From contig CAKNOI010000003.1 in assembly GCA_930990125.1 (NCBI GenBank), positions 972-64,971 on the forward strand: 64,000 bases of DNA, in the 5' to 3' direction. Numbering within the stretch: the first letter of the stretch is position 1; every line of letters starts with the position of its first letter. Shown here in pieces: positions 1 through 64,000 of the stretch. This stretch comes from an uncultured Clostridiaceae bacterium. Its GTDB lineage: Bacteria > Bacillota > Clostridia > TANB77 > CAG-508. The translations under genes were made by a program, and so were the position numbers. The notes under the pieces are model-generated. The model made no database searches. It was not told the DNA's origin and saw nothing but the letters and a program-made list of their open reading frames with translations.

Positions 1-1100
1 TAAAATCAGAATAAAAATATAAAAAGAAAAAAGAAATAAAATGACAAATAAAATAGTAAATAAAAAAATCGAAGAGGATAAAATATAAAATTTATAAAAA
101 AGAAGTGAATTCAGAAAGTAAAAAAATTTAGTTAAAAAAATTTTTGTAGATAATAAAATTAAAGTTATAAAGAAAAAATCTTTATAAAATAAAAATAAAT
201 ATATTTGTGAAAAAAATTAATTTATTAAAAAAGTGCATTAAAAAAATAATAAGAAAATACAAAAGAAAATTGTATACAAAGTGATAAAAAATAAAAGTAA
301 TCTTCTAAAGCGATAAAAAAAATTGTCAAAAACAAGAAATTAGAAACAAAATTATGTATACAATACAAAAGTAAAATATTTGTCAACAAGGATAGAATAA
401 AAAGCTGAAAAAAAGAGACAAAAAACAATCAAAAAAGGAGATAGAAAGAAAGCAATAGAAAAAAACGAGTAAAAGATGTCAAAAATGAGAGAAAAAAGCT
501 TGGGGAATAAGCAAATTCCAAAAATTCAAAAACACGACAAGAGAGGGTAACATAAAGCAGAAGAAAGCCATATTCTTAACCAAAAGAAACCGAAACAATA
601 AGTAATAAAAAAACATAGAAAAGGAAACGTAAAAGAGTATGGTTGCGAATAAGACAAATGCAAACAAAATAAAATTCAATCAAAAAGATAGAAAGATTGC
701 TCAAAGAATAGAGAAAAATATATCATTTAAAAAAGAGAATGTTATATAAGAAAAAAATAAAAATAAAACAAAAAATAGCGTGATATAAAATCTAAAAATT
801 AGAATGATAATATCAATAAAGTTAAAGCAAAAATAAAAAATAGAACTATCATGAAAATAAAACTAAAAATAATTTAATAAATAAAACTAAAAATAAAAAT
901 ATAAAATAATAAATGTAAAAAATAAAATATTAAAATAAAAACAAAATTATAAAAAAGAAAAATAATACATAAAAAATAATGTTATTTAAGATATTAAATT
1001 TAAAATAAAGTAATAATAACTTACATTAAATCAAAAATAACAAAAAGGAAAAATTTATATTTAATTATAGAATAATAGTAATATTATTAAACAGGAATTA
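1..1100. repeat. A-rich low-complexity tract (~1.1 kb, strong A>>T strand skew, almost no G/C, dense stop codons in all + frames)
   Basis: Visible composition; the only ORFs are poly-Phe artefacts on the minus strand. Confidence 0.6.
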
Positions 1101-1164
1101 AAAAATTAATATAAAGAGGATATAAATAGAATATAGGATATAAAATGATAGCAAAAAAATTGAA

Positions 1165-1389
1165 ATGGATTTTATGATAAGAGATAAGAATTCTTTAATA
1201 CCAGTAGAAGTAAAAGCAAATAATAATGCTACCATTTCTCTTAATAATTTAATAAATAGTAATTTATATAAAGATATTAATTATGGAATAAAATTATGCA
1301 ATAAAAATATTGGATTTAATAATAAATTTTATACATTTCCTTATTTCTTAACATTTTTATTAAAAAAATATTTAAAAGAGAAAAAATAA
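1165..1389 (+). pseudogene. C-terminal remnant of a DUF4143/AAA+ ATPase-family gene (the motif MDFMI....IPVEVK resembles the conserved C-terminal EIDFV...IPIEVK region)
   Basis: Short ORF with no N-terminal ATPase domain, preceded by the junk-like A-rich tract. Confidence 0.35.
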
Positions 1390-1480
1390 TAAAAGTAAAA
1401 TAAATAAAAAAGAAATATATGTTAGGAAAATTCTATTTCAAACTATTGCAAGGTCCTTCTAATAATTGATATAATAAAAC

Positions 1481-1966
1481 ATGAAGGAAGTGGAAAAATT
1501 GAAAATAATGTTTATTTGTACAGGAAATACATGTAGAAGTGCAATGGCAGAGGCAATAATGAGAAAAAAAATACAAGAAGAAAAACTTTCGATAGAGGTG
1601 TTTTCTTGTGGTATTTATGCAATGGATGGTGATACTGCGACTGGACTTGCTATAGATGCTATGAAAAAAAGAGGAATTGATTTAAGCAATCATAGAGCGA
1701 CTAATATAAAACAGAGTGATATTTTACAAATGGATTTTATTTTATGTGCAACAGAAGAGCATAAAAAAATAGTAGAACTGTTATATCCAGAGAAAAAAGA
1801 ACAAATATATACAATAAAAGAATATGCTTATGGAACGAATATAATAAATAAAAATATAAAAGACCCATGGGGATATTCAATGGATACGTACGAATCTGTA
1901 GCAGAAGAATTAGAAGATTGTATTAACAAAATAATAGAAAAAATAAAGAATCAACAACAGAAATAA
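1481..1966 (+). CDS. Low-molecular-weight protein tyrosine/arginine phosphatase (YwlE-like); true start probably 1497-1508
   Basis: CTGNTCRS P-loop (C-X5-R) near the N-terminus; ~160 aa. Confidence 0.8.
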   Translation: MKEVEKLKIMFICTGNTCRSAMAEAIMRKKIQEEKLSIEVFSCGIYAMDGDTATGLAIDAMKKRGIDLSNHRATNIKQSDILQMDFILCATEEHKKIVELLYPEKKEQIYTIKEYAYGTNIINKNIKDPWGYSMDTYESVAEELEDCINKIIEKIKNQQQK

Positions 1967-2087
1967 AAAAGAAAAATAAAAGAAAAAAATAATAATAAAT
2001 AAAAATAATAAATAAAAAGCATTGCAAAAAGGAAGAAAATAAATTATAATTATACAAACATAAATTCGTAAAAGGAAGGAAGTAAAA

Positions 2088-4382
2088 ATGATAGATTTAA
2101 TAGAAGGTTTAAACGACAAACAAAAAGAAGCTGTATTACAAACAGAGGGACCATGCCTTATTATTGCAGGAGCTGGTAGTGGTAAAACAAAGGTATTAAC
2201 ACATAAAATAGCCTATTTAGTAGGAGAAAAAAATGTAGCTCCTTGGAGTATTTTAGCTATTACATTTACCAATAAAGCAGCAAATGAAATGAAAGAAAGA
2301 GTAGAAAAATTAGTAGGAGATATTGCACAAGATATGTGGCTTGGTACCTTTCATTCTATTTGTGTTCGTATTTTAAGAAGATATATAGATAGAATTGGGT
2401 TTGAAAATTCTTTTGTTATTTTTGATACAACAGATCAAAAAAGCATGATAAAAGCTTGCCTAAAAGAATTACAAATAGACGATAAGCTTTTTAATGACCG
2501 TGCTGTCCTTTCCGAAATAAGTAATGCAAAAAATGAAATGCTAGAACCAGAACAGTATATAGCAAGACATGTAGGAGATTATAGAAAAGAAACTATTGGA
2601 AAAGTATATACCTTATATCAAAAACGTTTAAAAGAAAATAATGCTATTGATTTTGATGATATTATTAATTTTGCAATAAAAATTCTATTAGAAAATCCAG
2701 ATGTATTAGATTATTATTCCGGTAAATTTCATTATGTATTAGTAGATGAATACCAAGATACTAATAAAGCACAATTTACTCTTATTACTATTTTAGCTTC
2801 ACGTTATGGAAATATTACTGTTGTGGGAGATAATGACCAGGGTATTTATAGTTTTAGAGGAGCAGATATTAGTAATATTTTAAATTTTGAGAAAGATTTT
2901 CCGGGAACTAAAATAATTAAATTAGAACAAAATTATCGCTGTACAGGAAATATATTAAAAGCTGCTAATGCTGTTATTAAGCATAATGAAAATAAATACG
3001 AAAAGAAATTATGGACAGAAAACGAAGAAGGGTGTAAACCAGAAGTATATTCTGCAGATAATGAATATGATGAAGCAATGTATATTGTAACACAAATGAA
3101 TCATTTAAAAAGAGAAGAATATTACAAGAATTCTGATTTTACAATCCTATACCGTATGAATACACAATCCAGAGCGATTGAAGATATTTTCCGAAGAGAA
3201 GATATTCCTTATAAAATTATTGGTGGTTTAAAATTCTACGAAAGAAAAGAAATAAAAGATATTATTGCTTACTTACGTTTAATTCAAAATCCATCTGACA
3301 ACTTAAGTTTAAGAAGAATTATTAATGAACCAAAACGTGGAGTAGGTAATACAAGCTTAGATAAAATTGCAGCTATTTCCGAACAAACAGGAAAGTCTAT
3401 GTACGAAATTATTAAACATGCAGAAGAGTATGAACTAAATCGTATTTTCTTAAATACACGAGAGTTTATTCAAACGATGGAAGAACTAATGGCAAAAAAA
3501 GAAAGTTTAACAATTTCCGAGTTGATAAAAGAGACATTAAAGAAAACAGGTTATACAGCTGCTTTAGAAAAAGAAGAAACGCAAGAAGCGGAAAATAGGA
3601 TAGAAAACTTAGAAGAATTTTTAACGGTAGCCATTGAATTTGAAGAAGAATCTGCAGATAACACTTTGGCAGAATTTTTAGAAGGTATTACGCTTTCTAG
3701 TGATATTGATTCTTTAGAAGATAGCGAAGATAGTGTTACGATGATGACACTTCATAGTGCAAAAGGACTAGAATTTCCTGTAGTTTTCTTAGTAGGAATG
3801 GAAGAAGGAATTTTTCCTGGATACCGTGCAATTGGAGAGCAAAAAGAATTAGAAGAAGAAAGGAGACTTTGCTACGTTGGTATTACTAGAGCAAAAGAGC
3901 ATTTATTTTTAACTTGTGCAAAACAAAGGACAATGTTTGGCTCTACTTCTTGTAATAGTCCATCTCGTTTCTTAAAAGAAATTCCAGAGGACTTACTAGA
4001 AGGCTATGCAGAAGCATTAGGAAATACAAGCAAGAAAATTTCTTTTGAAGATACTAATACGAATTGGACATATGGAAATAATAAAGAGAATAGGCAACAT
4101 TCTTCTCCTTTAGAGAGAATAAAAATAGGAAGTAAAGTAGATTCTCCAGCCTTTTCTTTCCGAACAGCAGAAAGCTTCTTAAATAGCTTAAACAAAAAAG
4201 AGCAAGAGGTAGATTTATCGATGTACAAAGAAGGAGAAAGAGTATATCATAAAAAATTTGGAGAAGGAACCATTAATAAGGTAGAACAAGAAGGAGAAGA
4301 CTTAAAAGTAGACATTTCTTTTGATAAGGCAGGACATAAAAGATTGATGGCTAAATTTGCAGGATTAGAAATTATAGAATAG
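2088..4382 (+). CDS. pcrA: ATP-dependent DNA helicase PcrA (UvrD family)
   Basis: GAGSGKT Walker A, UvrD-type helicase motifs, 764 aa; RBS AAGGAAG upstream. Confidence 0.9.
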   Translation: MIDLIEGLNDKQKEAVLQTEGPCLIIAGAGSGKTKVLTHKIAYLVGEKNVAPWSILAITFTNKAANEMKERVEKLVGDIAQDMWLGTFHSICVRILRRYIDRIGFENSFVIFDTTDQKSMIKACLKELQIDDKLFNDRAVLSEISNAKNEMLEPEQYIARHVGDYRKETIGKVYTLYQKRLKENNAIDFDDIINFAIKILLENPDVLDYYSGKFHYVLVDEYQDTNKAQFTLITILASRYGNITVVGDNDQGIYSFRGADISNILNFEKDFPGTKIIKLEQNYRCTGNILKAANAVIKHNENKYEKKLWTENEEGCKPEVYSADNEYDEAMYIVTQMNHLKREEYYKNSDFTILYRMNTQSRAIEDIFRREDIPYKIIGGLKFYERKEIKDIIAYLRLIQNPSDNLSLRRIINEPKRGVGNTSLDKIAAISEQTGKSMYEIIKHAEEYELNRIFLNTREFIQTMEELMAKKESLTISELIKETLKKTGYTAALEKEETQEAENRIENLEEFLTVAIEFEEESADNTLAEFLEGITLSSDIDSLEDSEDSVTMMTLHSAKGLEFPVVFLVGMEEGIFPGYRAIGEQKELEEERRLCYVGITRAKEHLFLTCAKQRTMFGSTSCNSPSRFLKEIPEDLLEGYAEALGNTSKKISFEDTNTNWTYGNNKENRQHSSPLERIKIGSKVDSPAFSFRTAESFLNSLNKKEQEVDLSMYKEGERVYHKKFGEGTINKVEQEGEDLKVDISFDKAGHKRLMAKFAGLEIIE

Positions 4383-4490
4383 AAAGAAATTGCTAAAAAA
4401 AGGAAAAAAGTCGCTAACATTTTACTGGTATAAAACTTTCAAAAACGAACAATACTAACAATAGGAAATTAAAGAAAGGAAGATGAAAAA

Positions 4491-4679
4491 ATGCCAGAAT
4501 TAAATCAAGTAGAACTTCAAAATTTAAGACATCTTATTGGAGCACACGAAACTTCTTATCAAAAATTAAACAATTATGCTTCTACCTGTGTAGACCCACA
4601 AATTAAGCAAATGTTTAGTAAATCTGCACAAGATGCCTTAAATACAAAACAAAAATTAATGTCATTTTTAAATAATTAA
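4491..4679 (+). CDS. Small spore-coat protein F-like (Coat_F domain) protein
   Basis: ...CVDPQIKQMF..AQDA... pattern typical of CotF-like proteins; RBS AAGGAAG. Confidence 0.45.
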   Translation: MPELNQVELQNLRHLIGAHETSYQKLNNYASTCVDPQIKQMFSKSAQDALNTKQKLMSFLNN

Positions 4680-4689
4680 GGAGGATATC

Positions 4690-4935
4690 ATGGACGAAAA
4701 AACAATGGTAAACGATATTTTAGATGGCGTAAAAGGCGACTTAAACACCTATCAAACAGCTATATCAGAATGTGCCAATATGCAATTAAGACAAACTTTG
4801 CAACAAATTCGTAACAATGACGAAAGCTTTCAATATGAATTGTTTAAAGTAGCACAAGCAAAGGGATATTATAAACCAGCAGCAGCAGCTACTGTTACAG
4901 AAATTCAAACTGTGAAAAATGAATTACAACAATAA
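4690..4935 (+). CDS. Second CotF-like small protein; operon partner of 4491-4679
   Basis: Contiguous, RBS AAGGAGG; similar helical Q-rich composition. Confidence 0.45.
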   Translation: MDEKTMVNDILDGVKGDLNTYQTAISECANMQLRQTLQQIRNNDESFQYELFKVAQAKGYYKPAAAATVTEIQTVKNELQQ

Positions 4936-5162
4936 AAAAGAAGAAAAAAAGAGAAGGATATTTGTATTCCTTCTCTTTTTGAAAGGAAAGAAGGATAAGT
5001 TTGAAAATAGAAGAAATTACAAAAAAATGAGAAATAATCCAAGAAAAATCTTACGGAAATAAGATTAACAAAAAAATTTAAGTGGATTTCGTAATTGTAA
5101 GAATGAAAAATGTAAGATAAAATAAAAACAATAAAATCACAAAAAGAAAAAGGGTAAAGGAG

Positions 5163-6182
5163 TTGTTTAAGATTAGTACAAAGATAAAAAAAGTAGTAGC
5201 ACATATTCGTACATCCGTAAAGCTTATTCTTCTAATATTACTTTCTTTATTTATTATTATGGGACTTGTGACACTGTTTTATAGACCAATGTATCGTGTC
5301 ACTCTAAAAGGAGAGACAATTGGTTATACAGAAAACAGAGAAGAACTACAAAAAAGAATTAGCGATTATATCAATCATGGGGATACAAGCATTGCAAATG
5401 CAGCATTTGCACAAATAGAAGAATCTCCAAATTTTAGCATGTGCCTCTTAAAAAAAGGAATTGTAACCAATGACGAAGAGATATACCAAAAAGTGATAGA
5501 AGGTAGTACAATGTATTATCACTTTTATGCTGTAACAGAAAATGGAGAAGAAAAATACTACACATCTACCTTTGAAGAGGCAGAACAAGCAGTAAAAGAA
5601 TTGAAAGAGAAAAATAGTACCAATAAAGAGAATTTAGCAATTGCAGAAAAATATGCGAAAGAATTAAAAACCTTAGATACGAAAGATACTATTGTATCAA
5701 AACTATATGTAGAACCAGTAAAAGAAACACCAAAGGTAACTGTAGCAACAACAGGAACAACAAGCAGTTTAAAAGGAAATAATACTTCTAAGAAAAAAGT
5801 TTCTTTAGGAATTAGTTTAATAAGACCTGTATCTGGAACCATTTCTTCACGTTATGGAAGAAGAAGTAGTGGAATGCACACTGGACTTGACATCGCGGCA
5901 CCAAATGGAACCACAATTAAAGCTGCAGCATCTGGAACAGTAACTTTTTCAGGAGGAAATCCTAATAGAAGCTATGGATACTATATTATTATATCCCATG
6001 GAAATGGAGTACAAACCTACTATTGCCATTGCAGTAAATTATTAGTATCTGCAGGAACAAAAGTAACACAAGGTCAACCAATTGCCAAAGTAGGAAAAAC
6101 AGGAAATGCAACAGGTAATCATCTACACTTAGAAATTCGAGTAAATGGAGTAACACAAAATCCACAAAATTACATATATTAA
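5163..6182 (+). CDS. Membrane-anchored M23 family metallopeptidase (LytM-like; TTG start)
   Basis: C-terminal GLDIAAP..G..I.A...G.V......GYGYYIII.H......Y.H........G..V..G..I...G.TG..TG.HLHLE motif set; N-terminal TM segment. Confidence 0.8.
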   Translation: MFKISTKIKKVVAHIRTSVKLILLILLSLFIIMGLVTLFYRPMYRVTLKGETIGYTENREELQKRISDYINHGDTSIANAAFAQIEESPNFSMCLLKKGIVTNDEEIYQKVIEGSTMYYHFYAVTENGEEKYYTSTFEEAEQAVKELKEKNSTNKENLAIAEKYAKELKTLDTKDTIVSKLYVEPVKETPKVTVATTGTTSSLKGNNTSKKKVSLGISLIRPVSGTISSRYGRRSSGMHTGLDIAAPNGTTIKAAASGTVTFSGGNPNRSYGYYIIISHGNGVQTYYCHCSKLLVSAGTKVTQGQPIAKVGKTGNATGNHLHLEIRVNGVTQNPQNYIY

Positions 6183-6209
6183 AATAAAACACTTCTGTTT
6201 AAGAAGTGT

Positions 6210-6839
6210 TTATTTTTTACTAAAAAATTGTTTCCCTGTTTTTAAAGCATTATGCTTCATAATTAATTTTCCATGTTCTTGCAATTTTCTTTGGAATAGC
6301 TTCCCATTATGTATGTTGGAAGCGAATTCACTAATGCAAGAATGAAACTGGATTAAACTCTTAGGAGGAATATGTATATCAGAAAGCACTAAATAATAAT
6401 TTTCATGGTATTCATATAATAAAATCTTTTTTGCAATTTTCGGAACAAATAAAAAAGAATCAGTATCTAAGAAATTACAAAACTCACAAAAATCATCAAA
6501 AGAAGCAAATAGATAAATGGCAGTTGTAGCACTTAAATTGTAAGTTTTTCTCTTGGTACGCACTTTCCTATTTTTATAAGTTTTCTTCTCTCTACCCGCA
6601 GGACACATTCTAGTTACGGTAAAAACAAAATCACCCTCCATGGTAGCAAGTGCCTCTATACGAATTTGATAGTTCTTGGTAATAAAACCAACCTCTTCCT
6701 CTGCTTGCTCTAGCAAATTTAGAAACAAATCCTGTGTTTCTAACGAATTTGCCATAAAAGAATGAATATCAATATGTTTTTCATCTAAATCCTGTTTATT
6801 TAATGTAATTCTTATCTTATCTTCACCGAAGTTTTTCAA
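6210..6839 (-). CDS. mecA: MecA-like adaptor protein (ClpC adaptor / negative regulator of competence family)
   Basis: N-terminal MK..G.DKIRITL..QDL pattern and central ...IRIEALATMEGDFVFTVTR segment resemble MecA; ~209 aa. Confidence 0.55.
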   Translation of the reverse strand: MKNFGEDKIRITLNKQDLDEKHIDIHSFMANSLETQDLFLNLLEQAEEEVGFITKNYQIRIEALATMEGDFVFTVTRMCPAGREKKTYKNRKVRTKRKTYNLSATTAIYLFASFDDFCEFCNFLDTDSFLFVPKIAKKILLYEYHENYYLVLSDIHIPPKSLIQFHSCISEFASNIHNGKLFQRKLQEHGKLIMKHNALKTGKQFFSKK

Positions 6840-7198
6840 ATCTCACCTTTACACTACCCCCAAAATGATTCTATTATCATTATACTACGAAAATCCATTT
6901 TTTAAAAGAACGAAAAAAATGGTAATTTCTAAAGCTACTCTATTATATGTGGTATCCTTAAAAAAGGTACTTCATACTATATCATAAGAATAGGAAAAAG
7001 AAAAGGAAAATTAATTATTTTTATAAGAATTTTACAAGAACAAATTAAAAATAGAGCACTAAAAATTAGGGTAAAATGTACTAAAAATGCATTTTAGGAA
7101 AAAATTGTATATATTACTTGAAAAAAAAGAGGATTCCTTATATAATAAGTAGGAAAACAAAAGAATTTAATTTCCGTAAGAAGAATGGAGGAATAAAA

Positions 7199-7456
7199 GT
7201 GGCAACAAGAGAAAAAAATATATGGATATTACTCGTATTTTTATTATCTGGTTTAGTAATTGGAGGATTATTAGGAGAATTAGCATCACATGTAGATTTT
7301 TTGTGGTGGCTATCTTATGGGGAGTCATTTGGACTTGCAAGTCCTATTACACTAGACTTAAATATTGTAGAACTTACCTTTGGACTTATGTTTAAAATTA
7401 ATGTAGCAAGCATTATTGGAATGGTAATTGCTATTTTTATTTATCGAAAGGTATAA
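7199..7456 (+). CDS. Small two-TM membrane protein (DUF4321-like) upstream of radC-mreB; start assigned to the GTG at 7199 behind a GGAGG RBS
   Basis: RBS GGAGG 8 nt before the GTG; hydrophobic helices. Confidence 0.5.
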   Translation: MATREKNIWILLVFLLSGLVIGGLLGELASHVDFLWWLSYGESFGLASPITLDLNIVELTFGLMFKINVASIIGMVIAIFIYRKV

Positions 7457-7522
7457 GCAAGAAAAAAAGAACAATACTATATATAGGGGAATGGGGGTAT
7501 AAAGAAAGGTGTGGTAAAAACC

Positions 7523-9250
<1,728 letters not shown>

Positions 9251-9282
9251 ATTCCGAAAAGAAAGGGAGAAGAAAAACATAC

Positions 9283-10095
9283 ATGTACAAAAATAAGAAA
9301 AGCGGAATAATTGGAATTATTGTAACAATTGTAATACTCATTGTTATCGTATTTTTATCCAATGTAGAAGTAGGACAGCTATCCGATGCCCAAAATGTAT
9401 TTACCAGTTTGATTATGCCAGTACAAAATGGATTAACCTATCTAAAAAATAAATTATCGGGAAATGATAGCTTTTTCACAGACATCAATCGTTTGCAAGA
9501 AGAAAACGAAGAATTAAAACAAAAAAACAAAGAATTAGAAGAAAGTTTAAGAGAATTAGAAATTACAAAAAACGAAAATGAACGTTTGACAGAATTACTA
9601 GGATTAACAGAAAAATATTCTAACTATACAACCATACCAGCCTATGTCATTAATCGAGATATGAATAATTATAGCAACATGATTGTAATAGATGTAGGAG
9701 CCAAAGACGGTATTAAAGAGAATATGGTTGTAATAGCCGACAAAGGTTTAGTAGGACATGTTGTTTCTGTATCAGACACCACTGCAAAAGTACAAACTAT
9801 TATTGACCCTTCAAGCACCGTAAGTAGTACTCTTACAACAACAAGAGATAATATTATTGTAAGAGGAAGTATAGAAGGAGAAAGTAGATTAAAAGGAACC
9901 TATATCCAACCAGATGTCTTAATAGCAGAAGGAGATAGCATCGAAACATCCGGAATTGGAGGAATTTACCCAAAAGGAATTCATATAGGAGTGGTAAAAC
10001 AAGTAATCCCTACCAAAAATACGACAGACCGATATGTATGGATTGAAACAGCAGTAGACTTTACCAAACTAGAAACAGTTTTAGTAATAGAATAA
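9283..10095 (+). CDS. mreC: Rod shape-determining protein MreC
   Basis: N-terminal TM, coiled-coil, then beta domain; position after mreB. Confidence 0.85.
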   Translation: MYKNKKSGIIGIIVTIVILIVIVFLSNVEVGQLSDAQNVFTSLIMPVQNGLTYLKNKLSGNDSFFTDINRLQEENEELKQKNKELEESLRELEITKNENERLTELLGLTEKYSNYTTIPAYVINRDMNNYSNMIVIDVGAKDGIKENMVVIADKGLVGHVVSVSDTTAKVQTIIDPSSTVSSTLTTTRDNIIVRGSIEGESRLKGTYIQPDVLIAEGDSIETSGIGGIYPKGIHIGVVKQVIPTKNTTDRYVWIETAVDFTKLETVLVIE

Positions 10096-10109
10096 AAAGA
10101 GGTGAAATA

Positions 10110-10643
10110 TTGAAAAAAGTAGGTATTATTATTGCATTTTTTGCTGTTTTCCTATGTTTATATTTTTTACAAGCCAATTTCTTTACATGGTTTACGATAG
10201 CAGATGTAATGCCAAACCTTTTTATTATCTTTTTATTATTTATTGGATTATTTGCAGGAAAAAAAGTAGGAGCCATTTGCGGGTTAGTATTTGGTATTAT
10301 TTTAGATTTTTGCATTGGAAAATCCGTGTTCATGTATGGCGTTATGTTAATGGTAGTAGGTTTCCTAGGAGGATTACTAGATAAAAATTTCTCCAAAGAC
10401 AGTAGAATAACTATTATGTTAATGGTAATAGGAATGACCTGCATTTTTGAAATAGGAATATACCTTATTTCTGTCCTGTTGCTATCTGCTAACCTTGAGA
10501 TAGTGGCTTTTTTAAGAACATTGCTAATAGAAATAATTTATAATGTATTATTAACCATTATCGTTTATCCTTTATTTCCAGCATTAGGTTATCCAATAGA
10601 AGAAAAATTTAAAGGGAAAACAATTCTAACAAAGTATTTTTAA
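10110..10643 (+). CDS. mreD: Rod shape-determining protein MreD
   Basis: Polytopic ~177 aa membrane protein immediately after mreC. Confidence 0.8.
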   Translation: MKKVGIIIAFFAVFLCLYFLQANFFTWFTIADVMPNLFIIFLLFIGLFAGKKVGAICGLVFGIILDFCIGKSVFMYGVMLMVVGFLGGLLDKNFSKDSRITIMLMVIGMTCIFEIGIYLISVLLLSANLEIVAFLRTLLIEIIYNVLLTIIVYPLFPALGYPIEEKFKGKTILTKYF

Positions 10644-10657
10644 AAGAAGGTGAAACA

Positions 10658-12736
10658 TTGGAACGAAAAAATGATACAGCAAGTACAAGATTAAGATTTA
10701 ATATATTAGGAACAATTATTTATTTAATAGGCATTGTTCTATTATTACAATTATTTAACCTTCAAATAGTGCATGGTGAAGAATATAGAGGGGAATCCAA
10801 TACAAGACTTACCAAAGAAACGGTATTAGAAGCGGCAAGAGGTAAAATAGTAGATAGAACGGGAATAGAACTTGCCAGTACGCAAATTGTAAATAGTTTA
10901 GAATTATATAAAACCAAAATCTCAAACGAAGAATTAAATACCATGTTATTAGAAGTAGCAACAGTATTAGAACAAAATGGGGATTCGTATACCGATAATC
11001 TACCTTTAAGCATTAACCCAATCGGATTTACCATGGAAACAGAGGAAGAACAAAAAAAATGGAAAAAAGAAATGGAGATAGACGAAAACGCTACGGCAGA
11101 ACAGGTTTTTGGGAAATTAAAAGAAAAATATGAAATCACTAATGAAAATATAGAAGAAGTAAGGAAGATAATGACATTACGTTATGAAATTAACATACAA
11201 GGATATAGTAGTACCAGTGCTATCGAAATAGCGGAAAATATTTCAGAAACAAGCCTTGCTATTTTTAACGAACAAAATGCAAAATTCCCGGGACTTTCTA
11301 TCACACAAAAGCCACAAAGAACATACCTTAAAGGAAATCTAGCCTCTCACGTATTAGGATATATGGGAAGAATAGAAACAGAAGAATACGAAAAGAACAA
11401 AGATGTTTATGATATGAACGATGTAGTAGGAACCAGTGGCGTAGAATATGTATTGGAAAAGTTCTTAAGAGGAACAGATGGTACCAAACAAATTGATATG
11501 TCTGTTGATGGAACTGTTACAGATGAATACATTACCAAAGAAGCAGTAGCAGGAAACAATGTCGTAATTACTATAGATGCAAAATTACAACAAGTAGTAC
11601 AAGATGCTCTAAAAACGAATATAGAAAAAATTCGAAACGGAGGTTTTTCTCAACAATCTGATACAGCAGGTGGTGCTTGTATTGTCATGAATGTAAAAAC
11701 AGGAGAAGTATTAGCTTTAGCAAGTTATCCAGATTTTGAACCACAAGCATTTATTGGGGGAATTTCCAGTGAAAAATGGAATGAATATACTACTAATTTA
11801 ATGCCATTAAAAAATAGAGCTATTCAAGAAGCAAATGCACCAGGTTCTATTTTCAAAATGATTACAGCAATAGCAGCATTAGAATCTGGAGTTACCAATA
11901 CTACAGAACAAGTATATGACTCTGGCGTATATCGTTACTATAATCAAAAATTACCATGTTGGTATTATACAGACTACGGAGTAGGTCATAGATGGCAAAA
12001 TGTATCTGCAGCAATAAAAAACTCTTGTAACTATTATTTTTGTGAAATGGGACAACGCTTAGGAATTGATAAATTAGTAGAATACGCATCAGGATTTGGA
12101 CTAGGTAAAAAGACAGGAATAGAACTACTAGGAGAAACAGCAGGAACTTTAGCTACTAGTTTAAATAATGAGCCAGGAAATATTTTAAACCTATCTATTG
12201 GTCAAGGAGCAAATAGTTTTAGTGTCATACAAATGGCTAAATACATTAGTATGGTGGCCAATGGAGGAAAAGACTTAGATGTTACCATTATCAAAAGTGT
12301 GATAGATGAAAACGGAAACGAAATACCAAAAGAGCAAGTAGAAGAAGTAGTAAATGAAAGACTAGGACTAGAAAAGACAGAATTAAAAGATATGAATATC
12401 AAACAAGAAAATTTACAAGCAGTACTAGAAGGAATGAAATCCGTAACAACAGAATCAGGTGGTACAGCTAATAGTTTCTTTAGAGGATTTGATATAGAAG
12501 TAGGAGGAAAAACAGGTTCCGCCGAAGTAGGAAATGGAAAAGTAAATGCATGGTTTGCAGGCTTTGCACCATACGAAGACCCAGAAATTGCAGTAGTAGT
12601 AATGGTGGAAAACGGAAAACACGGAAGCTACACAGCAGAGCCAGTAAGAGACATCATTGCAGAATACTTTGGAATGAACCTACAAGAAGCACAAGAAAGC
12701 ATGGAAGCTATCCCAACCGTTCAAGTACAAAGATAA
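10658..12736 (+). CDS. mrdA: Penicillin-binding protein 2 (class B PBP, elongasome transpeptidase); TTG start
   Basis: SxxK (GSIFK), SxN (SCN) and KTG motifs; N-terminal TM; PBP dimerisation domain. Confidence 0.85.
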   Translation: MERKNDTASTRLRFNILGTIIYLIGIVLLLQLFNLQIVHGEEYRGESNTRLTKETVLEAARGKIVDRTGIELASTQIVNSLELYKTKISNEELNTMLLEVATVLEQNGDSYTDNLPLSINPIGFTMETEEEQKKWKKEMEIDENATAEQVFGKLKEKYEITNENIEEVRKIMTLRYEINIQGYSSTSAIEIAENISETSLAIFNEQNAKFPGLSITQKPQRTYLKGNLASHVLGYMGRIETEEYEKNKDVYDMNDVVGTSGVEYVLEKFLRGTDGTKQIDMSVDGTVTDEYITKEAVAGNNVVITIDAKLQQVVQDALKTNIEKIRNGGFSQQSDTAGGACIVMNVKTGEVLALASYPDFEPQAFIGGISSEKWNEYTTNLMPLKNRAIQEANAPGSIFKMITAIAALESGVTNTTEQVYDSGVYRYYNQKLPCWYYTDYGVGHRWQNVSAAIKNSCNYYFCEMGQRLGIDKLVEYASGFGLGKKTGIELLGETAGTLATSLNNEPGNILNLSIGQGANSFSVIQMAKYISMVANGGKDLDVTIIKSVIDENGNEIPKEQVEEVVNERLGLEKTELKDMNIKQENLQAVLEGMKSVTTESGGTANSFFRGFDIEVGGKTGSAEVGNGKVNAWFAGFAPYEDPEIAVVVMVENGKHGSYTAEPVRDIIAEYFGMNLQEAQESMEAIPTVQVQR

Positions 12737-12752
12737 GAAAGGAAACAAAAAT

Positions 12753-13367
12753 ATGTTAAAAAATTGTATACAAATTCATTTAAAAAAAGACGAAATAGAA
12801 ATAAAAATACAAGAAGATGCATCCCATGAAGACATCATGCAGGAACTAGAAAAAAAGATAAACGAACTAAAAAAATTATATCAAGAAGATACAACACCTA
12901 TTTTTGTTACAGGGAAAATATTAAAAAACACAGAAATGGATGAAATTCAAGAACTAATTCATAAACATATACCAGTAAAATTAAACTTTGAAAGTCCAAA
13001 AACATTGGGATTACACGGTATCAAAAAAACATATCATAAACCAATAGAAATTTCAGAAACCAAATACTATAAAGGTTCTTTACGCTCTGGTCAAAAAGTA
13101 GAATTTGACGGAAGTCTAATCATACTAGGAGATGTCAATGCAGGAGCAGAAATTATAGCAACAGGAAACATTGTAGTATTAGGAATTTTAAGAGGATTAG
13201 CCCACGCAGGAGCCAAAGGAAACGAAGAAGCAATGATAGCCGCATCCCTCATCGACACTACCCAACTACGCATCGCCAACATCATAAAAGAAATAGAAAA
13301 AGACGAAGAAGGCAAAAGAGGCGTGCACTATGCATACGTACAAGAAGGAGAAATACAGTTTGAATAA
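12753..13367 (+). CDS. minC: Septum site-determining protein MinC
   Basis: C-terminal beta-helix region GDVNAGAEIIATGNIVVLG..RG...AG; no minD/minE follow it. Confidence 0.8.
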   Translation: MLKNCIQIHLKKDEIEIKIQEDASHEDIMQELEKKINELKKLYQEDTTPIFVTGKILKNTEMDEIQELIHKHIPVKLNFESPKTLGLHGIKKTYHKPIEISETKYYKGSLRSGQKVEFDGSLIILGDVNAGAEIIATGNIVVLGILRGLAHAGAKGNEEAMIAASLIDTTQLRIANIIKEIEKDEEGKRGVHYAYVQEGEIQFE

Positions 13368-13445
13368 AGTTTGACATTTTATCAAAATTGCGATAAAATG
13401 TAAATAGATATGAAGGGTTAGACAAAAGAAAAAGGGGGAGTGTAT

Positions 13446-14117
13446 ATGAAAGAGAAAAAAATTAAAATATGGAAAATAGTGTTAGGTGTTATAGTACTCA
13501 TATTCTTTTTATTTGTAATTTTTCTAACAAGAAAAATGATAATTCTATCTTCTCTAGAAAATAAATTAGCGGGATACCAAGAAAAAAATAATATCTATGT
13601 AAAAACAGAAATTACAGATTCAGAGAATAATACAACTTTTGAAAAATATTATAAAGATGGAATAGAAAAAGATGTGTTAAGTATTCCAAACAGAGAAGAA
13701 AAAATAACACAATATCTTTATGATAACGAAAGAAAATTATACGTAGAAAAGGGAGACAAAAAGACAGTAACAACAACAGAAAAGCCAGAAGAAATTGTAG
13801 CGTCAGTACTAGTTAGCTATACATCTTATGAAAATTTTTGGCAGTTATTATTTAATAGCATAACCTCTAGTATTACAACGGCTCAATTAGATGGCAAAGA
13901 ATGTTATGTAATAAGTAGTAGTTATAATCTAAACTTTATCTATGAAGGAGACTCTGACACTGTAAAAGTATATATTGATAAAGAAACAGGTCTAGCACTT
14001 AAATGCGAAGAGGTAAACAATAATAGAATAACAAAATATCAATACTCTTTTGATACGGTACAAGATGAAGACTTAAAAGAACCAGATATGGAACAATATA
14101 CTAAGGAAAATGTATAA
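13446..14117 (+). CDS. Hypothetical N-terminally membrane-anchored protein
   Basis: RBS GGGGGAG; single N-terminal TM; followed by an intrinsic terminator. Confidence 0.5.
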   Translation: MKEKKIKIWKIVLGVIVLIFFLFVIFLTRKMIILSSLENKLAGYQEKNNIYVKTEITDSENNTTFEKYYKDGIEKDVLSIPNREEKITQYLYDNERKLYVEKGDKKTVTTTEKPEEIVASVLVSYTSYENFWQLLFNSITSSITTAQLDGKECYVISSSYNLNFIYEGDSDTVKVYIDKETGLALKCEEVNNNRITKYQYSFDTVQDEDLKEPDMEQYTKENV

Positions 14118-14122
14118 AAATA

Positions 14123-14160
14123 AAAACACTAGAAATATTAACTTCTAGTGTTTTTATTTT
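14123..14160 (+). terminator. Rho-independent terminator (AAAACACTAGAA...TTCTAGTGTTTT + T-run)
   Basis: Perfect 12-bp stem followed by a T-tract. Confidence 0.7.
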
Positions 14161-14193
14161 GACATACAAGTAATAAAATACCACAAATTTTCT

Positions 14194-14523
14194 CTAATTC
14201 ATCAAAAGCAATATCAGAACCAAAAACAAAGAAGTATCTTTTACACCTTCTTGATACAAGAAAAAGATTAAACAAAGAAGTAAAATATCGTCAAAATGCA
14301 AAGTGAGTCCAAAAATATCTAAAAAAAAGCCTTCTTGAGAACTAGGAGTGGTTGATTTTTTTTCCTTATCATTATTTCCTTGTTTTTTATTTTCTGCATA
14401 TTTTTTAGAAGAACTTGTAGTATTTTGCTTGCTTGGTTGCTTATTCCTACTAGGAGAAAAACCACTTGGGGGATACGGATAACGATATCTAGGGGTAAAA
14501 AAAGGTGGATACGGAAACATCAT
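14194..14523 (-). CDS. Hypothetical Pro/Tyr-rich protein with a hydrophobic C-terminus (possible coat/envelope protein)
   Basis: Start overlaps the stop of the upstream gene (translational coupling); N-terminal PYPP repeats. Confidence 0.35.
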   Translation of the reverse strand: MMFPYPPFFTPRYRYPYPPSGFSPSRNKQPSKQNTTSSSKKYAENKKQGNNDKEKKSTTPSSQEGFFLDIFGLTLHFDDILLLCLIFFLYQEGVKDTSLFLVLILLLMN

Positions 14524-14972
14524 TTTTTCTTTTCACCACCTAAAGGACCTAAAACCTCTAACATTTTTTCCATTTTTAAAAACTGAACATATTGGTCTAC
14601 CTTGTGTTTTCTGCTTTCTTTTAAATAAGGTTTTAAAGAAAGCAGTAAATTGGCTCTTGGGTCATCTCCGCTAGAATTCATTTTTTCCATAATGTTTTTT
14701 AATTTTAAAATGGTTTCAAAATCTAACGAAAAACCATTATCTGAGCCACTGTTTTTTTCATCCTGCTTTTTTTCTGAGTTTAAAAAAGTTTGAAACAGAT
14801 TTGCCATTTCTGGAGGAATTGTATTCGAAGAATTTTCCGTAGTACCCGAATTTTTTTGTTTGTCAGAAGGATTTGTTAAATTTTCTAGTATTCCCTTAAC
14901 ATCCTCTGGAATTTCTTTTCCATTTAACATACTACTTAAGTTTTTCATTAAATCAGACATATCTTCTGCCAT
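14520..14972 (-). CDS. Hypothetical acidic protein (150 aa)
   Basis: RBS AGGAGG 9 nt upstream on the minus strand; middle gene of a 3-gene minus-strand operon. Confidence 0.5.
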   Translation of the reverse strand: MAEDMSDLMKNLSSMLNGKEIPEDVKGILENLTNPSDKQKNSGTTENSSNTIPPEMANLFQTFLNSEKKQDEKNSGSDNGFSLDFETILKLKNIMEKMNSSGDDPRANLLLSLKPYLKESRKHKVDQYVQFLKMEKMLEVLGPLGGEKKK

Positions 14973-14990
14973 ACAAAATCCTCCTTTCTA

Positions 14991-15167
14991 TTAATGATTT
15001 TTCTTGTTATCTAAAGCATTTTTCAGTTCCCCTACAATTTTATCTTTATCTTTAGAATTTAAAATAGCATTTGCCTGCTCTAAACCTTGTTTTAATTTAT
15101 CTTTGTCCATAGTAGCAAGCATAGACATGAGTTTTGCCATATCCATGTTATTTGGGGTATTGTTCAT
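14991..15167 (-). CDS. Unlisted small ORF, 58 aa (MNNTPNNMDMAKLMSML...), first gene of the minus-strand operon
   Basis: Perfect AGGAGG RBS 7 nt upstream of the ATG; lies below the 60-aa ORF-track cutoff. Confidence 0.45.
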   Translation of the reverse strand: MNNTPNNMDMAKLMSMLATMDKDKLKQGLEQANAILNSKDKDKIVGELKNALDNKKNH

Positions 15168-15457
15168 AAACGAATCCTCCTTTTTAATAGATAATAAATA
15201 ACTTTATTATTACTATATGAAAAAAAGCAAAAAAAGTTCCTAAAAATAAGGATTGTTTTTCGGGTTAGTATTGTAATTTTCCCTATTTTACGATAAAATA
15301 AGGAATACAAAAGAGAAAAGTAAAAAGAAAAGTAAAAAAATATATCACAAAAAGTAAAAAACTTTTTCTTTACGGCTCCTTGGATTCTACAAAAAATTTA
15401 AAAAGCATGTATTACAATAGGAACATAGCAAAAGAAAAAGTTTATGAGGTGGTAAGG

Positions 15458-17944
15458 ATGTTTCAAAATATAGCAAATGAATTTCAAGAGAATTTCAAAG
15501 AGGATGTTGAACCAAAAGGGAAAAAGAAAAAAGAATGGAAAAAAGAGTACCTAAAAAAAATGTTTTCTATTCCCAATATTATTTTATATGTTATATCATT
15601 TATGATTTCAACAGTAGGATTTGGAGAATTTAATCCTTTTGGACTAAGTATACTTGCAGCTCTATGTAGCAATGGCTTTCCTATTGGACCTATTTACATT
15701 ATTGCAGGAATAGGAACATTAGTAGGTTTTGGAGCCAGTCGTTTTTTAGAATACTTAGTAACAGGATTATTTTTCTTTGTACTACAATTAATAATAAGAC
15801 CTAAAATTAGTAAACAAGATGTGAACGAAAAAAGACAGGTAGGATTACATATCGTTTTAGCAACTTTTTTCGTGCAAATGGTACAAATGCTATGGAAAGA
15901 CTTTTTACTATATGATGGAATGGTAGCCATTTTAAGCTGTATCTTAGTGTATTTGTTTTATAAAATATTTACGAACTCCATTTCTGTTATCAAAGATTAT
16001 CCTGTAAAAAAAGCCTTTTCCATTGAAGAAGTAATGGGAGCAAGTTTACTACTAGCTATTAGTGCAGCAAGTTTACGCGAGTTTTCTATTTTGGGATATA
16101 GTATTCGTAACATTCTTAGCATTTTGTTAGTTTTAATATTAGGATTTAAAAATGGTATCTTAGTAGGAGCAACAGGCGGAATTACCATAGGAGTAGTACT
16201 TGGCATCATTGGAAACAATGAACCTATTGTAGTTGCATCCTACGCAATATCAGGAATGATAGCAGGAATTTTTAACAAATTAGGAAAAATAGGAGTTATT
16301 GTAGGATTTATTCTAGGAAATATTGTATTAACTTATGTAGCAAATGGTGCTACTGTTCCTGTTATTGTATTTCAAGAAATTCTAATTGCTTCTTTAGGGC
16401 TACTAGCTGTACCTAAAAATGCAATTATAGATATAGAAGACTTATTTGGAAAAACAAAATTATTAGCATCAGGACCGGAAAAAACGTTAGAACAAAACCA
16501 AAATACAATATATAAATTAAACAATATGTCAGAAGCAATTTCTGAAATGGCAAAAACCTATTCAGAAGTTGCGGCAACAGCAGTAGAGGAAATCACACCA
16601 GAAGAAGTAAACGAGAAAGAAAAAAATACCTTTATTCAAGAATTAAGAGAAAACATACAAGGCTTAGAAGATAATATTGTTTATGACGATATTGCCTATG
16701 AAGAAAACGGCATAGTTTCTGATATATACCATTACGTAAAAACAAATGGCGAAATGCAAGAACAAGATTTAATATCTATTTTTGAGAAACATAATAATTA
16801 TATTGTGGGATTTGAAAATAACACGGTTAACCAGAAAATACTAGCAGATGTTACCCAAATGGTAAAGGCGATTAATTATACCTATAAAATTAGTAAAATA
16901 AATTTTGTATGGAAAAAAAAGATGGAAGACAGTAAAAACAATATGGCAGCACAATTAGAAGGTGTTTCCAAAGCAATAGAAAACTTAGCCGAAGAAATAA
17001 CACCAAGAGAGAAATATGCTAAAAAGAAAGAGGAAATAACACTTCTATTACAACAAAAAGGCATTTTGGTACAAGATATATCTTTCCAAAAAGAAGAAAA
17101 CGGCAAAACGACCATAGAGTTATACACAAATTCTTGTGAAGATGTGGAAAACGGAAGCTGTAGTGCCACGAAAATAGGAAAACTATTAAGCAAAATAGCA
17201 GGAGAAAAACTAGTTTTAAAAATGCAAAAATGTGCCATCAAAACAGAAGAGGACACTTGTAAATTTACCTTTGCCTCTGAAGATAAATTTACCGTACAAA
17301 TAGGAATAGCAAAAGCAACCAAAACAAGGTCCGATATATCAGGAGATTCAAGTTTGCAAACAAAATTAGAAGATGGTAAATACCTAGTAGCAATTAGTGA
17401 TGGAATGGGTTCTGGAAAAGAAGCTAAAAAAAGTAGTAGTATTGCTATCAAAATGCTAGAAAAAATGCTAACCTCTGGATTTGATAGAGACAACTCTATT
17501 CACATGATTAATTCTATTTTAAAAGCAAATACAGAAGAAGACATGTATGCTACATTGGATATTGCGGTATTAGACCTATATCTTGGAAATATCGAATTTA
17601 TTAAAAATGGAGCCTGTCCAACCTATTTAAAAACTGGAAAAAATGTGCAACTAATTAAATCACTATCTCTACCAACAGGAATCTTAGAAAATATAGACCT
17701 AAGTGTATATGATAAAGATATTCAAGATGGAGATATACTAGTAATGTGTAGTGACGGTATTATTGAATCCAATGGAGAATATGCAAACAAAGAATTATGG
17801 GTAAAATACCTGTTAGAGGACATACAAACAGAGCAAGCACAAAAAATAGCAGACATTATATTAGGAGAAGCTATTGATAACAATTATGGAATGGCAAAAG
17901 ATGATATGACAGTTATTGTAATGCGACTTACCAAAAACAACTAA
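15458..17944 (+). CDS. spoIIE: Stage II sporulation protein E (SpoIIE, PP2C phosphatase); ORF opens at TTG 15380 but ATG 15458 has a GAGGTGG RBS
   Basis: Ten-TM N-terminal domain, central regulatory region, C-terminal PP2C domain (AISDGMGSG, DG..E motifs). Confidence 0.85.
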   Translation: MFQNIANEFQENFKEDVEPKGKKKKEWKKEYLKKMFSIPNIILYVISFMISTVGFGEFNPFGLSILAALCSNGFPIGPIYIIAGIGTLVGFGASRFLEYLVTGLFFFVLQLIIRPKISKQDVNEKRQVGLHIVLATFFVQMVQMLWKDFLLYDGMVAILSCILVYLFYKIFTNSISVIKDYPVKKAFSIEEVMGASLLLAISAASLREFSILGYSIRNILSILLVLILGFKNGILVGATGGITIGVVLGIIGNNEPIVVASYAISGMIAGIFNKLGKIGVIVGFILGNIVLTYVANGATVPVIVFQEILIASLGLLAVPKNAIIDIEDLFGKTKLLASGPEKTLEQNQNTIYKLNNMSEAISEMAKTYSEVAATAVEEITPEEVNEKEKNTFIQELRENIQGLEDNIVYDDIAYEENGIVSDIYHYVKTNGEMQEQDLISIFEKHNNYIVGFENNTVNQKILADVTQMVKAINYTYKISKINFVWKKKMEDSKNNMAAQLEGVSKAIENLAEEITPREKYAKKKEEITLLLQQKGILVQDISFQKEENGKTTIELYTNSCEDVENGSCSATKIGKLLSKIAGEKLVLKMQKCAIKTEEDTCKFTFASEDKFTVQIGIAKATKTRSDISGDSSLQTKLEDGKYLVAISDGMGSGKEAKKSSSIAIKMLEKMLTSGFDRDNSIHMINSILKANTEEDMYATLDIAVLDLYLGNIEFIKNGACPTYLKTGKNVQLIKSLSLPTGILENIDLSVYDKDIQDGDILVMCSDGIIESNGEYANKELWVKYLLEDIQTEQAQKIADIILGEAIDNNYGMAKDDMTVIVMRLTKNN

Positions 17945-18002
17945 AAAATACCGTAAATAGTGTAAAATACTTAAAAGTGTTACACCTATTTACGGTATTT
18001 TT
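17944..18002. terminator. Bidirectional intrinsic terminator (AAAAATACCGTAAATAG ... CTATTTACGGTATTTTT)
   Basis: Long perfect inverted repeat between convergent genes, A-run before and T-run after. Confidence 0.75.
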
Positions 18003-18011
18003 GGTTCTTCT

Positions 18012-18740
18012 TTATCTTTTTAAATAAATAATAGCATGTAATGCTGTCAAATCAGTAGATTTAATTGTGACAATATAAAAATCATCACTTTCCTTTTTTA
18101 CGAGTACAGCATAATCTTCGCCTAATACGGTAGAATTTTTATACATAATTTCTATACCACTAAAATCGTTAGGAAAAATAGTTTCTTCTGGCAATACTTC
18201 ATAAGCAAATTTCAAATAAGAAATGTTATTTACATGATGGTTGGTATCAATATCACGTCTAAAAACAGGAAAATCCTTACGGAAATCGTAAGAGTCCGGT
18301 TCTTTTAGTTTTTCTTCTATAGAAGGAAAAACGGAGACTTGTTCTAAGCTATACAGATCTATAAAACGTTCTAAATTTCTTTCCATACGATTGGTACGGA
18401 TATTAAATAAAATCCACTTAGAAGTAGCCTGTGCAAGTAACTGATGATTTTCATCATATACCTCAAAATCACGAAATGTATGAATTTTTTCTACTCTACT
18501 ACACCATGTTTTTACAGAAATAGTGCTATTCCAAGCAGGTCTTGCAAATACTTCAAGTTTCCAATTTATTAAAATCCAAGTAAAACCAGTATTAGCAGTA
18601 TCATGAAAGCCCATATGAACAGCATCAGAGTGGAGAGCTCCTGCCTCTTGTAAATACTTAAGTATAGCACTATTGGTAAAATTACCATTAGCATCAAAAT
18701 CTGTTAATTCTGTACGAAATGTATAATTCATAAAAGCCAT
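18012..18740 (-). CDS. Acyl-ACP thioesterase (FatA/B-like)
   Basis: Double hot-dog fold; DTNHHVNN motif; ~242 aa. Confidence 0.75.
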   Translation of the reverse strand: MAFMNYTFRTELTDFDANGNFTNSAILKYLQEAGALHSDAVHMGFHDTANTGFTWILINWKLEVFARPAWNSTISVKTWCSRVEKIHTFRDFEVYDENHQLLAQATSKWILFNIRTNRMERNLERFIDLYSLEQVSVFPSIEEKLKEPDSYDFRKDFPVFRRDIDTNHHVNNISYLKFAYEVLPEETIFPNDFSGIEIMYKNSTVLGEDYAVLVKKESDDFYIVTIKSTDLTALHAIIYLKR

Positions 18741-18895
18741 ATTTTTAACCTTCTTTCTCTAACTATGTAGTTTACTATAATTTTTGAGGTTTGTAAAGTA
18801 AAAAATTGGAATTCATAAATTAAGCCAAGCATCTTGTAATTTAGTAGTAAAATATGGTATAGTAAGTAGGAATAGAAAACCACTGGGAGGTAAAA

Positions 18896-20416
18896 ATGAG
18901 TAGAGGAAAAAGATATGATGGGGAGAAAAAACTAAACCTAAAAAAAGTTTTTGCAGTTATATTAGTTTTCATAGTTCTCATTATGTTTGTTATTGTCATC
19001 CAAAAATTATTAACAGCAAAACCAGCAGCCACTTCTGACAAAGTTTCAGAGCTTAATTATTATGCTGTGTACACAAAAGATAAATGGGGTGTAATTGATG
19101 GAAGCGGAAAAACCATCATAGAACCAACTTACGAAGAAATGATTGTGATTCCAGATAGTACAAAACCAGTCTTTTTATGCACAGAACAAGTAGACTATCA
19201 AGCAGGAACCTACCATACTAAAGTATTAAATGAAAAAAATGAAGAAATTATAAACGGATACGACCAAGTAGAAAGTATTCAAAATTACGATGCAAGTAAT
19301 AACATGTGGTACGAAAAAAACGTGCTACGTGTCAAAAAAGGAGATAAATACGGACTAGTTGATTTTACCGGAAAAACTCTTCTTGCCTACGAATACGATT
19401 TTATAGAAGCACTAAAAGGAACATCCAATAGTTTACTAACACAAAAGGATGGAAAATATGGATTAGTAGATAATACTGGAAAGGTAATTATACCAAATGA
19501 ATACAAGCAAATACTAGCCATAAGCGATAAATATGAAAATGGCTATATTGTAGTAAATGATGAAAACAAATATGGTATTATTGGATATAACACTAAAACA
19601 GTAATAGAACCACGATATGACGAAATTAAACCAATCTATGGAAATAATTTATATGTAGTAAAAGAAGGAGATACTTGGAAAATTGCAAATGCAGAAAATC
19701 CATTATTTGATTTAGGACAAAACGAAGTACAAGAAATAAACAGCGGAAATATCATTATTTCTAATACAGACGGATATGGTATTATCAATTCCTCAGGAGA
19801 AGAAGTAATTCCAGCAACATATCAAGACTTAAGCTACGCATTTGGAGAATACTATATTGCAAAAAAAGACGATAAATATGGAATAATCAACCTAAAAAAA
19901 GAAACCAAAGTAGACTTTACTTATACTAGTCTAGTATATCGTAAAGACGAAGACTTCTTAGAAGGATCTAAAGATGATATAACATCAGATTTATTAAACC
20001 ATGACTTTGAAATAAAAGTAACAGGTATTTTATCTGAGGTAAACACAGAAAGAGGATATTTAAAAGTACGAGTAGGAGACGAATACCAATACTATAACTT
20101 CAAATTTGAACCAAAACAAAGTACAGAAGTTTATCCAGAAAACACATTATTCCTAAGCAAAAAAGACGGGAAATATGGCTATGTAGATAAAAATGGAGTT
20201 GTAGTAGTAAACTATATTTACGAAGATGCCATGGAACAAAACAAATACGGCTTTGCTGCAGTAAAAAAAGACGGAAAATGGGGAGCAATTGACAAAGAAG
20301 GAAAAGAAGTAGCACCACTTACCCACTCCATGGAAAACAATCTCATCATAGACTTTATTGGAAAATACCATTTAGCAGAAGACATTAACGCAAATTATTA
20401 TACCGATGCGGAATAA
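18896..20416 (+). CDS. Membrane-anchored WG-repeat (KWG-type) protein
   Basis: Repeated (K)YG(L/I)(V/I)D..GK..I.P.Y units about 10 times; N-terminal TM. Confidence 0.7.
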   Translation: MSRGKRYDGEKKLNLKKVFAVILVFIVLIMFVIVIQKLLTAKPAATSDKVSELNYYAVYTKDKWGVIDGSGKTIIEPTYEEMIVIPDSTKPVFLCTEQVDYQAGTYHTKVLNEKNEEIINGYDQVESIQNYDASNNMWYEKNVLRVKKGDKYGLVDFTGKTLLAYEYDFIEALKGTSNSLLTQKDGKYGLVDNTGKVIIPNEYKQILAISDKYENGYIVVNDENKYGIIGYNTKTVIEPRYDEIKPIYGNNLYVVKEGDTWKIANAENPLFDLGQNEVQEINSGNIIISNTDGYGIINSSGEEVIPATYQDLSYAFGEYYIAKKDDKYGIINLKKETKVDFTYTSLVYRKDEDFLEGSKDDITSDLLNHDFEIKVTGILSEVNTERGYLKVRVGDEYQYYNFKFEPKQSTEVYPENTLFLSKKDGKYGYVDKNGVVVVNYIYEDAMEQNKYGFAAVKKDGKWGAIDKEGKEVAPLTHSMENNLIIDFIGKYHLAEDINANYYTDAE

Positions 20417-20579
20417 AAAATAGAAAAAATAGGAACCAATGTAGGGTTCTTATTTTTTAAATTAGATGAGGAAATATAGTAAAATTGTACATATATTTCC
20501 TGTGCAATAAGATTGACAAAACCAAGAAAAACGACTTTAATAATATTAAATATTAAAATGGTCGAAAGAAGGCAAAAAG

Positions 20580-20711
20580 ATGAAATATATAAAAAGACAT
20601 GCCGAAGAAGTAATACAAAAAGAAGAAAAAATGTTTAAAGCTAGAAAAATTTTATCAGAACTATTGGCAGAAAAAAAGATACGTGATACAATACAAAAAG
20701 AAAAACAATAG
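20580..20711 (+). CDS. Possible small charged helical protein, 43 aa
   Basis: GAAGG RBS 8 nt upstream; no recognisable homology. Confidence 0.25.
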   Translation: MKYIKRHAEEVIQKEEKMFKARKILSELLAEKKIRDTIQKEKQ

Positions 20712-20729
20712 AAAAAAGAGGAATGAAAC

Positions 20730-21965
20730 ATGGAACTAAAGATTAGGTATCAATATACGAACTTTGTTTATCCCTATGTAATACAAGGAAAAAGTATTAC
20801 TGGGTATTTAGAAAAACTATTAACTAACCCAAAGTGTAAAATTCGTTTTTTTGAAAAAGAAAAAGATTATGAGCTGTATTCGTATTTTCTTCCTGTGGTA
20901 AGAGAATACCTTTTTTGGACTTTTTCTTTTAACAGCAGTAAAAGAAAAGAGTTTGAAGCACTAGATAATAAAATGAAAGCCGTTATTTTAGCAAAACATC
21001 CTTGCACGATTTTTGAATATGAAGTTGGAAATAAAATGCAAGGAAAATTAGGAGAAAAAAATGGCATTTTCTTTCATATACAAAAAATAGAAATTATCTG
21101 TTTCTCTACAGGAATTTGCTTTTTAACCTTCAAAACCAATGTAGAAGAAACAAGCGACTTTGCCGATGTTCTTAATTTTAACTATAAATTTCGAGATATT
21201 CACTCCGAGCTTACGGCACTAAAAGAATATGAAAATATCAATATTCAAACGGATGCTTTTCAAGACAGAAAAGAACTGCAAGAATTTATTTACGATATTT
21301 GCGGAGAAAATAAAAGTGCAAAAGATTTAAACATAGATGTAGATAGATTTTTAACCTATACCTATACTTGTCTAGAACCAGAAAATTGGAACGAAAAAAA
21401 TAACTTTGAAGAAATACGTTATCCTTTCTTAAAATATACTCATGTACTGCCAAACCAGTACCAAACCGATTTTAACGTAGCAAGCATGCAAAGAAATTAT
21501 CAAGAATTGGATTCTTTTAAGTATCTAAGGATTGGTTTTACCAAAGTGGGAACGGCTCTGCTTACTTCTGCAATGGATACAAACAATTACACGAAATTGC
21601 CATTTGCCTATGAAAATGAGTATTTCTACACCTATATCTTGCTATTATACAAAAAATTATATTTAAAAAAATTAAATTTAGATTTTCAAACAGAAAAATG
21701 GATAGAAAGGCCAAGACAAAACTTTGTATCCTTTACACAAGAAATCTGGATTCAAGAGATTACCAATGATGAATTTGGCTCTAGCATGCAAAAAAAATGG
21801 GAGGATGTGTTAGAACTAGAAAATCATTACAAAGAAGTAAAAAATAAATATGATATTGTCTATAAAGATTCCAATGTAAACAAGACAAGTAAGACAAATA
21901 TTATTGTAACGATAGTTCTTCTCTTATTACTTATTTTAAATATTATTCATTTCCTAGGATTATAA
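20730..21965 (+). CDS. Hypothetical protein with a C-terminal TM tail anchor
   Basis: RBS AGAGGAA; 411 aa with no recognisable domain. Confidence 0.5.
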   Translation: MELKIRYQYTNFVYPYVIQGKSITGYLEKLLTNPKCKIRFFEKEKDYELYSYFLPVVREYLFWTFSFNSSKRKEFEALDNKMKAVILAKHPCTIFEYEVGNKMQGKLGEKNGIFFHIQKIEIICFSTGICFLTFKTNVEETSDFADVLNFNYKFRDIHSELTALKEYENINIQTDAFQDRKELQEFIYDICGENKSAKDLNIDVDRFLTYTYTCLEPENWNEKNNFEEIRYPFLKYTHVLPNQYQTDFNVASMQRNYQELDSFKYLRIGFTKVGTALLTSAMDTNNYTKLPFAYENEYFYTYILLLYKKLYLKKLNLDFQTEKWIERPRQNFVSFTQEIWIQEITNDEFGSSMQKKWEDVLELENHYKEVKNKYDIVYKDSNVNKTSKTNIIVTIVLLLLLILNIIHFLGL

Positions 21966-21981
21966 TAGGGAGGAAAGAAAA

Positions 21982-22356
21982 ATGAAAATTTTTTGTGGTA
22001 CCGATATTATTGAAGTAGAAAGAATACAAGAAGCTATAGAAGGAGAAAAAGAAAAATTTCTAGAACGTGTTTTTACAGCATCAGAAATAGAATATTGTGA
22101 AAAAAAGAAGGCAGTAAAATATCAGCACTATGCAGGAAGATTTGCAGCAAAAGAAGCGGTTTTTAAAGCAATTTCGCCATGCCTTGAACATAAATATGAT
22201 ATTAGCTGGAAAAACATTGAAATAAAAAATGATTCTGAAGGAAGACCTTTTGTTAACTTAATAGGAACTTTTGCTCAAAACATAGAGAGTATTGATGTTA
22301 GTATTTCTCATGTTAAACAAATGGCAACAGCAAGTTGTATTATTTGCGTAAAATAG
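21982..22356 (+). CDS. acpS: Holo-[acyl-carrier-protein] synthase
   Basis: GTDIIEVERI N-terminus, ~124 aa; RBS GGGAGGAAAG. Confidence 0.85.
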   Translation: MKIFCGTDIIEVERIQEAIEGEKEKFLERVFTASEIEYCEKKKAVKYQHYAGRFAAKEAVFKAISPCLEHKYDISWKNIEIKNDSEGRPFVNLIGTFAQNIESIDVSISHVKQMATASCIICVK

Positions 22357-22364
22357 GAGGAAGT

Positions 22365-23138
22365 ATGGAATTTTTTGATTCACACTCACACTATAATGAT
22401 GAAAAATTTGACCAAGATAGAGAAGCAATTATTGAGGAAACCTATCAAGCAGGAATTACTAAATGGATTTGTGCAGGTTACAATATTTCTTCTTCCCAAA
22501 AAGCAGTAGAGCTTGCAACAAACTATCCTTTTATTTATGCTATTGCAGGAATATCTCCCAATGATATTACCCAAAAAGAAAAGATAGAAAAAGAAATAGA
22601 AAAAATAGAGGAAATAGCAAAACATCCTAAAGTAGTAGCCATTGGAGAAATAGGACTAGACTATTACTGGAACAAAGACAATAAAGATTTGCAAAAAGAA
22701 TATTTTCGTAAACAAATAGAGCTAGCAAATAAAATGGACCTGCCAATTGTTATTCATTCCCGAGATGCTTCCATAGACACCATAGCCATGTTAAAAGAAA
22801 ATCCTCCAAAGAAAAAAGGAGTTCTTCATTGTGTACAACTAAACCAAGAATTAATTAAACAAGCGATAAACTTGGGATTTTACCTATCCTTTGCAGGACC
22901 AATTACTTTTAAAAATGCAAAAAATGTATCAGAAATACTAAAACTAGTTCCACTAGAAAAGATACTAATTGAAACGGATAGCCCATATCTTACACCAGAG
23001 CCCAATAGAGGTAAACGAAATGATAGTAGAAATGTAATCTATGTGGCACAAAAAATTGCAGAGGTAAAACAAAAAAGTTTAGAAGAAATCGCTACAAGCA
23101 CTTACCAGAACGCAAAGAAAATATTTGCAATAAAATAG
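22365..23138 (+). CDS. tatD: TatD-family metal-dependent DNase/hydrolase
   Basis: FDSHSH(Y) N-terminal motif and TIM-barrel hydrolase layout; RBS AGGAGG before ATG 22365. Confidence 0.85.
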   Translation: MEFFDSHSHYNDEKFDQDREAIIEETYQAGITKWICAGYNISSSQKAVELATNYPFIYAIAGISPNDITQKEKIEKEIEKIEEIAKHPKVVAIGEIGLDYYWNKDNKDLQKEYFRKQIELANKMDLPIVIHSRDASIDTIAMLKENPPKKKGVLHCVQLNQELIKQAINLGFYLSFAGPITFKNAKNVSEILKLVPLEKILIETDSPYLTPEPNRGKRNDSRNVIYVAQKIAEVKQKSLEEIATSTYQNAKKIFAIK

Positions 23139-23201
23139 TCATATTTTTAGTACAAGCCGAATATACATATATAAAGAGCTTCGGGGCATTTAGAGCAAAA
23201 T

Positions 23202-23230
23202 TTGACAGATGTCCCAAAAAATAGTATAAT
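23202..23230 (+). promoter_or_regulatory. Consensus sigma-A promoter: TTGACA, 17 nt, TATAAT
   Basis: Exact -35 and -10 hexamers with a 17-bp spacer, ~35 nt upstream of the 23266 ATG. Confidence 0.7.
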
Positions 23231-23265
23231 AGTATTGTTGCTTTTATAAGGAGGAATTAAAAAGT

Positions 23266-24267
23266 ATGAAAAAAGATGGCAAGGCGTCGATTTCACTTAT
23301 TAAATTCGTTGTTATTAGTATTATTCTATTTATAGTATTCTCCGGAATTGGAGTAATGGCAGTAAACACCAGTTTAAGCAATGTAAAAATTGTACTAGCC
23401 AATGGCTATGAAATGGATACCGTAACAGCAAAAACAAAAGTAGCAGACATTTTAAATGATGCCCATATCACCTTAACAGAAGAAGAAAAAGTTGTACCAG
23501 GCTTAGAGGAAGAAATATCAGATAATAAAACAATTAAAATTACGAAACAAGAAGAAATCCTTCCAGAAGAAGTACAGCCAGCAGAAGAAAATACAGTTAG
23601 CATGGATGAACTTTTAAAAGAATATGCACCAATCACAGAAAAAATTATTACCGAACAAATAGAAATACCTTTTGAAACAATTACAAAAGATATTTCCGAT
23701 GGTGGGAATAAACAAAATAAAGTAATTCAAGAAGGTCAAAACGGATTAAAAGAAGTAACCTATCAAGTAAAATATCAAAATGATGTAGAAATAGAAAGAA
23801 TAGAGTTGTCTTCTACTGTAATAAAAGAACCGGTAAATAAAATTGTACAAATACAAACACAGGTAACATCAAGAGCAAGTACAGCGGTTTCCTATGGAAA
23901 TGGTAGATGGAGTTACTCTGCAAAAGAGTTAGACTTATTATGTGCTATTACCGCACAAGAATGTAGTTCTAGTTACGAAGGTGCACTAGCTGTTATAACC
24001 TGTGCATGTAACAGAGCAGAAAGTAGTAAATGGAGAAGCAAAGGTACCGATCCATTAAGTCAATATAAAGCAAAAGGACAATTTTGTTATTCTATCGATA
24101 GTAACTGGAAAAAACGATTAAATGGTAATTACACAGCAGCAGTAAAACAAGCAGTATTAGACGCTTTAAACGGAAAAAGAAACCATAATTACTTATCTTT
24201 CCGTTCTGCAAGAAGCTATTCTGGTGGAGTAAATATCGGAGGAAATGCTTATTTTAATCCAATGTAA
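23266..24267 (+). CDS. Membrane-anchored G5-domain protein with a C-terminal SleB/CwlJ-type cell-wall hydrolase domain (YabE/RpfB-like architecture)
   Basis: G5-like beta segment (YQVKYQNDVEIERIEL..); C-terminal ...ITAQECSSSYEGALAVITCACNR... Hydrolase_2 motif. Confidence 0.65.
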   Translation: MKKDGKASISLIKFVVISIILFIVFSGIGVMAVNTSLSNVKIVLANGYEMDTVTAKTKVADILNDAHITLTEEEKVVPGLEEEISDNKTIKITKQEEILPEEVQPAEENTVSMDELLKEYAPITEKIITEQIEIPFETITKDISDGGNKQNKVIQEGQNGLKEVTYQVKYQNDVEIERIELSSTVIKEPVNKIVQIQTQVTSRASTAVSYGNGRWSYSAKELDLLCAITAQECSSSYEGALAVITCACNRAESSKWRSKGTDPLSQYKAKGQFCYSIDSNWKKRLNGNYTAAVKQAVLDALNGKRNHNYLSFRSARSYSGGVNIGGNAYFNPM

Positions 24268-24283
24268 CAAAAAATAAAGTAAC

Positions 24284-24316
24284 AGCGTCCCTTAAAAAAG
24301 GGGACGCTTTCTTCAA
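24284..24316 (+). terminator. Intrinsic terminator (AGCGTCCC ... GGGACGCT + TTCTTC)
   Basis: 8-bp GC-rich stem with a T-rich tail. Confidence 0.6.
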
Positions 24317-24339
24317 AAATAGGAAAAGGAGCAACAAAA

Positions 24340-25095
24340 ATGAAACTAATATCATGGAATGTAAACGGAATACGAGCAGCAATAGGAAAAGGATTTGCTA
24401 GTTTTTTTGAACAGGTAAATGCCGATATTTTTTGTATTCAAGAAACCAAAATGCAAGAAGGACAAATAGACTTAAATTACGCAGGCTATACCACTTACTT
24501 AAATAGTGCCATCAAAAAAGGATATTCTGGAACAGCAATTTTTACCAAAGAAAAACCACTTTCTGTTACATATGGAATAGGAAAAGAAGAACACGATCAA
24601 GAGGGAAGAGTGATTACTGCAGAATACAAAGAATTTTACTTAGTAAATTGCTATACCCCAAATTCCAAAAGAAAATTAGAACGTTTAGACTACCGTATGG
24701 TATGGGAAGACGAAATGCGAAATTATTTAAAAAAACTAGATACCACAAAACCAGTAATACTATGTGGAGACTTAAATGTAGCACATGAAGAAATAGATAT
24801 TAAAAACCCAAAAACCAATCACCACAATGCAGGCTTTACCGACGAAGAAAGAAACAAGATGACAGAACTATTAACTGCAGGCTTTACCGACTCATTCCGT
24901 CATTTATACCCTACCAAAACAGATTCTTATACTTGGTGGTCCTATATGCGTGATGCAAGAAGTAAAAATGTTGGTTGGAGAATTGACTATTTTATTGTGT
25001 CCAACCGTATCGCCCAAAATATACAAGAAGCCACTATCTATTCCGAAATTATGGGAAGTGACCACTGCCCAGTAGGATTAGAAATACAATTTTAG
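24340..25095 (+). CDS. xth: Exodeoxyribonuclease III (AP endonuclease Xth/ExoA)
   Basis: MKLISWNVNG(I)R start; EEP-fold motifs; 251 aa. Confidence 0.9.
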   Translation: MKLISWNVNGIRAAIGKGFASFFEQVNADIFCIQETKMQEGQIDLNYAGYTTYLNSAIKKGYSGTAIFTKEKPLSVTYGIGKEEHDQEGRVITAEYKEFYLVNCYTPNSKRKLERLDYRMVWEDEMRNYLKKLDTTKPVILCGDLNVAHEEIDIKNPKTNHHNAGFTDEERNKMTELLTAGFTDSFRHLYPTKTDSYTWWSYMRDARSKNVGWRIDYFIVSNRIAQNIQEATIYSEIMGSDHCPVGLEIQF

Positions 25096-25106
25096 GAGGA
25101 GCAAGA

Positions 25107-26243
25107 GTGAAAAAGGAAAATAAATGGACCAAATGGTTATACTATTTTTCGCTTGCAGTATGTGTAGTAGTAGTATATAAAACACTGGATAGTTTTCCTG
25201 CAATATTAGGATGGTTTCGTACTTTATTAGATGTATTAATGCCGTTTATCCTAGGTGTTTTAATAGCCTATTTATTCTATCTACCATGTAAAACACTAGA
25301 AACATGGTATCAAAAAAGAAAAGCAAAGCTATTGCAAAAAAAAGCAAGAATATTTTCTATTATAACTGTATATGTAATTGCAATTATAGCCATTATTTTA
25401 GTATGTAATTTTGTATTACCAGCCGTAATGCAAAGTATTGTAGACCTAGCTAATCAATTACCAGGCTATTACCAATCTGCAATAGATGCTTTGCAAAACC
25501 TACCAGAAGATAATATATTACATAAATTAGATATTGCATCTATTTTAGATGAGGTAGAAGGAATGGACTTAAAACAATTTTTCCGCATAGAAACCATTAC
25601 CGGTTATTTAAAAAGTGCAGTAGATTTTGTTTCTGGAATATTTGGATTATTTGTGGCCATTGTAACTTCTATTTATTTACTATATGAAAGAAATCAAATA
25701 TTACAATTTGCAAAAAAAGTATGCCATGCTATTTTTAAAACAGCAACCTACCAAAGAATAGGAAAATATTTTTCTAAAACCAACGAAATCTTTTTACGTT
25801 TTATTTCTAGTCAATTTTTAGATGCTATTATTATAGGAATATTAGTATCTATTGCAATGCTACTGTTAAACGTAAAATACGCCGTATTACTTGGTTTTTT
25901 AATAGGACTATCCAACATGATACCATATTGGGGAGCAATAATTGGAGTAGGAATTTCTATTATTATTACCATCTTTACAGGAGGAATTGGTCAGGCAATA
26001 TGGATGGGAATTATCGTAATTATTTTACAACAAATAGATGCCAATATTATTAATCCAAAGATAGTAGGAAGTTCCTTAAAAATTAGTCCACTCCTTGTTA
26101 TCTTTGCTGTAACAGTAGGAGGAGCCTACTTTGGAATACTAGGAATGTTTTTAGCAGTACCAGTATTTACAGTAATAAAAATATTAGTAAGCGATTATGT
26201 AGAATATAAAAACAAAGAAAAAAGCAAAAAGGAACCAATTTAA
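25107..26243 (+). CDS. AI-2E family transporter (UPF0118/PerM-like); GTG start
   Basis: 8 TMs; conserved IPYWG / IINPKIVG region. Confidence 0.75.
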   Translation: MKKENKWTKWLYYFSLAVCVVVVYKTLDSFPAILGWFRTLLDVLMPFILGVLIAYLFYLPCKTLETWYQKRKAKLLQKKARIFSIITVYVIAIIAIILVCNFVLPAVMQSIVDLANQLPGYYQSAIDALQNLPEDNILHKLDIASILDEVEGMDLKQFFRIETITGYLKSAVDFVSGIFGLFVAIVTSIYLLYERNQILQFAKKVCHAIFKTATYQRIGKYFSKTNEIFLRFISSQFLDAIIIGILVSIAMLLLNVKYAVLLGFLIGLSNMIPYWGAIIGVGISIIITIFTGGIGQAIWMGIIVIILQQIDANIINPKIVGSSLKISPLLVIFAVTVGGAYFGILGMFLAVPVFTVIKILVSDYVEYKNKEKSKKEPI

Positions 26244-26361
26244 GAAAATCTTAATGGTTTCTTTTCTTTTTTCTTAATAAATCTATGGTAAAAATAAGTA
26301 GGAAAAAAAGGGAAAAACATGATATAATAAAAAAAGAAAACAAATAAAAGGAGTAAAACTT

Positions 26362-27063
26362 ATGTATACCATATTAGTATGTGATGATGATAAAGAAATT
26401 GTAAAAGCTATCGAGATATATCTTACCAAGGAAGGATATCACGTAGTAAAGGCCTATAACGGAAGAGAAGCATTAGATATTATTAATAAAGAAGAAGTAC
26501 ATCTTGTACTACTAGATATTATGATGCCAGAAATGGACGGCATGACAGCAGCAGCAAGAATACGAAAAGATAAGACAGTTCCTATTATTATGCTATCTGC
26601 CAAATCTGAAGACTATGACAAAATTATGGGATTAAACAATGGAGCAGACGATTATGTTACTAAACCATTTAACCCACTAGAATTAATAGCAAGAGTAAAT
26701 TCACAAATCCGTAGATATACTTCTCTTGGCTCTATTCATCAAGAAAAAGAAAACGAAGAAAATGTTTATATAACAGGAGATTTAAAAATTAATGACAATA
26801 CCAAACAAGTAACAGTAGAAGGAAAAGAAGTAAAACTGACACCAACGGAATATAACATTTTAAAATTCCTAACAAAAAATAAAGGAATTGTCTTTTCCAT
26901 AGAGCAAATCTATGAAAACGTATGGGAAGACGAAGCCTATGGAGCAGAAAATATTATTGCTGTTCACATTAGACATATTAGAGAAAAAATAGAAATTAAT
27001 CCAAGAGAACCAAAATACTTAAAAGTAATATGGGGCATTGGATATAAAATAGAAAAATTATAG
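26362..27063 (+). CDS. OmpR-family response regulator (TCS-1)
   Basis: DDD...D phospho-acceptor pocket, K105-equivalent, winged-helix C-terminus. Confidence 0.9.
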   Translation: MYTILVCDDDKEIVKAIEIYLTKEGYHVVKAYNGREALDIINKEEVHLVLLDIMMPEMDGMTAAARIRKDKTVPIIMLSAKSEDYDKIMGLNNGADDYVTKPFNPLELIARVNSQIRRYTSLGSIHQEKENEENVYITGDLKINDNTKQVTVEGKEVKLTPTEYNILKFLTKNKGIVFSIEQIYENVWEDEAYGAENIIAVHIRHIREKIEINPREPKYLKVIWGIGYKIEKL

Positions 27064-27080
27064 GAGGATTGATTCCATTC

Positions 27081-29180
27081 ATGGAAAAAAGAATAGAAAA
27101 TTCTGCCATACTTAAGATAATAGCCTATATCTTATTATTTGTTTTTGTTATTTTAACAGGATATAGTGCATTAGGATATATTGCTTACAAAGAAATGCCA
27201 GAAATAGCTACTAATAAACCATATTACGAAACACAAGCCTTTGCAGATACCTTTGAAACACATATTGCTATCAATATGAGTAGGTTAGATAGTTTTATAC
27301 AAAATTACCAAGATTACCAAGAAGAAGTGCAAGCAGTAGACCAAGAAACTGTAAGCGAAAGTTCTGTATTAGAAGATTATACCTACTTTCATTCCCAAGA
27401 ACAATCCTACTTAGAAAAAATACAAAATGGTGAAATTTTATACGAATCTCTATATTCTAACATGGGAGCAAGCTTTCGCTATCTCATTATTAAAGACAAT
27501 TTAAAAATAACCAATATTGTGCAAACAGGAGATACCGACACAGTAGAAAAACTAATACAAACCATTAGGAAAGACAGCTATCATTGGAGCTATGTCAAAG
27601 GAGAAGTAGGAACTAATATTGCAAATTTAGAAAAAGACAAGGTTATTTATGACCCGCAAATAGAAGATATTATAGAAGGAGACTACGAAGTTTATTTCTC
27701 TTACCAACCAAATACAACAGAATATACAGCTTTTGAGAGAAATAATGCCATCTATGAGCTGATACAAAAACATTATATTGGCTACGAAATGCTTCCTTTA
27801 TATGCTTTTTTAAGTATTATTCTTTTCGTTTACCTTACTGTTAGTATGGGACATTCTAGAAAAAAGGAAGAAATATATTGTAACTTTATAGACCGAATCC
27901 CATTAGAAATACTTCTTTTCCTTAGTGGAATGGCTGTTTCGTTTGAAGTACTAGGTTTATATGTTATGTTTATTGATATTTCACAAATCATGTACGAAAG
28001 AATAACTATACCATTTATTAGCATTTTATCTATCATTGCCATGATTTACATTACTATCATGATTACCTATTCTAGTATGATACGTAGAATAAAAGCAAAA
28101 ATATTCTGGAAAAACACAATAGTATATAAATGTTGGGCTTTCTTAAAAAGAGTAATATGGGGCAATATAACCAAATTTATGGGTAGATTATCTGCTAATT
28201 GGAGACTAAGTATTTACTATTTTGGATTTTGCATTATATCTGTTATTTTATTCTTACTAGCACTAGATAATGGATTTTGCGTATTTCTACTCCTAGTATG
28301 GGGTATATGGGTATTTATGAAGATAACAGACCACTTAAAACAATTAAAAAAAATACGCGACATGATTAACCATATCTACGACGGCAAAACAGACTTCTTG
28401 TTAAACGAAGAGGAATTTAAAGGAAACCTAAGAAATGTTGCAAAATACTTAAATGACATTGCAGGCGGATTCTCCAATGCCATAGAAGAAAACCTAAAAA
28501 GTGAAAGAATGAAAACAGAATTAATAACCAATGTATCCCATGACTTAAAAACACCACTTACTTCTATTATCAATTACGTAGACTTATTAAAAGCAGAAAA
28601 TATAGAAAACGAAAAAGCAAAAGAATATATAGAAGTATTAGATAACAAATCACAAAGACTAAAAAAACTAACCGAAGACTTAGTAGAAGCTTCTAAAGCA
28701 TCTTCTGGAAATATTAAACTGACCATGGAAAAACTAAAAGTAAAAGAACTCATTCATCAAGTAACAGGAGAGTTTGAAGATAAATTTGAAGCAAGAAAAT
28801 TAGAAACCATTTTAAGTTACCCAGAAGAAAACGTACTCATTTTAGCCGATAGTAGATACCTATATCGTGTATTAGAAAATATATACTCCAATATCGCAAA
28901 ATACGCAAAAGAAGATACACGCGTATATGTAGACATTGTAAAAAATAACAAAAAAGTATTAATCGCCATCAAAAACATCTCCAAAGAGCAATTAAACATC
29001 TCAGCAGACGAACTAATGCAACGATTTGTAAGAGGAGATAGCTCCAGAAACACAGAAGGAAGCGGACTAGGCCTATCCATAGCCAAAAGCCTAACAGAAC
29101 TGCAAGGAGGAAGCTTCGACATCTACCTAGACGGCGACCTATTTAAAGTAGTAATCGAATTCCCTATTGTGGAAGAATAA
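27081..29180 (+). CDS. Sensor histidine kinase (TCS-1) with a large ~230-aa extracytoplasmic domain and multiple TMs
   Basis: H-box HDLKTPLTSI; N, G1 and G2 boxes in the C-terminus. Confidence 0.85.
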   Translation: MEKRIENSAILKIIAYILLFVFVILTGYSALGYIAYKEMPEIATNKPYYETQAFADTFETHIAINMSRLDSFIQNYQDYQEEVQAVDQETVSESSVLEDYTYFHSQEQSYLEKIQNGEILYESLYSNMGASFRYLIIKDNLKITNIVQTGDTDTVEKLIQTIRKDSYHWSYVKGEVGTNIANLEKDKVIYDPQIEDIIEGDYEVYFSYQPNTTEYTAFERNNAIYELIQKHYIGYEMLPLYAFLSIILFVYLTVSMGHSRKKEEIYCNFIDRIPLEILLFLSGMAVSFEVLGLYVMFIDISQIMYERITIPFISILSIIAMIYITIMITYSSMIRRIKAKIFWKNTIVYKCWAFLKRVIWGNITKFMGRLSANWRLSIYYFGFCIISVILFLLALDNGFCVFLLLVWGIWVFMKITDHLKQLKKIRDMINHIYDGKTDFLLNEEEFKGNLRNVAKYLNDIAGGFSNAIEENLKSERMKTELITNVSHDLKTPLTSIINYVDLLKAENIENEKAKEYIEVLDNKSQRLKKLTEDLVEASKASSGNIKLTMEKLKVKELIHQVTGEFEDKFEARKLETILSYPEENVLILADSRYLYRVLENIYSNIAKYAKEDTRVYVDIVKNNKKVLIAIKNISKEQLNISADELMQRFVRGDSSRNTEGSGLGLSIAKSLTELQGGSFDIYLDGDLFKVVIEFPIVEE

Positions 29181-29185
29181 CACAA

Positions 29186-29210
29186 AAGGGACGGGGAATT
29201 TTGGCAGAAA
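29186..29210 (+). repeat. GC-rich box AAGGGACGGGGAATTTTGGCAGAAA (copy 1 of 3) directly after the HK stop codon
   Basis: Identical 22-mer recurs inverted at 33193-33214 and direct (21/22) at 33147-33168. Confidence 0.7.
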
Positions 29211-29250
29211 GAAAGAGGAAAACCATAATAATAGTTTTCCTCTTTCTTTT
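29207..29250 (+). terminator. Intrinsic terminator (AAAGAGGAAAAC ... GTTTTCCTCTTT + T-run)
   Basis: 12-bp perfect stem with a T-tract. Confidence 0.7.
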
Positions 29251-29545
29251 AACGTTTAATCGACTTCCTTTTTGCGGGAGTATTTGTACTGCCCAACGCA
29301 CTTCCGTCCATTCCTCATGATACTCTCTCTGATAGATGAAGTTTTACTAGTAGTCATAAACAACGTCCTTTCTTTCACTAAAGATGTAAAAATAATGAGT
29401 CCTAAGACATCACGTCCAGTATAACATAAAATAGCAAGAAAAGTCAATGCATTATGTGAATTTGACAGTGCTTTGTCTTTTACAATTTACAAACAAAATA
29501 AATCCATACACATTAGCCCCATAATCTACCCAAAAACCACAAAAT

Positions 29546-29556
29546 ATGCTATAATA
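29546..29556 (+). promoter_or_regulatory. Extended -10 promoter TGCTATAAT
   Basis: TGnTATAAT ~40 nt upstream of the small ORF at 29599. Confidence 0.5.
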
Positions 29557-29598
29557 TTTCTAGCAGTACATACTGTAATTCTATCAAGGAGTGGTCTT

Positions 29599-29715
29599 AT
29601 GAACAAGCAGTCTACCGTATATTCTACTCTACCTTCTCACAATGTGTATGTAAAAGCATATGTACAAATGCGAGAAAAACAGCGGAGAATAAAGGAGGCA
29701 AGAGAAAGCAAGTAA
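29599..29715 (+). CDS. Small ORF, 38 aa (MNKQSTVYSTLPSHNVYVKAYVQMREKQRRIKEARESK)
   Basis: AAGGAG RBS 8 nt upstream; its own extended -10 promoter; followed by a strong terminator. Confidence 0.4.
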   Translation: MNKQSTVYSTLPSHNVYVKAYVQMREKQRRIKEARESK

Positions 29716-29723
29716 AAAGACCC

Positions 29724-29762
29724 AAAAAAGGCCCTAGGGAGAAATTCCTTAGGCCTTTTTCC
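29724..29762. terminator. Bidirectional intrinsic terminator (AAAAAAGGCCCTAGGGA ... TCCTTAGGCCTTTTTCC)
   Basis: Long GC-containing hairpin flanked by A-run and T-run. Confidence 0.65.
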
Positions 29763-29776
29763 ATGAAAATGAAAAA

Positions 29777-29809
29777 AGTCACTGGATAGTCACTTTATCA
29801 CCATATAAT
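29777..29809 (+). promoter_or_regulatory. Candidate response-regulator site (direct repeat AGTCACT-GGAT-AGTCACT at 29777-29794) 9 nt upstream of the -10 TATAAT (29804-29809) of the bceA-like promoter
   Basis: Two identical heptamers 11 bp apart overlapping the -35 position; RBS AGGAGGG and ATG 29831 follow. Confidence 0.45.
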
Positions 29810-29830
29810 CTATACCAGGAGGGAAAGAGA

Positions 29831-30511
29831 ATGGAAATTTTAAGAGTAGAAGATTTATGCAAAACATATGGAAAGGGAGAAACAGAGGTAAAAGCACTAA
29901 ATCATGTTTCCTTTTCCGTAGAAAAGGGAGAGTTTGTAGCAATTATTGGGGCTTCTGGTTCTGGAAAGTCTACCTTGCTTCATATTTTAGGGGGAGTAGA
30001 TAGACCAAATTCTGGTAAAGTATATATTGATGGAACAGATATCTATTCGCTAAATAACGACGAGTTAGCCATTTTTAGAAGAAGGCAAATTGGCCTTATT
30101 TATCAGTTTTATAACTTAATTCCTATTTTAAACGTAGAAGAAAACATCTCACTTCCAGTATTGCTAGATGGAAAAGAAGTGGATGCTGGACGTTTAAATG
30201 AAATTGTAGATACTTTAGGGCTAAGAGATAGGGTAAAACATTTGCCAAACCAATTATCGGGAGGGCAACAACAGCGTGTGTCTATTGGTAGAAGTTTAAT
30301 GAATACCCCTGCTATTATTTTAGCAGATGAGCCAACAGGAAATTTGGATAGTAAAAATTCTAAAGAAATCTTAGAGCTACTTAAATTTTCCAACAAAAAA
30401 TATAATCAGACCATTATTATGATTACCCATGACCAAGAGTTAGCATTAGAAGCGGATAGAATTCTTACCATTGATGATGGCTGTATTGTAAAAAATGAGA
30501 AAATAAGATAG
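29831..30511 (+). CDS. ABC transporter ATP-binding protein, BceA/VraD-type (peptide-antibiotic resistance)
   Basis: Walker A GASGSGKST, LSGGQQQR, ILADEPTGNLD; MacB/LolD-like, paired with an FtsX permease. Confidence 0.85.
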   Translation: MEILRVEDLCKTYGKGETEVKALNHVSFSVEKGEFVAIIGASGSGKSTLLHILGGVDRPNSGKVYIDGTDIYSLNNDELAIFRRRQIGLIYQFYNLIPILNVEENISLPVLLDGKEVDAGRLNEIVDTLGLRDRVKHLPNQLSGGQQQRVSIGRSLMNTPAIILADEPTGNLDSKNSKEILELLKFSNKKYNQTIIMITHDQELALEADRILTIDDGCIVKNEKIR

Positions 30512-30522
30512 TAGGTGAGACC

Positions 30523-33128
30523 ATGAATATTTTAAAAAAGTTAACCTTAAAGTATTTAAAGCAAAATAAAAAAAGAACCATTGTAACCATTATTGGTATT
30601 ATTCTATCTGGTGCCATGATATCTGCAGTTGCAACACTAGCGGTAAGTTTTCAGCAGTTTATGCTAAAAGTAGAAATTGCAAACTCTGGAAATTGGGAAG
30701 CAATGTATGAAAATGTAGAGCAAGATAAAGTAAAGTATTTAGAAGATAATGTTAAGTTTTCCGAAGTAATGAAAATGCTACAAATAGGCATGGCACAAAA
30801 CCCTTATTCGGATGAACATTTTTTATATATCAAAGCCTATGATGAAAAAGCTTTAGAAAACATGGCACTTACCGTAGAAAGAGGAAGACTGCCACAAAAT
30901 AACAAAGAAATATGCATAAGTGCTAGCTTTTTTGACGGAAACGATAACGAACCCAAAATAGGAGATACTATTACCTTATCAATGGGAAATAGAATAAGTA
31001 GTGATGGCTATGAACTAATTTCTGCTCCAGAAGAAGAAGGGGAAACATTTAACGTAACAGGACAAAAGACTTACACAATATGTGGAATTATTTCAAGACC
31101 AGATTTTGAAAAATCCTCTGATCCATTTAATGGAGGAGTAACCCTGCTAGATAGCAGTGACATTTCCGAAAATAGTAAATGGGATGTAGCAGTAAATGTA
31201 AAAAGGGTACATAGCATCTATGAAGATAGCGAAGAAATAGCCGAAAATTTAGGGTTATATCCTGACACAAATGCAGAAGAAAACGTATATCCTATTACCT
31301 ATAATACTTCTGTATTATTGTACAAAGGAGTAAATGGAACCAATGGTTTTAATGAAATGTTATATTCTGTATGTGGTATTTTAATTCTTATTATCATGGT
31401 AGGTTCTATTATGGTAATTTATAATAGTTTTGCTATATCGGTACAAGAAAGAAAAAAACAATTTGGAATGCTTTCTTCCGTAGGAGCAACCAAAAAACAA
31501 ATACAAAAATCAGTACTATATGAAGGATTTGTCCTTGGCTGTATCGGAATTCCTATTGGTATTCTAGCCGGAATAGGTGGAATTGGAATTACAATTCGTA
31601 TTGTAGGAGAATTACTAAAATCCATTATTAACCAAGGCAACTGGACACTAGAATTAGTAATATCTTGGCCTACTATTGTTATTGCTATTATTCTAATGGC
31701 ACTTACCATCTACTTTTCTGTACGCTTGCCAGCAAAACGAGCAAGTAAAATTACGCCAATAGAAGCGATTAGACAAACAGACGACATTAAAGAAGTAAAT
31801 CGTAAAAAAATACAAACACCAAAATGGATTCGAAAAGTGTTTGGCATAGAAGGAGAACTAGCCCTTAAAAATCTAAAAAGAAGCAGAAAACGTTATCGTA
31901 CAACCGTTATTTCTTTAATTATTAGTATTGTCCTTTATGTCTCTGTAAGCGGATTTGTAGGCTACTTATTTACCGGATTTAACAGTATGTACGTAAATCC
32001 AGAATATGACTATATTATTCCATACAGTTTATATTCCGATGCCGATACCGTAGAAAAAGAACAAATCCAAAATTTTGAACAAGAAATAAAGCAAACAGAG
32101 CGAATAGAAAAAATAAGCTATTTATATAAATACATTACAACTGCTACCATACCAAAAGAAAAAATAGACCCACGTTTACAAGAAGAATTTTCTAATGATG
32201 CAAATTTCTTTTCTCCACCCAAAATGAAGACGGTTCTTATCAAATATCTATTAATATCATAGGATTAAACCAAGAAGAATGGAGTCAATACCAAAAAGAA
32301 ATAGGTGCAGAAGACATAAAAGAGGAAGAATTTATTTTGCCAAATTATCGTAACTTCCTTACAATTTTAAACATGGAAACAGACTTAACCACCTATCAAG
32401 AAGGAGAAAGTATTCTTACCAATAATTTTGCAGATGGACACGAGGAACAAATGAAAATTGGAAAAGTGACAGAAAAAATGCCATGGGCAATATCCGATAT
32501 GCAAACAAACCTAGTTCTTATTACAACACAAGAAAATCTGCTTAGGATGGTACAAACAGAAGAAGTACTTTCTAGACAAATCTATGTAAAAATGGAAGAA
32601 GAGGCATTAGAAAATAGAGTGATAGAAGAAAAAGTAGAAGAAGCAAAAGCAAACTATTCTGATATAGATATTTCTGTAGTAAATCTTGCAGAAGATGCTA
32701 TAGCAAACCGTAATTTATCTACCATCTTTAACATCTTCCTATATGGATTTATTGTACTCATTTCCCTAATTGGAATTGCCAACATCTTTAACACCATTTC
32801 TACCAACATCAACCTAAGAAGAAGAGAATTTGCAAACTTAAAATCCATCGGAATGACAGACAAAAGCTTCCGAAGAATGTTAAACCTAGAATGTTTCTTT
32901 TATGGAACAAAAGCACTTTTATACGGTGTACCAATAGGAGTCTTCCTATGTTTCCTAATTAACCAAGGATTTGGAAATATGATAGAATTTATCTTTACAC
33001 TCCCATGGCAAAGTATCCTAATTTCCACTATTGCCGTATACACCGTAGTATTTGTAACCATGTTATATGCAAGTAGTAAAGTCAAAAAAGAAAACATAAT
33101 AGATGTCTTAAGAAACGACAATATTTAA
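30523..33128 (+). CDS. BceB-type FtsX-family permease, interrupted by an apparent 1-nt deletion near 32221-32224 (ORFs 30523-32262 and 32337-33128 are one gene)
   Basis: The frame of the second ORF stays open back to 32199, overlapping the first ORF; TM-loop-3TM FtsX units in both parts. Confidence 0.75.
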
Positions 33129-33143
33129 AACAACAAAACAACA

Positions 33144-33217
33144 CAAGGGACGGGGGATTTTGGCAGAAACCATAACAAATACAACAAAAATTCTGCCAAA
33201 ATTCCCCGTCCCTCTTG
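33144..33217. repeat. Near-perfect 25-bp-arm palindrome (CAAGGGACGGGGGATTTTGGCAGAA ... TTCTGCCAAAATTCCCCGTCCCTCTTG) = copies 2 and 3 of the GC-rich box
   Basis: Inverted repeat with a 22-nt loop directly after the permease stop; no T-tract follows. Confidence 0.7.
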
Positions 33218-33219
33218 TA

Positions 33220-33248
33220 TTGACGAGGTTTGGTAGTTATAGTATACT
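33220..33248 (+). promoter_or_regulatory. Sigma-A promoter TTGACG, 17 nt, TATACT for the RR-HK operon
   Basis: Hexamers at 33220-33225 and 33243-33248. Confidence 0.55.
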
Positions 33249-33269
33249 AAACCCAAAAGGAGAAAAAGC

Positions 33270-33950
33270 ATGATAAATCTATTGTTAGTAGAAGATAATG
33301 AAACCATTATCACAGGATTAACCTATGCACTTTCACAGGAAAGTTTTGAGGTGGATGTTGCTAGGACTGCCTATGAGACGAGGCAAAAGTTGCAAAGGCA
33401 ATCTTATGACTTACTTATTTTAGATGTTTCGCTTCCAGATGGGGATGGTTTTGAAATATGCAAAGAAGTAAAGAAAAAGGATATAGAACTTCCTATTATT
33501 TTTTTAACAGCAAAGGACGAGGAAAAAGATGTGGTATTAGGCCTAGAAATAGGAGCAGATGATTATGTTATTAAACCATTTCGTACCAAAGAACTTATTT
33601 CTAGAATTCGTACAGTGTTAAGAAGGTATCATAAAAAGGAAGAAAAAAGCACTATACAAATAAAAGATGTTACCATAGACCTTGCAAAAGCAGAAGTATA
33701 CAAAGGAAAGAGTCAAGTGATTCTAACAGCATTGGAATATAAAATATTGGTAATGCTCTTCCAAAATCAAAATCGACTCATTACAAGAGAACAACTATTA
33801 GATAAAATATGGGATGTTGCCGGAAATTTTGTAAATGATAATACGTTAACAGTATATATTAAAAGGATTCGTGAAAAAATAGAAAACAACCCTGCAGAGC
33901 CAGAAATTATTAAAACTATTCGAGGAATAGGATATAAGGTGGGCGAGTAA
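33270..33950 (+). CDS. OmpR-family response regulator (TCS-2, BceR-like)
   Basis: Receiver plus winged-helix domains; adjacent to the Bce-type transporter. Confidence 0.9.
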   Translation: MINLLLVEDNETIITGLTYALSQESFEVDVARTAYETRQKLQRQSYDLLILDVSLPDGDGFEICKEVKKKDIELPIIFLTAKDEEKDVVLGLEIGADDYVIKPFRTKELISRIRTVLRRYHKKEEKSTIQIKDVTIDLAKAEVYKGKSQVILTALEYKILVMLFQNQNRLITREQLLDKIWDVAGNFVNDNTLTVYIKRIREKIENNPAEPEIIKTIRGIGYKVGE

Positions 33951-33951
33951 A

Positions 33952-35190
33952 ATGAAGCTATTGGCGCAAGAAAAAATAAGAAAGCTACTGCTGGTATGTA
34001 GTATTTTAGTAGGAACAGTAGTAATACTAGTTATGATTTCCTTACAACTGCAAAGTAAAGAATTCCATAGAGAAACAAACAAGATTCTTGCAGGTATAGT
34101 AGGAAGTCTGATAGAAAAATATCCAGAAGCGGAGCAAGATATCATAAAACAGTTATCCACCATACAAGAACAAACTGTGGAAGATGGGATGCAAATTTTG
34201 CAAAAATATGGAATAAATGTCGAAGAAATAGTACCTGCTACAAATTTAGAGCAAGTACATCAAAAAAGTATGCGAATAATGCTTTTATGGATTGTCCTTT
34301 TAGGTATTTTGCTAATTAGTTGTTTTGCTATTTATTTGTATCGTAGAGAGAAAAAAATAAGAGCCATTACCGAATATTTAAAAGAAATAGAAAAACAGCA
34401 ATACTCCTTAAAAATTCAAGAAAACGAAGAAGGAGAATTAAGCTATCTGCAAAACGAAATCTACAAAATTACAGTAATGTTAAAAGAAAGTGCACAAAAG
34501 CTTTCACAAGATAAAAAATACTTATCCAATGCACTTTCCGATATTTCCCATCAAATTAAAACACCACTGACTTCTATTTCTGTTTTACTAGATATTTTAA
34601 AAGAAAACACCAATCTTCCAGAAGAAAAAAGACAAGAATTTTTATTTGAAATATCCAGACAAATAGAATGGATTCATTGGCTAGTAATTTCTCTTTTGAA
34701 ATTATCCAAATTTGATGCAGGAACAGTAGAACTAAAAAAGGAAACAATTTTGATTCAAAACCTAATAAAAGAAGTAATACAAAACTTGAGTATTCCATTA
34801 GAAATAAAAAATCAAACCATCCAAATGCAAGGAGACCCAAGCTCAAGTTTTATAGGTGATTTTCATTGGACAGCAGAGGCTATTATTAATATTATCAAAA
34901 ATTGTATGGAGCATACCGAAGAAGGAAAAACCATACAAGTAAGTTTTAAAGAAAATGCACTGTTTACCCAAATAATTATAAAAGACTCTGGAGAAGGAAT
35001 AGCAAAAGAAGATTTACCCTATATTTTTCAGCGCTTTTATAAAGGAAAAAACGCAGGTAAAGATAGTTTTGGAATAGGATTAGCACTAGCAAAAGCCATT
35101 ATTCAAAATCAAGGAGGAGACATCAGTGTAAAAAGCAAAAAAGGAGAAGGTACCACCTTTTTTGTTACCATTTATAAAGGGATTCATTAA
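33952..35190 (+). CDS. Sensor histidine kinase (TCS-2), two TMs with a very short external loop (intramembrane-sensing type)
   Basis: H-box HQIKTPLTSI and HATPase motifs; start overlaps the RR stop. Confidence 0.85.
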   Translation: MKLLAQEKIRKLLLVCSILVGTVVILVMISLQLQSKEFHRETNKILAGIVGSLIEKYPEAEQDIIKQLSTIQEQTVEDGMQILQKYGINVEEIVPATNLEQVHQKSMRIMLLWIVLLGILLISCFAIYLYRREKKIRAITEYLKEIEKQQYSLKIQENEEGELSYLQNEIYKITVMLKESAQKLSQDKKYLSNALSDISHQIKTPLTSISVLLDILKENTNLPEEKRQEFLFEISRQIEWIHWLVISLLKLSKFDAGTVELKKETILIQNLIKEVIQNLSIPLEIKNQTIQMQGDPSSSFIGDFHWTAEAIINIIKNCMEHTEEGKTIQVSFKENALFTQIIIKDSGEGIAKEDLPYIFQRFYKGKNAGKDSFGIGLALAKAIIQNQGGDISVKSKKGEGTTFFVTIYKGIH

Positions 35191-35198
35191 AAACAAAA

Positions 35199-35233
35199 AC
35201 GAGTAGAAATTTTCTTTCTACTCATTTTTCTTT
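35199..35233. terminator. Bidirectional terminator (GAGTAGAAA ... TTTCTACTC + T-run)
   Basis: Hairpin between convergent genes. Confidence 0.6.
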
Positions 35234-35944
35234 TTACTCCACAATAGGGCTTGGTGTATTCAATGCTTCATCTGCCTCTTCTTGAGAAATATAGTTATAT
35301 TTTACCATAGAGCTTAATACTTTTTGTTGCCTTTTGGTAGCTAAATCTATGTTAGACCTTGGAGAATAATAATAAGGAGAATTTGGCACACCTGCAAGTA
35401 AGCTAGCGTCATACAAAGTCATTTCCATTGGGTCTTTTCCTAAGTAACCATTGCATGCTTCTTTAATTCCGGTATATCCATACCCAAAGTAACTATTATT
35501 CACATAAATTTCTAAAATCTCATCCTTATCATACATACTTTCTAGTTTAAATGCCATAAAAATTTCTGCTATTTTACGTACCATACTTTCATCTTGTGTA
35601 AAGAAAATATTTTTTGCAATTTGCTGTGTAATAGTACTTCCACCTTCCACAAAATCAAAATTTTTAATATTGGTTACAATAGCTCTTCCAATAGCAATAA
35701 TATCAATAGCACCGTGGTTATAAAAACGATGGTCTTCTACTGCAACAACAGCATTTAAATAACTTTGTGGAAGTTCTTCCAATGTCACATAATTTTCGGA
35801 CTCCTGAATTTCTTTAATTTTTGCTGTAATATTCTCATCAGATGATTGCTCTCTATAGAACAAATATCCTTGAACGGTGAAAACAATACCAGTTACTAGG
35901 ATAATGGCAAGGACAATCAAAACTATTCTTTTAAACCATTTCAT
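35234..35944 (-). CDS. Monofunctional peptidoglycan glycosyltransferase (GT51, MtgA-like)
   Basis: EDHRFY.H.G.D and GGSTITQQ motifs; N-terminal TM. Confidence 0.85.
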   Translation of the reverse strand: MKWFKRIVLIVLAIILVTGIVFTVQGYLFYREQSSDENITAKIKEIQESENYVTLEELPQSYLNAVVAVEDHRFYNHGAIDIIAIGRAIVTNIKNFDFVEGGSTITQQIAKNIFFTQDESMVRKIAEIFMAFKLESMYDKDEILEIYVNNSYFGYGYTGIKEACNGYLGKDPMEMTLYDASLLAGVPNSPYYYSPRSNIDLATKRQQKVLSSMVKYNYISQEEADEALNTPSPIVE

Positions 35945-36109
35945 ATATTTTACCTCTCTTATACTATTTATTGTACACTATAATTCTAATTTTGAAAAGT
36001 GACTTATACGTGACTTTAATAATTTCTTAAGAGAAAAGTAAAAAATATTTTGTTTGCGAAAAAGAAAAGGATGTGGTATGATAACAAAAATAAAAAGGAG
36101 ACAAAGAAA

Positions 36110-36970
36110 ATGGAAATTGTAATAGGAAAAACCTCCGGATTTTGTTTTGGAGTAAAAAACGCAGTAAGCAAAACCATACAAGAATTAGAAACCACACCAA
36201 ACCTATATTGTTTAGGAGAATTAATTCATAACAAAGAAGTAACAGATAAGTTAGAGCAAAAAGGGCTAACAATAGTAAACACAATAGAAGAAGTACCAGA
36301 AGGCGCAAGTTGTGTGATTCGTGCACATGGTATTACCAAACAGGAATATGAGGTGGCAAAAGAAAAGAAAATTTCTGTCATAGACTTAACCTGCCCTAAA
36401 GTGCTTTTAATACATCAAAAAATAGAACAATATGCGAAAAAAGGCTATACTATTTTGTTATACGGTAAAAAAGAACATCCAGAAACCAAAGGAAATGCAA
36501 GCTTTGGAGGAGAAAACTGCTATGTATTAGAAAAAAAAGAAGATGTAGACCAAGCCGTAAAACAAATACAAGAAAAAGGAAGTAAAAAAATTGCCATCTT
36601 ATCACAAACAACCTTTGGTGTAGAAGAATTTCATACCTTCACAAACGAAATTCAAACCCAAATGCCAGATTCAGAAATTCTAGTAGAAAACACAATTTGT
36701 AATAGTACCAAACTAAGACAAAAAGAAGCAGAAGAAATAGCAAAAACAGTAGACACAATGCTTGTAATAGGAGGAAAACATAGTTCCAACACAAAGGAAT
36801 TATACGAAGTAGCTAAAAAACAAAACACCAATACCATCCATATAGAAACAGCAGAAGAACTAAAAGATAAAGTATTTCCAAAAGAAAAAATAGGAATTAT
36901 TGCAGGAGCCTCAACGCCACAATCTGCTATTAACAAAGTGGTAGAATGGTTACAAAACGGAACAGAATAA
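36110..36970 (+). CDS. ispH: 4-hydroxy-3-methylbut-2-enyl diphosphate reductase IspH/LytB
   Basis: GFCFGV, AHG and conserved Cys positions; 286 aa from the RBS-supported ATG. Confidence 0.9.
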   Translation: MEIVIGKTSGFCFGVKNAVSKTIQELETTPNLYCLGELIHNKEVTDKLEQKGLTIVNTIEEVPEGASCVIRAHGITKQEYEVAKEKKISVIDLTCPKVLLIHQKIEQYAKKGYTILLYGKKEHPETKGNASFGGENCYVLEKKEDVDQAVKQIQEKGSKKIAILSQTTFGVEEFHTFTNEIQTQMPDSEILVENTICNSTKLRQKEAEEIAKTVDTMLVIGGKHSSNTKELYEVAKKQNTNTIHIETAEELKDKVFPKEKIGIIAGASTPQSAINKVVEWLQNGTE

Positions 36971-37018
36971 AATTATGGTAAACAAAACGAATAAACAATA
37001 GACTTCTTTGGCAAAATA

Positions 37019-37027
37019 TGATATAAT
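37019..37027 (+). promoter_or_regulatory. Extended -10 promoter TGATATAAT for the small ORF-fic operon
   Basis: TGnTATAAT ~30 nt upstream of ATG 37060. Confidence 0.45.
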
Positions 37028-37059
37028 AGATATGTAGTGTTGTTAAAAGGAGAAAAACA

Positions 37060-37230
37060 ATGTTAGATGAAAAAAAATTTGAATTTGATATAGCAAGTAT
37101 AAAAAGAGAGCTAGAAATAGAAGATATGCATATTACAGAAGAGGATGTTAATTTATTAAAACGTTACATGGATGATGAAATTAACATGCCAGAATTAATT
37201 GAAATTATCAAAAATCAGCCAATAGGATAA
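37060..37230 (+). CDS. Unlisted 56-aa acidic ORF upstream of fic; candidate FicA/VbhA-like antitoxin
   Basis: AAAGGAG RBS 7 nt upstream; position immediately 5' of a class-I-like Fic toxin. Confidence 0.5.
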   Translation: MLDEKKFEFDIASIKRELEIEDMHITEEDVNLLKRYMDDEINMPELIEIIKNQPIG

Positions 37231-37288
37231 ATCGCTTTCTAAAAGCTGATTTTTTTCACATACCCAAAAGAAGAAAGGGGGAAAAAGA

Positions 37289-37876
37289 ATGGATGAATTA
37301 TACGAGGCAAGAAATTCCATTTATTGCTACCCAGGTACAGAAGTATTAAAAAACAAATTAAATATTCATAAAAGAGAAGATTTACTATTTTACGAAACCA
37401 AAATTACAGCAGCAAAATTATTAAGCCTTCGTAGAAAAGGGGTTACTGGTGATTTTTCTGTAAAACATTTAAAACAAATTCACTATACCCTTTTTGAAGA
37501 TATTTACCCTTTTGCAGGAGAATTCCGAACAGAAAACATAGCAAAAGGCAGTTTCCGTTTTGCAGAATGGGAATATATTGAAGAGCAATGTAACATTTTA
37601 TTAGAAAGACTGCAAAAAGAAAATACCTTGCAAGGTCTAAATAAAAGAGCTTTTGTAGGAAGGCTTAGTTTTTATATGGCAGAACTAAATGTATTGCATC
37701 CATTCCGTGAAGGTAATGGAAGAACCATTCGCGAATTTATTAGGCAATTGGCATTAAAAAATGGCTATACGCTAAACCTAACAAAAGTAGATGCCAAAAC
37801 TATTTTAGAAGCATGCATGATATCTGTTGTAGATTTAAACCCACTAGAAGATTTACTAGAATATTGTATGGAATAA
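37289..37876 (+). CDS. fic: Fic-domain protein (FicT/VbhT-like AMP-transferase toxin)
   Basis: HPFREGNGRTIREF active-site motif; N-terminal YCYPGTEVLKNKLNI block; 195 aa. Confidence 0.8.
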   Translation: MDELYEARNSIYCYPGTEVLKNKLNIHKREDLLFYETKITAAKLLSLRRKGVTGDFSVKHLKQIHYTLFEDIYPFAGEFRTENIAKGSFRFAEWEYIEEQCNILLERLQKENTLQGLNKRAFVGRLSFYMAELNVLHPFREGNGRTIREFIRQLALKNGYTLNLTKVDAKTILEACMISVVDLNPLEDLLEYCME

Positions 37877-37991
37877 AAGGAAACTATACCCCCTTAAAGT
37901 AGACACAAAATAAAAAAATGTGTATACTTTAAGGGGGATTTTGATGACAAAAAGTGATACCATACCAAAAACAAAGAAAGAAGGAAAAACA

Positions 37992-38474
37992 ATGCCAGAA
38001 ACATTACAAATAAAAACAAAAATAGGAAACATAAGAATTGTAGCACAGGAAGGTAATATTATAGAAGTATCTTTTCTTCCAGAAGATACCATACTTTCCA
38101 AAACAGAAACGCAAAATCCAGTTTTACAAGAAGCAAAAAAACAGTTAATAGAATATATAGAAGGAAAAAGACAAGAATTTGATTTACCCCTGCATCCTGT
38201 AGGAACAGCCTTTAGACAAAAAGTGTGGAAGGAGTTACAAAAAATTCCGTATGGCGAAGTGCGTACCTACCAGCAAATAGCAATAGCCATAGGAAATCCA
38301 AAAGCCTGCAGAGCAGTAGGAATGGCAAACCACTGTAATAAAATTGGAATTATTATCCCATGCCATCGTGTAATAGGAAAAGATGGAACTTTAACCGGAT
38401 ATGCAGGAGGATTAGATAAAAAAGAGGTACTATTACAATTAGAAAAACAATATAAAGAAACCAGGAAAGAATAG
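37992..38474 (+). CDS. ogt: Methylated-DNA--protein-cysteine methyltransferase (Ogt/MGMT)
   Basis: PCHRV active site; YGEV(R)TYQQIA helix; RBS GAAGGA before ATG 37992. Confidence 0.9.
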   Translation: MPETLQIKTKIGNIRIVAQEGNIIEVSFLPEDTILSKTETQNPVLQEAKKQLIEYIEGKRQEFDLPLHPVGTAFRQKVWKELQKIPYGEVRTYQQIAIAIGNPKACRAVGMANHCNKIGIIIPCHRVIGKDGTLTGYAGGLDKKEVLLQLEKQYKETRKE

Positions 38475-38557
38475 TAGGATATATGGTCAGTTTTTCTTGT
38501 ATCTATCCTTATGATATAGTATAATAGCACTATCTTAAAGAAAGAGAGGAAAAATAA

Positions 38558-39448
38558 ATGGGGTTAGTTGTAAAAAATGTAAGCAAATTTTTTGGCGAAA
38601 AAACAGCAGTAGATAATATCTCCTTTGAAATTACAAAACCAGGAGTATTTGGACTGCTTGGTACCAATGGCGCCGGAAAAACGACTACCATTCGTATGAT
38701 GCTAGGAATTATTAAAAAGTCCAAAGGAAGCATTACATGGAATGGAAAAGAAGTAGAGCAAAAAAATGTAAGATTTGGCTATTTGCCAGAAGAAAGAGGA
38801 TTATATCCTAAAACCAAAATTTATGACCAATTGTTTTATTTTGCTACCTTAAAAGGAATGTCCAAACAAGAAGCCAATACAGCAATTGATTATTGGTTAA
38901 AACGACTAGAAGCAGAAGAATACAAAAATATGCTAGCAGAAAAACTTTCCAAAGGTAATCAACAAAAAATACAGTTTATTGCTTCTATTATTAACGAACC
39001 AGAACTTATTGTGCTAGATGAACCATTTAGTGGTTTAGACCCAGTAAACACCAAGCTATTAAAAGACGTTATCTTAGAACTAGTACAAAAAGGAAAGTAC
39101 ATCGTAATGTCTAGCCATCAAATGAGTTCGATAGAAGAATTTTGCACCGATTTAGTTATTTTAAACAGAGGTAAGACTGTTTTGCAAGGTAACTTAGAAG
39201 AAATAAAAAATTCTTACCAAGCAACTAGTGTAGATTTAACAACCAAACAAGAAGTAACAGAAATTATTAAACAAGTAAATTTACCAGTTTTATTTCAAAA
39301 AGACCATACCTATCAAATTCAAATTACAAGCGAGCAAGACGGATACCGCTTATTAGAAGCACTGCAACGAGCAAATGTTCCAATAACAAAATTTGAAATT
39401 AAAAAACCAAGTTTAAATGATATTTTTATTGAAAAGGTAGGTAAGTAA
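38558..39448 (+). CDS. ABC-2 type transporter ATP-binding protein (NatA/YhaQ-like) with a C-terminal accessory domain
   Basis: Walker A GTNGAGKTT, signature LSKGNQQK, Walker B LDEPFSGLD. Confidence 0.85.
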   Translation: MGLVVKNVSKFFGEKTAVDNISFEITKPGVFGLLGTNGAGKTTTIRMMLGIIKKSKGSITWNGKEVEQKNVRFGYLPEERGLYPKTKIYDQLFYFATLKGMSKQEANTAIDYWLKRLEAEEYKNMLAEKLSKGNQQKIQFIASIINEPELIVLDEPFSGLDPVNTKLLKDVILELVQKGKYIVMSSHQMSSIEEFCTDLVILNRGKTVLQGNLEEIKNSYQATSVDLTTKQEVTEIIKQVNLPVLFQKDHTYQIQITSEQDGYRLLEALQRANVPITKFEIKKPSLNDIFIEKVGK

Positions 39449-39449
39449 C

Positions 39450-40688
39450 ATGAAAGATATTATAACAGTTGCAAAATTTACAATAAAAGATATGATTACC
39501 AGAAAATCTTTTATTGTATCTAGTATTATTATACTAGCATTAATTGTAATAGGATTTAATATTCCTAATATTTTAAATTCCTTTGGAACAGAAGAAAGCA
39601 CATTAAATAAAATGCTAATAGTAGATTCCGAAAATATTTTTAAAGGAAACTTAGAAGCATTAAACCAAATGCAATTAGGCTATGAATTTCAAATTCAAAC
39701 ACAAGAAATAACAGAAGAAGAAATAAAACAAAAAATTGCATCCGAAGAAGTAAATTCTGCTATTGTTCTATCTGCAGAAGGAGATAAATTACAAGCAGAA
39801 TATATAGTAAAAGAATTAGGAATGGGTTCTACAATTCCTACTACCTGTGAAGAAGCACTATCTAGCATTTATCAAACCATGCAATTACAAGAATTAGGAC
39901 TATCCCAAGCACAAATTCAAAGTCTGCATCCTAATTTTGAATGGGAAATAAAACAAGTAGAAAATAAAGAAGTAAAAGGTAATATTGTAGTAACCATGTT
40001 ACTTTCTATTGTACTATTCTATGCAATTTACTTCTGCGCATACCAAGTATCTAGTTCTATTACGACAGAAAAAACATCTAAGATTATAGAAACATTAGTT
40101 ACAACGACCAAACCAAGAACCATTATCTTAGGAAAAACCATAGGAATTGGTATTGTTGGTTTAATCCAAGTATGTGTTATCGTATTAGTAGCACTTGTAA
40201 GTGCAAAACTATTTTTACCAGAGGGAATGTTAGAGTCTGTATTAGATTTATCACAAATTACAGTAGGACTAGGCATTATTACTATTGTATACTTCTTATT
40301 AGGATATGGTGTATATTCTCTTTTATATGCTGTTACTGGCTCTACGGTAAGCAAACCAGAAGATATACAATCTGCCAATACACCAGTTGCTATTTTAGCA
40401 GTAATTGGATTTTACCTAGCTTACTTTACCATGATGAATCCAACAAGTAACTTAAATGTATTTGCTTCTATTTTCCCATTTTCATCACCATTTTGTATGC
40501 CATTTCGTGTGATGATGGGAGTAGCTATGCCATGGGAAATAGTAACTTCTATTATTGTACTTATTGTTTCTATGTTAATCATAGCAAAAATATCTATCAA
40601 AATATACTCTTCTGCTATTTTAAATACAGGAAGTAGAATTTCTTGGAAAGAGATGGTAAAAATTTATAAACAAAAAGATAATGACTAA
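39450..40688 (+). CDS. ABC-2 family permease (NatB-like)
   Basis: N-terminal TM, large extracytoplasmic loop, then 5 TMs; translationally coupled to the ATPase. Confidence 0.75.
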   Translation: MKDIITVAKFTIKDMITRKSFIVSSIIILALIVIGFNIPNILNSFGTEESTLNKMLIVDSENIFKGNLEALNQMQLGYEFQIQTQEITEEEIKQKIASEEVNSAIVLSAEGDKLQAEYIVKELGMGSTIPTTCEEALSSIYQTMQLQELGLSQAQIQSLHPNFEWEIKQVENKEVKGNIVVTMLLSIVLFYAIYFCAYQVSSSITTEKTSKIIETLVTTTKPRTIILGKTIGIGIVGLIQVCVIVLVALVSAKLFLPEGMLESVLDLSQITVGLGIITIVYFLLGYGVYSLLYAVTGSTVSKPEDIQSANTPVAILAVIGFYLAYFTMMNPTSNLNVFASIFPFSSPFCMPFRVMMGVAMPWEIVTSIIVLIVSMLIIAKISIKIYSSAILNTGSRISWKEMVKIYKQKDND

Positions 40689-40735
40689 AAACAAAAAAAT
40701 AGTAGTGTTTCTACAAAAAAATAGTAGAAACACTA

Positions 40736-41149
40736 CTATTTTTTTGTAACATATTTTTCAAAAGTTTCGTACATTTCTGGACGATATTTTTTTAGAGAAA
40801 CAGGTCTCATAGTAGTATCTGTAAAACAATGCGTGGTCTCTCCCGTAAGCACTAATTCACCAGTATCTTTTTTGGTAATGCGATACGCAATTTTCATACG
40901 AACCCCATTGCACTCTACAATAGAAACTTCCACACAAATAATTTCCTCAAACTTAGCAGGAGACTTATACTGCACATTTACTCCCAAAACAGGAATCATG
41001 ACACCTTGTTGTTCAATATAAGAATAAGGTAGTCCAATTTTTTCTAAATAAAAAATACGGGCCTCTTCCAAAAAGCGAATATAATTAGAATGATGCACAA
41101 TTTGCATACCATCCAACTCATAATAGTTTACTTTTCTTTCATATACCAT
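40736..41149 (-). CDS. Acyl-CoA thioesterase (4HBT/YbgC hot-dog fold); the ORF-track N-terminal extension is spurious
   Basis: GGAGG RBS 8 nt before ATG 41149; hot-dog motifs (HHSNY.RFLEEAR). Confidence 0.75.
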   Translation of the reverse strand: MVYERKVNYYELDGMQIVHHSNYIRFLEEARIFYLEKIGLPYSYIEQQGVMIPVLGVNVQYKSPAKFEEIICVEVSIVECNGVRMKIAYRITKKDTGELVLTGETTHCFTDTTMRPVSLKKYRPEMYETFEKYVTKK

Positions 41150-41294
41150 AAAAAAACCTCCTCGTACATACAACAGATAAAAGTATATCACAATTTTTTC
41201 CTTTTTACTACAAAAAAGTGATAGTTTAAACAGTAACCAAAAATTATGTAACCTGCATATAGTATAGTAAGACTGAAAAAAGGAGGAGAAAAGA

Positions 41295-42062
41295 ATGTCC
41301 GAAATGTTAAGAGTAGAAAACATAACAAAAAAGTATCAGGCAAAAAATGGAGAAATAGAAGCATTAAAACCTATTCATTTTGCAATACAAGAAGGAGAAT
41401 TTGTAAGTCTCATTGGTCCTAGTGGATGTGGTAAATCCACGCTTCTTTCTATTATAGCAGGATTAGAACCTAAAAATTCAGGAGAAATATTTATTGGGGG
41501 AGAAAAGGTACAAGGCATATCTCCTAAAATTGGGTATATGCTCCAAAAAGATAGTTTATTAGAATGGAGAACTATTTGGAATAATGTTACCTTTGGACTG
41601 GAAATAAGAGGGATTAAAACAAAGGAAAACGAAGCTTATGTAGAAGAATTGTTAAAAAAATATAAAATTAGTGAATTTAAAGATAAATATCCATCCCAGT
41701 TATCCGGAGGAATGAGGCAAAGAGTAGCATTAATTCGAACCTTAGCGGTAAAACCTAACATCCTACTCCTTGATGAAGCTTTTTCTGCATTAGATTATCA
41801 AACAAGAATTATGGTTACAAAAGATATTTATCACATCTTAAAAAATGAAAATAAGACCGTTTTAATGGTAACACATGATATTTCAGAAGCTATTAGTATG
41901 TCCGATAGAATTATTGTTTTAACGTCTAGACCAGCAAGTGTTAAAAAAATTCACACTATTGATTTTAAAATGCAAGACAGGGACCCACTAAACTGCAGAC
42001 AAAGCCCATTATTTTCTGAATACTTTAATACCTTATGGAAGGAGCTGGAAGTACATGAATAA
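41295..42062 (+). CDS. ABC transporter ATP-binding protein (SsuB/TauB/NrtD aliphatic-sulfonate/nitrate type)
   Basis: GPSGCGKST, LSGGMRQR, LLLDEAFSALD. Confidence 0.85.
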   Translation: MSEMLRVENITKKYQAKNGEIEALKPIHFAIQEGEFVSLIGPSGCGKSTLLSIIAGLEPKNSGEIFIGGEKVQGISPKIGYMLQKDSLLEWRTIWNNVTFGLEIRGIKTKENEAYVEELLKKYKISEFKDKYPSQLSGGMRQRVALIRTLAVKPNILLLDEAFSALDYQTRIMVTKDIYHILKNENKTVLMVTHDISEAISMSDRIIVLTSRPASVKKIHTIDFKMQDRDPLNCRQSPLFSEYFNTLWKELEVHE

Positions 42063-42858
42063 AGAAAATGTATCACAAGAAAGAAAAACTTACTTAAGAA
42101 AAATAAAAAATAGAAAAAGAAAAATTTTGTTAACACAAATAGCTATTGTAATTCTTTTTATCGCCCTTTGGGAAATATTAGCAGACTATGGAATTATTGA
42201 TAGTTTTATTATGAGTCAGCCAAGTAGAATTTGGCATACCCTATTAGATTTATCTTCCAATGATTTACTAAGACACCTTGGCATAACTTGTTTAGAAACC
42301 ATTATTGGATTTTTATCTGGAACCATTTTAGGAATTTTAATTGCCATTTTATTATGGTGGTCCGATTTTTTATCCAAGGTATCCGAACCTTTTTTAGTAG
42401 TTTTAAATAGCCTTCCTAAAGTAGCTCTAGGTCCAGTTATTATTATCTGGGTAGGCGCAGGAATGCCTGCTATTATTGTAATGGCACTATCTATTTCTCT
42501 TATTGTAACCATCTTAGAAAACCTAAACGGCTTTTTAGGAACCGATAAAGAAAAAATAAAAATGGCAAAGACATTTGGAGCTAGCAAATTTCAAATATTA
42601 ACCAAAATTGTTATTCCATCTAATATTTCTACTTTTATCAATTCCTTAAAAGTAAACATAGGCTTATCCTTAGTAGGTGTTATCTCTGGAGAATTCTTAG
42701 TATCCAAAGGAGGACTTGGCTATTTAATTGTCTATGGAGGTCAAGTATTCCAATTAGATTTAGTAATGACAAGTGTTCTTATTTTAGGTATAGTAGCTGC
42801 TATTATGTATGAAAGCGTAGTATTGTTAGAAAAAAGAATACTAAAAAAGATAAAATAA
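42055..42858 (+). CDS. ABC transporter permease (SsuC/TauC type)
   Basis: 6 TMs with an EAA-like loop; overlaps the ATPase stop. Confidence 0.8.
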   Translation: MNKENVSQERKTYLRKIKNRKRKILLTQIAIVILFIALWEILADYGIIDSFIMSQPSRIWHTLLDLSSNDLLRHLGITCLETIIGFLSGTILGILIAILLWWSDFLSKVSEPFLVVLNSLPKVALGPVIIIWVGAGMPAIIVMALSISLIVTILENLNGFLGTDKEKIKMAKTFGASKFQILTKIVIPSNISTFINSLKVNIGLSLVGVISGEFLVSKGGLGYLIVYGGQVFQLDLVMTSVLILGIVAAIMYESVVLLEKRILKKIK

Positions 42859-42920
42859 AAGGAACCAAATAACAACAAAAAGAATAGGTTATGTTAAGAA
42901 AAAAGAAAGGAGAATGCAAG

Positions 42921-43937
42921 ATGAAAAAATACGTTATTCTTGTAATTTGTATTCTTGTGGTTGTAGTACTAGGATTTTTTGGCTACCAAATGGTAAAACC
43001 AGAAACAACCGATACACAGCTTACAAAAGTAAGAGTCAATGAGGTAACACGCTCTATATTTTATGCACCACAATATGTTGCCTTAAACAAAGGATTTTTT
43101 AAAGAAGAAGGGTTAGATATTGAGTTTACAACAGCAGAAGGCTCTGACAAAGTTATGACTGCTATTCTATCTGGGCAAGCAGATATTGGCCTTGCAGGAC
43201 CAGAAACCTCTATTTATGTATCCAACGAAGGAAAAGAAGATTACACACAAGTATTTGCCCAACTTACCAAAAGAGATGGTTCTTTTTTAGTAAGTAAGAC
43301 AAAACAAGATAATTTTAGTTGGCAAAACCTAAAAGGAACCACTGTAATCCCAGGAAGAAAAGGTGGAGCACCATATATGACATTTGAGTATGTAGTAAAG
43401 AAAAACGGATTAGTTCCACAAAAAGATGTTATCTTAGATGATAGTATTAAATTTGACCTGATGGCAGGAGCATTTGCCGGAGGAGATGCAGAATATGTTA
43501 CTTTATTTGAACCAACAGCAACCATGACAGAACAAGCAGGAAAAGGATACATTGTAGCATCTGTAGGAGAAGCAGCAGGAGAAATGCCTTTTACAGGTTA
43601 TACCGCAAAGAAAAGTTATATAGAAAGTCATGAAGATATTATCCAAAAATTTACCAATGCCATCTATAAAGGACAGCAATATGTACAAGAACATACTGCA
43701 AGGGAAATTGCAGAATCTATTCAAGACTATTTCCCAAGTACAGACTTGGACCTACTTGAAACAGTTATTCAAAGATATAAAGATATTGATGTATGGAATG
43801 ACACACCAATATTAAAAAAAGAAGCTTTTGATTTATTACAAAACGTTATGCAAGAAGCAGGCGAGTTAGAGCAAAGAGCTCCTTATGAAAAAGTAGTTAA
43901 CAACAAATATGCAGAAAAAGCTGTACAAGAAAACTAA
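42921..43937 (+). CDS. ABC substrate-binding lipoprotein or secreted protein (NMT1/SsuA-like)
   Basis: Signal or anchor sequence; periplasmic-binding-protein type 2 layout; RBS AAAGGAG. Confidence 0.75.
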   Translation: MKKYVILVICILVVVVLGFFGYQMVKPETTDTQLTKVRVNEVTRSIFYAPQYVALNKGFFKEEGLDIEFTTAEGSDKVMTAILSGQADIGLAGPETSIYVSNEGKEDYTQVFAQLTKRDGSFLVSKTKQDNFSWQNLKGTTVIPGRKGGAPYMTFEYVVKKNGLVPQKDVILDDSIKFDLMAGAFAGGDAEYVTLFEPTATMTEQAGKGYIVASVGEAAGEMPFTGYTAKKSYIESHEDIIQKFTNAIYKGQQYVQEHTAREIAESIQDYFPSTDLDLLETVIQRYKDIDVWNDTPILKKEAFDLLQNVMQEAGELEQRAPYEKVVNNKYAEKAVQEN

Positions 43938-43943
43938 ACACAA

Positions 43944-43979
43944 AAAAGCTATCGACAAAAATAACGTCGATAGCTTTTG
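43944..43979 (+). terminator. Intrinsic terminator (AAAAGCTATCGAC ... GTCGATAGCTTTT)
   Basis: 13-bp perfect stem. Confidence 0.75.
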
Positions 43980-44048
43980 CTAGTATGGTATGCCTGTAAA
44001 TACTAGTGTTAGAAGATTTTGTTAGTATAGGATAATAGAAGATAGCGT

Positions 44049-44092
44049 TGTAATATAATTGTAATATAAATGTAACAATACTGCAATACAAA
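44049..44092 (+). repeat. Four tandem 11-bp direct repeats: TGTAATATAAT, TGTAATATAAA, TGTAACAATAC, TGCAATACAAA
   Basis: Helical-period iteration ~300 nt upstream of nrdD. Confidence 0.6.
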
Positions 44093-44387
44093 ATCAAAAA
44101 AGCTACTAGTTTCAAGGGATACAGAAAGAAAAAAAAACAAAAATACAATAACTGGAATTCGTATAAAAAATAGTTTTAATAAGAATGGCAACAGTTTGAA
44201 GCATGTCTTTACATAAGTACTAAAGATTTGACATTACTTTTGGGGTGGGATAGGATAAGTTTGCAGTAAGGAAAACGGAGCAAACTTACTTGTCCGTAAG
44301 TAAATTAAGACTTTAAAAAAAGCCTAAAAAACCGCAGTATCCTTACAAAATCGCAAAAGTAAATTTAAAAATAGGGGGAATTAAAAC

Positions 44388-46682
44388 ATGCAAGTTATTA
44401 AAAGAGATGGTAGGGTGACAGAGTTCAACCCAGAAAGAATAGTAAAGGCAGTTAGTTTAGCAATGTCTCATACACCAGGGGGAGTAGACATTGAGCTTGC
44501 CAACAAAATTGCATTAAACGTACAAAAACAATTAGAAGACAAAATGCAAACAACAGTATACGAAATCCAAGATTTAGTAGAAAAAAGATTAATGGCTTCT
44601 TCTAGAAAAGAAGTAGCACAAGAATATATTACCTATCGCTATAACAGAGATGTAGCAAGAAAATCCAAAACAAAGGAAATGTTCCTAGAAATTATCGAAG
44701 CAAAAGCAAACGATGTAACAAGAGAAAATGCCAATATGAATACCGATACACCAGCTGGTATGATGATGAAATTTGCTTCTGAAACAACCAAACCATTTGT
44801 AGACGACTTTTTACTATCACCAGAAGCAAGAGAAGCATATCAACAAGGATATATTCATATTCATGACAAAGATTATTATCCAACCAAAAGTTTAACATGC
44901 TTGCAACACCCATTAGATAAAATATTAAAAAACGGATTTAGAGCAGGACATGGTGCCTCTAGACCTGCAAAAAGAATAGAAACAGCTTCTATTATTGGAT
45001 GTATTTCTATGGAAACCGTACAAAACGAAATGCACGGTGGACAAGCTATTCCAGCATTTGATTTTTACCTAGCACCATATGTAAAACTAACCTTTATCGA
45101 AGAAATCAAAAAAATAGAAGAATTCTTAGGAAAAGACTTATCTAAATTATATGATTACCAACCAAAAGATTATCTAAAAAAAGAATTAGGAAACTTAGAA
45201 GGAGAAGAAAGATACATTCAAACAGCTATCAATAGCACAGTAGGAAGAGTACATCAAGCAATGGAAGCATTTATTCATAACATGAATACTATTCATTCTA
45301 GAGGAGGGAATCAAGTAGTATTTAGTTCTATCAACTATGGTACCGATACTTCCCCAGAAGGAAGATGTATTATAAGAGAAGTACTACTTTCTACCGAAAG
45401 AGGAGTAGGAAATGGCGAAACTCCAATTTTCCCAATTCAAATTTGGAAAAAGAAAAGAGGAGTAAACTACTTACCAGAAGATCCAAACTATGACCTATAC
45501 AAATTAGCATGTAAAGTAACAGCAAAAAGATTTTTCCCAAACTTTATCAACTTAGATGCAAGCTTTAATAAACACGAAAAATGGAGAGCAGATGATCCAA
45601 ATAGATACATGTACGAATGTGCAACAATGGGATGCAGAACCAGAGTATTTTCTAACAGACACGGAGAAAAAACATCTGTAGGAAGAGGAAACCTATCCTT
45701 TACTACGGTAAACATTGTACGTATTGCTATTGAATCTGCTTTAGAAGCACAAGAGCAATGTGATTTACACTTTGAACTTGGTCGTGGTAGCGAAGAAAAA
45801 ATGACAGAAAAATACAAAAAGACCGTAAAAAATATCTTTAAGAAAAAACTAGAAAAATATACAGACATTGCAGCAAGACAATTATACGATAGATACAAAT
45901 TCCAATGTACTGCTGTTGCAAAACAATTCCCAATGTTAATGTCTGGACTATGGCAAGGTAGCGAAGAATTAGGACCAAACGATACAGTAGAAAAAGTATT
46001 AAAACAAGGAACATTAGCTTTAGGATTTATTGGACTTGCAGAATGTTTAACAGTACTTACAGGAAAACATCATGGAGAATCTGAAGAAGCACAAAAACTA
46101 GGACTAGAAATAGTAGGACAAATTGATGAAGCATGTAAAAACTATTCTGAACGTTATGACCTAAATTATTCTTGCTTTGCAACTCCAGCAGAAGGATTAT
46201 CAGGAAGATTTACGAAAATGGACCGTAAAAAATACGGTATTATCCTAGGAGTAACCGATAGAGATTATTATACAAACAGTAACCATGTTCCTGTATGGTA
46301 CAAATGTACTGCAGAACACAAAGCAAAAATAGAAGCACCATATCATGCATTAACAGGAGCAGGACACATCTTCTATATCGAATTAGACGGAGATGCAACA
46401 CATAACCCAGACACCATTGAAGCAGTTGTAGATTTAATGGATAAATACGACATGGGCTATGGTTCTGTAAACCATACAAGATCTAGATGTTTAGATTGTG
46501 GATTTGAAAATGCAGATGCAGACTTAAAAGAATGTCCAATGTGTGGAGGAACAAACATTGATACTATCCAAAGAATTACCGGTTACTTAGTAGGAACTAC
46601 ATCTCGTTGGAATAAAGGAAAACTAGCAGAACTACACGACAGAGTAACCCATAGTGGACTTGGAGAAATGAGTGAAAAATAA
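44388..46682 (+). CDS. nrdD: Anaerobic ribonucleoside-triphosphate reductase (class III)
   Basis: ATP-cone N-terminus (VIKRDG..E.F...I); C-terminal Zn ribbon CLDCG...CPMCGG; glycyl-radical motif RITGYLVG. Confidence 0.9.
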   Translation: MQVIKRDGRVTEFNPERIVKAVSLAMSHTPGGVDIELANKIALNVQKQLEDKMQTTVYEIQDLVEKRLMASSRKEVAQEYITYRYNRDVARKSKTKEMFLEIIEAKANDVTRENANMNTDTPAGMMMKFASETTKPFVDDFLLSPEAREAYQQGYIHIHDKDYYPTKSLTCLQHPLDKILKNGFRAGHGASRPAKRIETASIIGCISMETVQNEMHGGQAIPAFDFYLAPYVKLTFIEEIKKIEEFLGKDLSKLYDYQPKDYLKKELGNLEGEERYIQTAINSTVGRVHQAMEAFIHNMNTIHSRGGNQVVFSSINYGTDTSPEGRCIIREVLLSTERGVGNGETPIFPIQIWKKKRGVNYLPEDPNYDLYKLACKVTAKRFFPNFINLDASFNKHEKWRADDPNRYMYECATMGCRTRVFSNRHGEKTSVGRGNLSFTTVNIVRIAIESALEAQEQCDLHFELGRGSEEKMTEKYKKTVKNIFKKKLEKYTDIAARQLYDRYKFQCTAVAKQFPMLMSGLWQGSEELGPNDTVEKVLKQGTLALGFIGLAECLTVLTGKHHGESEEAQKLGLEIVGQIDEACKNYSERYDLNYSCFATPAEGLSGRFTKMDRKKYGIILGVTDRDYYTNSNHVPVWYKCTAEHKAKIEAPYHALTGAGHIFYIELDGDATHNPDTIEAVVDLMDKYDMGYGSVNHTRSRCLDCGFENADADLKECPMCGGTNIDTIQRITGYLVGTTSRWNKGKLAELHDRVTHSGLGEMSEK

Positions 46683-46695
46683 GAGGTGATAAAAC

Positions 46696-47199
46696 ATGAA
46701 AATGGCAGGATTTTATGATGAAAGTATTTCCAATGGACTAGGTTGGAGAGCAGTACTATTTGTAAGTGGATGTCCACATAACTGCCCAGGATGTCATAAC
46801 AAAGAAGCACAAAACTTTAATTATGGAGAAGAATTTCACAAAGATGAAATCATCCAAAGAATAAAAGAAAACTCTATTTTAAAAGGAGTTACTATTAGTG
46901 GAGGAGAACCACTTTGCAAACAAAATATAGGAGAGGTACTAGACTTTATCCAAACAGTAAAAAAAGAAAAACCAGGATTTAATATTTGGTGTTATTCTGG
47001 CTATACCCTAGAAGAACTAGAAGCAAGAAACGATGCAGTAACCAACGAAGTATTAAAAGAAATTGATGTACTAGTAGATGGAGAATTTGTAGAAGCCAAA
47101 AAAGTTCCAGGACTAAAATTTAGAGGCTCTGCTAACCAAAGAATATTGGACATGCCAAAATGCATTCGTGAAAATAAAATAGTAGAAGTACCAGTTTAA
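46696..47199 (+). CDS. nrdG: Anaerobic RNR activating protein (radical SAM)
   Basis: CPHNCPGC cluster motif; 167 aa; immediately after nrdD. Confidence 0.9.
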   Translation: MKMAGFYDESISNGLGWRAVLFVSGCPHNCPGCHNKEAQNFNYGEEFHKDEIIQRIKENSILKGVTISGGEPLCKQNIGEVLDFIQTVKKEKPGFNIWCYSGYTLEELEARNDAVTNEVLKEIDVLVDGEFVEAKKVPGLKFRGSANQRILDMPKCIRENKIVEVPV

Positions 47200-47231
47200 A
47201 AAAAAGGATTCCCATAACGGGAATCCTTTTT
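47200..47231. terminator. Bidirectional terminator (GGATTCCC ... GGGAATCC + TTTTT)
   Basis: Hairpin with a T-run between convergent genes. Confidence 0.75.
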
Positions 47232-47246
47232 AGATAGATACGTATG

Positions 47247-47750
47247 TTACTTGGAAAAAAAGATAGCTAAAAGGATAATAAGAACAATCATAATAACAAT
47301 AGAATAATAAATAGCACAAACAGCTAATAATAAAGCAAGCCCTCCTGCAATACCAAGGGTGGTATCAATAAGAAGTGTTCTCCACATTAGCTTTTTGTCA
47401 GAGGAAATACAAAGCAAAATTCCAATAAAGGAAAATAGCAAGAAAAATCCTCCAAATGTATACGCATGTTTTTCAAAACCGCCATCTAAAAATCTCCGAA
47501 ATAGGTCCATTTTAAAAGAACCTAGCGTACCATGTGAAAGCAAAAGTTCTAAAGAACAAAATACATCCATTAGCACTGCTCCGGAAAAGAATACACAAGG
47601 AGACATTCTTACAACATATCTTCGGAATGCATATACTCCTCCATAAATCCAAAAGATTAAAGCTAAAGATAGCATGCTTGGTAAAACCAGAGAAAATGCG
47701 TTTTCTGCTTCTAAATAAGATTTCAGTAAAAAGTATAACATGAAATTCAT
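47247..47750 (-). CDS. Hypothetical polytopic membrane protein (5 TM)
   Basis: Hydrophobicity pattern only. Confidence 0.45.
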   Translation of the reverse strand: MNFMLYFLLKSYLEAENAFSLVLPSMLSLALIFWIYGGVYAFRRYVVRMSPCVFFSGAVLMDVFCSLELLLSHGTLGSFKMDLFRRFLDGGFEKHAYTFGGFFLLFSFIGILLCISSDKKLMWRTLLIDTTLGIAGGLALLLAVCAIYYSIVIMIVLIILLAIFFSK

Positions 47751-47871
47751 CCTCTCTTTTTGCTTACTCCCACTATCCTAAATCTCCTTTTTTCCATCTA
47801 TCTATAGTATTATCAATAGCCATATTATACCATAAAAAAAGCAAGAAAGCAAAACTAAAGAATAATACAAT

Positions 47872-47900
47872 TTGACAAATAAATATAAATAATATATATT
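47872..47900 (+). promoter_or_regulatory. Sigma-A-like promoter TTGACA, 17 nt, TATATT
   Basis: Immediately upstream of the tiny ORF at 47939. Confidence 0.45.
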
Positions 47901-47938
47901 AAATATGCCTTTCGCCAGAAGGTAGAAAGGAGGTCATT

Positions 47939-48007
47939 ATGAAAGACTTGTTTTATGTGCTAGAACTTTTATTGATTTATTACATAATAAAGCAATCAAG
48001 TAAATAG
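47939..48007 (+). CDS. Tiny ORF, 22 aa, hydrophobic (MKDLFYVLELLLIYYIIKQSSK)
   Basis: AAGGAGG RBS 5 nt upstream; own promoter; a terminator at 48012-48057 directly after. Confidence 0.35.
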   Translation: MKDLFYVLELLLIYYIIKQSSK

Positions 48008-48011
48008 CATG

Positions 48012-48057
48012 AAAAAAGACTAGGAAAAATGTTTAGCGACATTCCTAGTCTTTTTTA
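48012..48057 (+). terminator. Intrinsic terminator (GACTAGGAA ... TTCCTAGTC + TTTTTT)
   Basis: 9-bp stem with a T-run. Confidence 0.65.
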
Positions 48058-48176
48058 TGCCATTATTACTTGACTTGTTTTGCAATTGCTAAATATATTG
48101 TAGCATTTATCTTAATATATGTCAAATCATATTTTGAAACGAGTAACAAAATTTTTACACAATTGCTTACCAAGTA

Positions 48177-48206
48177 TTGACAATACCAGTAAAATTAATG
48201 TATAAT
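48177..48206 (+). promoter_or_regulatory. Sigma-A promoter TTGACA, 18 nt, TG-TATAAT for rpsU
   Basis: Consensus hexamers; extended -10. Confidence 0.6.
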
Positions 48207-48292
48207 GGAAAACGAAGTCGGATTAAACTTAAAAAATAATCCAATGAATCATCCCACACGAAGAGAGTGTAATACCGGAAGGAGGGGAAATT

Positions 48293-48463
48293 ATGTCAGA
48301 AGTTAAAGTAAAAGATGGTAATATAGAAGATGCTTTAAAAAGATTTAAAAGACAATGTGCAAGAAATGGAGTACTTCAAGAAGTACGTAAAAGAGAACAC
48401 TATGAAAAGCCAAGTGTAAAAAGAAAGAAAAAGTCAGAGGCTGCAAGAAAAAGAAAATTTTAA
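48293..48463 (+). CDS. rpsU: 30S ribosomal protein S21 (missing from the ORF track because <60 aa)
   Basis: [47 protein letters not shown]...; GGAGGGG RBS. Confidence 0.9.
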
Positions 48464-48471
48464 TTTGTATA

Positions 48472-48515
48472 AAGGGGGCGTTTCCAAATAAAAAAGGAAA
48501 GCGCCTTTTTGTTTT
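48472..48515 (+). terminator. Probable terminator after rpsU (GGGGCGTTTCC ... GGAAAGCGCC + T-run)
   Basis: Imperfect GC-rich hairpin with a T-tract. Confidence 0.45.
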
Positions 48516-48530
48516 ATAGGAGGGATTTTT

Positions 48531-48971
48531 ATGTTAAAAGAAACATTATTAGAAGACTTAAAAAGTGCAATGAAAGAAAAGGATACTGTTACCAAAAATA
48601 CCATACAAATGGCAAGAGCTGCTATTTTACAAGTAGAAAAAGACAAACAAATAACATTAGAAGATAACGATATCTTAACAATTCTAGCAAAAGAAGTAAA
48701 AAAGAGAAAAGACTCTTTAGTAGATTACGAAAAAGGTGGAAGAGAGGACTTAGTAGAGCAAATAAAAAAAGAAATACAAGTATTAGAAAAATATTTGCCA
48801 AAACCACTTTCTAGAGAAGAACTAGAAAAAGAAATAAAGCAAATTGTACAAGAACAAAATGCTACTAGTATGAAAGATATGGGAAAAGTAATGAAAGTGG
48901 CAAAAGAGAAAATAGGCACAAGGGCGGACGGAAAAGAGATAAATGAAATCGTAAAAAGTTTACTACAATAA
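48531..48971 (+). CDS. GatB/YqeY-domain protein
   Basis: Typical partner of rpsU; N-terminal L..L...M.A.K..D pattern. Confidence 0.8.
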   Translation: MLKETLLEDLKSAMKEKDTVTKNTIQMARAAILQVEKDKQITLEDNDILTILAKEVKKRKDSLVDYEKGGREDLVEQIKKEIQVLEKYLPKPLSREELEKEIKQIVQEQNATSMKDMGKVMKVAKEKIGTRADGKEINEIVKSLLQ

Positions 48972-48986
48972 AATTATGTAAAACGA

Positions 48987-49015
48987 TTGACGAAAAAGAC
49001 AAAATTTGGTACAAT
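48987..49015 (+). promoter_or_regulatory. Sigma-A promoter TTGACG, 17 nt, TACAAT
   Basis: Drives the Cys-rich small ORF at 49046. Confidence 0.55.
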
Positions 49016-49045
49016 AGAACTAGAGTTTTTAAGGAGGTGTTGTAA

Positions 49046-49168
49046 GTGGCTAAAAGATGTGGAGATTGTGAATATTATAGTAATGGAAGATGCACCTATG
49101 ATGGATATAGAACAGAAGGAGCAAACGACACAGAAGCACCTTACGATTGCGGACACTATAGTGCATAA
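49046..49168 (+). CDS. Unlisted 40-aa Cys-rich small protein (V/MAKRCGDCEYYSNGRCTYDGYRTEGANDTEAPYDCGHYSA); GTG start
   Basis: AAGGAGG RBS 8 nt upstream; promoter and terminator flank it; the overlapping 62-aa ORF in another frame lacks an RBS. Confidence 0.5.
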   Translation: MAKRCGDCEYYSNGRCTYDGYRTEGANDTEAPYDCGHYSA

Positions 49169-49169
49169 A

Positions 49170-49198
49170 AAATAGACCTAAAGAAGGTCTATTTTTTA
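49170..49198 (+). terminator. Intrinsic terminator (TAGACCT ... AGGTCTA + TTTTTT)
   Basis: Perfect hairpin with a T-run. Confidence 0.7.
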
Positions 49199-49227
49199 AC
49201 CAGAAAGAAATAAAAAATGGGGGAAAT

Positions 49228-51129
49228 ATGGAAAAGAAAAAGCCAATTTACACAAAAGAAAAAGGTAGTATTTTACCAAATGTGAGTAAATGGCTGATAA
49301 AGCAAAGAACTAAAAAACAAGAAGAAAAGAGAATTATTAAAAAAGTAACAGCAGGAAAATTTAAAAATCAGGAACTAAAATATCTAGCAAATGGATTAGA
49401 TATTTTAAGATTACTCTACTTTCATGGTGTAGATATTTTAGAATGGGACTTGTTAAGTTCAGATAAAGAGCGCTCTAAGAAAGAAAACATTATAAAAGCA
49501 TTAATGGTATTTACTAGAAGAAATGTAGATATTATTTTATCACAAGTATCTGGAAAAATGTGGAGCAGTTATTACGAGCAAAAAAAATTAGCGGACTTTG
49601 AAAAAAATATGGAAATTTTAGCAAAGACCAATGGTATTATTACTACAATGCAAACTAAGACAGAAATAATAGATGGAAAAGAAACAGAAATACAAAGAGA
49701 AAGAGTTTATTCGCAAAAAGAAATATATGATATATTGAACTTTTTCCAATTACAAAAAGAAGGAATAGAAGACCATGGTATAGAAGAACTAGTAAATGTA
49801 GGGTTATCTATTGCAACATTTCTAGGCACAGTAACAGAAAATATTAAACAAAGTGATAAACCAATGTTAACTGGTACTCTTTTAGCAAGTGGTATAGCAG
49901 GAGGAATTGGCAACTTTGTGTATAAACAAAAACTGCAAGACAAAGAAGAAAATAAAGTAAGAGAAAAAAGAAGAAATGTAAGGTTTTACGAGCAAGAAAT
50001 GATAGAAACAGAACCGGTAAGCCAAGAAGATGAACGTTACATGCGAGAAAAAACAAAACAAAGTATGGAAGACTATCAAAAAGCAAAACAAAAACTATAT
50101 GGAAGACTAGATAGTGCAGATACAGGACTAAGCCTTGCTATTTCTTTAATGGTAGGGGCATTAACTATCAATCAAGTAGTAAAAGAAGGAAAGTTTACGG
50201 TTTCTTCTATTCCTAAAATATTGGCTCAATTTGGAGCAAATACAAGGGTTATATCTGGTCTAGGTCTTACCATGGGACAAATAAAAAGATTTCAAGAAAG
50301 AAGAATGGACTACAAAGAAGTGTTAGAAGAAGTACAAAACATTGTAAAACAAATAGAAGAAAAAGCAGAAAAACTAACAGAAGTAACACATCCTTTTACC
50401 CGTTTAAGTTTGCAGGATGTAACATTAAATTTTTATCAGACAGAAAATGAACAAGGAGGAGAAAAATACGGAAAAACATTAACAATACCTGAATTTCACG
50501 CCGATACCGGAGAAATAGTATTAGTAACAGGAAAATCAGGAAATGGAAAAAGTACATTACTAAAGCACTTAAAAAATGGAGATATACATAACCCAAAAAC
50601 AATTGCAATAGACGGAACAGAAAAAGTAGATAAAATAGGTAAAAAAGCAGTTATGTTTTCTTCAAGAATGCGATTAAGTGACATGACAAATATCCTAGGA
50701 CAAATAACAAGAAAAGAAAGACTAGAAGAATTAACTGCAGAAGAAAGACAAAAATTTGTTGCTATTCTAAAAGACTTAGAACTTTACCGAGAAGGAAAAA
50801 ATATGAAAGATATTATTTCTAAACGATATAGCGAATTTTCTAGCGGACAAAAAAACCGTATTGCCCTTGCAAAAGTATTGTACATGCTAGATGATAGTAA
50901 ACAAGTATTACTCCTAGACGAACCAACTAATTTCGTAGAAAAAGAATTAAGAAGAAAAACTTTCCATACCATTCAAAAATACTGCAAACAAGGAAAACCA
51001 AAAACCATTATTATAGCAACACATGATATTGAAATAGCAGAAGAAGTAGCAAATAGAAGATACAATATAACAGAAGAAGGATTAGTAGAAGAAGTACCAA
51101 TACAAAAAAATAAAGAAGAAAGATGCTAA
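49228..51129 (+). CDS. Atypical ABC-type ATPase fusion: ~400-aa N-terminal domain of unknown function (about 3 weak hydrophobic segments, coiled-coil) plus a C-terminal ABC nucleotide-binding domain
   Basis: Walker A GKSGNGKST, signature FSSGQKNRIALAKVL, Walker B LLLDEPTN, H-loop ATHD; no canonical 6-TM exporter domain. Confidence 0.7.
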   Translation: MEKKKPIYTKEKGSILPNVSKWLIKQRTKKQEEKRIIKKVTAGKFKNQELKYLANGLDILRLLYFHGVDILEWDLLSSDKERSKKENIIKALMVFTRRNVDIILSQVSGKMWSSYYEQKKLADFEKNMEILAKTNGIITTMQTKTEIIDGKETEIQRERVYSQKEIYDILNFFQLQKEGIEDHGIEELVNVGLSIATFLGTVTENIKQSDKPMLTGTLLASGIAGGIGNFVYKQKLQDKEENKVREKRRNVRFYEQEMIETEPVSQEDERYMREKTKQSMEDYQKAKQKLYGRLDSADTGLSLAISLMVGALTINQVVKEGKFTVSSIPKILAQFGANTRVISGLGLTMGQIKRFQERRMDYKEVLEEVQNIVKQIEEKAEKLTEVTHPFTRLSLQDVTLNFYQTENEQGGEKYGKTLTIPEFHADTGEIVLVTGKSGNGKSTLLKHLKNGDIHNPKTIAIDGTEKVDKIGKKAVMFSSRMRLSDMTNILGQITRKERLEELTAEERQKFVAILKDLELYREGKNMKDIISKRYSEFSSGQKNRIALAKVLYMLDDSKQVLLLDEPTNFVEKELRRKTFHTIQKYCKQGKPKTIIIATHDIEIAEEVANRRYNITEEGLVEEVPIQKNKEERC

Positions 51130-51240
51130 AAAAATAGCATCTTTTAAATTTTAATACAAAAAGCTTGTATAAATTTTCCAAAATGTATTATACTATCTAT
51201 AAAGAGAAAAAAACGCTTGAAAAAGAAAGGAAAGAAAAGA

Positions 51241-52515
51241 ATGAAAGAAAAGAAAATACAAATAAAAGAGGGAATTACTTTGCATTATATTCCAACCAAT
51301 AAATTTAAAAACAACATGCTTGCTGTTTTTTTAACGACACCGCTAGATAGAAAAACTGTTACTTGGAATAGTTTGCTAACAGCCGTATTAAGAAGAGGAA
51401 CGAAAACCATGCCAAGTCAAGAAAAAATTAGCGAAAATTTAGAAAAAATGTATGGAGCTTCTTTTGACTGTGGAGTAGAAAAAACAGGAGATAACCAAGT
51501 ATTAAAATTTTACATGGAGTCTCTTAATAATGAATTCTTACCAGAAAAAGAAAATTTGTTACAAGAAAGTATAGATATTTTATTAGAGGTAGTATGGAAT
51601 CCCTACTTAGAAAATGGAGCTTTTTCTAGGGAATATGTAGAAGGAGAAAAACATACTATAAAGCAATTAATAAAAGGAAAAATAGACGATAAAGCCAAAT
51701 ATGCAGTAGAACGTACTACAGAATTAATGTACCCAAATAAGCCATATGGATTATATAAATTTGGATATTTAGAGGATTTAGAAAGCATAACACCAGAAAA
51801 TTTATATACCCATTACCAAAAGCTTTTACAAGAATGTAAAATAGATATATTTGCTTCTGGAGATATAGACAAAGAAGAATTGGTCTCCATGTTGATGCAA
51901 AATGAGCAAATCCAAAAACTACAAGATAGAAAACCAAACTTTATCTGCCATGCGGATGCTTCCGAATTAGAAATACCAAAAACTCCAAACAAAGTAACAG
52001 AAAGCATGAACGTTTCCCAAGGGAAACTTATTTTGGGAATGTATGTGGATAGTAAAAAACCGGACGATAAATACGTGGCACTACTCTATAATGCTATTTT
52101 AGGAGGAAACGCGAATTCAAAATTATTTCAAAATGTAAGAGAAAAAGCAAGCCTTGCCTATACAGCAAGTTCTTCCTATATTAGACCTAAAAATATTATT
52201 TTTATTAAATGTGGCATAGAAATAGAAAACGAAGCAAAAACATTAGACATTATTGAAAAACAACTTCAAGACATAAAAAAGGGAGAATTCTCAGAAGAAG
52301 AAATAGAAATTTGTAAAAAACAAATAATATCTGCAATTAAAGGAATACCAGAGGGACAAGATACCGAAATTATTTACTATTATGGACAAGAAATTGCTGG
52401 CGAAAATGTTAGCTTAGAAGAATATATACAAAAGGTAAATGCAGTAACAAAGCAAGATATTATTGCACTTGCTCAAATGATAAATGTGCACACAGTTTAT
52501 TTCTTAAAAGATTAG
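51241..52515 (+). CDS. M16 family peptidase, non-catalytic subunit (no HxxEH); probable start at ATG 51241
   Basis: Insulinase-like fold length and C-terminal patterns; lacks the zinc-binding HxxEH. Confidence 0.7.
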   Translation: MKEKKIQIKEGITLHYIPTNKFKNNMLAVFLTTPLDRKTVTWNSLLTAVLRRGTKTMPSQEKISENLEKMYGASFDCGVEKTGDNQVLKFYMESLNNEFLPEKENLLQESIDILLEVVWNPYLENGAFSREYVEGEKHTIKQLIKGKIDDKAKYAVERTTELMYPNKPYGLYKFGYLEDLESITPENLYTHYQKLLQECKIDIFASGDIDKEELVSMLMQNEQIQKLQDRKPNFICHADASELEIPKTPNKVTESMNVSQGKLILGMYVDSKKPDDKYVALLYNAILGGNANSKLFQNVREKASLAYTASSSYIRPKNIIFIKCGIEIENEAKTLDIIEKQLQDIKKGEFSEEEIEICKKQIISAIKGIPEGQDTEIIYYYGQEIAGENVSLEEYIQKVNAVTKQDIIALAQMINVHTVYFLKD

Positions 52516-52528
52516 GAGGAAAATCAAC

Positions 52529-53821
52529 ATGCAGGTAATTGAAAATTTAAAAGTAAAAGAAAAAGTATATATAGAGACCTTAGAAAATGGATTAACGGTT
52601 CTTATTATTCCTAAAAAAGAAACAGAGAAAAAATTTATTATATGGGGAACTAATTTTGGATCTATTGATAGTAAATTTATAGCACCAGGAGAAAACGAAA
52701 TCACAACAGTTCCAGATGGAGTAGCCCACTTTTTGGAACATAAGTTATTTGAGCAAAAAAATGGAACCAATAGCCTAGATACATTAACTGCGATAGGAGT
52801 GGATGCCAATGCCTATACGACAACAGACCACACAGCATATTTATACGAATGTAACGATAAATTTTACGAAGCATTAGACGAGTTTATGGATTATGTACAA
52901 AATCCATACTTTACCAAAGAAAATGTAGAAAAAGAGAAAGGAATTATAGGACAAGAAATCCGCATGTACGATGACCACCCAGGTTGGCAGGTTTATATAA
53001 ATGCCATGCAGTGTTTATATCAAAATAATCCTGTTCGCATTGATATAGCAGGAAGCATTGAAAGTATTTCTAACATTGATAAAGATATTTTATACAAATC
53101 TTACAATACATTTTATCATCCATCTAATATGTGCTTAGTAGTATGCGGAAATTTTGAAGCAGAAGCTATTTTAGAAGAAATAAAAAAACGATTACTTCCA
53201 AAAGAAATAATAGGAGAAATACAAAGAATTTATCCAGAAGAACCAGAAAAGGTTGCAAACAAAGAATGTAAGAAACAAATGGAAGTAAGTACCCCAATTT
53301 TTGTAATAGGCATCAAAGATAAAGTAAGCAAGGAAAATATGGTAAAAAAACATATTGCTATTGAAGTTCTATTAAATATGATAATAGGAAAAAGTTCTAA
53401 ATTATATCAAACACTATATAAACAAGGATTATTGTTAGAAGAACCAGATATGCAATATGAGTGGTCCAAAGAGTATGCCCATATTACTATTTCAGCACAA
53501 AGTAAAGATCCTAAAAAAGTCTACCAAGGAATAGCAGATACCATACAAGAATATAAGAAACACGGCCTAGAACTAGAACATTTTGACAGAATAAAAAGAA
53601 AAATTTATGGCGATTATGTAAAAGAATTTGACGATGTGGCAGATATTGCAAGAATGTTTTTAGCAGACTGGATGAAAGGGGTAAATAGTTTTTCTTACTT
53701 AGAGCAATATAATGCTGTTACCAAATCTTATGCAGAAGAAATCCTAAAAGAAGTATTTCTAGAAGACAAAACCATCCTATCTGTTGTTGAACCTAATAGT
53801 AGTAGTAAGGAAGAAAAATAG
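52529..53821 (+). CDS. M16 family zinc peptidase, catalytic subunit
   Basis: HFLEH inverzincin motif and downstream E; RBS GGAGG. Confidence 0.8.
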   Translation: MQVIENLKVKEKVYIETLENGLTVLIIPKKETEKKFIIWGTNFGSIDSKFIAPGENEITTVPDGVAHFLEHKLFEQKNGTNSLDTLTAIGVDANAYTTTDHTAYLYECNDKFYEALDEFMDYVQNPYFTKENVEKEKGIIGQEIRMYDDHPGWQVYINAMQCLYQNNPVRIDIAGSIESISNIDKDILYKSYNTFYHPSNMCLVVCGNFEAEAILEEIKKRLLPKEIIGEIQRIYPEEPEKVANKECKKQMEVSTPIFVIGIKDKVSKENMVKKHIAIEVLLNMIIGKSSKLYQTLYKQGLLLEEPDMQYEWSKEYAHITISAQSKDPKKVYQGIADTIQEYKKHGLELEHFDRIKRKIYGDYVKEFDDVADIARMFLADWMKGVNSFSYLEQYNAVTKSYAEEILKEVFLEDKTILSVVEPNSSSKEEK

Positions 53822-54652
53822 ATGACAATTACGATTCCGCTTTTTTCTATCACCATAGCAATTCCTAAGATAGCATGCACTATCTTAGGAATCCAAATTT
53901 ATTGGTATGGAATTATTATTGCAATAGCAATGGCAGTTGCTGTTATTTTATACTATAAAAAAAGTGGTACTTATGGAATATCTTTTGACACTATTCTTAG
54001 TGCATTTTTATGGGTTATTCCATTTGCATTTTTGGGTGCTAGACTTTATTATGTCATATTCCGATGGGACTATTATAGTAGTAATCCTAGCCAAATACTA
54101 CAAATTAAAAACGGAGGACTAGCCATTTATGGAGGTTTGTTCGTAGGAGTGGCTATCTTATGTTTTTACTGCAAAAAAAATAAAATATGCATCCGAGACA
54201 TGCTAGACTATGTGGTACCAGAAATAGCAATAGCACAATCGATAGGAAGATGGGGAAATTTTTTTAATGTAGAAGCCTATGGAGTAGAAACCACCCTGCC
54301 ATGGAAAATGGGAATTGAAGCACAGGGAACGAACTCATACGTACATCCCACTTTTTTGTATGAATCTATTTGCACATTAGGAATCTATCTTTTACTACAC
54401 AAAATAGAAAAAAACAGAAAATGGAAAGGTCAGATAACTTGCTTATATATCACACTTTATTCTTTTGCTAGAATGTGGATAGAAGGCTTAAGAACAGACA
54501 GTCTATATCTAGGAAATATTCGTATTTCGCAATTAGTATCCATTATCCTTTTTGTCGTTTTTGGTAGTATTTTGTTTTATTTTGCATACCACAATAGAAA
54601 AATGTCAAAAAAAGAAGAAAAAAATAAAAAAGTGACATACAAAAATGCCTGA
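53822..54652 (+). CDS. lgt: Prolipoprotein diacylglyceryl transferase
   Basis: Polytopic; G..R.GNFFN.E..G signature region (GRWGNFFNVEAYG). Confidence 0.85.
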   Translation: MTITIPLFSITIAIPKIACTILGIQIYWYGIIIAIAMAVAVILYYKKSGTYGISFDTILSAFLWVIPFAFLGARLYYVIFRWDYYSSNPSQILQIKNGGLAIYGGLFVGVAILCFYCKKNKICIRDMLDYVVPEIAIAQSIGRWGNFFNVEAYGVETTLPWKMGIEAQGTNSYVHPTFLYESICTLGIYLLLHKIEKNRKWKGQITCLYITLYSFARMWIEGLRTDSLYLGNIRISQLVSIILFVVFGSILFYFAYHNRKMSKKEEKNKKVTYKNA

Positions 54653-54750
54653 AACCTAGACAAAATAAGAGAAAATATATTGACGAAGATGTAAAAATAT
54701 GGTATTTTATATATAGATAATTAAAAAAATGCAAAAAGGAGAGAAGTAAT

Positions 54751-54954
54751 ATGTTAAATGATGAGATTTGTAAATTACGTGAAAAATTAAATAATAGCAT
54801 AATAAGTGGACAAGACTATAGCATAACTTATCAGTTAAGCGTGGAACTTGATGACCTTATTGCACAATATTATAAAGAATTTCAAGAAAAGAGGGCTCCA
54901 AAGAAAGAAAAAGTGGGCAAAAACGCCAGAACAAAAACTTTTTCCAGTATTTAA
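54751..54954 (+). CDS. Spo0E-family sporulation regulatory protein (aspartyl-phosphate phosphatase-like)
   Basis: I..LR..L.........ITYQLS.ELD.LI..Y helix-hairpin pattern, 67 aa. Confidence 0.65.
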   Translation: MLNDEICKLREKLNNSIISGQDYSITYQLSVELDDLIAQYYKEFQEKRAPKKEKVGKNARTKTFSSI

Positions 54955-54992
54955 AAGAGTTCTTTTCCTGTGGAAGTAAGGGCTCTTTTTTG
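54953..54992 (+). terminator. Probable intrinsic terminator after the spo0E-like gene
   Basis: AAAAGAG...CTCTTTTTT hairpin with an internal TTCC/GGAA stem. Confidence 0.45.
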
Positions 54993-55042
54993 TCCCTACC
55001 ATGAAAAAAAGACAAAAAAATTAAGAAATAATCAAATAATTC

Positions 55043-55071
55043 TTGCTTTTTCCTTCAAAATAGTCTATAAT
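55043..55071 (+). promoter_or_regulatory. Sigma-A promoter TTGCTT, 17 nt, TATAAT heading the T4SS-like gene cluster
   Basis: Hexamers at 55043-55048 and 55066-55071. Confidence 0.55.
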
Positions 55072-55129
55072 AAAAAACAAGAGAATGAAAAAAATATGAA
55101 AAAATAAAGAAAGTTAAGGAGGATTACGC

Positions 55130-55513
55130 ATGAAAAACAAAACAGTAAAAATAATTTCTGCAATAATGTTAGTAATGATGGTATTATTTTCAATGTCTAA
55201 TTTAGTACTTGCAGCTACAACTGGAGATCCATTAGACCCAAGTAAAATACAAGGACAACCATCTAAGGCTTCTGACAAAGTTAATGAGGCGGCAAATATT
55301 ATTTTAGGAATTGTTCAAGTAGTAGCTGTTGCAGTAGCGGTTATTATGCTTATTGTGTTAGCAGTTAAATATATATCCGCATCTCCAGAAGGAAAAGCGG
55401 ATATTAAAAAATCTGCAACAATGTACATTGTAGGAGCTATCTTACTATTTGCATCTACAGGTATTCTAGAAATACTAAAACAATTTGCAACAAGTACATT
55501 TGGAGGAGAATAA
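55130..55513 (+). CDS. Pilin-like small membrane protein (VirB2/TrbC-like; signal peptide + 2 TM), paralog 1
   Basis: Signal peptide ...VLAA; ILGIVQVVAVAVAVIML..AVKYISASPEGKADIK..ATMYIVGAILLFA. Confidence 0.6.
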   Translation: MKNKTVKIISAIMLVMMVLFSMSNLVLAATTGDPLDPSKIQGQPSKASDKVNEAANIILGIVQVVAVAVAVIMLIVLAVKYISASPEGKADIKKSATMYIVGAILLFASTGILEILKQFATSTFGGE

Positions 55514-55594
55514 TTTTTCATACCTATAAGCAAGAAAAATCAGGAGATGGTAAATACAATTTACCATCTTTTTTCAAAAAAGGTGGTGGATGTT

Positions 55595-55951
55595 ATGACA
55601 AGAAAAAAAATAGTAAGAATTATTGGTATTTTAATACTAGCAATGTTGTTAGGCTCAACGTTTGTTTTTGCAGATGACATTAATACAGGAGGCTATACAG
55701 GAATCTATCATGGGGGATCCCAAAGCATACGAAATGCAGGAAGCCTTATCCTAGGAGTAGTACAAGTAGTAGGAACAAGTATAGCGGTTATTATGCTAGT
55801 AATTATAGCTATTCGTTACTTTACTGCTGCACCAGAGGCAAAGGCAGATATTAAAAGCCAGCTTATCCCTTATGTAATAGGAGCTGTATTGCTATTTGCA
55901 GCAAGCAACCTAGTAAGTATTGTAGCAACAGCAGCACAGGAGATTTTTTAA
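55595..55951 (+). CDS. Pilin-like small membrane protein, paralog 2
   Basis: ILGVVQVVGTSIAVIMLVIIAIRYFTAAPEAKADIK...PYVIGAVLLFAA matches paralog 1; RBS AGGTGGTGG. Confidence 0.6.
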   Translation: MTRKKIVRIIGILILAMLLGSTFVFADDINTGGYTGIYHGGSQSIRNAGSLILGVVQVVGTSIAVIMLVIIAIRYFTAAPEAKADIKSQLIPYVIGAVLLFAASNLVSIVATAAQEIF

Positions 55952-56194
55952 AATTGCTTACGGACAAAGGCAAAAGGAGCGAACACTTACAAACAAAAGT
56001 AAAACATAAGACAAAAAGAAAAAAGAGTCAAAATAGAACGCAAAAAACAGGTCTATTTTGGCTCTTTTATTGCAACAATATTACAGTTATATGAAAAGTT
56101 CATAATAATGACGAATATAACCTATAAATGTTGAAAAATACAGGGAAATGAAGTATAATAATAAGTAATAGAGTGTAAAAGTGGGGTGAAAGAA

Positions 56195-56734
56195 ATGAAA
56201 GGAAAAACAATGAAAAAAATAATTTACAGTATCCTGTTACTTCTATTAACAATAAGCCTAATACTTCCAAGCACAGTACAAGGATATACACAAGATATAG
56301 TCTTAGCTGACGCAGACGGTGGAGATACTGTTACTGGTGGTGGAGGAAGCGCAGATGGGTTTACTTTGGATAGTATTAAAGAACAAGCAGATACCTGGCT
56401 AAATGGGGGAAAAGGACAAGACCATATTAATGACCAACAGCTACAAAACATTATCATTCCTATTGGACAAATGTTAGTAGCAATAGGAAGTGTGGTACTG
56501 GTTATTGTTACTACTATCATGGGTATTAAATACATCATGGGTGGACCAGATAAAAGAGCACAATTAAAACAACAATTAGTAGGTTTGGTAGTAGCAACTA
56601 TTGTTATTTTCGCTGCACAAGCAATATGGGCACTCGTATATAATTTTATGACAGACTTAACAGTAAGTAAAAAAGTAGAAAGAACCCCAATGAAACAAGA
56701 AATACAATTACCAGAAGAAATCTGGAAAGGATAA
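56195..56734 (+). CDS. Pilin-like small membrane protein, paralog 3 (longer, Gly/Asp-rich N-terminal extension)
   Basis: IPIGQMLVAIGSVVLVIVTTIMGIKYIMGGPDKRAQLKQQLVGLVVATIVIFAA has the same two-helix layout. Confidence 0.55.
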   Translation: MKGKTMKKIIYSILLLLLTISLILPSTVQGYTQDIVLADADGGDTVTGGGGSADGFTLDSIKEQADTWLNGGKGQDHINDQQLQNIIIPIGQMLVAIGSVVLVIVTTIMGIKYIMGGPDKRAQLKQQLVGLVVATIVIFAAQAIWALVYNFMTDLTVSKKVERTPMKQEIQLPEEIWKG

Positions 56735-56750
56735 CAAAGGAGGAAAAATA

Positions 56751-57089
56751 ATGGGTACATATTATATTCCTAGAAATGTAAAAGGAGAAACAAGATTATT
56801 AAATATCTTTACCGTAAAATCTCTTATCACAACCGTTGCAGGAACAATCATTGGTTCTGTATTTTATCTTATTTTTGGACTACTTCTGGGACTAAAACCA
56901 GTAGGAATTGGAATAATGGTTTTCTTTGCTGTAGTAGGATTTGGAGTAGGAGCCATTAAAATACCAACACTAGGAGGAATTCCTTTTACCCAAAAAATTG
57001 GTGGAGAATCCTTAGACGAAATCATAAGAAGATACATCAAATTTAAAATGAACCGAAAAGTGTACACTTATACAAAGGAGGAAAAATAG
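56751..57089 (+). CDS. VirB3/PrgI-like small two-TM T4SS protein
   Basis: 112 aa, two adjacent TMs, directly upstream of the VirB4 region; RBS AAAGGAGG. Confidence 0.55.
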   Translation: MGTYYIPRNVKGETRLLNIFTVKSLITTVAGTIIGSVFYLIFGLLLGLKPVGIGIMVFFAVVGFGVGAIKIPTLGGIPFTQKIGGESLDEIIRRYIKFKMNRKVYTYTKEEK

Positions 57090-57092
57090 AAC

Positions 57093-58277
57093 ATGGATAT
57101 CATTGTTATACTGAACTTAGTTTTAATTATAGCTGTTATACTAATTGCTATTTTTGCTGGACTGTTCTTCTGGTTTTGGATGCGCTCTAAAAAGAAACAA
57201 GAAGAAGAGCTATTAGATGGACAAGCACCAAAAGAACAATCCACTTTTCATGGCATACCAAGAGAGTCTATTTATAAATTTTTAGAGTTTGACGAAATAA
57301 AAGATAATATGATTATCCGAAAAAATAGACAACAATATGTTATGGTAATCCAATGCCAAGGAGTTAACTATGACTTATTATCCGAAGAAGAAAAAGTAGC
57401 GGTAGAAGAAGGATTTGTCCAATTCTTAAACACGCTTCGTTTTCCAATTCAATTATATATTCAAACAAGAAGTCTAAATTTAAGAGAAATTGTAGATGAA
57501 TACAAAGAACGCGTAAAGAAAATGCAAGAAGAACTAGATGCACTAAATGTAAGAATAAGAGATGCAGAAAGACGTGGCAATCAAAAAGAAATAGATAAAT
57601 TAAATTATGAAAGAAGAAGAAAAGAAAACGTATTAGAATATGGAGCTGACATTGCAGATTATGTAGGAAGACTAAGTTTAAATAAAAATGTATTGCAACA
57701 AAGAAATTATGTTGTTGTTTCTTACTACGCATCCGAATTTAGTGGAGGAGATAAGTATTCAAAAGAAGAAATAGACAATATCTGTTTTGGAGAACTATAT
57801 ACAAGATGTCAATCCATTATTCGTTCTTTATCTTCTTCTAGCGTTCTAGGAAAGGTATTAACATCAGAAGAATTAGGAGAGCTACTTTATATTGCTTATA
57901 ACAGAGATGAATCTGAAATTATGCAATTATCCAAAGCTCTAGATGCACAATACGATGCTCTATATAGCACTGCAAAAGATGTATTACAGAAAAAGCAAGC
58001 ACAAATAGAAGAACAGCTTGAAGTAGAAGCAGTAAACCTAGCAACAGAAAGTATTTTAGAAGCAGACAGAATTCGTAAAAAAGAATTAAGTAATGAAGAT
58101 AAGAAAAAGAAAATAAAAGAAAAAGCATTACAAATGATAGAAGAATATAAAGATCAAATGGATGCTGACCTTTACGAAGAAACTAAAAAGGAAATTGTAA
58201 GACAAGCAGAAAATTTAGAAGAGAAAACAGAAAAGAAGAAACAAACAAGTAGAACAAAAGCAAAGAAAGGAGAATAA
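57093..58277 (+). CDS. T4SS-associated membrane protein: N-terminal TM then a long charged coiled-coil (394 aa)
   Basis: RBS AAAGGAGG; operonic with virB4. Confidence 0.5.
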   Translation: MDIIVILNLVLIIAVILIAIFAGLFFWFWMRSKKKQEEELLDGQAPKEQSTFHGIPRESIYKFLEFDEIKDNMIIRKNRQQYVMVIQCQGVNYDLLSEEEKVAVEEGFVQFLNTLRFPIQLYIQTRSLNLREIVDEYKERVKKMQEELDALNVRIRDAERRGNQKEIDKLNYERRRKENVLEYGADIADYVGRLSLNKNVLQQRNYVVVSYYASEFSGGDKYSKEEIDNICFGELYTRCQSIIRSLSSSSVLGKVLTSEELGELLYIAYNRDESEIMQLSKALDAQYDALYSTAKDVLQKKQAQIEEQLEVEAVNLATESILEADRIRKKELSNEDKKKKIKEKALQMIEEYKDQMDADLYEETKKEIVRQAENLEEKTEKKKQTSRTKAKKGE

Positions 58278-58283
58278 TCGGAT

Positions 58284-60251
58284 ATGAGAAAAAACAAAAA
58301 GATTGAACAAGAACAAGCTATACAAAGTGAAAATATGCAAGGTGTATTAAATAAAAATGCAAAGACCATAAAAGATTTAATTGCACCTGCTGGAATAGAT
58401 GCAAGCAACACCAATCACTTGGAAATTGTATCTAATCGTTCTAGGTTTGCAAGAAGTATGGTTGTTTCTACTATTCCAAGGATGTGTACCTTCCCAGAGT
58501 TTTTAAGAAGCATGTACACATTTGGGGATGCAAACATTTCCGTATTTATTAATCCTATCAGTGAAAGTACCTCACAAACAGACTTAAATAGAACCATTAA
58601 TGAGCTAGAATCAGAAAGAATTGTAGCAATGGACAAAGGAGATATTAACCGTGAAAGAATTCTAGCACAAAAAAGATTAGAAGCAGAAGAACTAAGAGAC
58701 CAAATTGCAGCAGGGTTTAATAAAATATTTGAATCTTCTATTATATGTACGTTATTTGCCTATAACCTAGAAGATTTAAACAAACAAACAGAATTCTTAG
58801 CATCAGAAATGTCCAAAACATTAATAGGAGTAAAACCAGCATGGGCAATGCAAGAAGAAGCATTTAAATCCAATATGCCATATTGTGATAATAAAATAAA
58901 TAAAGCCCATTCTTTTGACCGTAGAAGTATGGCAACAGTATTCCCATTCTTTACTTCTGACGTAGGACATGAAAAAGGAATACCACTAGGATTTAACAGA
59001 CAAACAGGATTACCTATTTTATTTGATAACTTTAGCCCAAAACTAACCAATTACAACATGATTATTTTTGGTAAATCTGGTGCTGGTAAAGGTGTAACCA
59101 TCAAAACGTTAACAGCACGTTCTGCTGTATTAATGGGAATTGAAAGTTTAGCACTAGATGCCGAAGGTGAGTATGGAGTAGTGGCAGAATCTTTAGGAGG
59201 AATTAATGTTACCATTAGTCCAAACTCTAATACAATTATTAACCTATTTGACTTAGAACCAGAAATTGTACGTGATGAGATTACCGGAAGAGAAAGAACA
59301 GTATTAAATATAGAAAATAAAGTAGAAGACGTAACACAGGCTCTACTTACCATGGCAAGAGGAAGTACAAGAAGTACAGAGGTAAACGAGCTTACCAAAC
59401 AAATTATAGCAGAAGCAGTAGCCGAGGAATATGCAGGACTTGGTATTACCAATAGTTTAGAAAGTCTTTACACAGACGAAACACCAGCATTTCGTAAAAA
59501 CTATTTAGGAAGAACCAAAAAAGAAATGCCAACCATTGGTTCTTGGTATAAAAGAATTTTGCAAAATGCAAGTAAAAATGATAACCCAGACTATCGTTTC
59601 CACTATAGTTATTTAGCAAAAGTAATGAGACAATATGTAAGAGAATACGATGGACAAATGGCATACTTTGACGGACAATCTACTTTTGAATTATTAGATA
59701 GTGTACCATTTATTAACCTAGATATTTCCCAACTAGAAGAGAGATTTGCAAGACCACTTGCACAACAAATTCTACTTTCTTGGATTTGGGAAAAATATGT
59801 TAAGAAAAACAGTGAAGATAGAACCAAAGCAACCAAAAAAAGAGTACTAGTAGACGAGGCATGGATGTTACTACCATATCCAGAAGCAGTAGACTTCTTA
59901 AATACAATGGCAAGACGTGCCAGAAAAAGAAATGTATCCCTTGCCGTAGTATCACAAAAATTCCAAGACTTTTATGAAAAACAAGAAGCACAAGCAGTTT
60001 TAACATCATCTGATACAAAATTATTCTTAGCACAAGATAAATCTGAAATTGAATATATAAAAGAAGTATTTAAACTAAGCGAAGGAGAAGCAGCATTTTT
60101 AACAACCTGCAGTAGAGGAGAAGGACTATTAAAAGTAGGAGAAGATACAGCAATTATTGCAATTAAACCAACACAAAAAGAATTCGAATTCGTAGAAACA
60201 AACGTAAACGAAATTGTAAGACATAATAGAAGAAAAACAGACCCAAAATAA
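58284..60251 (+). CDS. VirB4/TraE/ConE-family conjugation ATPase
   Basis: Walker A IIFGKSGAGKGVTIKT, Walker B VLVDEAWMLL, N-terminal VirB4 domain (NHLEIVSNRSRFARSMVVSTIPRMCTFPEFL). Confidence 0.85.
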   Translation: MRKNKKIEQEQAIQSENMQGVLNKNAKTIKDLIAPAGIDASNTNHLEIVSNRSRFARSMVVSTIPRMCTFPEFLRSMYTFGDANISVFINPISESTSQTDLNRTINELESERIVAMDKGDINRERILAQKRLEAEELRDQIAAGFNKIFESSIICTLFAYNLEDLNKQTEFLASEMSKTLIGVKPAWAMQEEAFKSNMPYCDNKINKAHSFDRRSMATVFPFFTSDVGHEKGIPLGFNRQTGLPILFDNFSPKLTNYNMIIFGKSGAGKGVTIKTLTARSAVLMGIESLALDAEGEYGVVAESLGGINVTISPNSNTIINLFDLEPEIVRDEITGRERTVLNIENKVEDVTQALLTMARGSTRSTEVNELTKQIIAEAVAEEYAGLGITNSLESLYTDETPAFRKNYLGRTKKEMPTIGSWYKRILQNASKNDNPDYRFHYSYLAKVMRQYVREYDGQMAYFDGQSTFELLDSVPFINLDISQLEERFARPLAQQILLSWIWEKYVKKNSEDRTKATKKRVLVDEAWMLLPYPEAVDFLNTMARRARKRNVSLAVVSQKFQDFYEKQEAQAVLTSSDTKLFLAQDKSEIEYIKEVFKLSEGEAAFLTTCSRGEGLLKVGEDTAIIAIKPTQKEFEFVETNVNEIVRHNRRKTDPK

Positions 60252-60287
60252 AAGAAAAAAAGAAATGATAAAGAAAGGAGATAGGAA

Positions 60288-61490
60288 ATGAAAAAACTAC
60301 TTACCAGTATGCTAATAATTATGGTTTTATTTCAGACCGTACTATCTCCAAAAACTATTTTTGCTGCAGAAGTAGCAGAGGATACTGCTACAGATACAGT
60401 ATCAGAAGAAGCACCATATACCCAGGAAGATATTGATAAATTGTTACACAATGGAACAGGAAACAAGGGAGATAAAGAGGATGTTACCATTGATAGAGAT
60501 TTGGGGGATGGACAAAGCATTTATGATATGAACTCTAATACAACAAAAAGTATTTTTACTATGTTATTTGGAGTATTAAATATGATTCCATTAACCATAA
60601 GTACTATTCTTTCACTAGCAGTAACAGATTTTGTTGTCCCAGATAAACAAGTACCTAATTTTCTAACAATAGAGGATTTAGTATTTGGCAAAATTTCCAT
60701 GTTAGATATTAATTTTTTAAGTAATCAGAATATGGGAACTACACAAAATGGAGTAGAAATTAATGCTCAAATTAAAGAGCAGGTAGCTATATGGTATTAT
60801 GCTGTAAGAAATATTGCCATTGTTTTATCTTTAATTGTTCTACTATATGTAGGGATTCGAATGGCAATTTCAACCGTGGCTGCTGAAAGAGCTAAATATA
60901 AAGAAATGTTAAAAAATTGGCTTATTTCCTTTGTGTTACTATTTACACTACAATATATTATATCTGCTATATTTTTGTTTTACTCTCTATGTATTCAAGT
61001 AACTTCACATTTGTATAGCAATGAAGCAGGATTTGAACAAGAAATTATTAATAATGTAATGCTAGATTTAGATAAAGAAGTGGGAATAGATGTAGTTTTA
61101 TCTTCTATTACTTACTGGATATTAGTCTTTTACCAAGTACGATTTTTACTAATATATGTAAAAAGATTTATTGTAACAGGATTTTTAATAGCAATTGCAC
61201 CAGCAATTACGGTAACTTATACCATAGATAAAATGGCAGATAAAAGAGCACAAGCATTTGAAACATGGAAAAGAGAGTTAATTATTAACATTCTAATTCA
61301 GCCATTACATATTTTAATATATACTGTATTCCTTGTGGCTGCAGGAGCAATAGTAGAAACAGCACCAATACTATCCATACTTTTCTTTACATCTTTATCA
61401 AGAGTAGAGAAAATTGTAAAGGGAGTATTTAGAATGAGAGGAGCTAAATCAATTCATTCTATGTCAGAAACACTAAGATTAAAAAAATAG
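60288..61490 (+). CDS. VirB6/TrbL-like polytopic T4SS channel protein (paralog A, with an N-terminal secreted domain)
   Basis: Signal peptide, ~170-aa external domain, then 6-7 TMs starting IWYYAVRNIAIVLSLIVLLYVGIRMAIST. Confidence 0.65.
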   Translation: MKKLLTSMLIIMVLFQTVLSPKTIFAAEVAEDTATDTVSEEAPYTQEDIDKLLHNGTGNKGDKEDVTIDRDLGDGQSIYDMNSNTTKSIFTMLFGVLNMIPLTISTILSLAVTDFVVPDKQVPNFLTIEDLVFGKISMLDINFLSNQNMGTTQNGVEINAQIKEQVAIWYYAVRNIAIVLSLIVLLYVGIRMAISTVAAERAKYKEMLKNWLISFVLLFTLQYIISAIFLFYSLCIQVTSHLYSNEAGFEQEIINNVMLDLDKEVGIDVVLSSITYWILVFYQVRFLLIYVKRFIVTGFLIAIAPAITVTYTIDKMADKRAQAFETWKRELIINILIQPLHILIYTVFLVAAGAIVETAPILSILFFTSLSRVEKIVKGVFRMRGAKSIHSMSETLRLKK

Positions 61491-61509
61491 TAAAGAAAGG
61501 ATGGTAATA

Positions 61510-62715
61510 ATGAGCAAAAAGAAAAAAATTCTAATTGGTATATTGGTTTTGTTGATTATCGTGTTACTTATCTATCTTACCATCCGTTATTTACAAGGAC
61601 TTACCTATGATCCAGAAAAGCCATACCAAACAATAAAAGAAGCGGTAGAAGCCTTAGGACATACTTACCTAAAAGAAGAAACATCTACGGAAGAAAGATT
61701 TTCCGAAGATATTTACCTAAATTTTTCGGTGGACTTATACACAGAAGAAAACAGTAATGAAAAAATATATAATGACCTTATTTATACAATTGCAAGAGTA
61801 GAAAAATACAAAAGTTTTCGCTTAATAGACCCAGAAAAAGAAACAGTAATTGCAGTACTTGCCAATGAACAAGAAAAAAAGTTAGTTAGAATTTATATTA
61901 ACGGAGACGATAACTACTTTGGAAGACATAGGTCTATGGAAACGATAGAAGAATATACAGAAACACCGGTTACAGACTTTATCATAGAATCGCCTATTCT
62001 TCAAGATAGTATAAGAACAAATTGGAGTACCAATATTTATCTAGGAACCGAAGATGAAAAAAGAGAAGATTATAGAATTTATTCAGATGAGGGGCTAGAA
62101 GTAAAAAAAGTAGATAATAAATTATTTAACATTGTTTTTACACAAAATTATAACAACACCATAGTAAATGGCATAAAAGTAGGAGAAACAATAGATGCTA
62201 TTATTCCTATACTAGGAACTCCAACCTTTGGAAGCAAACAGGAAGGCTTAATAGGATACAAAGGAGAACAATTCTATATTTTCTTTATGGAAAAAGAAAT
62301 TTCTGTTTATCCAGTACTTAAAAATTATGACACAACAGAATTTGTGCAATTAGTTACAACTTATACGGAAGAAGGAAATGCAAGCGATTTTGTAAAAAAA
62401 ATAACAGGCTTATGGAGTGATTATGATCTTTATGAACATGACACAAACTATGTAAAATTACGATATACCTTAAAAGGAGTAGAAATACAATTTAATATTA
62501 CTCCAAACCATGGTATTACCTATTACCAAAATTATCAAGGAGAAATAAAAGAAGGAATTAATTTTAGTAATCTAAAGGAAAAAGAAGGAGAACTATCCAA
62601 TTATATTTATTTTCAGCTAGATACAAACTTAGTATATAAAACAGAACAAGAAAGATTTCATGCATTTCTTTTAAGAGAAAAGGCAAAAGAAACATTAAAT
62701 CCATATGATGAGTAA
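61510..62715 (+). CDS. Bitopic T4SS protein (TcpC/VirB8-like topology: N-terminal TM + ~370-aa external domain)
   Basis: RBS AAAGGA 8 nt before ATG 61510; single TM. Confidence 0.5.
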   Translation: MSKKKKILIGILVLLIIVLLIYLTIRYLQGLTYDPEKPYQTIKEAVEALGHTYLKEETSTEERFSEDIYLNFSVDLYTEENSNEKIYNDLIYTIARVEKYKSFRLIDPEKETVIAVLANEQEKKLVRIYINGDDNYFGRHRSMETIEEYTETPVTDFIIESPILQDSIRTNWSTNIYLGTEDEKREDYRIYSDEGLEVKKVDNKLFNIVFTQNYNNTIVNGIKVGETIDAIIPILGTPTFGSKQEGLIGYKGEQFYIFFMEKEISVYPVLKNYDTTEFVQLVTTYTEEGNASDFVKKITGLWSDYDLYEHDTNYVKLRYTLKGVEIQFNITPNHGITYYQNYQGEIKEGINFSNLKEKEGELSNYIYFQLDTNLVYKTEQERFHAFLLREKAKETLNPYDE

Positions 62716-62749
62716 AAATAAGAAGTAGATAAGAAAGGAGGGAAAAACA

Positions 62750-64000: not shown

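What the first reader, a model, noticed from the sequence alone, without database searches (positions are those of the whole stretch)
29181..33217. Bce-type resistance module bracketed by inverted copies of a GC-rich 22-25-nt element
The 22-mer GGGACGGGGAATTTTGGCAGAA occurs at 29189-29210 in direct orientation, right after the TCS-1 kinase stop, and at 33193-33214 in inverted orientation. A third near-identical direct copy at 33147-33168 pairs with the inverted one to form a 25-bp-arm palindrome right after the permease stop. The element is much more GC-rich than its surroundings. Between the outer copies lie only a 38-aa ORF and the bceAB-like transporter, with no transposase. Inverted terminal copies are the signature of a mobilised cassette or a recombination footprint. 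Alternatively the element is a shared palindromic regulatory or REP-like site.
Basis: seen in the sequence. Interest (0 to 1): 0.6.

Follow-up and report, generated by a model that had tools for sequence, protein, structure and literature searches.

The report
REP-like transposase target repeats, not cassette ends
The GC-rich 22-mer is real, but it is a small selfish repeat of a known kind (REP/REPIN-like, tied to a Y1 tyrosine transposase) scattered through these gut Clostridia genomes. It landed separately on each side of an ABC-transporter operon that was already there, so it does not mark a mobilised resistance cassette.

Summary
The 22-mer sits at 29188-29209 (+), 33147-33168 (+, 1 mismatch) and 33191-33212 (-). 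The last two form a 23-28 bp hairpin (-45 kcal/mol).

The cassette interpretation does not hold.
- In related genomes the same sequence forms the inverted terminal repeats of a 226-228 aa HUH/Y1 transposase gene. Its best fold match is E. coli TnpA-REP (4ER8). The repeats also bound internally deleted derivatives of that unit and occur as scattered extragenic singlets and doublets.
- In four transposase orthologues the repeat is a hairpin with a conserved loop GGGACGGGGAA and covarying stems.
- At least ten loci carry it in a metagenome assembly that contains the window's locus and matches its composition.
- The sister species (ATPase 90%, HK1 79% identical) has the same kinase-terminator-transporter-promoter layout but no repeat at either boundary. 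A more distant species keeps only a decayed remnant at the right boundary.

So the two sites are independent insertions of a REP/TIRtron-type element into intergenic DNA.

No transposase gene is in the window. The transporter is a duplicated MacB/FtsX type, not canonical BceAB, and its permease carries a 1-nt frameshift in this strain. This is a new member of a known kind, of modest interest.

The parts
29179..29209 (+). REP-like singlet (solo terminal repeat), AACACAAAAGGGACGGGGAATTTTGGCAGAA. It lies between the HK1 stop (29180) and HK1's own terminator.
   Evidence: It is identical to the 27-nt terminal inverted repeat AACAAAAGGGACGGGGAATTTTGGCAG that bounds the Y1-transposase unit in L004. 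It is absent from the orthologous site of the sister species L043, where the terminator is conserved. On its own it forms only a 5-bp stem of -1 kcal/mol.
29207..29250 (+). Intrinsic terminator hairpin plus T-run of the TCS-1 operon. It probably acts in both directions, since it also ends the minus-strand gene found in other strains. It is context, not part of the repeat.
   Evidence: Fold (17-bp stem). It is conserved in L014, L016 and L043.
33141..33168 (+). Left arm of the REPIN-like doublet (REP copy with 1 mismatch).
   Evidence: It is polymorphic among strains (T>C, C>A) with no compensating change in the right arm.
33169..33190 (.). 22-nt A-rich spacer, the loop of the doublet.
   Evidence: Spacers differ in sequence and length between doublets at other loci, for example 20 nt in L020.
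33191..33218 (-). Right arm of the REPIN-like doublet (exact REP copy, inverted).
   Evidence: The 20-nt core of the right arm is unchanged in the six strains compared; its only difference is one C/T site in the outer flank, 33214. A decayed homologue sits at the same junction in L044. In L063 a plain AT-rich terminator stands there instead.
33220..33248 (+). Sigma-70-like promoter of TCS-2 (TTGACG - 17 nt - TATACT), directly after the hairpin. Context.
   Evidence: The counterpart TTGACT...TATACT is conserved in the sister species L063, which has no repeat.
29831..33128 (+). ABC operon enclosed by the copies: ATPase 29831-30511 and a duplicated FtsX/MacB-type permease 30523-33128. The permease is split by a 1-nt deletion near 32215.
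   Evidence: It is intact (868 aa) in strains L013-L016.

Best explanation
The 22-mer is the core of a REP-like repeat: the DNA target and terminal repeat of a RAYT/TIRYT-type HUH Y1 tyrosine transposase that circulates in this group of low-GC gut Clostridia.

Its full form is a single-strand hairpin with a conserved 11-nt loop, GGGACGGGGAA, and a lineage-specific stem. In the window's lineage the 5' half of the stem has degenerated to AACAAAA. The unit therefore behaves as a 27-28 nt terminal repeat that occurs in three forms:
(i) inverted pairs around the transposase gene;
(ii) short inverted doublets that fold into long hairpins (REPIN-like);
(iii) orphan singlets.

The window holds one doublet (33141-33218) and one singlet (29179-29209). 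Each was inserted on its own into the short spacer between a stop codon and the next regulatory signal, on either side of a resident ABC operon. They are not the two ends of one mobile unit.

Mobilisation is inferred to be in trans. By analogy with E. coli TnpA-REP and IS200/IS605 TnpA (established knowledge), the transposase would bind and cut the hairpin in single-stranded DNA and leave no target duplication.

In the mRNA the doublet probably acts as a strong 3' stem that protects the transporter transcript, and it may dampen read-through into TCS-2. That function is inferred, not shown.
For: SHOWN
1. In MAG CALXPY01 the same 20-mer plus its AACAAAA flank forms 27-nt inverted ends around a 228-aa ORF (L004:180-1018).
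   - The ORF hits Pfam Y1_Tnp at 1.6e-10, above cutoff.
   - It hits NCBIfam REP_Tyr_transpos at 8e-19.
   - HUH and Tyr are invariant in 17 homologues.
   - The AlphaFold model's best PDB match is 4ER8, TnpA-REP bound to a REP hairpin (E 6e-5, TM 0.67), ahead of IS608/IS200 TnpA.
2. Four further loci of that MAG carry internally deleted copies of the unit with both ends kept.
3. Orthologues at 60-71% identity in three other species are each flanked by inverted hairpin repeats with the same loop and different stems: GTGCCAAAA/TTTTGGCAC, GTGTCAA/TTGACAC and ATGCCAAA/TTTGGCAC. Extra extragenic copies lie nearby.
4. On 16 hand-picked hairpins, 7 of 10 stem pairs show changes on both sides. Pairing is 79% against 29-47% when the register is slid, and 0 of 500 shuffles reach the observed covariation score.
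5. Dispersal in the window's own species.
   - Metagenome assembly UMJJ01 contains the window locus (L029) plus nine or more other loci with AACAAAAGGGACGGGGAATTTTGGCAGA.
   - For L019-L022 and L031 the tetranucleotide correlation with the window is 0.985-0.992, equal to the window's self-control of 0.987-0.991. L032 gives 0.980 and L033 0.969, inside the range of the other species; L035 and L036 were not tested. Other species score 0.98 or less.
   - The copies are extragenic, often 2-20 nt after a stop codon.
6. The sister species has the operon but neither repeat.

INFERRED: trans-mobilisation by the transposase, and any effect on the RNA.
Against: - No transposase gene of this family is in the 64-kb window. 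I could not locate one in the window's own species, so the repeats there may be fossils.
- The left arm of the doublet carries uncompensated polymorphisms, which fits decay.
- Copy number is tens, not the hundreds typical of classical REPs.
- The window-type unit is barely palindromic by itself (5-bp stem) and has no GTAG tag.
- The NCBIfam score (67.9) is below that model's cutoff of 80.
- Assigning the UMJJ01 loci to the window's species rests on composition only.
- Two of about ten loci lying 4 kb apart is somewhat more clustered than random placement would give. However, another contig of the same assembly has at least six copies in 47 kb.
Confidence: 0.85

Rival explanations
1. Mobilised cassette. 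The outer inverted copies at 29188 and 33212 are the termini of a transposed or recombined unit that delivered the transporter between two two-component systems.
For: - The outer copies are 31 nt at 94% complementarity and face each other like terminal inverted repeats.
- In this repeat family, inverted pairs do bound units with other content: the transposase gene (L004), a 113-aa ORF of unknown function (L033:4607-5204), and a REP-to-REP duplication next to a 301-aa gene (L051).
- A distant relative (L047, HK1 46% identical) lacks the ABC operon and TCS-2 at this locus.
Against: - The sister species L043/L063 has the operon in the same place with conserved terminator and promoter but no repeat at either end.
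- L044 keeps TCS1-ABC-TCS2 with no left copy.
- The left 'end' would lie between HK1's stop codon and HK1's own conserved terminator.
- There is no target-site duplication: the flanks are GAATAA| and |ATTGAC.
- No transposase is in the window.
- No plasmid or phage relative of the module or of the hairpin was found.
- No orientation polymorphism appears among the strains read.
Confidence: 0.03
2. Shared regulatory palindrome. The repeat is a protein-binding operator, for example for one of the OmpR-type response regulators, that coordinates the two TCSs and the transporter.
For: The three copies in the window all lie at operon boundaries of one functional gene cluster. The right arm directly abuts the -35 box of the TCS-2 promoter.
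Against: - The same sequence lies next to unrelated genes at many loci and flanks a transposase gene.
- It is missing from the sister species, which has the same genes and promoter.
- A better candidate regulator box exists at the ABC promoter: the direct repeat GTCACT-N5-GTCACT at 29778-29794. A one-mismatch copy lies upstream of the transglycosylase gene at 35998-36014.
Confidence: 0.03
3. Exapted RNA element, compatible with a REP origin. The 33141-33218 hairpin now serves as the 3' stabiliser or terminator-insulator of the transporter mRNA, replacing an ordinary terminator.
For: - The stem is very stable (-45 kcal/mol) and sits 13-18 nt after the permease stop, just before an independent TCS-2 promoter.
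- At the same position the sister species has a canonical small AT-rich hairpin plus T-run, so a 3' structure is 'expected' there.
- The doublet is kept in all strains read.
- A remnant persists in L044 despite only 57% permease identity.
- REP hairpins are known to stabilise upstream mRNA in enterobacteria (established knowledge).
Against: - No U-run follows the stem (CUCUUGUAUUGACG), and the terminator scan does not call it.
- The left-arm polymorphisms are uncompensated.
- The L044 remnant keeps only an 8-bp stem.
- The permease is frameshifted in this strain, so selection on the transcript may be relaxed.
Confidence: 0.3
4. MITE derived from a conventional DDE insertion sequence with 27-nt terminal inverted repeats.
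For: The elements have terminal inverted repeats, sizes of 78-840 bp and internal-deletion derivatives, much like MITEs.
Against: - The only gene ever found between these ends is a Y1/HUH transposase.
- No target-site duplications are visible at the insertions compared.
- In the orthologous systems each end is itself a hairpin, which is the hallmark of single-strand Y1 transposition, not DDE transposition.
Confidence: 0.03

Closest known systems
TIRtrons / TIRYTs (Di Nocera et al. 2013, PMC3733652), equated with TnpA-Y1 subclass 2.1 (Quentin et al. 2018, PMC6006769)
   Same: - A RAYT-like Y1 transposase gene is flanked by long terminal inverted repeats rather than GTAG REPs.
- Those repeats form moderately abundant families of singles and dimers.
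- The protein is longer than TnpA-REP, with an extra C-terminal helical region (residues about 160-228 in the model).
- The repeat contains GGGGACGG, one base from the published motif GGGG[AT][CG]A[CG].
   Different: - The published motif is not matched exactly.
- No Pfam HTH or DnaA_C hit was obtained for the C-terminus.
- Quentin et al. report finding no REP-like hairpins next to subclass 2.1 genes. Here the flanking repeats of four orthologues are clear hairpins with covarying stems and a conserved loop.
- Subclass membership was not tested against reference sequences.
REP / REPIN-RAYT systems (Nunvar 2010; Bertels & Rainey 2011, PMC3116915; E. coli TnpA-REP, PDB 4ER8)
   Same: - Short extragenic repeats.
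- Inverted doublets that fold into long hairpins, plus decaying singlets.
- A transposase gene flanked by the repeats in inverted orientation (REPtron).
- In the MAG's species the transposase sits at one fixed chromosomal locus across samples.
- The best structural match is TnpA-REP.
   Different: - Tens of copies rather than hundreds.
- No GTAG or CGTC unpaired tag.
- The loop, not the stem, is the conserved part.
- The window-type unit has lost most of its own palindrome.
- The whole REP-gene-REP unit appears to have moved or duplicated (deletion derivatives at other loci; duplication in L051). This is IS-like, and closer to Bertels' 'Group 1' RAYTs, which occur in Clostridia and have about 12 flanking-16-mer copies.
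IS200/IS605 family insertion sequences
   Same: HUH/Y1 chemistry, hairpin ends, and no target duplication (established knowledge). The fold search lists IS608, IS200 and ISDra2 TnpA after 4ER8.
   Different: IS200/IS605 ends are not inverted repeats of each other and do not spawn families of tiny doublets. The NCBIfam IS200 model scores only 18 bits.
BceAB-BceRS type peptide-antibiotic resistance modules
   Same: An FtsX-domain ABC transporter sits next to OmpR-type two-component systems. A direct-repeat box lies at the transporter promoter.
   Different: - The permease is 868 aa and looks like a tandem of two MacB/YtrF-type units. Its best PDB sequence hits are YtrF, LolF and MacB, and PsdB matches only residues 262-352 at 2e-6.
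- HK1 is 703 aa and HK2 412 aa, not the roughly 350-aa intramembrane-sensing BceS type.
- Homologous transporters occur without any TCS nearby.

Membership tests
REP/REPIN-RAYT system | Short repeat confined to extragenic space and present at many dispersed loci of one genome | tested here: met
   - MAG CALXPY01: 11 exact 20-mer matches on 5 contigs.
- Assembly UMJJ01: the window locus plus at least 9 other loci; the five best-matching of them are compositionally indistinguishable from the window.
- All copies lie outside real genes.
- The count is tens, not hundreds. The same-species assignment rests on composition.
REP/REPIN-RAYT system | Each unit is itself an imperfect palindrome (hairpin in ssDNA) | tested here: inconclusive
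   Clear in the orthologous systems: 7-10 bp stems and covariation at 7 of 10 pairs. The window-type unit keeps only CAAAA/TTTTG, 5 bp at -1 kcal/mol.
REP/REPIN-RAYT system | Inverted doublets that fold into a long hairpin (REPIN) | tested here: met
   Window 33141-33218, -45 kcal/mol, z -9.4. L020 doublet, -50 kcal/mol, z -11.7. L019 doublet of two hairpin units.
REP/REPIN-RAYT system | A Y1 (HUH + Tyr) transposase gene flanked by the repeats in inverted orientation | tested here: met
   Met in related genomes only: L004, L049, L053, L062. Supported by Pfam Y1_Tnp, invariant H60/H62/Y120 and 4ER8 as best fold match. Not found in the window, and not located for the window's own species.
REP/REPIN-RAYT system | Unpaired GTAG (or CGTC) tetranucleotide tag at one end of the palindrome | tested here: not met
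   No GTAG is next to any copy. CGTC occurs only inside the loop, on the complementary strand (CCCCGTCCC).
REP/REPIN-RAYT system | Protein passes the curated RAYT model | tested here: not met
   NCBIfam NF047646 REP_Tyr_transpos: 67.9 bits, E 8e-19, below the curated cutoff of 80.
TIRtron/TIRYT (TnpA-Y1 subclass 2.1) | RAYT-like gene bounded by long terminal inverted repeats that also form a moderately abundant repeat family | tested here: met
   27-nt ends in L004 and its derivatives. Dispersed singles and dimers.
TIRtron/TIRYT (TnpA-Y1 subclass 2.1) | Motif GGGG[AT][CG]A[CG] in the terminal repeat | tested here: not met
   The closest string is GGGGACGG (7 of 8), in hairpin-type copies. Window-type copies read AGGGACGG. 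The motif is quoted.
TIRtron/TIRYT (TnpA-Y1 subclass 2.1) | C-terminal HTH extension (Bac_DnaA_C / HTH_23 / HTH_28) | tested here: inconclusive
   A confident all-helical C-terminal region is predicted (residues 163-225, pLDDT 80-92). No Pfam HTH family appears at E <= 0.1.
Composite transposon / mobilised cassette | Both terminal repeats and the cargo are present or absent together in relatives; target-site duplication; a cognate transposase | tested here: not met
   The cargo is present without either repeat in L043/L063. No duplication at the flanks. No transposase in the window.
BceAB-type transporter | BceB-type permease (about 650 aa, single large extracellular domain) closest to solved BceB/PsdB | tested here: not met
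   868 aa. MacB_PCD plus two FtsX domains. Best PDB sequence hits are YtrF, LolF and MacB, and PsdB gives only a weak local match. Transmembrane topology was not computed.
Rho-independent terminator | GC-rich stem immediately followed by a U-run | tested here: not met
   For 33141-33218 the tail is CUCUUGUAUUGACG and the scan does not call it. The separate hairpin at 29207-29250 does have a T-run.

The most novel reading that the evidence does not exclude
These repeats may be the so-far-missing hairpin substrates of the HTH-bearing Y1 transposases (TIRYT / subclass 2.1), for which no REP-like structures had been recognised. Under this reading:
- the substrate is a stem-loop whose 11-nt loop GGGACGGGGAA, not its stem, is conserved from gut Clostridia to Coriobacteriia;
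- the repeat-gene-repeat unit is still mobile, given the deletion derivatives at other loci, the precise REP-to-REP duplication and the insertion next to ssrA;
- it can occasionally enclose passenger genes.

REP-bounded gene segments such as the transporter here would then be potentially mobilisable, even though this one was not delivered that way.
Probability: 0.3. Interest if true: 0.5.

Novelty: new member of a known kind. Interest (0 to 1): 0.25.

Why it matters
For the scan, this removes a false lead. Inverted GC-rich repeats around a resistance-like operon look like cassette ends, but here they are independent insertions of a REP-type element. The transporter is an old, syntenic (and, in this strain, frameshifted) chromosomal gene set.

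For specialists in mobile DNA there are two modest points of value. First, it documents a REP/RAYT-type system in uncultured low-GC gut Clostridia, where such systems are little described. Second, it gives a concrete, testable DNA substrate for a Y1-transposase group whose targets are unclear: a hairpin with a conserved loop and covarying stem.

It also offers natural occupied and empty sites between sister species for studying how such elements insert between stop codons and terminators or promoters.

Tried and rejected
- Rfam at gathering threshold over the whole window gave no family, so the hairpin is not a known RNA.
- tblastn of the transposase against the window gave nothing significant.
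- tblastn against the Coriobacteriia loci gave no transposase near the motif. The neighbours are housekeeping genes.
- Searches with up to 6 mismatches and with sub-motifs found no decayed extra copies in the window.
- Plasmid search with the 4-kb segment gave only generic 66% ABC-ATPase similarity. Phage search with the hairpin gave no match.
- I tried to find the transposase of the window's own species by fetching contexts of the most prevalent homologues (P0151, P0207, P0123, P0136). All belong to other species by GC, composition and flanks. The look-ups were then exhausted.
- Permease homologues P0255 and P0257 turned out to be non-syntenic paralogous loci without TCS, so they say nothing about the junction.
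- A base-precise empty site for copy 1 could not be defined. The HK1 C-terminal tail differs in length between species, and MAFFT spreads the gap. Only 'repeat absent between stop and conserved terminator' is claimed.
- A longer structure joining copy 1 with sequence beyond the terminator (44-nt arms, 70%) is not supported by folding.
- The sigma-70-like hit TTGGCA-17-CATAAT that overlaps copy 1 was not pursued. Promoter-like hits are no more frequent here than in shuffles.

Full report
**1. Observation**

The 22-mer GGGACGGGGAATTTTGGCAGAA occurs exactly at 29188-29209 (+) and 33191-33212 (-), and with one mismatch at 33147-33168 (+). No match is expected in shuffled sequence. Relaxed searches find no further copy in the 64 kb.

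The similarity extends beyond the 22-mer. The outer copies are 31 nt at 94% complementarity. The local palindrome has 28-nt arms around a 22-nt spacer. As RNA the palindrome folds with 23 contiguous pairs at -45.1 kcal/mol (z -9.4).

**2. Local anatomy**

Pfam gives this gene order:
- AI-2E transporter
- RR1 (26362-27063) and HK1 (27069-29180, 703 aa)
- ABC ATPase (29831-30511)
- FtsX/MacB-type permease (30523-33128)
- RR2 (33270-33950) and HK2 (33952-35190)
- a convergent monofunctional transglycosylase (35234-35944, minus strand)

Copy 1 lies between the HK1 stop and a separate, classical terminator hairpin at 29207-29250. The doublet lies between the permease stop and a good sigma-70-like promoter for TCS-2 (TTGACG-17-TATACT, 33220-33248). 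Rfam finds nothing in the window.

**3. What the repeat is**

A scan of one genome per species for the 20-nt core found it repeatedly in one related low-GC MAG, CALXPY01. There AACAAAAGGGACGGGGAATTTTGGCAG forms inverted ends of elements 115-840 bp long.

The longest element (L004:180-1018) encodes a 228-aa protein:
- It matches Pfam Y1_Tnp at 1.6e-10.
- It matches NCBIfam 'REP-associated tyrosine transposase' at 8e-19, though 67.9 bits is below the curated 80.
- HUH and Tyr are invariant across 17 homologues.
- Its AlphaFold model (pLDDT 71.5) has 4ER8, E. coli TnpA-REP bound to a REP hairpin, as best PDB match. IS608, IS200 and ISDra2 transposases follow.

The shorter elements are internal-deletion derivatives of the same unit. 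One of them abuts the tmRNA gene.

The protein family is large: 1481 proteins at E <= 1e-10, about 226 aa. Orthologues at 60-71% identity in three other species are each flanked by the repeat in inverted orientation. In those species the repeat is a proper hairpin.

**4. The hairpin**

Across these systems the loop GGGACGG(G/A)G(A/G)A is constant while the stem changes in a compensated way. Stems seen are GTGCCAAAA/TTTTGGCAC, CTGCCAAA/TTTGGCAG, GTGTCAA/TTGACAC, TGCAACAAAA/TTTTGTTGCA and AAGACA/TGTCTT.

On 16 hairpins that I selected by hand:
- 7 of 10 stem pairs show changes on both sides.
- 79% of cells pair, against 29-47% when the register is slid.
- No shuffle of 500 reaches the observed covariation.

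The hand selection is a caveat.

The window-type unit has lost the 5' half of the stem and keeps only CAAAA/TTTTG, so alone it is barely structured. It forms a long hairpin only as an inverted doublet.

**5. Test of the cassette idea**

Exact-protein look-ups show that the window's species is common in gut metagenomes. All strains read carry both repeat sites. The left arm of the doublet is polymorphic without compensation, while the right arm's 20-nt core is unchanged and only one C/T site in its outer flank (33214) varies.

The sister species is represented by L043 and L063, which are 99.7% identical to each other in their overlap. Against the window, RR1 is 95% identical, the ATPase 90%, HK1 79% and the permease 71%. 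It has the same order: HK1 - terminator - minus-strand gene - small ORF - ATPase - permease - promoter. The differences at the two boundaries are these:
- After HK1's stop, the conserved terminator follows at once, with no repeat.
- After the permease stop there is a small AT-rich terminator and then TTGACT...TATACT, again with no repeat.

A more distant species (L044; HK1 56%, permease 57%) keeps TCS1-ABC-TCS2-transglycosylase-LytB synteny. It has no left copy. At the permease|RR2 junction it has a decayed remnant, AAAAGGGA-tgt-GTGCCAAtttggtCCGTCCCTTTTG.

The operon is therefore older than the repeats, and the two sites have separate histories. No target duplication, no transposase in the window, and no plasmid or phage counterpart was found.

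**6. Dispersal in the window's own species**

The metagenome scan returned 25 loci. One assembly, UMJJ01, contains the window's locus (L029) and at least nine other loci with the window-type repeat. These occur as singlets, as doublets (L020, 20-nt spacer; L031, decayed partner), as a doublet of two full hairpin units (L019), and as a pair 578 bp apart around a 113-aa ORF (L033).

For five of these loci (L019-L022, L031) the tetranucleotide correlation with the window is 0.985-0.992, the same as 10-kb pieces of the window against the whole (0.987-0.991). L032 gives 0.980 and L033 0.969, which overlap the range of the other species, and L035 and L036 were too short to test. Loci of other species give 0.94-0.98. 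Copies are extragenic, and several start 2-20 nt after a stop codon.

**7. Mechanism**

*Shown:* repeat identity, hairpin covariation, association with a Y1/HUH gene, dispersal, and occupied versus empty sites.

*Inferred from established knowledge of TnpA-REP and IS200/IS605:* the transposase recognises the hairpin in single-stranded DNA, cuts and rejoins without target duplication, and can move doublets in trans. Singlets are inactive leftovers.

*Also inferred:* the 33141-33218 stem may protect the 3' end of the transporter mRNA or reduce read-through into TCS-2. It sits where the sister species has an ordinary terminator, but it lacks a U-run.

**8. Comparison with known systems**

The closest described entities are these:
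- 'TIRtrons/TIRYTs' of Di Nocera et al. 2013. These are RAYT-like genes flanked by long inverted repeats, some sharing GGGGWSAS, with moderately abundant repeat families.
- TnpA-Y1 subclass 2.1 of Quentin et al. 2018. These are longer proteins with a C-terminal HTH, for which no REP-like hairpins were found.
- REP/REPIN-RAYT systems.
- Bertels' Group 1 RAYTs, which occur in Clostridia and have about 12 copies of the flanking 16-mer.

The system here shares the gene-flanking inverted repeats, the doublets and singlets, and the fold. It differs in lacking a GTAG/CGTC tag, in missing the published motif by one base, in its low copy number, and in signs that the whole unit still moves. Those signs are the deletion derivatives and a precise REP-to-REP duplication in L051. 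I file it as a new member of a known kind.

**9. The 'Bce-type' label**

The intact permease is 868 aa. Its best matches among solved structures are YtrF, LolF, a pneumococcal MacB-like permease and MacB. The BceB-type PsdB aligns only over residues 262-352. The kinases are 703 and 412 aa. Close homologues of the transporter occur without any TCS. It is a TCS-adjacent MacB/FtsX-family transporter, and BceAB membership is not supported.

**10. Limits**

- Same-species assignment of the UMJJ01 loci rests on composition.
- The empty site for copy 1 is defined only to within the A-rich flank, because the HK1 tail varies between species.
- Whether the L044 remnant is orthologous or an independent insertion is open.

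Noticed in passing
window 32205-32262 (permease, 30523-33128): A 1-nt deletion near 32215 (TTCT-CCACCC versus TTCTGTCACCA in intact strains) splits the 868-aa permease into 579-aa and 263-aa ORFs. The same lesion is in L012 and in 15 similar contigs, while L013-L016 are intact. It is not in a homopolymer. It therefore looks like a real lineage-specific pseudogenisation rather than a sequencing error.
   Followed up: yes
window about 29256-29530; L014:8830-9528(-), L016:8829-9617(-), L043:2728-3402(-): Some strains and the sister species carry a 224-262 aa minus-strand gene with no Pfam family between the HK1 terminator and the ABC promoter. The window strain (with L012, L013, L015) has lost about 600 bp of it and keeps only the 5' stump. 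L043 has an additional 481-aa gene here, so this spacer is a variable spot.
   Followed up: partly
window 29600-29716, terminator-like hairpin 29733-29753: A 38-aa basic ORF (MNKQSTVYSTLPSHNVYVKAYVQMREKQRRIKEARESK) has its own RBS, an upstream TATAAT and a terminator-like hairpin. It sits just upstream of the ABC promoter. A 37-aa gene is called at the same place in the sister species L043. It could be a leader peptide or small regulatory peptide.
   Followed up: no
window 29778-29794 and 35998-36014: A perfect direct repeat GTCACT-N5-GTCACT overlaps the -35 region of the ABC-operon promoter (-10 TATAAT follows). A one-mismatch copy lies between the transglycosylase gene (minus strand) and lytB. 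This is a candidate OmpR-type response-regulator box that would link the transporter and a cell-wall gene in one regulon.
   Followed up: partly
L002:2410, L003:3438, L009:5479, L010:1007, L026, L042 (Enorma/Collinsella, 63-65% GC): The same loop with an 8-9 bp stem (CCTGCCAAA-gGGGACGGGGGAt-TTTGGCAGG) occurs as extragenic hairpins between housekeeping genes of Coriobacteriia. In L009 and L010 it is nested inside a second, related palindrome. No Y1 gene is in the fetched flanks. Conservation of a REP loop across phyla is unexplained; it could reflect horizontal transfer of the transposase or convergence.
   Followed up: partly
L033:4600-5215: Two window-type repeats in inverted orientation, 578 bp apart, enclose a 113-aa minus-strand ORF with its own RBS and terminator and no Pfam hit. 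This is either a passenger gene inside a repeat-bounded unit or two independent insertions.
   Followed up: partly
L051:5841-8735 versus L049, L050, L052: In one sample the whole REP-transposase-REP unit (about 860 bp, 98.8% identical copies; identity begins at the upstream repeat and falls off just past the downstream one) is present twice, with a 301-aa gene between the copies. Other samples have a single copy at this locus, downstream of rplL. This suggests the unit itself duplicates or moves.
   Followed up: partly
L053:6687-7075 and L011:1819-2211: The transposase unit (L053), and a decayed remnant of it in the MAG (L011), abut the 3' end of the tmRNA gene (tag ADNRELAYAA). This is a classic integration hot spot.
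   Followed up: yes
L008:524-607: A 64-bp tandem duplication of the left end of the element (repeat plus adjacent 44 nt) gives two direct copies of the terminal repeat.
   Followed up: no
L044:7496-8177: In the more distant species the ABC ATPase gene is called as two ORFs (173 + 61 aa). This suggests the transporter is also decaying there, by a different lesion.
   Followed up: no

Follow-up and report, generated by a model that had tools for sequence, protein, structure and literature searches.

Organization of the locus

The window, that is the whole 64,000-nucleotide stretch of DNA analyzed here, is chromosomal DNA of a gut Clostridia bacterium with low GC content. At positions 36999–37943 it carries a two-gene unit flanked by ispH and ogt. 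A small open reading frame (ORF) lies 58 nt upstream of a fic gene. Both start with ATG, and both occupy the positions given in the original prediction, which had been made from the sequence alone. The features of the locus are collected in Table 1.

Table 1. Coordinates of the genes and signals of the fic locus, as positions in the window
Feature	Position	Strand	Basis
Promoter-like site: −35 TAGACT, 17-nt spacer, TG-extended −10 TATAAT	36999–37027	+	Consensus scan (10 of 12 positions)
Ribosome-binding site of the small ORF, AGGAG, 7 nt ahead of its ATG	37048–37052	+	Sequence
Predicted ficA/vbhA-like antitoxin gene; 56 aa, predicted three-helix protein	37060–37230	+	ORF, selection, linkage, profiles
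ELEIED (E17-x-x-x-E21-D22), a variant inhibition motif with E21 as predicted inhibitory glutamate	37108–37125	+	Alignments
Weak terminator-like hairpin (stem 37229–37252, beginning in the antitoxin stop codon) with T7 run (37250–37256)	37229–37256	+	
Ribosome-binding site of fic, GGGGG (AAAGGGGGAA core), 7 nt ahead of its ATG	37277–37281	+	Sequence
Gene for a predicted class I Fic AMP-transferase (FicT/VbhT-like) of 195 aa	37289–37876	+	Pfam, PDB matches, model
FIC active-site motif HPFREGNGRTIREF (Fic residues 137–150)	37697–37738	+	
Strong terminator hairpin after fic (stem 37889–37937, then AUUUUG)	37889–37943	+	Folding

An extended −10 promoter had been proposed upstream of the small ORF, and a putative one is indeed present. 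In this AT-rich region, sites as good as this one are no more frequent than chance predicts (6 found, 6.1 expected), but the sister lineage L081 keeps both the −10 element and the AGATATGTAGTGTT downstream of it. Promoter-like hexamers within the antitoxin ORF were also found at chance frequency, upstream of the intergenic hairpin.

The hairpin that follows fic folds with −26.4 kcal/mol (z = −6.23), a stability that 200 shuffled sequences all failed to reach. Despite its strength, a generic terminator scan of positions 36800–38100 returned no call.

The downstream gene encodes a predicted class I Fic protein

The 195-aa protein matches the Pfam Fic family at 6.5e-17 (62.6 bits against a cutoff of 24). 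Its best match among PDB sequences is VbhT (1.9e-34), followed by EcFicT (2e-31) and Fic-1 (8wt0, 4.3e-27). The AlphaFold2 model has a pLDDT of 91.3, and in a Foldseek comparison VbhT was again the best fold match (TM 0.93, rmsd 1.5 Å). The helix layout of the model fits the VbhT Fic domain, while the class III proteins EfFic and NmFic score lower. By sequence and predicted fold, the protein groups with those crystallized together with a separate antitoxin, namely VbhT, EcFicT, Bep/BiaA and Fic-1/AntF. These results agree with the class I FicT/VbhT type that had been assigned to it.

The catalytic motif and the N-terminal block on which the original prediction had remarked are both present, the latter being YCYPGTEVLKNKLNI at residues 12–26. 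Residues 137–148, HPFREGNGRTIR, conform to the signature HxFx(D/E)GNGRxxR, with H137 as the catalytic histidine and R140, R145 and R148 as R0, R1 and R2, respectively. In the Fic alignment (A5), H137, P138, R140, G142, N143, G144, R145 and R148 are invariant.

An inhibitory glutamate motif within the Fic polypeptide itself would be a sign of class II or III. We searched all 195 residues for [ST]xxxE[GN], and the motif is absent. Because no such internal motif exists, the class II or III reading was ruled out. By homology, we assign the predicted protein to the class I Fic enzymes, whose homologues number 5,510 in all. In NCBIfam it scores 148.5 bits, under the equivalog cutoffs of both PRK10347 (181) and full-length VbhT with its BID domain (800), and so it counts as related to E. 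coli Fic and VbhT without being an equivalog of either.

The small ORF is predicted to encode a diverged VbhA/FicA antitoxin

The product of the small ORF is acidic (pI 4.3, 16 D/E versus 7 K/R) and its ribosome-binding site is strong, just as originally described. Relative to lineage L081, the ORF has accumulated 16 synonymous and only 2 non-synonymous codon changes. A homologue stands beside the Fic gene in 74 of the 80 related loci, including loci in which the gene order is reversed. The exact antitoxin sequence was found on 307 contigs. Taken from the sequence comparisons, the 56-aa ORF is a real gene.

Its family comprises 144 cluster representatives at E ≤ 1e-3, nearly all of them lacking a name or a Pfam call. 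One UniRef homologue, 59% identical, has already been named 'Antitoxin VbhA domain-containing protein'. The profile search also returned four fusion proteins (P0002, P0145, P0167 and P0168), which appear to be chimera-like or gene-call run-throughs.

Direct comparisons of the small protein with known antitoxins gave low scores. On the Pfam VbhA family (PF18495) it reaches 16.1 bits, under the cutoff of 25.9, and weak matches to PF18495 were obtained for 12 of 31 family members. A phmmer search against PDB sequences yielded chance matches only, and an HMM of the close family failed to retrieve VbhA from the PDB. No model in NCBIfam, PADLOC or PHROGs matches the protein. When the close family was aligned by hhalign directly to the single VbhA sequence, the register was correct and the probability was 1%.

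The link to VbhA became convincing only once an intermediate group of small proteins with the canonical motif (alignment A6) was added. The family alignment A3 matches A6 with a probability of 99.15% (E = 3.9e-19), and A6 in turn matches VbhA with E = 1.2e-4 and in exact register at S20/E24/G25. The family profile also finds P0220 at 5e-6, a protein that scores 31.4 bits on PF18495 and thus passes the cutoff. Alignment to VbhA/FicA had been suggested as a check in the original prediction, and through this bridge of profiles (A3 to A6 to VbhA) it points to homology.

The AlphaFold2 model of the 56-aa protein (pLDDT 90.3) has helices at residues 4–20, 27–37 and 43–51. The only Foldseek matches in the PDB were chains of BiaA (5EU0_B and 5NH2_B; TM 0.56, E = 1.6).

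All in all, the comparisons identify the predicted 56-aa protein as a diverged VbhA/FicA antitoxin. The ORF could instead encode an unrelated conserved small protein, or be untranslated, with Fic regulated in some other way. The sub-threshold direct Pfam score and the lack of any NCBIfam, PADLOC, PHROG or direct PDB sequence match would fit such a reading, but the excess of synonymous changes, the pairing with Fic, the 99% profile match to canonical-motif small proteins, the invariant glutamate E21 and the strong ribosome-binding site all speak against it. We regard it as very improbable, and it is already disfavoured.

An acidic variant of the inhibition motif

The original prediction reported no clean [ST]xxxE[GN] motif in the small protein. 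The literal motif is indeed absent from it, but a counterpart exists. In the alignment through A6, residues E17, E21 and D22 correspond to S20, E24 and G25 of VbhA. No sequence in alignments A1, A3 and A4, VbhA itself included, departs from E21, and in the AlphaFold2 model this residue comes directly after the end of helix 1. The motif of EcFicA likewise sits at the C-terminal end of helix 1, where S24 forms a hydrogen bond and E28 a salt bridge to R2 (PMC5033356).

Within the family, the motif glutamate is followed by N in 51 sequences, by D in 50 and by G in 17, and four residues before it stands D (116 sequences) or E (2), for a consensus of D-x-x-x-E-[N/D/G]. As judged from the alignments, ELEIED is a conservative variant of [S/T]xxxE[G/N], with the acidic E17 in place of S/T and D22 in place of G/N.

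SIKREL and TEEDVN had been put forward as the closest candidates for the motif, and neither is correct. SIKREL is out of register and not conserved: more than 90% of relatives have N in place of its S13, and its E17 holds the position of S/T, not that of the glutamate. TEEDVN lies at the start of helix 2, with T26 as the N-cap and D29 invariant, and according to the model its pattern is probably a helix capping box.

Searches with [S/T]xxxE[G/N] therefore miss antitoxins with Asp/Glu at the S/T position and Asp at the G/N position.

The intergenic hairpin

A short hairpin followed by seven T had been noted between the two genes, and we found it there (ATCGCTTTCTAAAAGCTGATTTTTTT, 37231–37256). 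The stem has 10 bp, 3 of them G-C pairs, with one bulge and a 3-nt loop. Its fold of −5.3 kcal/mol (z = −3.07) was equalled by 1 of 200 shuffled sequences. We rate the hairpin as real but weak because of this z-score on the one hand and, on the other, because the consensus terminator scan did not call it and its 73-nt context folds no better than shuffles (z = −0.30). The −26.4 kcal/mol hairpin behind fic forms a contrast to it.

Lineage L081 carries a perfect 11-bp stem at this place (−9.0 kcal/mol). The T7 run is kept, and one C-G pair has been replaced by U-A in a compensatory change, while the Fic genes of the two lineages are 81% identical at the nucleotide level. This particular hairpin is known in two sequence variants only, so that the covariation amounts to one pair.

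The spacers of relatives fall into two kinds. In most of them it is 12 nt long and contains no hairpin. In all six other spaced variants that we examined (L002/L003, L051, L054, L060, L075 and L094), the antitoxin stop codon is immediately followed by a hairpin (z between −2.2 and −5.3). Every relative whose spacer measures at least 30 nt has such an analogous hairpin here, and these hairpins are not homologous.

A separate fic promoter 3′ of the hairpin was considered and rejected. The 31 nt between the U-run and the fic ATG are too few to hold a promoter; therefore, every transcript that reaches fic must cross the hairpin.

Interpretation and alternative explanations

We conclude, with a probability of roughly 85%, that positions 36999–37943 constitute a self-contained class I Fic toxin-antitoxin unit of the FicA-FicT/VbhA-VbhT kind, as originally proposed. 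The grouping of the toxin by sequence and fold, the purifying selection on the antitoxin gene, its linkage to fic and the bridge of profiles all argue for such a pair. Judged from these sequence data, the unit is an ordinary member of the known FicT/FicA (VbhT/VbhA) kind, with an acidic variant of the antitoxin motif.

By analogy and homology, the unit might work as follows. A single promoter would drive first the antitoxin and then the toxin gene, and the hairpin after fic would end the transcription unit. Judged by VbhT, FicT and Fic-1, Fic would most likely AMPylate GyrB and/or ParE, and control of DNA topology would then stop. The 56-aa protein would wrap around Fic and set E21 against R148, so that productive ATP binding is prevented. 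As in Fic-1-AntF, the complex may also strip AMP from its target. The hairpin with its U7 run would most likely act as a leaky intrinsic terminator, with the effect that antitoxin transcripts exceed toxin transcripts.

The pair may serve a different purpose. It could be a housekeeping regulator that reversibly AMPylates and deAMPylates a target such as gyrase, with the small protein as an obligate regulatory subunit. We hold this to be rather unlikely, although several observations fit it: the Fic-1-AntF complex deAMPylates by means of the equivalent glutamate (PMC13327609), no toxicity has been demonstrated for the vertically inherited EcFicTA (PMC5033356), and the locus is chromosomal, has a GC content close to that of its surroundings (30.5% versus 30.9%) and lies downstream of ispH in a synteny shared by two lineages. 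Against it, the Fic motif is fully canonical, unlike that of EcFicT, which is without R1 (PMC5033356), and in distant relatives the module is found in differing genomic contexts, as mobile toxin-antitoxin modules are. This role and that of a toxin-antitoxin pair are not mutually exclusive. Still less probable, in our estimation, is anti-phage defence, in which infection would free Fic from its antitoxin and cause cell arrest. Fic does match the PADLOC family PDC-S04 (model PDLC04838) over its full length at 5.9e-69, and it has homologues in phage protein families (phrog_12747, 3e-44), but PDC-S04 is merely a candidate family, and the neighbours of the pair are housekeeping genes (ispH, ogt and an ABC transporter) rather than a defence island.

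For the intergenic hairpin, two explanations have to be weighed. We put it just short of an even chance that the hairpin plays no regulatory part in toxin expression and is a 3′-end or stability element, a relic or a chance palindrome. It could, for example, be the 3′ end of a processed antitoxin mRNA, or it could have been left over from an ancestral order with the antitoxin gene last; a subgroup is in fact ordered toxin-antitoxin, and there a terminator would naturally come after the small gene. The weak, bulged stem, the missing scan call, the unremarkable context fold and the hairpin-free 12-nt spacers of most relatives favour such an explanation, but the compensatory change with the preserved T7 across lineages, the non-homologous hairpins that all spaced variants carry at this site and the lack of room for a promoter of fic's own count against it. 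That the hairpin is a leaky terminator limiting toxin transcripts, a predicted role with comparative support, we propose tentatively, at somewhat below even odds. Searching the literature for intrinsic terminators within operons of type II toxin-antitoxin systems gave nothing directly relevant. In type III systems, a terminator between antitoxin and toxin sets their ratio (PMC3401426).

We consider it possible, if doubtful, that a leaky terminator arose repeatedly as a ratio device in this Clostridia FicTA clade and that, in addition, the all-acidic motif is a functional variant. If this is true, the [D/E]xxxE[D/N/G] motif would alter how tightly R2 is clamped and perhaps favour the deAMPylase state, and the ratio device of a type II FicTA system would share the logic of the type III system ToxIN. 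Spacers with tight 12-nt coupling and spacers with hairpins offer natural variants for testing transcriptional toxin-antitoxin stoichiometry. In any case, a large and mostly unannotated branch from gut Clostridia joins the FicTA family, and the understanding of the Fic toxin mechanism itself is unchanged by the present results.

Comparison with known systems

VbhT-VbhA of Bartonella schoenbuchensis (PDB 3SHG, 3ZC7 and 3ZCB) is the system closest to our Fic by both sequence and fold. The two share a canonical HxFx(D/E)GNGRxxR motif and a small upstream antitoxin with an inhibitory glutamate, which is predicted in our case (E21, aligned to E24 of VbhA). Unlike VbhT, the 195-aa protein consists of the Fic domain alone, with no C-terminal BID or secretion domain, and the N-terminal DPY of VbhT is SIY in it. 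The antitoxin motif is ExxxED here versus SxxxEG in VbhA, the two genes are parted by a hairpin-bearing spacer, and the host replicon is a Firmicute chromosome, whereas VbhT-VbhA resides on an alphaproteobacterial plasmid.

E. coli FicT-FicA (Fic-YhfG; PDB 5JFF and 5JFZ) is equal in size and architecture, again with the small gene upstream, and its toxin resembles the 195-aa protein less closely in fold than VbhT does (TM 0.82–0.87). The motif of EcFicT is degenerate (R1 replaced by Leu) and AMPylation by it has not been demonstrated (PMC5033356), while both R145 and R148 are kept in the protein described here. As EcFicT shows, not every class I Fic is demonstrably a toxin (PMC5033356).

Fic-1-AntF of Pseudomonas bijieensis 2P24 (PDB 8WT0) is another class I Fic with a small antitoxin (TM 0.83). 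The glutamate of the AntF SxxxE motif, E28, has a double role: it inhibits GyrB AMPylation, and the complex requires it for deAMPylation (PMC13327609). The counterpart of AntF S24 is acidic in the 56-aa protein; in AntF, the substitution S24A weakened binding.

The BiaA homologues on Bartonella Bep Fic domains, which the small-protein model matches, share 14–16% identity with it, and at E = 1.6 the likeness is suggestive only. The candidate family PDC-S04 was defined through genomic association, and PADLOC has no model of the small antitoxin.

The type III systems ToxIN, CptIN and TenpIN differ in that their antitoxins are RNA repeats and their terminator is defining and tested, whereas here the antitoxin is a protein and the hairpin is weak, predicted and confined to some lineages. 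In these systems, a palindromic terminator lies between antitoxin and toxin (PMC3401426), and the hairpin described here matches it in position and in logic.

The Fic protein

The 195-aa protein matches the Pfam Fic family (6.5e-17), and its motif blocks HPFREGNGRTIREF and YCYPGTEVLKNKLNI occupy residues 137–150 and 12–26. Among solved structures, VbhT is its best sequence match (1.9e-34), followed by E. coli FicT (2e-31) and by Fic-1 from P. bijieensis (4.3e-27); in NCBIfam the protein adjoins the equivalogs for E. coli Fic and for VbhT, under the cutoff for both. The AlphaFold2 model (pLDDT 91.3) fits the Fic domain of VbhT at a TM score of 0.93 and an rmsd of 1.5 Å. Next among the structural matches come EcFicT/EcFicA, Bep/BiaA and Fic-1/AntF, in each of which the Fic protein was crystallised together with its separate antitoxin; class III Fic proteins score lower. 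Within the 195-aa polypeptide there is no [ST]xxxE[GN].

Residues H137, R140 (R0), R145 (R1) and R148 (R2) are invariant in 28 relatives. E. coli FicT is without R1 (PMC5033356), whereas by its sequence the present enzyme lacks nothing required for AMP transfer. In class I proteins of enterobacteria an N-terminal DPY forms the "lock" (PMC5033356); here it reads SIY, with the tyrosine kept.

Along its full length the protein also matches PDC-S04, a PADLOC candidate family for phage defence (5.9e-69); another match is phrog_12747, a phage protein family of unknown function (3e-44). For the small antitoxin, the PADLOC and PHROG libraries contain no model. The module may, with low probability, have a defence role.

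The small ORF and its linkage to fic

The product of the small ORF is acidic (pI 4.3; 16 D/E versus 7 K/R), and the identical protein is found on 307 contigs. Compared with L081, a locus of the sister lineage, codon differences are 16 synonymous and 2 non-synonymous in the small ORF, and 70 and 24 in fic. We surveyed one genome per species and obtained 80 loci that encode Fic relatives, almost all of them in uncultured gut Clostridia. An HMM of the small protein found a copy in 74 of them; most of the other six are cut by contig ends.

The small ORF usually ends ~12 nt 5' of fic. In the subgroup with HPYREGNGR instead of HPFREGNGR, it lies ~60–170 nt 3' of fic in seven loci (L006, L010, L029, L030, L032, L068, L072); in three (L043, L046, L047) it is on the opposite strand, ~1 kb upstream. 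Because the linkage outlasts these changes in gene order, it argues strongly that the two genes form a functional pair, and we take the small ORF to be a real gene tied to the Fic gene. In the most distant hit, L080 from Paenibacillaceae (2329–3594, 46% identity), the Fic domain is at the C-terminus of a 421-aa ORF; no VbhA-like ORF was found in that locus, whose architecture may be different.

Homology to VbhA and the predicted inhibition motif

Direct comparisons of the small protein with VbhA gave little. Its Pfam VbhA score (16.1 bits) is below the threshold of 25.9, PDB sequence searches with the protein and with the family HMM returned no direct VbhA match, and in hhalign the close family reached only 1% probability with VbhA, although E21 stood opposite E24. 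The family profile, run against 1.84 billion cluster representatives, gave 144 matches, the distant tail of which comprises proteins of 54–89 aa whose T/S-x-x-x-E-G/N is canonical and falls in the same alignment column. One of them, P0220 (E 5e-6 to the family profile), scores 31.4 bits with Pfam VbhA, above threshold. Through the group of small proteins with the canonical motif (A6), the window family (A3) could be aligned to VbhA: A3 matches A6 with 99.15% probability (E 3.9e-19, 54 columns without a gap), and A6 matches VbhA with E 1.2e-4, its T/S, E and G falling on S20, E24 and G25. Foldseek of the small-protein model found only two PDB chains, both BiaA antitoxins (E 1.6, TM 0.56; statistically weak, yet specific), and a 59%-identical homologue is named "Antitoxin VbhA domain-containing protein" in UniRef. 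Thus, with marginal direct and strong indirect evidence, the small ORF probably encodes a diverged VbhA/FicA antitoxin.

In four database proteins (P0002, on a 643-bp contig, P0145, P0167 and P0168) the small-ORF sequence is fused to the N-terminus of an exonuclease, to an RHS-like protein or to the C-terminal half of a Fic protein. Chimeric assembly, deletion or run-through in gene calling probably accounts for them; P0168, with the antitoxin joined to a truncated Fic, could have arisen by decay of a module.

The two alignments make window E17, E21 and D22 the positional equivalents of VbhA S20, E24 (the residue mutated in PDB 3ZCB) and G25, so the predicted inhibition motif reads ELEIED. The original prediction had found no clean [ST]xxxE[GN] in the small protein, which holds literally. 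E21 is invariant across all alignments. Among 118 homologues it is followed by N (51), D (50) or G (17), and position -4 is D in 116 and E in 2. The AlphaFold2 model (pLDDT 90.3) has helices at residues 4–20, 27–37 and 43–51, which places E21 at the C-terminal end of helix 1, as is SRRLEG in EcFicA (PMC5033356).

The two closest candidates originally named have to be abandoned. SIKREL is out of register, its S13 being N in over 90% of relatives; TEEDVN is located at the start of helix 2, where it looks like a capping box in the model. Asp is, like Ser/Thr, a good hydrogen-bonding and helix-capping residue and, like Asn/Gly, tolerates the C-cap conformation. On such general grounds the substitutions are structurally conservative. 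In EcFicA and AntF the motif serine forms a hydrogen bond to R2 and takes part in binding (PMC5033356, PMC13327609); an acidic residue in its place could form a second salt bridge.

Gene organisation and the intergenic hairpin

All elements originally described (both ORFs, motif blocks, acidity, ribosome-binding site, promoter-like site and hairpin) were recovered at the sequence level.

Features of the two-gene unit and its neighbours
Feature	Position	Strand	Details
ispH (LytB)	36050-36970		upstream neighbour
Promoter-like site	36999-37027	+	TAGACT-17-TATAAT with TG extension; consensus scan
Ribosome-binding site of small ORF	37048-52	+	AGGAG; purine-rich, 7 nt 5' of ATG
Small ORF	37060-37230	+	56 aa
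Intergenic hairpin	37229-37252	+	10-bp stem, one bulged U, 3-nt loop; T7 run 37250-37256
Ribosome-binding site of fic	37277-81	+	GGGGG; purine-rich, 7 nt 5' of ATG
Fic ORF	37289-37876	+	195 aa
Post-fic hairpin	37889-37937		-26.4 kcal/mol, z -6.2, then AUUUUG
ogt (O6-methylguanine methyltransferase)	37920-38474		downstream neighbour

Promoter-like sites as good as that upstream of the pair occur at chance frequency in the sequence here, which has 31% GC. Its extended -10 and the next 14 nt are kept in the sister lineage, where coding DNA is only 81–89% identical. The post-fic hairpin, far stronger than the intergenic one, closes the two-gene unit; the generic terminator scan missed it (37889–37943). 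It overlaps a promoter-like TAGACA-17-TATACT (37900–37928), which would serve ogt.

The GC content of the unit equals that of the window. In the sister lineage the pair also occupies the position next to ispH. There ogt, present 3' of fic in the window's lineage (L088–L093), is absent, and an ABC transporter or 4HBT thioesterase gene directly follows fic (L081 3602–3720; L083 990–1065). More distant relatives carry the pair in unrelated neighbourhoods.

The intergenic hairpin, originally quoted as the string at 37231–37256, is weak (-5.3 kcal/mol, z = -3.07). It was not called by the generic terminator scan, and folding its 73-nt context gave no improvement over shuffles. From the end of the U-run to the fic ATG there are 31 nt, and no promoter fits 3' of the U-run; therefore every fic transcript must cross the hairpin. 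At the same position in the sister lineage (Fic 88% identical), 11 bp pair without a flaw (-9.0 kcal/mol, z -3.5) and T7 follows. That stem shows one compensatory change, C-G to U-A, and the bulge in the window results from a 1-nt deletion.

An upstream antitoxin was parsed in 59 loci. In 53 of these the spacer measures at most 20 nt, typically 12 nt, and lacks a hairpin. The six whose spacers measure at least 30 nt, as well as L094 (Clostridium sp. CAG:798-type), all have a different hairpin directly 3' of the antitoxin stop (-7.5 to -15.3 kcal/mol, z -2.2 to -5.3), in most followed by a U-rich tract. In L002 (2674–2847) and L003 (2769–3000) the spacers span 174–232 nt, each with a strong terminator-like hairpin and T7 (L003 has a second hairpin); 3' of the hairpin stands a TG-extended -10-like sequence, TGATATAAA and TGGTATAAA respectively, suggesting separate promoters for antitoxin and toxin genes.

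Recurrence of hairpins at the same site suggests a function. The simplest, which we put forward tentatively and at somewhat below even odds, is attenuation: partial termination would keep antitoxin mRNA in excess, the role shown in type III systems for the palindrome that separates toxI from toxN (PMC3401426). Alternatively, the hairpin may act on mRNA stability or be left over from a toxin-antitoxin gene order. As the stem begins within the antitoxin stop codon, a terminating ribosome would mask it; coupling of the hairpin to translation by such masking is speculation.

Proposed mechanism and comparison with known systems

The gene pair, fold, motif and linkage are established here, and the FicA-FicT reading is supported. 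By homology, free Fic would AMPylate a target, most likely GyrB or ParE, as with VbhT and Fic-1 (PMC5033356, PMC13327609). The antitoxin would embrace Fic, with E21-R148 pairing blocking productive ATP binding, and the complex may act as a deAMPylase restoring the target (PMC13327609).

FicTA modules are already well characterised, and Clostridium FicT is present in published trees (PMC5675462). To these the window module adds two minor twists: an acidic [D/E]xxxE[D/N/G] motif and lineage-specific intercistronic hairpins.

What the first reader, a model, noticed from the sequence alone, without database searches (positions are those of the whole stretch)
48987..53821. Self-contained Cys-rich 40-aa peptide gene followed by an atypical ABC-ATPase fusion and an inactive/active M16 peptidase pair
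The 40-aa ORF (4 Cys: C5, C8, C16, C35) has its own consensus promoter (TTGACG-17-TACAAT), a strong RBS and a perfect terminator. The neighbouring genes are a non-canonical ABC protein and a YmfF/YmfH-like M16 pair; M16 pairs such as AlbE/AlbF are found in sactipeptide loci. The arrangement is reminiscent of a RiPP or secreted-peptide locus, but no radical-SAM or other maturase lies adjacent. It could equally be a small zinc-ribbon protein in a housekeeping context.
Basis: partly seen in the sequence, partly recalled or inferred. Interest (0 to 1): 0.6.

Follow-up and report, generated by a model that had tools for sequence, protein, structure and literature searches.

The report
Orphan Cys-rich mini-protein plus odd ABC ATPase
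A real, strongly signalled 40-residue cysteine-rich protein gene and an unusual ABC-type ATPase form a small two-gene unit seen in only two uncultured gut Clostridia species, and it sits by chance next to an ordinary housekeeping protease pair, so this is not a peptide-antibiotic gene cluster.

Summary
The sequence features are all present as described: the 40-aa ORF (C5, C8, C16, C35, plus H37), promoter TTGACG-17-TGgTACAAT, Shine-Dalgarno AAGGAGGTG, a 14-bp hairpin followed by T6, a 633-aa protein with an orphan 400-aa N-domain and a C-terminal ABC ATPase domain, and an inactive/active M16 pair.

The three elements are not one locus.
- **M16 pair:** these genes are the widespread YfmF/YfmH (B. 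subtilis ymfF/ymfH) equivalogs. Nine related MAG genomes keep rpsU-(yqeY)-yfmF-yfmH-(lgt)-spo0E-like but lack both the peptide and the ABC gene.
- **Peptide and ABC gene:** together they form a 2.2-kb transcription unit with its own promoter and terminator, set between yqeY and yfmF. I found it only in the window's species and one sister species.

The peptide is a genuine coding gene. Its frame is open in both species while the competing frame has stops in the sister. All Cys and His are conserved. dN/dS is 0.21, and dS is low, as in rpsU.

No homologue of the peptide or of the ABC N-domain turned up in any search. The only radical-SAM gene nearby is the NrdG equivalog.

The most likely reading is an abundant cytoplasmic metal-binding mini-protein, with the ABC ATPase expressed at a lower level by terminator read-through. 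Function is inferred, not shown. Interest is modest.

The parts
48987..49015 (+). Sigma-70-type promoter of the pep40 unit: -35 TTGACG, 17-nt spacer, extended -10 TGgTACAAT
   Evidence: The sister species has TTGACT-17-TAAAAT at the same position.
49031..49039 (+). Shine-Dalgarno AAGGAGGTG, 6 nt upstream of the GTG start
   Evidence: Identical in the sister species.
49046..49168 (+). pep40: 40-aa acidic Cys/Tyr-rich protein (CxxC-x7-C-x18-CxH); an orphan family
   Evidence: ORF. An in-frame TAA directly precedes the GTG. The sister species is 87-90% identical with all Cys and His kept. dN/dS is 0.21 and dS 0.25. The competing +1 frame is broken in the sister. No family hit in Pfam, NCBIfam, PADLOC or PHROGs. 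No other homologue among 1.84 billion representatives.
49166..49198 (+). Intrinsic terminator or attenuator hairpin (14-bp stem, 5-nt loop, T6) that overlaps the stop codon
   Evidence: A hairpin plus T6 is kept in the sister species. No promoter-like site lies between it and ABC633, so read-through is inferred.
49228..50427 (+). ABC633 N-terminal ~400 residues: orphan, mostly helical domain with Gly/Ala/Thr-rich weakly hydrophobic helices (residues ~188-232 and 299-350) and a long charged helix between them
   Evidence: Homologues only in its own and the sister species. No Pfam hit at E up to 10. No hit in plasmids or phages. Hydropathy. Conservation pattern.
50428..51129 (+). ABC633 C-terminal ABC ATPase domain: Walker A GKSGNGKS(T), signature FSSGQ, Walker B VLLLDEP and H-loop THD are present. 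The Q-loop Gln is replaced by Ser and the D-loop SALD by NFVE.
   Evidence: PF00005, 60.5 bits; alignment to 4yms_J; motif positions.
51118..51145 (+). Bidirectional terminator-like hairpin that closes the pep40-ABC633 unit
   Evidence: 11 pairs, 6-nt loop.
51217..52515 (+). yfmF/ymfF-family inactive M16B subunit (no HxxEH). The true start is probably the ATG at 51241. Not part of the cassette.
   Evidence: NF047422, 414.9 bits against a cut-off of 285. No HxxEH. The sister-species gene call is 424 aa. Conserved without the cassette in L011-L019.
52529..53821 (+). yfmH/ymfH-family active M16B subunit (H67FLEH71). Not part of the cassette.
   Evidence: NF047421, 434 bits against a cut-off of 250. 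Motif. Synteny.
48531..48971 (+). yqeY (GatB/YqeY domain protein), the upstream border of the insertion slot
   Evidence: PF09424, 163.7 bits. It lies directly before yfmF in L017, with a 367-nt spacer holding no ORF of 30 aa or more in L013.

Best explanation
The flagged interval holds two unrelated things.

(1) yfmF/yfmH is the conserved inactive/active M16B peptidase pair of Bacillota. Here it is part of a vertically inherited backbone: nrdD-nrdG-rpsU-yqeY-yfmF-yfmH-(lgt)-spo0E-like.

(2) A 2.2-kb lineage-specific transcription unit lies between yqeY and yfmF. Its order is: strong sigma-A promoter, pep40, hairpin terminator, ABC633, terminator.

pep40 is a genuine, probably very highly expressed protein. 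I read it as a cytoplasmic metal-binding mini-protein. The likely fold is a CxxC knuckle plus beta-hairpin, closed by C16 and/or C35-x-H37, followed by an acidic tail. It is not a RiPP precursor.

ABC633 has no promoter of its own. It is most likely made at a much lower level by read-through of the pep40 hairpin, so the pair is produced at a high peptide-to-ATPase ratio.

Shown: gene reality, the signals, the restricted distribution, and independence from the M16 pair. Inferred: metal binding, cytoplasmic location, read-through, and any functional coupling of pep40 with ABC633.
For: **Coding status.** The frame is open in both species, while the alternative 62-aa frame has stops in the sister. 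An in-frame stop lies just before the GTG. There are 5 synonymous and 5 non-synonymous changes against a neutral expectation of about 1:4, giving binomial P = 0.029. All Cys and His are invariant.

**High expression (inferred).** The promoter is near-consensus with an extended -10, and the SD is strong. dS is 0.25, low like rpsU at 0.065, against 0.7-1.2 for the neighbours.

**Lineage-specific cassette, M16 independent.** Nine genomes with YfmF at 50-57% identity keep the backbone but lack pep40 and ABC633. In L016 and L018 a 486-488-aa PMT_2-like membrane protein fills the same slot. The cassette is present in all 24 contigs read that carry the window's exact YqeY.

**Separate unit.** A terminator follows ABC633.

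**M16 identity.** NCBIfam equivalogs score above their cut-offs.

**No maturase.** NrdG is the RNR activase equivalog.

**Not secretion-like.** The peptide has no hydrophobic or leader-like segment, pI 4.65 and GRAVY -1.2. The AF2 model gives a beta-hairpin at residues 9-18 right after the CxxC, though at low confidence.

**Read-through.** No promoter-like site lies between the hairpin and ABC633, yet ABC633 is under purifying selection with dN/dS 0.30.
Against: - No zinc-ribbon or other family model matches pep40.
- The structure prediction is unreliable, with pLDDT 54.
- Metal binding is inferred only from the Cys/His spacing.
- The peptide-ABC co-occurrence rests on a single evolutionary gain (two sister species), so it has little statistical weight either for or against coupling.
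- A promoter-peptide-leaky terminator-ABC layout is also typical of exported-peptide operons.
- The low dS could instead reflect an RNA-level constraint or recent recombination.
- The orphan status of the ABC633 N-domain rests on a word-indexed search, Pfam and tblastn of plasmids and phages, not on an exhaustive profile search.
Confidence: 0.55

Rival explanations
1. pep40 is an unmodified, leaderless exported peptide (bacteriocin, signal or metal-scavenging peptide), and ABC633 is its dedicated membrane exporter or immunity ATPase.
For: - The two genes co-occur, and ABC633 appears to depend on the pep40 promoter through a hairpin.
- ABC633's NBD is of transporter type, with best matches to ArtP, MJ0796, BceA, FtsE and MacB, and MsbA aligning over residues 326-607.
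- The best-conserved N-domain stretches are Gly/Ala/Thr-rich helices that could form two membrane hairpins.
- The N-terminal half of pep40 is invariant and the C-terminal half variable, like a leader/core pattern.
Against: - pep40 is acidic and strongly hydrophilic, with no leader, GG motif or amphipathic cationic character.
- It is far more conserved (88-90%) than ABC633 (61%), the reverse of typical bacteriocin/transporter pairs.
- ABC633 has no ABC_membrane or C39 domain. Only one 19-residue window passes the usual hydropathy threshold, and the Q-loop Gln that couples the NBD to the TMD is lost.
- No separate immunity or permease gene lies in the unit.
Confidence: 0.2
2. One reading: a RiPP-type locus in which the adjacent M16 pair trims the peptide (AlbE/AlbF-like) and the ABC protein exports it.
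For: M16B heterodimers do act on RiPP precursors. Even B. subtilis YmfF/YmfH cleaves class III lanthipeptide leaders, at about 4% of the efficiency of the dedicated pair (PMC8960859). Trans use of the neighbouring pair therefore cannot be strictly excluded.
Against: - The pair consists of the housekeeping YfmF/YfmH equivalogs.
- It keeps its position in nine genomes that lack the peptide and the ABC gene.
- It is separated from the cassette by a terminator.
- There is no maturase. The only radical-SAM gene within reach is NrdG.
- pep40 matches no NCBIfam or Pfam model of any kind, RiPP precursor families included.
Confidence: 0.04
3. pep40 is mainly a regulatory leader ORF. Its translation up to the stop codon, which overlaps the 5' arm of the hairpin, modulates termination and so controls ABC633 expression.
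For: - The stop codon (49166-49168) lies inside the 5' arm of the terminator.
- ABC633 has no promoter of its own.
- A predicted SD/anti-SD pairing within the mRNA is invariant.
- NCBIfam shows weak, generic similarity of the NBD to ABC-F resistance proteins, which are often attenuator-controlled.
Against: - Leader peptides are usually shorter and their amino-acid sequence is poorly conserved. Here all four Cys and His37 and 35 of 40 residues are kept while neighbours have diverged to dS near 1.
- ABC633 has one NBD, not the two of ABC-F proteins.
- No alternative antiterminator structure has covariation support.
Confidence: 0.1
4. The cassette is a conflict system (toxin-antitoxin or anti-phage), with an ABC-type ATPase effector or sensor and a small zinc-ribbon partner.
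For: - It is an accessory two-gene unit in a variable slot between housekeeping genes.
- ABC633 evolves fast, at 61% identity and dN/dS 0.30.
- There are weak PADLOC hits to ABC-type defence ATPases: mad3 at 54 bits, plus AriA and PtuA.
Against: - The PADLOC hits cover only generic NBD motifs.
- The NBD resembles transporter NBDs more than the SMC, OLD or AAA_21 type.
- There is no nuclease or other effector domain.
- The cassette is fixed in all contigs read of the species, with no composition anomaly and no flanking repeats.
- There are no phage or plasmid homologues.
Confidence: 0.08
5. The 150-nt promoter-to-terminator unit is a non-coding sRNA and the ORF is incidental.
For: The nucleotide sequence is unusually conserved at 91.7%, with the first ~60 nt identical. 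The transcript folds better than shuffles, z = -3.4.
Against: - Strong SD at ideal spacing, a frame kept open, and a competing frame broken.
- Half of the substitutions are synonymous third-position changes.
- No Rfam match.
- No compensatory pair in the alignment fold.
Confidence: 0.03

Closest known systems
B. subtilis YmfF/YmfH M16B heterodimer (NCBIfam NF047422/NF047421, 'EF-P 5-aminopentanol modification-associated')
   Same: The two M16 genes of the window score as equivalogs. They show the same inactive-then-active order and HxxEH only in the second subunit.
   Different: In this window lgt follows the pair directly, whereas in B. subtilis ymfI follows (from my own knowledge of that genome, not tested here). 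The pair has no demonstrated link to pep40.
Subtilosin-type sactipeptide locus (sboA-albABCDEFG)
   Same: A small Cys-containing, anionic peptide gene, an ABC ATPase and an M16 pair lie in one neighbourhood.
   Different: There is no radical-SAM maturase, and the peptide matches no family model. The M16 pair is the housekeeping YfmF/YfmH and persists without the peptide.
Leaderless or class II bacteriocin gene plus dedicated ABC exporter
   Same: A short peptide gene with its own strong promoter and a hairpin is followed by an ABC gene that depends on read-through.
   Different: The peptide is acidic and hydrophilic. The ABC protein lacks a recognisable ABC_membrane TMD and C39 domain and has a degenerate Q-loop. 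No immunity gene is present.
Zinc-ribbon or rubredoxin-knuckle mini-proteins (for example Zn-binding ribosomal proteins bL36 and bL33)
   Same: Size, a CxxC knuckle followed by a predicted beta-hairpin, further Cys/His ligands, very strong expression signals, and low dS like a ribosomal protein gene.
   Different: pep40 is acidic rather than basic, matches no family model, and is restricted to two species. The second ligand pair is irregular (C16 and C35-x-H37).
Type IV (MsbA/Sav1866-like) ABC half-transporters
   Same: The NBD is C-terminal, the overall length is about 600 aa, and weak profile alignments reach upstream of the NBD: MsbA over 326-607, CydC from residue 290, PrtD from residue 250.
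   Different: No ABC_membrane hit even at E = 10. The N-domain is highly charged with at most four weakly hydrophobic helices. The Q-loop Gln is lost.

Membership tests
YfmF/YfmH (YmfF/YmfH) M16B pair | Score above the curated equivalog cut-offs of NF047422 and NF047421 | tested here: met
   414.9 bits against 285, and 434 bits against 250.
YfmF/YfmH (YmfF/YmfH) M16B pair | One subunit with the HxxEH zinc site and one without | tested here: met
   H67FLEH71 in the 52529-53821 product and none in the 51217-52515 product.
Sactipeptide/ranthipeptide (RiPP) locus | Radical-SAM (SPASM) maturase encoded next to the precursor | tested here: not met
   The only radical-SAM protein nearby is the NrdG equivalog (TIGR02491, 174 bits against 126), sitting beside NrdD. 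The genes from nrdD to the T4SS-like cluster are accounted for.
Sactipeptide/ranthipeptide (RiPP) locus | Precursor peptide recognised by a curated precursor family model | tested here: not met
   pep40 has 0 hits in NCBIfam and 0 in Pfam at E up to 0.1.
Sactipeptide/ranthipeptide (RiPP) locus | Processing peptidase genes co-distributed with the precursor | tested here: not met
   The M16 pair is present in nine related genomes that lack pep40.
Peptide/bacteriocin ABC exporter (type IV exporter, with or without C39 peptidase) | ABC ATPase domain with catalytic motifs | tested here: met
   PF00005 at 60.5 bits. Walker A, signature, Walker B (DEP) and H-loop are present, but the Q-loop Gln is replaced by Ser.
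Peptide/bacteriocin ABC exporter (type IV exporter, with or without C39 peptidase) | Six-helix ABC_membrane transmembrane domain (PF00664) and, for double-glycine peptides, a C39 domain | tested here: not met
   No PF00664 or C39 hit at E up to 10 on the N-domain. Only one hydropathy window exceeds 1.6. The AF2 model is too poor to judge the fold.
ABC-F translation/resistance factors | Two tandem NBDs joined by a linker, and no membrane domain | tested here: not met
   A single NBD at residues ~409-630.
Zinc-ribbon small proteins | Two zinc knuckles (CxxC ... CxxC/H) flanking a beta-hairpin, and metal binding | tested here: inconclusive
   A CxxC followed by a predicted beta-hairpin at residues 9-18 is present. 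The second ligand set is irregular (C16, C35-x-H37). pLDDT is 54 and no family model hits. Metal binding cannot be tested here.
Known anti-phage defence systems (PADLOC) | Specific match to a system's component models | tested here: not met
   pep40 has no hit. ABC633 has only partial NBD-level hits (mad3 at 54 bits over residues 480-623, plus AriA and PtuA).

The most novel reading that the evidence does not exclude
pep40 and ABC633 together are a previously undescribed minimal peptide-handling ABC system. In this reading, a four-helix membrane ABC ATPase with a degenerate Q-loop exports, or loads with metal, a leaderless, acidic, Cys/Tyr-rich 4.5-kDa peptide made in large excess. The peptide might act as a metal-scavenging or signalling peptide in uncultured gut Clostridia, with no modification enzyme involved.
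Probability: 0.12. Interest if true: 0.6.

Novelty: new variant of a known kind. Interest (0 to 1): 0.3.

Why it matters
If the peptide and the ATPase work together, this would be a compact and unusual small-protein/ABC pair from an uncultured gut lineage. Both parts currently have no relatives in very large databases. That adds to the catalogue of functional microbiome small proteins that annotation pipelines mis-call. In some assemblies a 62-aa out-of-frame ORF is annotated here instead of pep40.

The more immediate value is negative. An M16 pair lying next to a Cys-rich peptide is not evidence for a RiPP cluster when the pair is the YfmF/YfmH housekeeping equivalog. Synteny in relatives is a quick way to show that.

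Tried and rejected
- **Structure route.** AF2 on pep40 (3-row alignment) gave pLDDT 54, and on ABC633 (6 rows) pLDDT 39.6. Both are too poor, so I ran no fold search.
- **Peptide homology.** The word-indexed search returned only its own and the sister species' clusters. The exhaustive HMMER search of 1.84 billion representatives added only two long repeat proteins (SdrD_B, collagen), which I judge compositional. The metagenome scan returned one same-species locus and the viral scan none. tblastn against phages and plasmids gave only E ≥ 5 noise. tblastn found no paralogue in the window or in any fetched locus.
- **ABC633 N-domain.** No homologues beyond the two species, no Pfam hit at E ≤ 10, no meaningful PHROGs hit, and nothing in plasmids or phages. 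Partial relatives (P0005, P0024) share only the NBD.
- **RNA readings.** No Rfam family in the region. The alignment fold shows no compensatory pairs.
- **Mobile-element signs.** No GC anomaly and no flanking direct or inverted repeats.
- **Defence.** Only generic NBD hits in PADLOC.
- **167-aa membrane protein upstream.** No Pfam, NCBIfam, PADLOC or PHROGs hit and no plasmid tblastn match.
- **Window's own genome.** It did not turn up in the GTDB representative scan, so the organism is named only through relatives (uncultured Clostridia, near Candidatus Merdicola).
Full report
**1. What is in the sequence**

A 40-codon ORF lies at 49046-49168 on the + strand, with a GTG start. It encodes MAKRCGDCEYYSNGRCTYDGYRTEGANDTEAPYDCGHYSA, with Cys at 5, 8, 16 and 35, His37 and six Tyr. 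The product is acidic and very hydrophilic: pI 4.65, net charge about -3.5, GRAVY -1.2.

Upstream lie TTGACG (48987-48992), a 17-nt spacer and TGgTACAAT (49007-49015). This is a 10/12 match with an extended -10. AAGGAGGTG lies at 49031-49039, 6 nt before the start.

The stop codon runs into a perfect 14-nt inverted repeat, 49166-49179 and 49185-49198, with a 5-nt loop and a T-run. It folds at -15.6 kcal/mol with z = -6.75. The simple scanner missed it only because the A-run and T-run extend the stem and consume the T-tail.

Next comes a 633-aa ORF, 49228-51129, which I call ABC633. Only its last ~230 residues match ABC_tran and solved ABC nucleotide-binding domains.

Two M16 genes follow. The 51217-52515 product has no HxxEH. 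The 52529-53821 product has H67FLEH71.

**2. The M16 pair is ordinary and independent**

Both M16 proteins score as NCBIfam equivalogs. YfmF_fam gives 414.9 bits against a cut-off of 285, and YfmH_fam gives 434 bits against 250. NCBIfam names them 'EF-P 5-aminopentanol modification-associated'. They correspond to B. subtilis ymfF/ymfH. That pair has been shown to be a general M16B heterodimer, able to trim class III lanthipeptide leaders only inefficiently, at about 4% of a dedicated pair (PMC8960859).

A scan of one genome per GTDB species with the YfmF protein returned nine loci at 50-57% identity. All are uncultured Clostridia MAGs, one labelled Candidatus Merdicola. tblastn of the window's proteins against them shows that the order rpsU-(yqeY)-yfmF-yfmH-(lgt)-spo0E-like is retained. 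Neither pep40 nor ABC633 is present in any of them.

- In L017, yqeY ends 100 nt before yfmF.
- In L012 and L014, rpsU is directly followed by yfmF.
- In L013, the 367-nt spacer holds no ORF of 30 aa or more.
- In L016 and L018, the slot holds an unrelated 486-488-aa polytopic membrane protein with a weak PMT_2 match.

In the window a terminator-like hairpin (51118-51145) separates ABC633 from yfmF. The M16 pair is therefore part of a conserved backbone and is not a component of a peptide locus.

**3. The peptide and the ABC gene form a lineage-specific cassette**

pep40 was found only in the window's own species and one sister species. The exact sequence is on about 100 contigs, and the sister species carries P0001 at 88-90% identity on 28 contigs.

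- An exhaustive HMMER search of 1.84 billion representative proteins added nothing except two long repeat proteins, an SdrD_B-repeat protein and a collagen-repeat protein. I regard these as compositional hits.
- Degenerate-pattern scans gave one same-species locus in metagenome contigs and none in viral contigs.
- Phage and plasmid tblastn gave only noise.

ABC633 shows the same distribution. Its full-length relatives are its own cluster and P0004 at 61% identity. Its first 400 residues have no other relatives in the word-indexed search, Pfam, PHROGs, plasmids or phages.

The sister-species loci have identical gene order from nrdD to the T4SS-like genes, except that lgt is missing. All 24 contigs read that carry the window's exact YqeY have the same context.

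The cassette has no GC anomaly and no flanking repeats. The simplest history is one gain in the common ancestor of the two species. That is an inference. It also means the peptide-ABC co-occurrence counts as a single event.

**4. pep40 is a real coding gene and probably highly expressed**

The window and sister sequences align from promoter to terminator, and the -35, -10, SD and hairpin stay in register.

Within the ORF there are 10 substitutions, 5 synonymous and 5 non-synonymous. This gives dN/dS = 0.21, and the binomial probability of so few non-synonymous changes under neutrality is 0.029. All four Cys and His37 are invariant. The changes are R22I, E24Q, E30D, D34E and A40E, all in the C-terminal half.

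Some public gene calls choose the competing 62-aa ORF in the +1 frame (48987-49175). That frame is interrupted by stops in the sister species, while the pep40 frame is open in both. In the window an in-frame TAA directly precedes the GTG, which fixes the start.

pep40's dS of 0.25 is far below that of the neighbours (0.7-1.2). Only rpsU, at 0.065, is lower. Together with the near-consensus signals this suggests strong expression with codon selection. An RNA-level constraint is an alternative. No Rfam family matches and the alignment fold has no compensatory pairs.

**5. What ABC633 looks like**

The NBD has Walker A GKSGNGKS(T), signature FSSGQ, Walker B VLLLDEP and H-loop THD. In the alignment to an amino-acid importer NBD (4yms_J), the Q-loop glutamine is replaced by serine and the D-loop SALD by NFVE. 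The closest solved NBDs are of transporter type: ArtP, MJ0796, BceA, FtsE and MacB. MsbA aligns over residues 326-607.

The N-terminal 400 residues are predicted to be mostly helical (low confidence) and about 30% charged. The segments best conserved between the two species are Gly/Ala/Thr-rich helices at ~188-232 and ~299-350. Only one 19-residue window, centred on residue 309, exceeds the usual hydropathy threshold. Membrane insertion is therefore possible but not established.

No promoter-like site lies between the pep40 hairpin and the ABC633 start, 29 nt downstream. ABC633 is nonetheless under purifying selection, with dN/dS 0.30. I infer that it is expressed by read-through of the hairpin, at a level well below pep40.

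**6. Most likely mechanism and its rivals**

My best reading, at about 0.55 overall, has two parts of different strength.

- Structural part: two separate units, a real gene, a lineage-specific cassette, and no M16-linked RiPP. I put this at about 0.8.
- Functional part: an abundant cytoplasmic metal-binding mini-protein, with a CxxC knuckle and beta-hairpin closed by C16 and/or C35-x-H37. I put this at about 0.45.

The functional part fits the hydrophilic acidic composition, the absence of any leader, the high conservation relative to ABC633, and expression signals like those of a ribosomal protein gene. No family model or confident structure backs it.

The main rival, at 0.2, is a leaderless exported peptide with ABC633 as its exporter. 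The operon layout and the possible membrane helices favour it. The peptide's chemistry, the missing TMD and C39 domains, and the lost Q-loop Gln count against it.

A leader-ORF/attenuator reading (0.1), a conflict-system reading (0.08), the original M16-dependent RiPP reading (0.04) and an sRNA reading (0.03) are each less likely, for the reasons listed under the rivals.

**7. Novelty and verdict**

- The M16 pair is already known.
- The peptide and the ABC N-domain are orphans with no detectable relatives.
- The cassette resembles the known 'small peptide gene plus ABC gene' layout, but its parts are atypical.

I file it as a new variant of a known kind, with function unproven. It is a modestly interesting small-protein lead (0.3), not a RiPP cluster.

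**8. Limits**

- Both structure predictions failed because the alignments were too shallow.
- The window's own genome did not appear in the species-representative collection, so taxonomy is by relatives only.

Noticed in passing
window 55130-62715; also L001 13392-16123, L012, L013, L016, L017, L018: A type IV secretion-like cluster follows the spo0E-like gene. It comprises three TrbC/T4SS_pilin-like genes, a PrgI-like gene, a TraC-like gene, a 655-aa VirB4/TraG P-loop ATPase and a further pilin-domain protein. The cluster sits at the same chromosomal site in several relatives with YfmF only 50-57% identical, and the ATPase is 67-76% identical. It looks like a vertically inherited chromosomal system rather than a recent conjugative element.
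   Followed up: partly
window 47247-47750 (-): A 167-aa multi-helix membrane protein with no family hit lies between nrdG and rpsU. It is present only in the window's species and the sister species and is only 41% identical between them. It is absent where nrdG abuts rpsU (L011, L015, L018). It is thus a second fast-evolving lineage-specific gene with the same distribution as the pep40-ABC633 cassette, 1.3 kb away. A functional link (permease or immunity partner?) is untested.
   Followed up: partly
L016 6129-7595; L018 6494-7954: The yqeY-yfmF slot that holds pep40-ABC633 in the window holds a 486-488-aa polytopic membrane protein in two relatives, with a weak PMT_2 glycosyltransferase-like hit at 24.6 bits. 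The slot is therefore a variable insertion site.
   Followed up: partly
window 48987-49175 (+); L021 and L022 4457-4645: Public gene calls for this species sometimes annotate a 62-aa out-of-frame ORF that starts at the promoter's -35 box, instead of pep40. That frame carries stops in the sister species.
   Followed up: yes
window 53822-54652; L001 12809-12913: lgt follows yfmH directly in the window, with its start codon immediately after the yfmH stop, and also in L018. The sister species has only a 35-residue remnant matching the Lgt C-terminus (51% identity, E = 0.01) at that place. This suggests a recent deletion of this lgt copy.
   Followed up: no
window 49034-49040 with 49136-49142: The predicted mRNA fold pairs the Shine-Dalgarno region (GAGGUGU) with GCACCUU inside codons 30-32 of pep40. 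Both sides are invariant in the sister species, so there is no covariation evidence either way.
   Followed up: no
cluster 2: The 90%-identity cluster that holds the 40-aa peptides also lists a 623-aa JGI protein named as a tRNA uridine 5-carboxymethylaminomethyl modification enzyme (P0103). This is probably a clustering artefact. I did not examine it.
   Followed up: no
window 51160-51200: A weak promoter-like element (TTGTAT ... TATTATACT) lies between the ABC633 terminator and yfmF. That would be consistent with separate transcription of the M16 pair. It falls below the scanner's threshold.
   Followed up: no

What the first reader, a model, noticed from the sequence alone, without database searches (positions are those of the whole stretch)
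49228..51129. ABC nucleotide-binding domain fused to a ~400-aa N-terminal domain lacking the usual six-TM exporter fold
The C-terminus has all ABC motifs (GKSGNGKST, SGQKNRIALA, LLLDEPTN, ATHD). The N-terminus has only about three modest hydrophobic stretches (VNVGLSIATFLGTV, LTGTLLASGIAGGIGNFVY, LSLAISLMVGALTINQVV) between long charged coiled-coil regions, and it begins with a Lys-rich segment. I do not recognise this architecture. It could be a novel membrane-associated ABC mechanotransducer or regulator rather than a transporter.
Basis: seen in the sequence. Interest (0 to 1): 0.5.

Follow-up and report, generated by a model that had tools for sequence, protein, structure and literature searches.

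The report
Exporter-fold ABC protein with non-hydrophobic helices
This gene encodes a very diverged relative of the common bacterial ABC export pumps: its predicted shape matches the pump's six-helix membrane domain, but the helices are too polar to look membrane-spanning, so it may be a pump fold that has partly left the membrane.

Summary
The ORF (49228..51129, +, 633 aa) and all quoted motifs are real. The C-terminus is a diverged but catalytically complete ABC nucleotide-binding domain (NBD). The 390-aa N-domain matches no Pfam, NCBIfam or PDB sequence profile.

The underlying observation is quantitatively right and holds across the family:
- No helix passes two hydrophobicity tests that classical exporters and neighbouring membrane proteins pass 4-7 times.
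- The three predicted "outside" turns carry 8 Lys/Arg.
- The NBD lacks the Q-loop glutamine and the exporter X-loop.
- Intracellular loop 1 carries a conserved beta-hairpin insertion.

The family is small (27 representatives among 1.84 billion proteins) and comes from gut and other metagenomes; the one relative with an organism name is an uncultured Clostridia genome. The gene stands alone, with no conserved neighbour in about nine genomic contexts.

Best reading: an ATP-driven homodimeric descendant of a type I exporter whose helical domain is at most weakly or partly membrane-embedded. Its substrate or target is unknown. I rate it a new variant of a known kind, of moderate interest.

The parts
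49228..51129 (+). ORF of 633 aa: a helical N-domain followed by an ABC nucleotide-binding domain (half-transporter order, TMD then NBD)
49228..49365 (+). N-terminal polybasic segment, aa 1-46 (16 K/R in the first 50 aa). It has low model confidence. It sits where classical exporters have an elbow helix.
49366..50373 (+). Six-helix domain, aa 47-382: H1 47-77, H2 84-134, H3 163-208, H4 212-260, H5 266-320, H6 325-382. It is predicted to have the type I ABC exporter membrane-domain fold.
49642..49707 (+). Beta-hairpin insertion, aa 139-160, at the position of intracellular loop 1 (coupling helix 1). Its flanks are the best conserved N-domain motifs: family consensus QAARDG...DG...YD..M...E, with E165 invariant.
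49789..49923 (+). H3-H4 hairpin tip, aa 188-232. It holds two charge-free Gly-rich stretches (invariant G192 and G200; G222 in at least 90% of members) separated by the charged turn ENIKQSDKP.
50125..50181 (+). H5 tip, aa 300-318 (GLSLAISLMVGALTINQVV). This is the most hydrophobic segment of the protein: KD 1.69, Hessa sum +3.9, Wimley-White -3.2.
50401..51096 (+). ABC nucleotide-binding domain, aa 392-623
50527..50553 (+). Walker A, GKSGNGKST (aa 434-442). G435, S437, G438, G440, K441 and T443 are invariant in the family.
50662..50664 (+). Q-loop position. Ser479 aligns with the Q-loop glutamine of the PDB chain 4yms_J. Most family members have Pro here.
50836..50850 (+). Signature motif FSSGQ (aa 537-541; canonical LSGGQ). 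The preceding ISKRYSE occupies the place of the exporter X-loop (TEVGERG) and lacks its Glu and Gly.
50905..50922 (+). Walker B plus catalytic Glu, VLLLDE (aa 560-565). D564, E565 and P566 are invariant. The D-loop that follows reads NFVE instead of SALD.
51022..51024 (+). H-loop His599, invariant in the family
51118..51145 (+). Terminator-like hairpin overlapping the stop codon. The gene is probably not co-transcribed with the M16 peptidase genes downstream.
48987..49197 (+). Upstream unit that probably supplies the transcript:
- promoter-like TTGACG-17-TG-TACAAT (48987-49015)
- RBS AGGAGG (49033)
- unannotated 40-aa Cys-rich ORF (49046..49168)
- hairpin plus T-run (49173-49197)

Only about 30 nt separate the hairpin from the ABC start codon. 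The unit is conserved in L001 but not in distant family members.

Best explanation
The gene encodes a lineage-restricted, extremely diverged descendant of the type I ABC exporter half-transporter. This is the Sav1866/MsbA-like fold, called 'type IV' in the newer fold nomenclature.

Shown here, by structure prediction rather than experiment:
- The N-domain adopts the six-long-helix exporter architecture.
- The least polar residues sit next to the three turns that would face outward.
- The conserved residues sit at the NBD-proximal end (ICL1 hairpin, ICL2 with invariant E262, and the H6-NBD linker with Q375 and K379).

Inferred from invariant motifs:
- The NBD binds and hydrolyses ATP (Walker A, FSSGQ signature, Walker B D564-E565, H599, A-loop Y403).
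- Because each polypeptide carries one NBD, it must work as a homodimer in which ATP-driven NBD closure moves the two helical bundles.

Inferred from hydrophobicity, charge distribution and conservation:
- The helical domain is no longer a conventional twelve-helix membrane pore.
- H1, H2 and H6 are polar, and the 'outside' turns are Lys/Arg-rich.
- Only three short charge-free Gly-rich stretches remain family-wide (tips of H3, H4 and H5).
- I therefore think the dimer is at most shallowly or partly embedded. It would be held at the cytoplasmic face by those tips and the polybasic N-terminus, with ATPase coupling rewired: the Q-loop Gln and X-loop are lost and ICL1 has gained a beta-hairpin.

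The substrate or target is unknown. No conserved neighbour gene points to one.
For: Fold:
- The full-length model has pLDDT 76.6 and pTM 0.64.
- All of the top 50 Foldseek PDB hits are type I half-transporters, aligned over about 600 columns.

Sequence trace:
- BLASTP extends from the NBD into aa 249-400 against PF00664 proteins.
- The TM5-TM6 piece alone gives E = 4e-4, in register.
- NCBIfam CydC and PrtD alignments extend to aa 250-290.

Hydrophobic peaks lie only next to the predicted outward turns.

Catalytic motifs are invariant across 15 members that share 24-29% identity with the target (61% for the close ortholog).

Loss of membrane character:
- Hessa sums per helix are +10.8, +12.4, +6.7, +4.3, +3.9 and +7.7. 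Control P0069 gives -2.9 to +5.2.
- 0-1 segments pass the test in each of the 34 members tested (15, 19). The same test flags 27 of 299 neighbouring ORFs as polytopic membrane proteins.
- The Wimley-White result sits at the level of soluble controls.
- The outward turns carry 8 K/R in the target and 2-5 per turn in most members. Members P0148 and P0151 carry none; I also saw none on reading control P0069's sequence.
- Conserved and hydrophobic faces coincide in 5 of 6 belt segments.

Native stand-alone gene:
- GC content is like its surroundings.
- It is flanked by terminators.
- No neighbour is shared across about 9 contexts.
Against: - Everything about the fold rests on AlphaFold2 with a 15-sequence alignment. 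AF2 also returns the exporter fold for designed water-soluble variants (PMC10988169), so it says nothing about membrane embedding.
- No sequence-profile method links the N-domain to PF00664.
- The hydrophobicity measures are crude, with no position weighting and no trained TM predictor.
- The moment analysis was not calibrated on a real exporter family.
- The three charge-free stretches of 16-20 residues, conserved family-wide, are unusual for a fully soluble protein.
- Two members (P0148, P0151) look like ordinary membrane proteins. A conventional transmembrane arrangement with a very polar cavity therefore remains possible for the target.
Confidence: 0.5

Rival explanations
1. It is a genuine, fully membrane-spanning homodimeric type I ABC exporter. 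Its translocation cavity is unusually polar, for example to carry a peptide or another hydrophilic substrate, and its marginal helices insert cooperatively.
For: - The exporter fold is predicted with correct topology, with the hydrophobic maxima next to the outward turns.
- Gly residues are conserved in the H3, H4 and H5 belts.
- Charge-free cores occur at aa 191-200, 221-230 and 301-310 family-wide.
- Members P0148 and P0151 have uncharged outward turns and 4-5 Wimley-White segments.
- The top structural neighbours include peptide transporters: McjD, SbmA, ComA and HlyB.
Against: - No helix passes either hydrophobicity test at the level of controls.
- H1 and H2 have 5-7 charged residues in 23, with Hessa sums above +10.
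- 8 Lys/Arg sit in three short turns that would have to be translocated, against the positive-inside rule.
- The charges in the belts vary in position between members. That suits solvent exposure better than a conserved cavity lining.
- The NBD elements that normally grip the TMD, the Q-loop Gln and the X-loop, are missing.
Confidence: 0.3
2. The N-domain is not exporter-derived at all. It is an unrelated coiled-coil or helical-bundle domain on a soluble ABC ATPase, as in SMC-like, ABC-F-like or defence-system ATPases, and the exporter-like model is an AlphaFold artefact.
For: - No profile-level similarity to PF00664 or to PDB exporters.
- The best NBD matches are importer-type and ABC-F NBDs at only 50-70 bits.
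- There are weak PADLOC hits to the mad3, AriA and PtuA ATPases.
- Composition is that of a soluble protein: GRAVY -0.52 and 31% charged residues.
Against: - Helix lengths, turn positions and the hydrophobic maxima reproduce the exporter pattern.
- The TM5-TM6 similarity is in register.
- The PADLOC hits cover only the NBD.
- The genomic context is housekeeping, not a defence island.
Confidence: 0.1
3. In this lineage the protein is the export or immunity component of a small peptide system. That system would comprise the upstream 40-aa Cys-rich ORF, the ABC protein and the two downstream M16 peptidases, loosely like the subtilosin sbo-alb cluster. That comparison is from my own knowledge and was not tested here.
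For: - A conserved small ORF has its own promoter and a hairpin only about 30 nt before the ABC start, which suggests read-through co-transcription.
- An M16 pair lies immediately downstream.
- The same arrangement occurs in L001, whose ABC protein is 61-62% identical.
Against: - The small ORF and the M16 pair are absent next to all distant family members.
- A terminator-like hairpin separates the ABC gene from the M16 genes.
- No maturation enzyme is present; the nearby radical-SAM protein (167 aa, 46696..47199) lies immediately after the anaerobic ribonucleotide reductase gene and, by my own reading of the sequences, is its NrdG activase (neither gene was scanned here).
- The window and L001 share synteny over more than 15 kb, so adjacency there carries little weight.
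- The peptide has no recognised leader sequence or family.
Confidence: 0.07

Closest known systems
Type I ABC exporter half-transporters ('type IV' fold): Sav1866, MsbA, McjD, EfrCD, Rv1273c/72c, BmrCD, HlyB
   Same: - Domain order TMD then NBD in one chain of about 600 aa.
- Six long helices with cytoplasmic extensions and three short outward turns.
- The conserved residues concentrate at the ICL/NBD end.
- Catalytic NBD motifs are complete.
   Different: - No PF00664 signal.
- Only 5-11% identity in the TMD.
- No hydrophobic TM segments, and Lys/Arg-rich 'outside' turns.
- A beta-hairpin sits in place of a simple coupling helix 1.
- The Q-loop Gln and X-loop are absent, and the D-loop is altered.
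- It has a polybasic N-terminus.
SbmA/BacA peptide transporters (exporter-fold TMD without an NBD)
   Different: By my own knowledge, SbmA is a hydrophobic integral membrane protein driven by the proton gradient. It has no NBD, whereas the target keeps a catalytically complete one.
CFTR and SUR1/2 (exporter fold co-opted as a channel or a channel regulator)
   Different: They are fully membrane-embedded eukaryotic full-length proteins with regulatory domains. No comparable partner or channel signature was found here.
Designed water-soluble 'QTY' variants of ABC transporters (PMC10988169)
   Same: They have an exporter architecture with polar residues on what were the membrane-facing helices. 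AF2 predicts the same fold despite the loss of hydrophobicity (title and abstract as listed).
   Different: They are artificial designs. The target is a natural family under selection, and it retains three charge-free helix tips.
Soluble ABC ATPases (ABC-F/EttA, Uup, SMC/Rad50-like, defence ATPases such as PtuA, AriA and mad3)
   Same: Weak NBD-level similarity, a polar overall composition, and no partner membrane subunit encoded nearby.
   Different: Those proteins have tandem NBDs or coiled coils inserted within the NBD. None has an N-terminal six-helix exporter-like bundle.

Membership tests
Type I ABC exporter half-transporter (PF00664 TMD + PF00005 NBD) | TMD-NBD order in one polypeptide with a C-terminal ABC domain | tested here: met
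   ABC_tran matches aa 422-568 (E = 3.4e-16), and a helical domain of about 390 aa lies N-terminal to it.
Type I ABC exporter half-transporter (PF00664 TMD + PF00005 NBD) | Six long helices with the exporter fold | tested here: met
Type I ABC exporter half-transporter (PF00664 TMD + PF00005 NBD) | Sequence-profile match to ABC_membrane (PF00664) or to solved exporters | tested here: not met
   No PF00664 hit at E <= 1 in any of 15 members. The family profile finds no exporter in the PDB at E <= 10. hhalign against P0012 and P0069 is not significant. The only trace is a pairwise TM5-TM6 match, E = 4e-4.
Type I ABC exporter half-transporter (PF00664 TMD + PF00005 NBD) | Six hydrophobic membrane-spanning segments | tested here: not met
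   The target has 0 segments with Hessa sum <= 3, against 4-5 in P0012 and P0069. Wimley-White gives 3 marginal windows against 6-7 strong ones. The same holds across the family members tested (15 and 19 on the Hessa test, 33 on Wimley-White). The scales are crude and no trained predictor was available.
Type I ABC exporter half-transporter (PF00664 TMD + PF00005 NBD) | Topology consistent with the positive-inside rule (few Lys/Arg in extracytoplasmic turns) | tested here: not met
   There are 4+2+2 K/R in the three predicted outward turns of the target and 2-5 per turn in most members. Members P0148 and P0151 have none; none seen on reading control P0069's sequence.
Type I ABC exporter half-transporter (PF00664 TMD + PF00005 NBD) | NBD elements that couple to the TMD: Q-loop glutamine and exporter X-loop (TEVGERG) | tested here: not met
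   The Q-loop position is S479, and Pro in most members. The X-loop position reads ISKRYSE, with no Glu/Gly pattern, in alignments to P0069 and P0012.
Type I ABC exporter half-transporter (PF00664 TMD + PF00005 NBD) | Domain-swapped dimer (TM4-TM5 crossing to the partner NBD) | not testable with these tools
   Only monomer predictions were possible, and no model coordinates were accessible.
ABC ATPase superfamily (catalytically active NBD) | Walker A, signature, Walker B with catalytic Glu, H-loop, A-loop aromatic | tested here: met
   GKSGNGKST, FSSGQ, LLLDE565, H599 and Y403 are invariant or nearly invariant in 15 members that share 24-29% identity with the target (61% for the close ortholog).
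ABC-F / other soluble tandem-NBD ABC proteins | Two NBDs in one chain joined by a linker, with no helical N-domain | tested here: not met
   There is a single NBD. The NCBIfam ABC-F models match only aa 363-617, at 54-68 bits against cut-offs of 380-800.
Known anti-phage defence ABC-like ATPases (PADLOC models) | Full-length match and defence-island context | tested here: not met
   The hits (mad3, AriA, PtuA) cover only parts of the NBD. The neighbours are housekeeping genes.

The most novel reading that the evidence does not exclude
A natural family in which the type I ABC exporter fold has left the membrane. Most members, including this one, would be soluble or only peripherally anchored ATP-driven dimers whose former transmembrane helices are now solvent-exposed. 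A minority (P0148 and P0151) would still span the bilayer. That would capture a membrane-to-soluble transition of a transporter fold and imply a non-transport function such as a clamp, an extractor or a regulator.
Probability: 0.3. Interest if true: 0.8.

Novelty: new variant of a known kind. Interest (0 to 1): 0.5.

Why it matters
ABC exporters are among the best studied membrane machines, and their six-helix domain is assumed to be an obligate membrane fold. A natural, conserved family that keeps the fold and a catalytically complete ATPase, but has lost helix hydrophobicity, the Q-loop glutamine and the X-loop, would bear on two questions:
- how far NBD-TMD coupling can be rewired;
- whether a transporter fold can be re-used outside the bilayer.

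It also has practical value. The N-domain has no Pfam or NCBIfam model, so these proteins are currently annotated only as generic ABC ATP-binding proteins. If instead it proves to be an ordinary exporter with odd composition, it becomes a useful stress test for TM predictors and for the positive-inside rule.

Tried and rejected
- Pfam, NCBIfam and PADLOC scans of the protein and of 15 N-domains found nothing beyond the NBD.
- An hmmsearch of the PDB with the N-domain profile found no exporter. hhalign of the profile against two PF00664 proteins was not significant, though single-sequence targets make this a weak test.
- I looked for a conserved partner gene in about 9 distinct contexts from 27 loci and found none. 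Lgt recurs in one other clade, but 5 kb away on the opposite strand, so I judged it coincidental.
- The 167-aa minus-strand neighbours in the window and in L003 are unrelated.
- A link to the upstream Cys-rich small ORF is rejected as a family-wide feature: the ORF is present only in the window, L007 and L001. A link to the M16 pair is rejected on the same grounds.
- AT-rich genome composition does not explain the polarity, because membrane proteins of the same contigs score normally.
- A mobile-element or defence origin is not supported by GC content or context.
- The afdb50 fold library was unavailable.
- An alignment-based metagenome scan with the N-domain alone failed for lack of conserved stretches.
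- Three literature searches found no description of a natural non-membrane exporter-fold ABC protein.
Full report
**Observation.** The window carries an ORF at 49228..51129 (+) of 633 aa, with an ATG start and a GGGGGA ribosome-binding site.
- Walker A, GKSGNGKST (aa 434-442)
- signature, FSSGQ (aa 537-541)
- Walker B plus catalytic Glu, LLLDE (aa 561-565)
- H-loop, H599
- three modest hydrophobic stretches (aa 189-202, 214-232, 301-318)
- a polybasic N-terminus

Pfam sees only ABC_tran (aa 422-568, E = 3.4e-16) and nothing in aa 1-410. NCBIfam gives only sub-threshold NBD matches, best 69 bits against cut-offs above 250. PADLOC gives only partial NBD matches. The window has about 31% GC and the gene matches its surroundings.

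**Family and distribution.**
- In the 5.8-billion-protein index, only two clusters are full-length relatives: one at 100% and one at 61% identity.
- A full phmmer of aa 1-410 against 1.84 billion representatives found only 27 proteins. Most are 610-650 aa and align over aa ~20-407.
- The 62% ortholog lies in an uncultured Clostridia MAG with conserved synteny (L001).
- A metagenome scan with the family-specific NBD pattern K[RN]GDI[NHG]N added 21 loci, two of them labelled human gut metagenome.
- The window organism carries sporulation genes: SpoIIE and a Spo0E-like protein.

**Fold.** With a 15-sequence family alignment (A1), AlphaFold2 gives pLDDT 76.6 and pTM 0.64. The elements are helices 47-77 and 84-134, a beta-hairpin at 139-160, helices 163-208, 212-260, 266-320 and 325-382, and then the NBD.
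- Foldseek against the PDB returns only type I half-transporters in the top 50 (ABCB6, MsbA, TM287/288, Atm1, McjD, HlyB, PCAT1), aligned over about 600 columns.
- The Kyte-Doolittle maxima (aa 53-71, 184-206, 213-231, 300-318, 331-349) lie only next to the three predicted outward turns (78-83, 209-211, 321-324). That is what exporter topology requires.
- At sequence level there is a faint trace. BLASTP against two PF00664-bearing proteins runs from the NBD back to aa 249-287. The TM5-TM6 piece alone aligns in register with P0012 (EGKFTVSSIPKILAQF against SGKFTVGAIIAVSIL; pairwise E = 4e-4).
- Profile methods fail: no PF00664 in 15 members, no PDB exporter hit, and hhalign not significant.

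I conclude that the N-domain descends from a type I exporter membrane domain. The evidence for this is predicted structure plus a weak sequence trace.

**What is unusual.** The helices are not hydrophobic.
- The lowest unweighted Hessa dG sum of any 19-aa window inside H1 to H6 is +10.8, +12.4, +6.7, +4.3, +3.9 and +7.7 kcal/mol. The classical exporter P0069 gives -1.4, +2.1, -2.9, -0.8, -1.1 and +5.2.
- With a threshold of 3, the target has 0 segments and each of the 34 family members tested has 0-1 (15, 19). P0012 and P0069 have 4-5, membrane proteins in the window have 4-6, and 27 of 299 neighbouring ORFs have at least 4.
- On the Wimley-White octanol scale the target N-domain has three windows barely below zero (-0.3, -0.3, -3.2) and family members have 1-5. 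Classical exporters have 6-7 windows at -2 to -16. Soluble NrdD and M16 controls have 2-3.
- The N-domain has GRAVY -0.52 with 31% charged residues. P0069 has +0.52 with 18%.
- The three turns that should be extracytoplasmic carry 4, 2 and 2 Lys/Arg in the target and 2-5 each in most members. This goes against the positive-inside rule. Two divergent members (P0148, P0151) carry none and also have more hydrophobic helices; I also saw none on reading control P0069's sequence.
- Charges in the belts vary in position between members.
- In a 33-sequence alignment the hydrophobic and conservation moments point the same way in 5 of 6 belt segments, at angles of 9-42°. That is the pattern of solvent-exposed rather than lipid-exposed helices. 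I could not calibrate this on a real exporter family.
- Three short charge-free Gly-rich cores persist family-wide: aa 191-200, 221-230 and 301-310, with charged fractions of 0.00, 0.07 and 0.07. G192 and G200 are invariant, and G222 and G310 are present in at least 90% of members. A fully soluble protein would not need these cores.

**NBD and coupling elements.** Walker A, S538, G540, R544, D564-E565-P566 and H599 are invariant (Q541 in at least 90% of members), and F402-Y403 (A-loop) are invariant. ATP binding and hydrolysis are therefore under selection.
- The Q-loop glutamine is Ser479 in the target and Pro in most members (alignment to 4yms_J).
- The exporter X-loop position reads ISKRYSE.
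- The D-loop is NFVE or GNVE.
- Intracellular loop 1 carries a roughly 22-residue beta-hairpin whose flanks (QAARDG, DG, YD..M...E165) are the best conserved N-domain motifs.
- ICL2 keeps an invariant E262, and the H6-NBD linker keeps Q375 and K379.

The NBD-helical domain interface is thus conserved within the family but differs from that of classical exporters.

**Genomic context.**
- Upstream lie NrdD and NrdG (assigned from my own reading of the sequences; not scanned here), an unassigned 167-aa membrane protein on the minus strand, and YqeY.
- Downstream lie two M16 peptidases, Lgt, a Spo0E-like protein and a T4SS-like cluster.
- A terminator-like hairpin overlaps the ABC stop codon.
- Between yqeY and the ABC gene is an unannotated unit. 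It consists of a strong promoter-like site (10 of 12 matches with an extended -10 TG), an AGGAGG RBS, a 40-aa Cys-rich ORF (MAKRCGDCEYYSNGRCTYDGYRTEGANDTEAPYDCGHYSA) and a hairpin with a T-run that ends about 30 nt before the ABC start.
- This unit is conserved in L001, with 6 synonymous and 5 non-synonymous differences by my count. The ABC gene is therefore probably transcribed by read-through.
- Neither the small ORF nor the M16 pair accompanies distant family members. Across about 9 distinct contexts no neighbour is shared. The family is a stand-alone gene with no separately encoded membrane partner.

**Mechanism.** My committed reading has three parts.
- Predicted rather than experimentally shown: an exporter-derived six-helix domain followed by a catalytically complete NBD.
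- Inferred: a homodimer in which ATP-driven NBD closure moves the two helical bundles.
- Inferred: the helical domain is at most shallowly or partly embedded, held at the cytoplasmic face by the H3/H4/H5 tips and the polybasic N-terminus. It is not a conventional 12-helix pore.

I put about 0.8 on exporter descent and about 0.5 on the whole statement. The main rival is a true spanning exporter with an unusually polar pathway (0.3). An unrelated coiled-coil domain with an AF2 artefact gets 0.1. A lineage-specific peptide-export module involving the small ORF and the M16 pair gets 0.07. The substrate or target is unknown.

**Comparison and novelty.**
- The closest known kind is the type I ABC exporter half-transporter. 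The fold, domain order and catalytic motifs are met.
- The PF00664 signature, hydrophobic TM segments, positive-inside topology, Q-loop and X-loop were tested and not met. I therefore do not file it as an ordinary member.
- CFTR/SUR and SbmA show that the fold can be re-purposed.
- Designed QTY variants (PMC10988169) are the nearest analogue of a polar exporter fold, but they are artificial.
- I found no paper describing a natural case.

Verdict: a new variant of a known kind, interest 0.5. If the non-membrane reading (probability about 0.3) proves true, it would deserve about 0.8.

Noticed in passing
window 48987-49197 (+); ORF 49046..49168: An unannotated 40-aa Cys-rich ORF (MAKRCGDCEYYSNGRCTYDGYRTEGANDTEAPYDCGHYSA; CxxC...C...CxH). 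It has a GTG start, an AGGAGG RBS, a strong promoter-like site and its own hairpin terminator. It is conserved in L001 (7831..7953) with mostly synonymous or conservative changes. It has no Pfam family, and only close homologues exist in the 5.8-billion-protein index.
   Followed up: partly
window 55130-62715 (+): A chromosomal T4SS-like cluster. It has four proteins with T4SS_pilin/TrbC-like domains (55130-55513, 55547-55951, 56186-56734, 60288-61490), a VirB4/TraG-like P-loop ATPase (58284-60251), and unassigned 394-aa and 404-aa proteins. No relaxase was seen in the window. The first part is syntenic in L001.
   Followed up: no
window 51217-53821 (+): A pair of M16 peptidase paralogues directly downstream. 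The first (432 aa) matches only the inactive M16_C domain. The second (430 aa) has both M16 and M16_C. This suggests a heterodimer with one catalytic subunit. Lgt follows at 53822-54652.
   Followed up: no
window 47247-47750 (-): A 167-aa protein on the opposite strand with 4 hydrophobic segments and no Pfam family. It is conserved in L001 and L007. It is not related to the same-sized minus-strand neighbour in L003-L006.
   Followed up: partly
family members P0148 and P0151: Two divergent members of the same family keep uncharged 'outside' turns and more hydrophobic helices, while the rest are polar. This looks like a within-family gradient from membrane-like to soluble-like sequences.
   Followed up: partly
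window 1-2000: The first 2 kb has markedly lower GC (0.196) and high AT and GC skew compared with the rest of the window (about 0.30-0.33).
   Followed up: no
window 26362-35190 (+): Two response-regulator/histidine-kinase pairs (26362-29180 and 33270-35190) flank an ABC ATPase plus a MacB/FtsX-type permease (29831-32262). By my own knowledge this layout resembles Bce-like peptide-sensing and detoxification modules.
   Followed up: no
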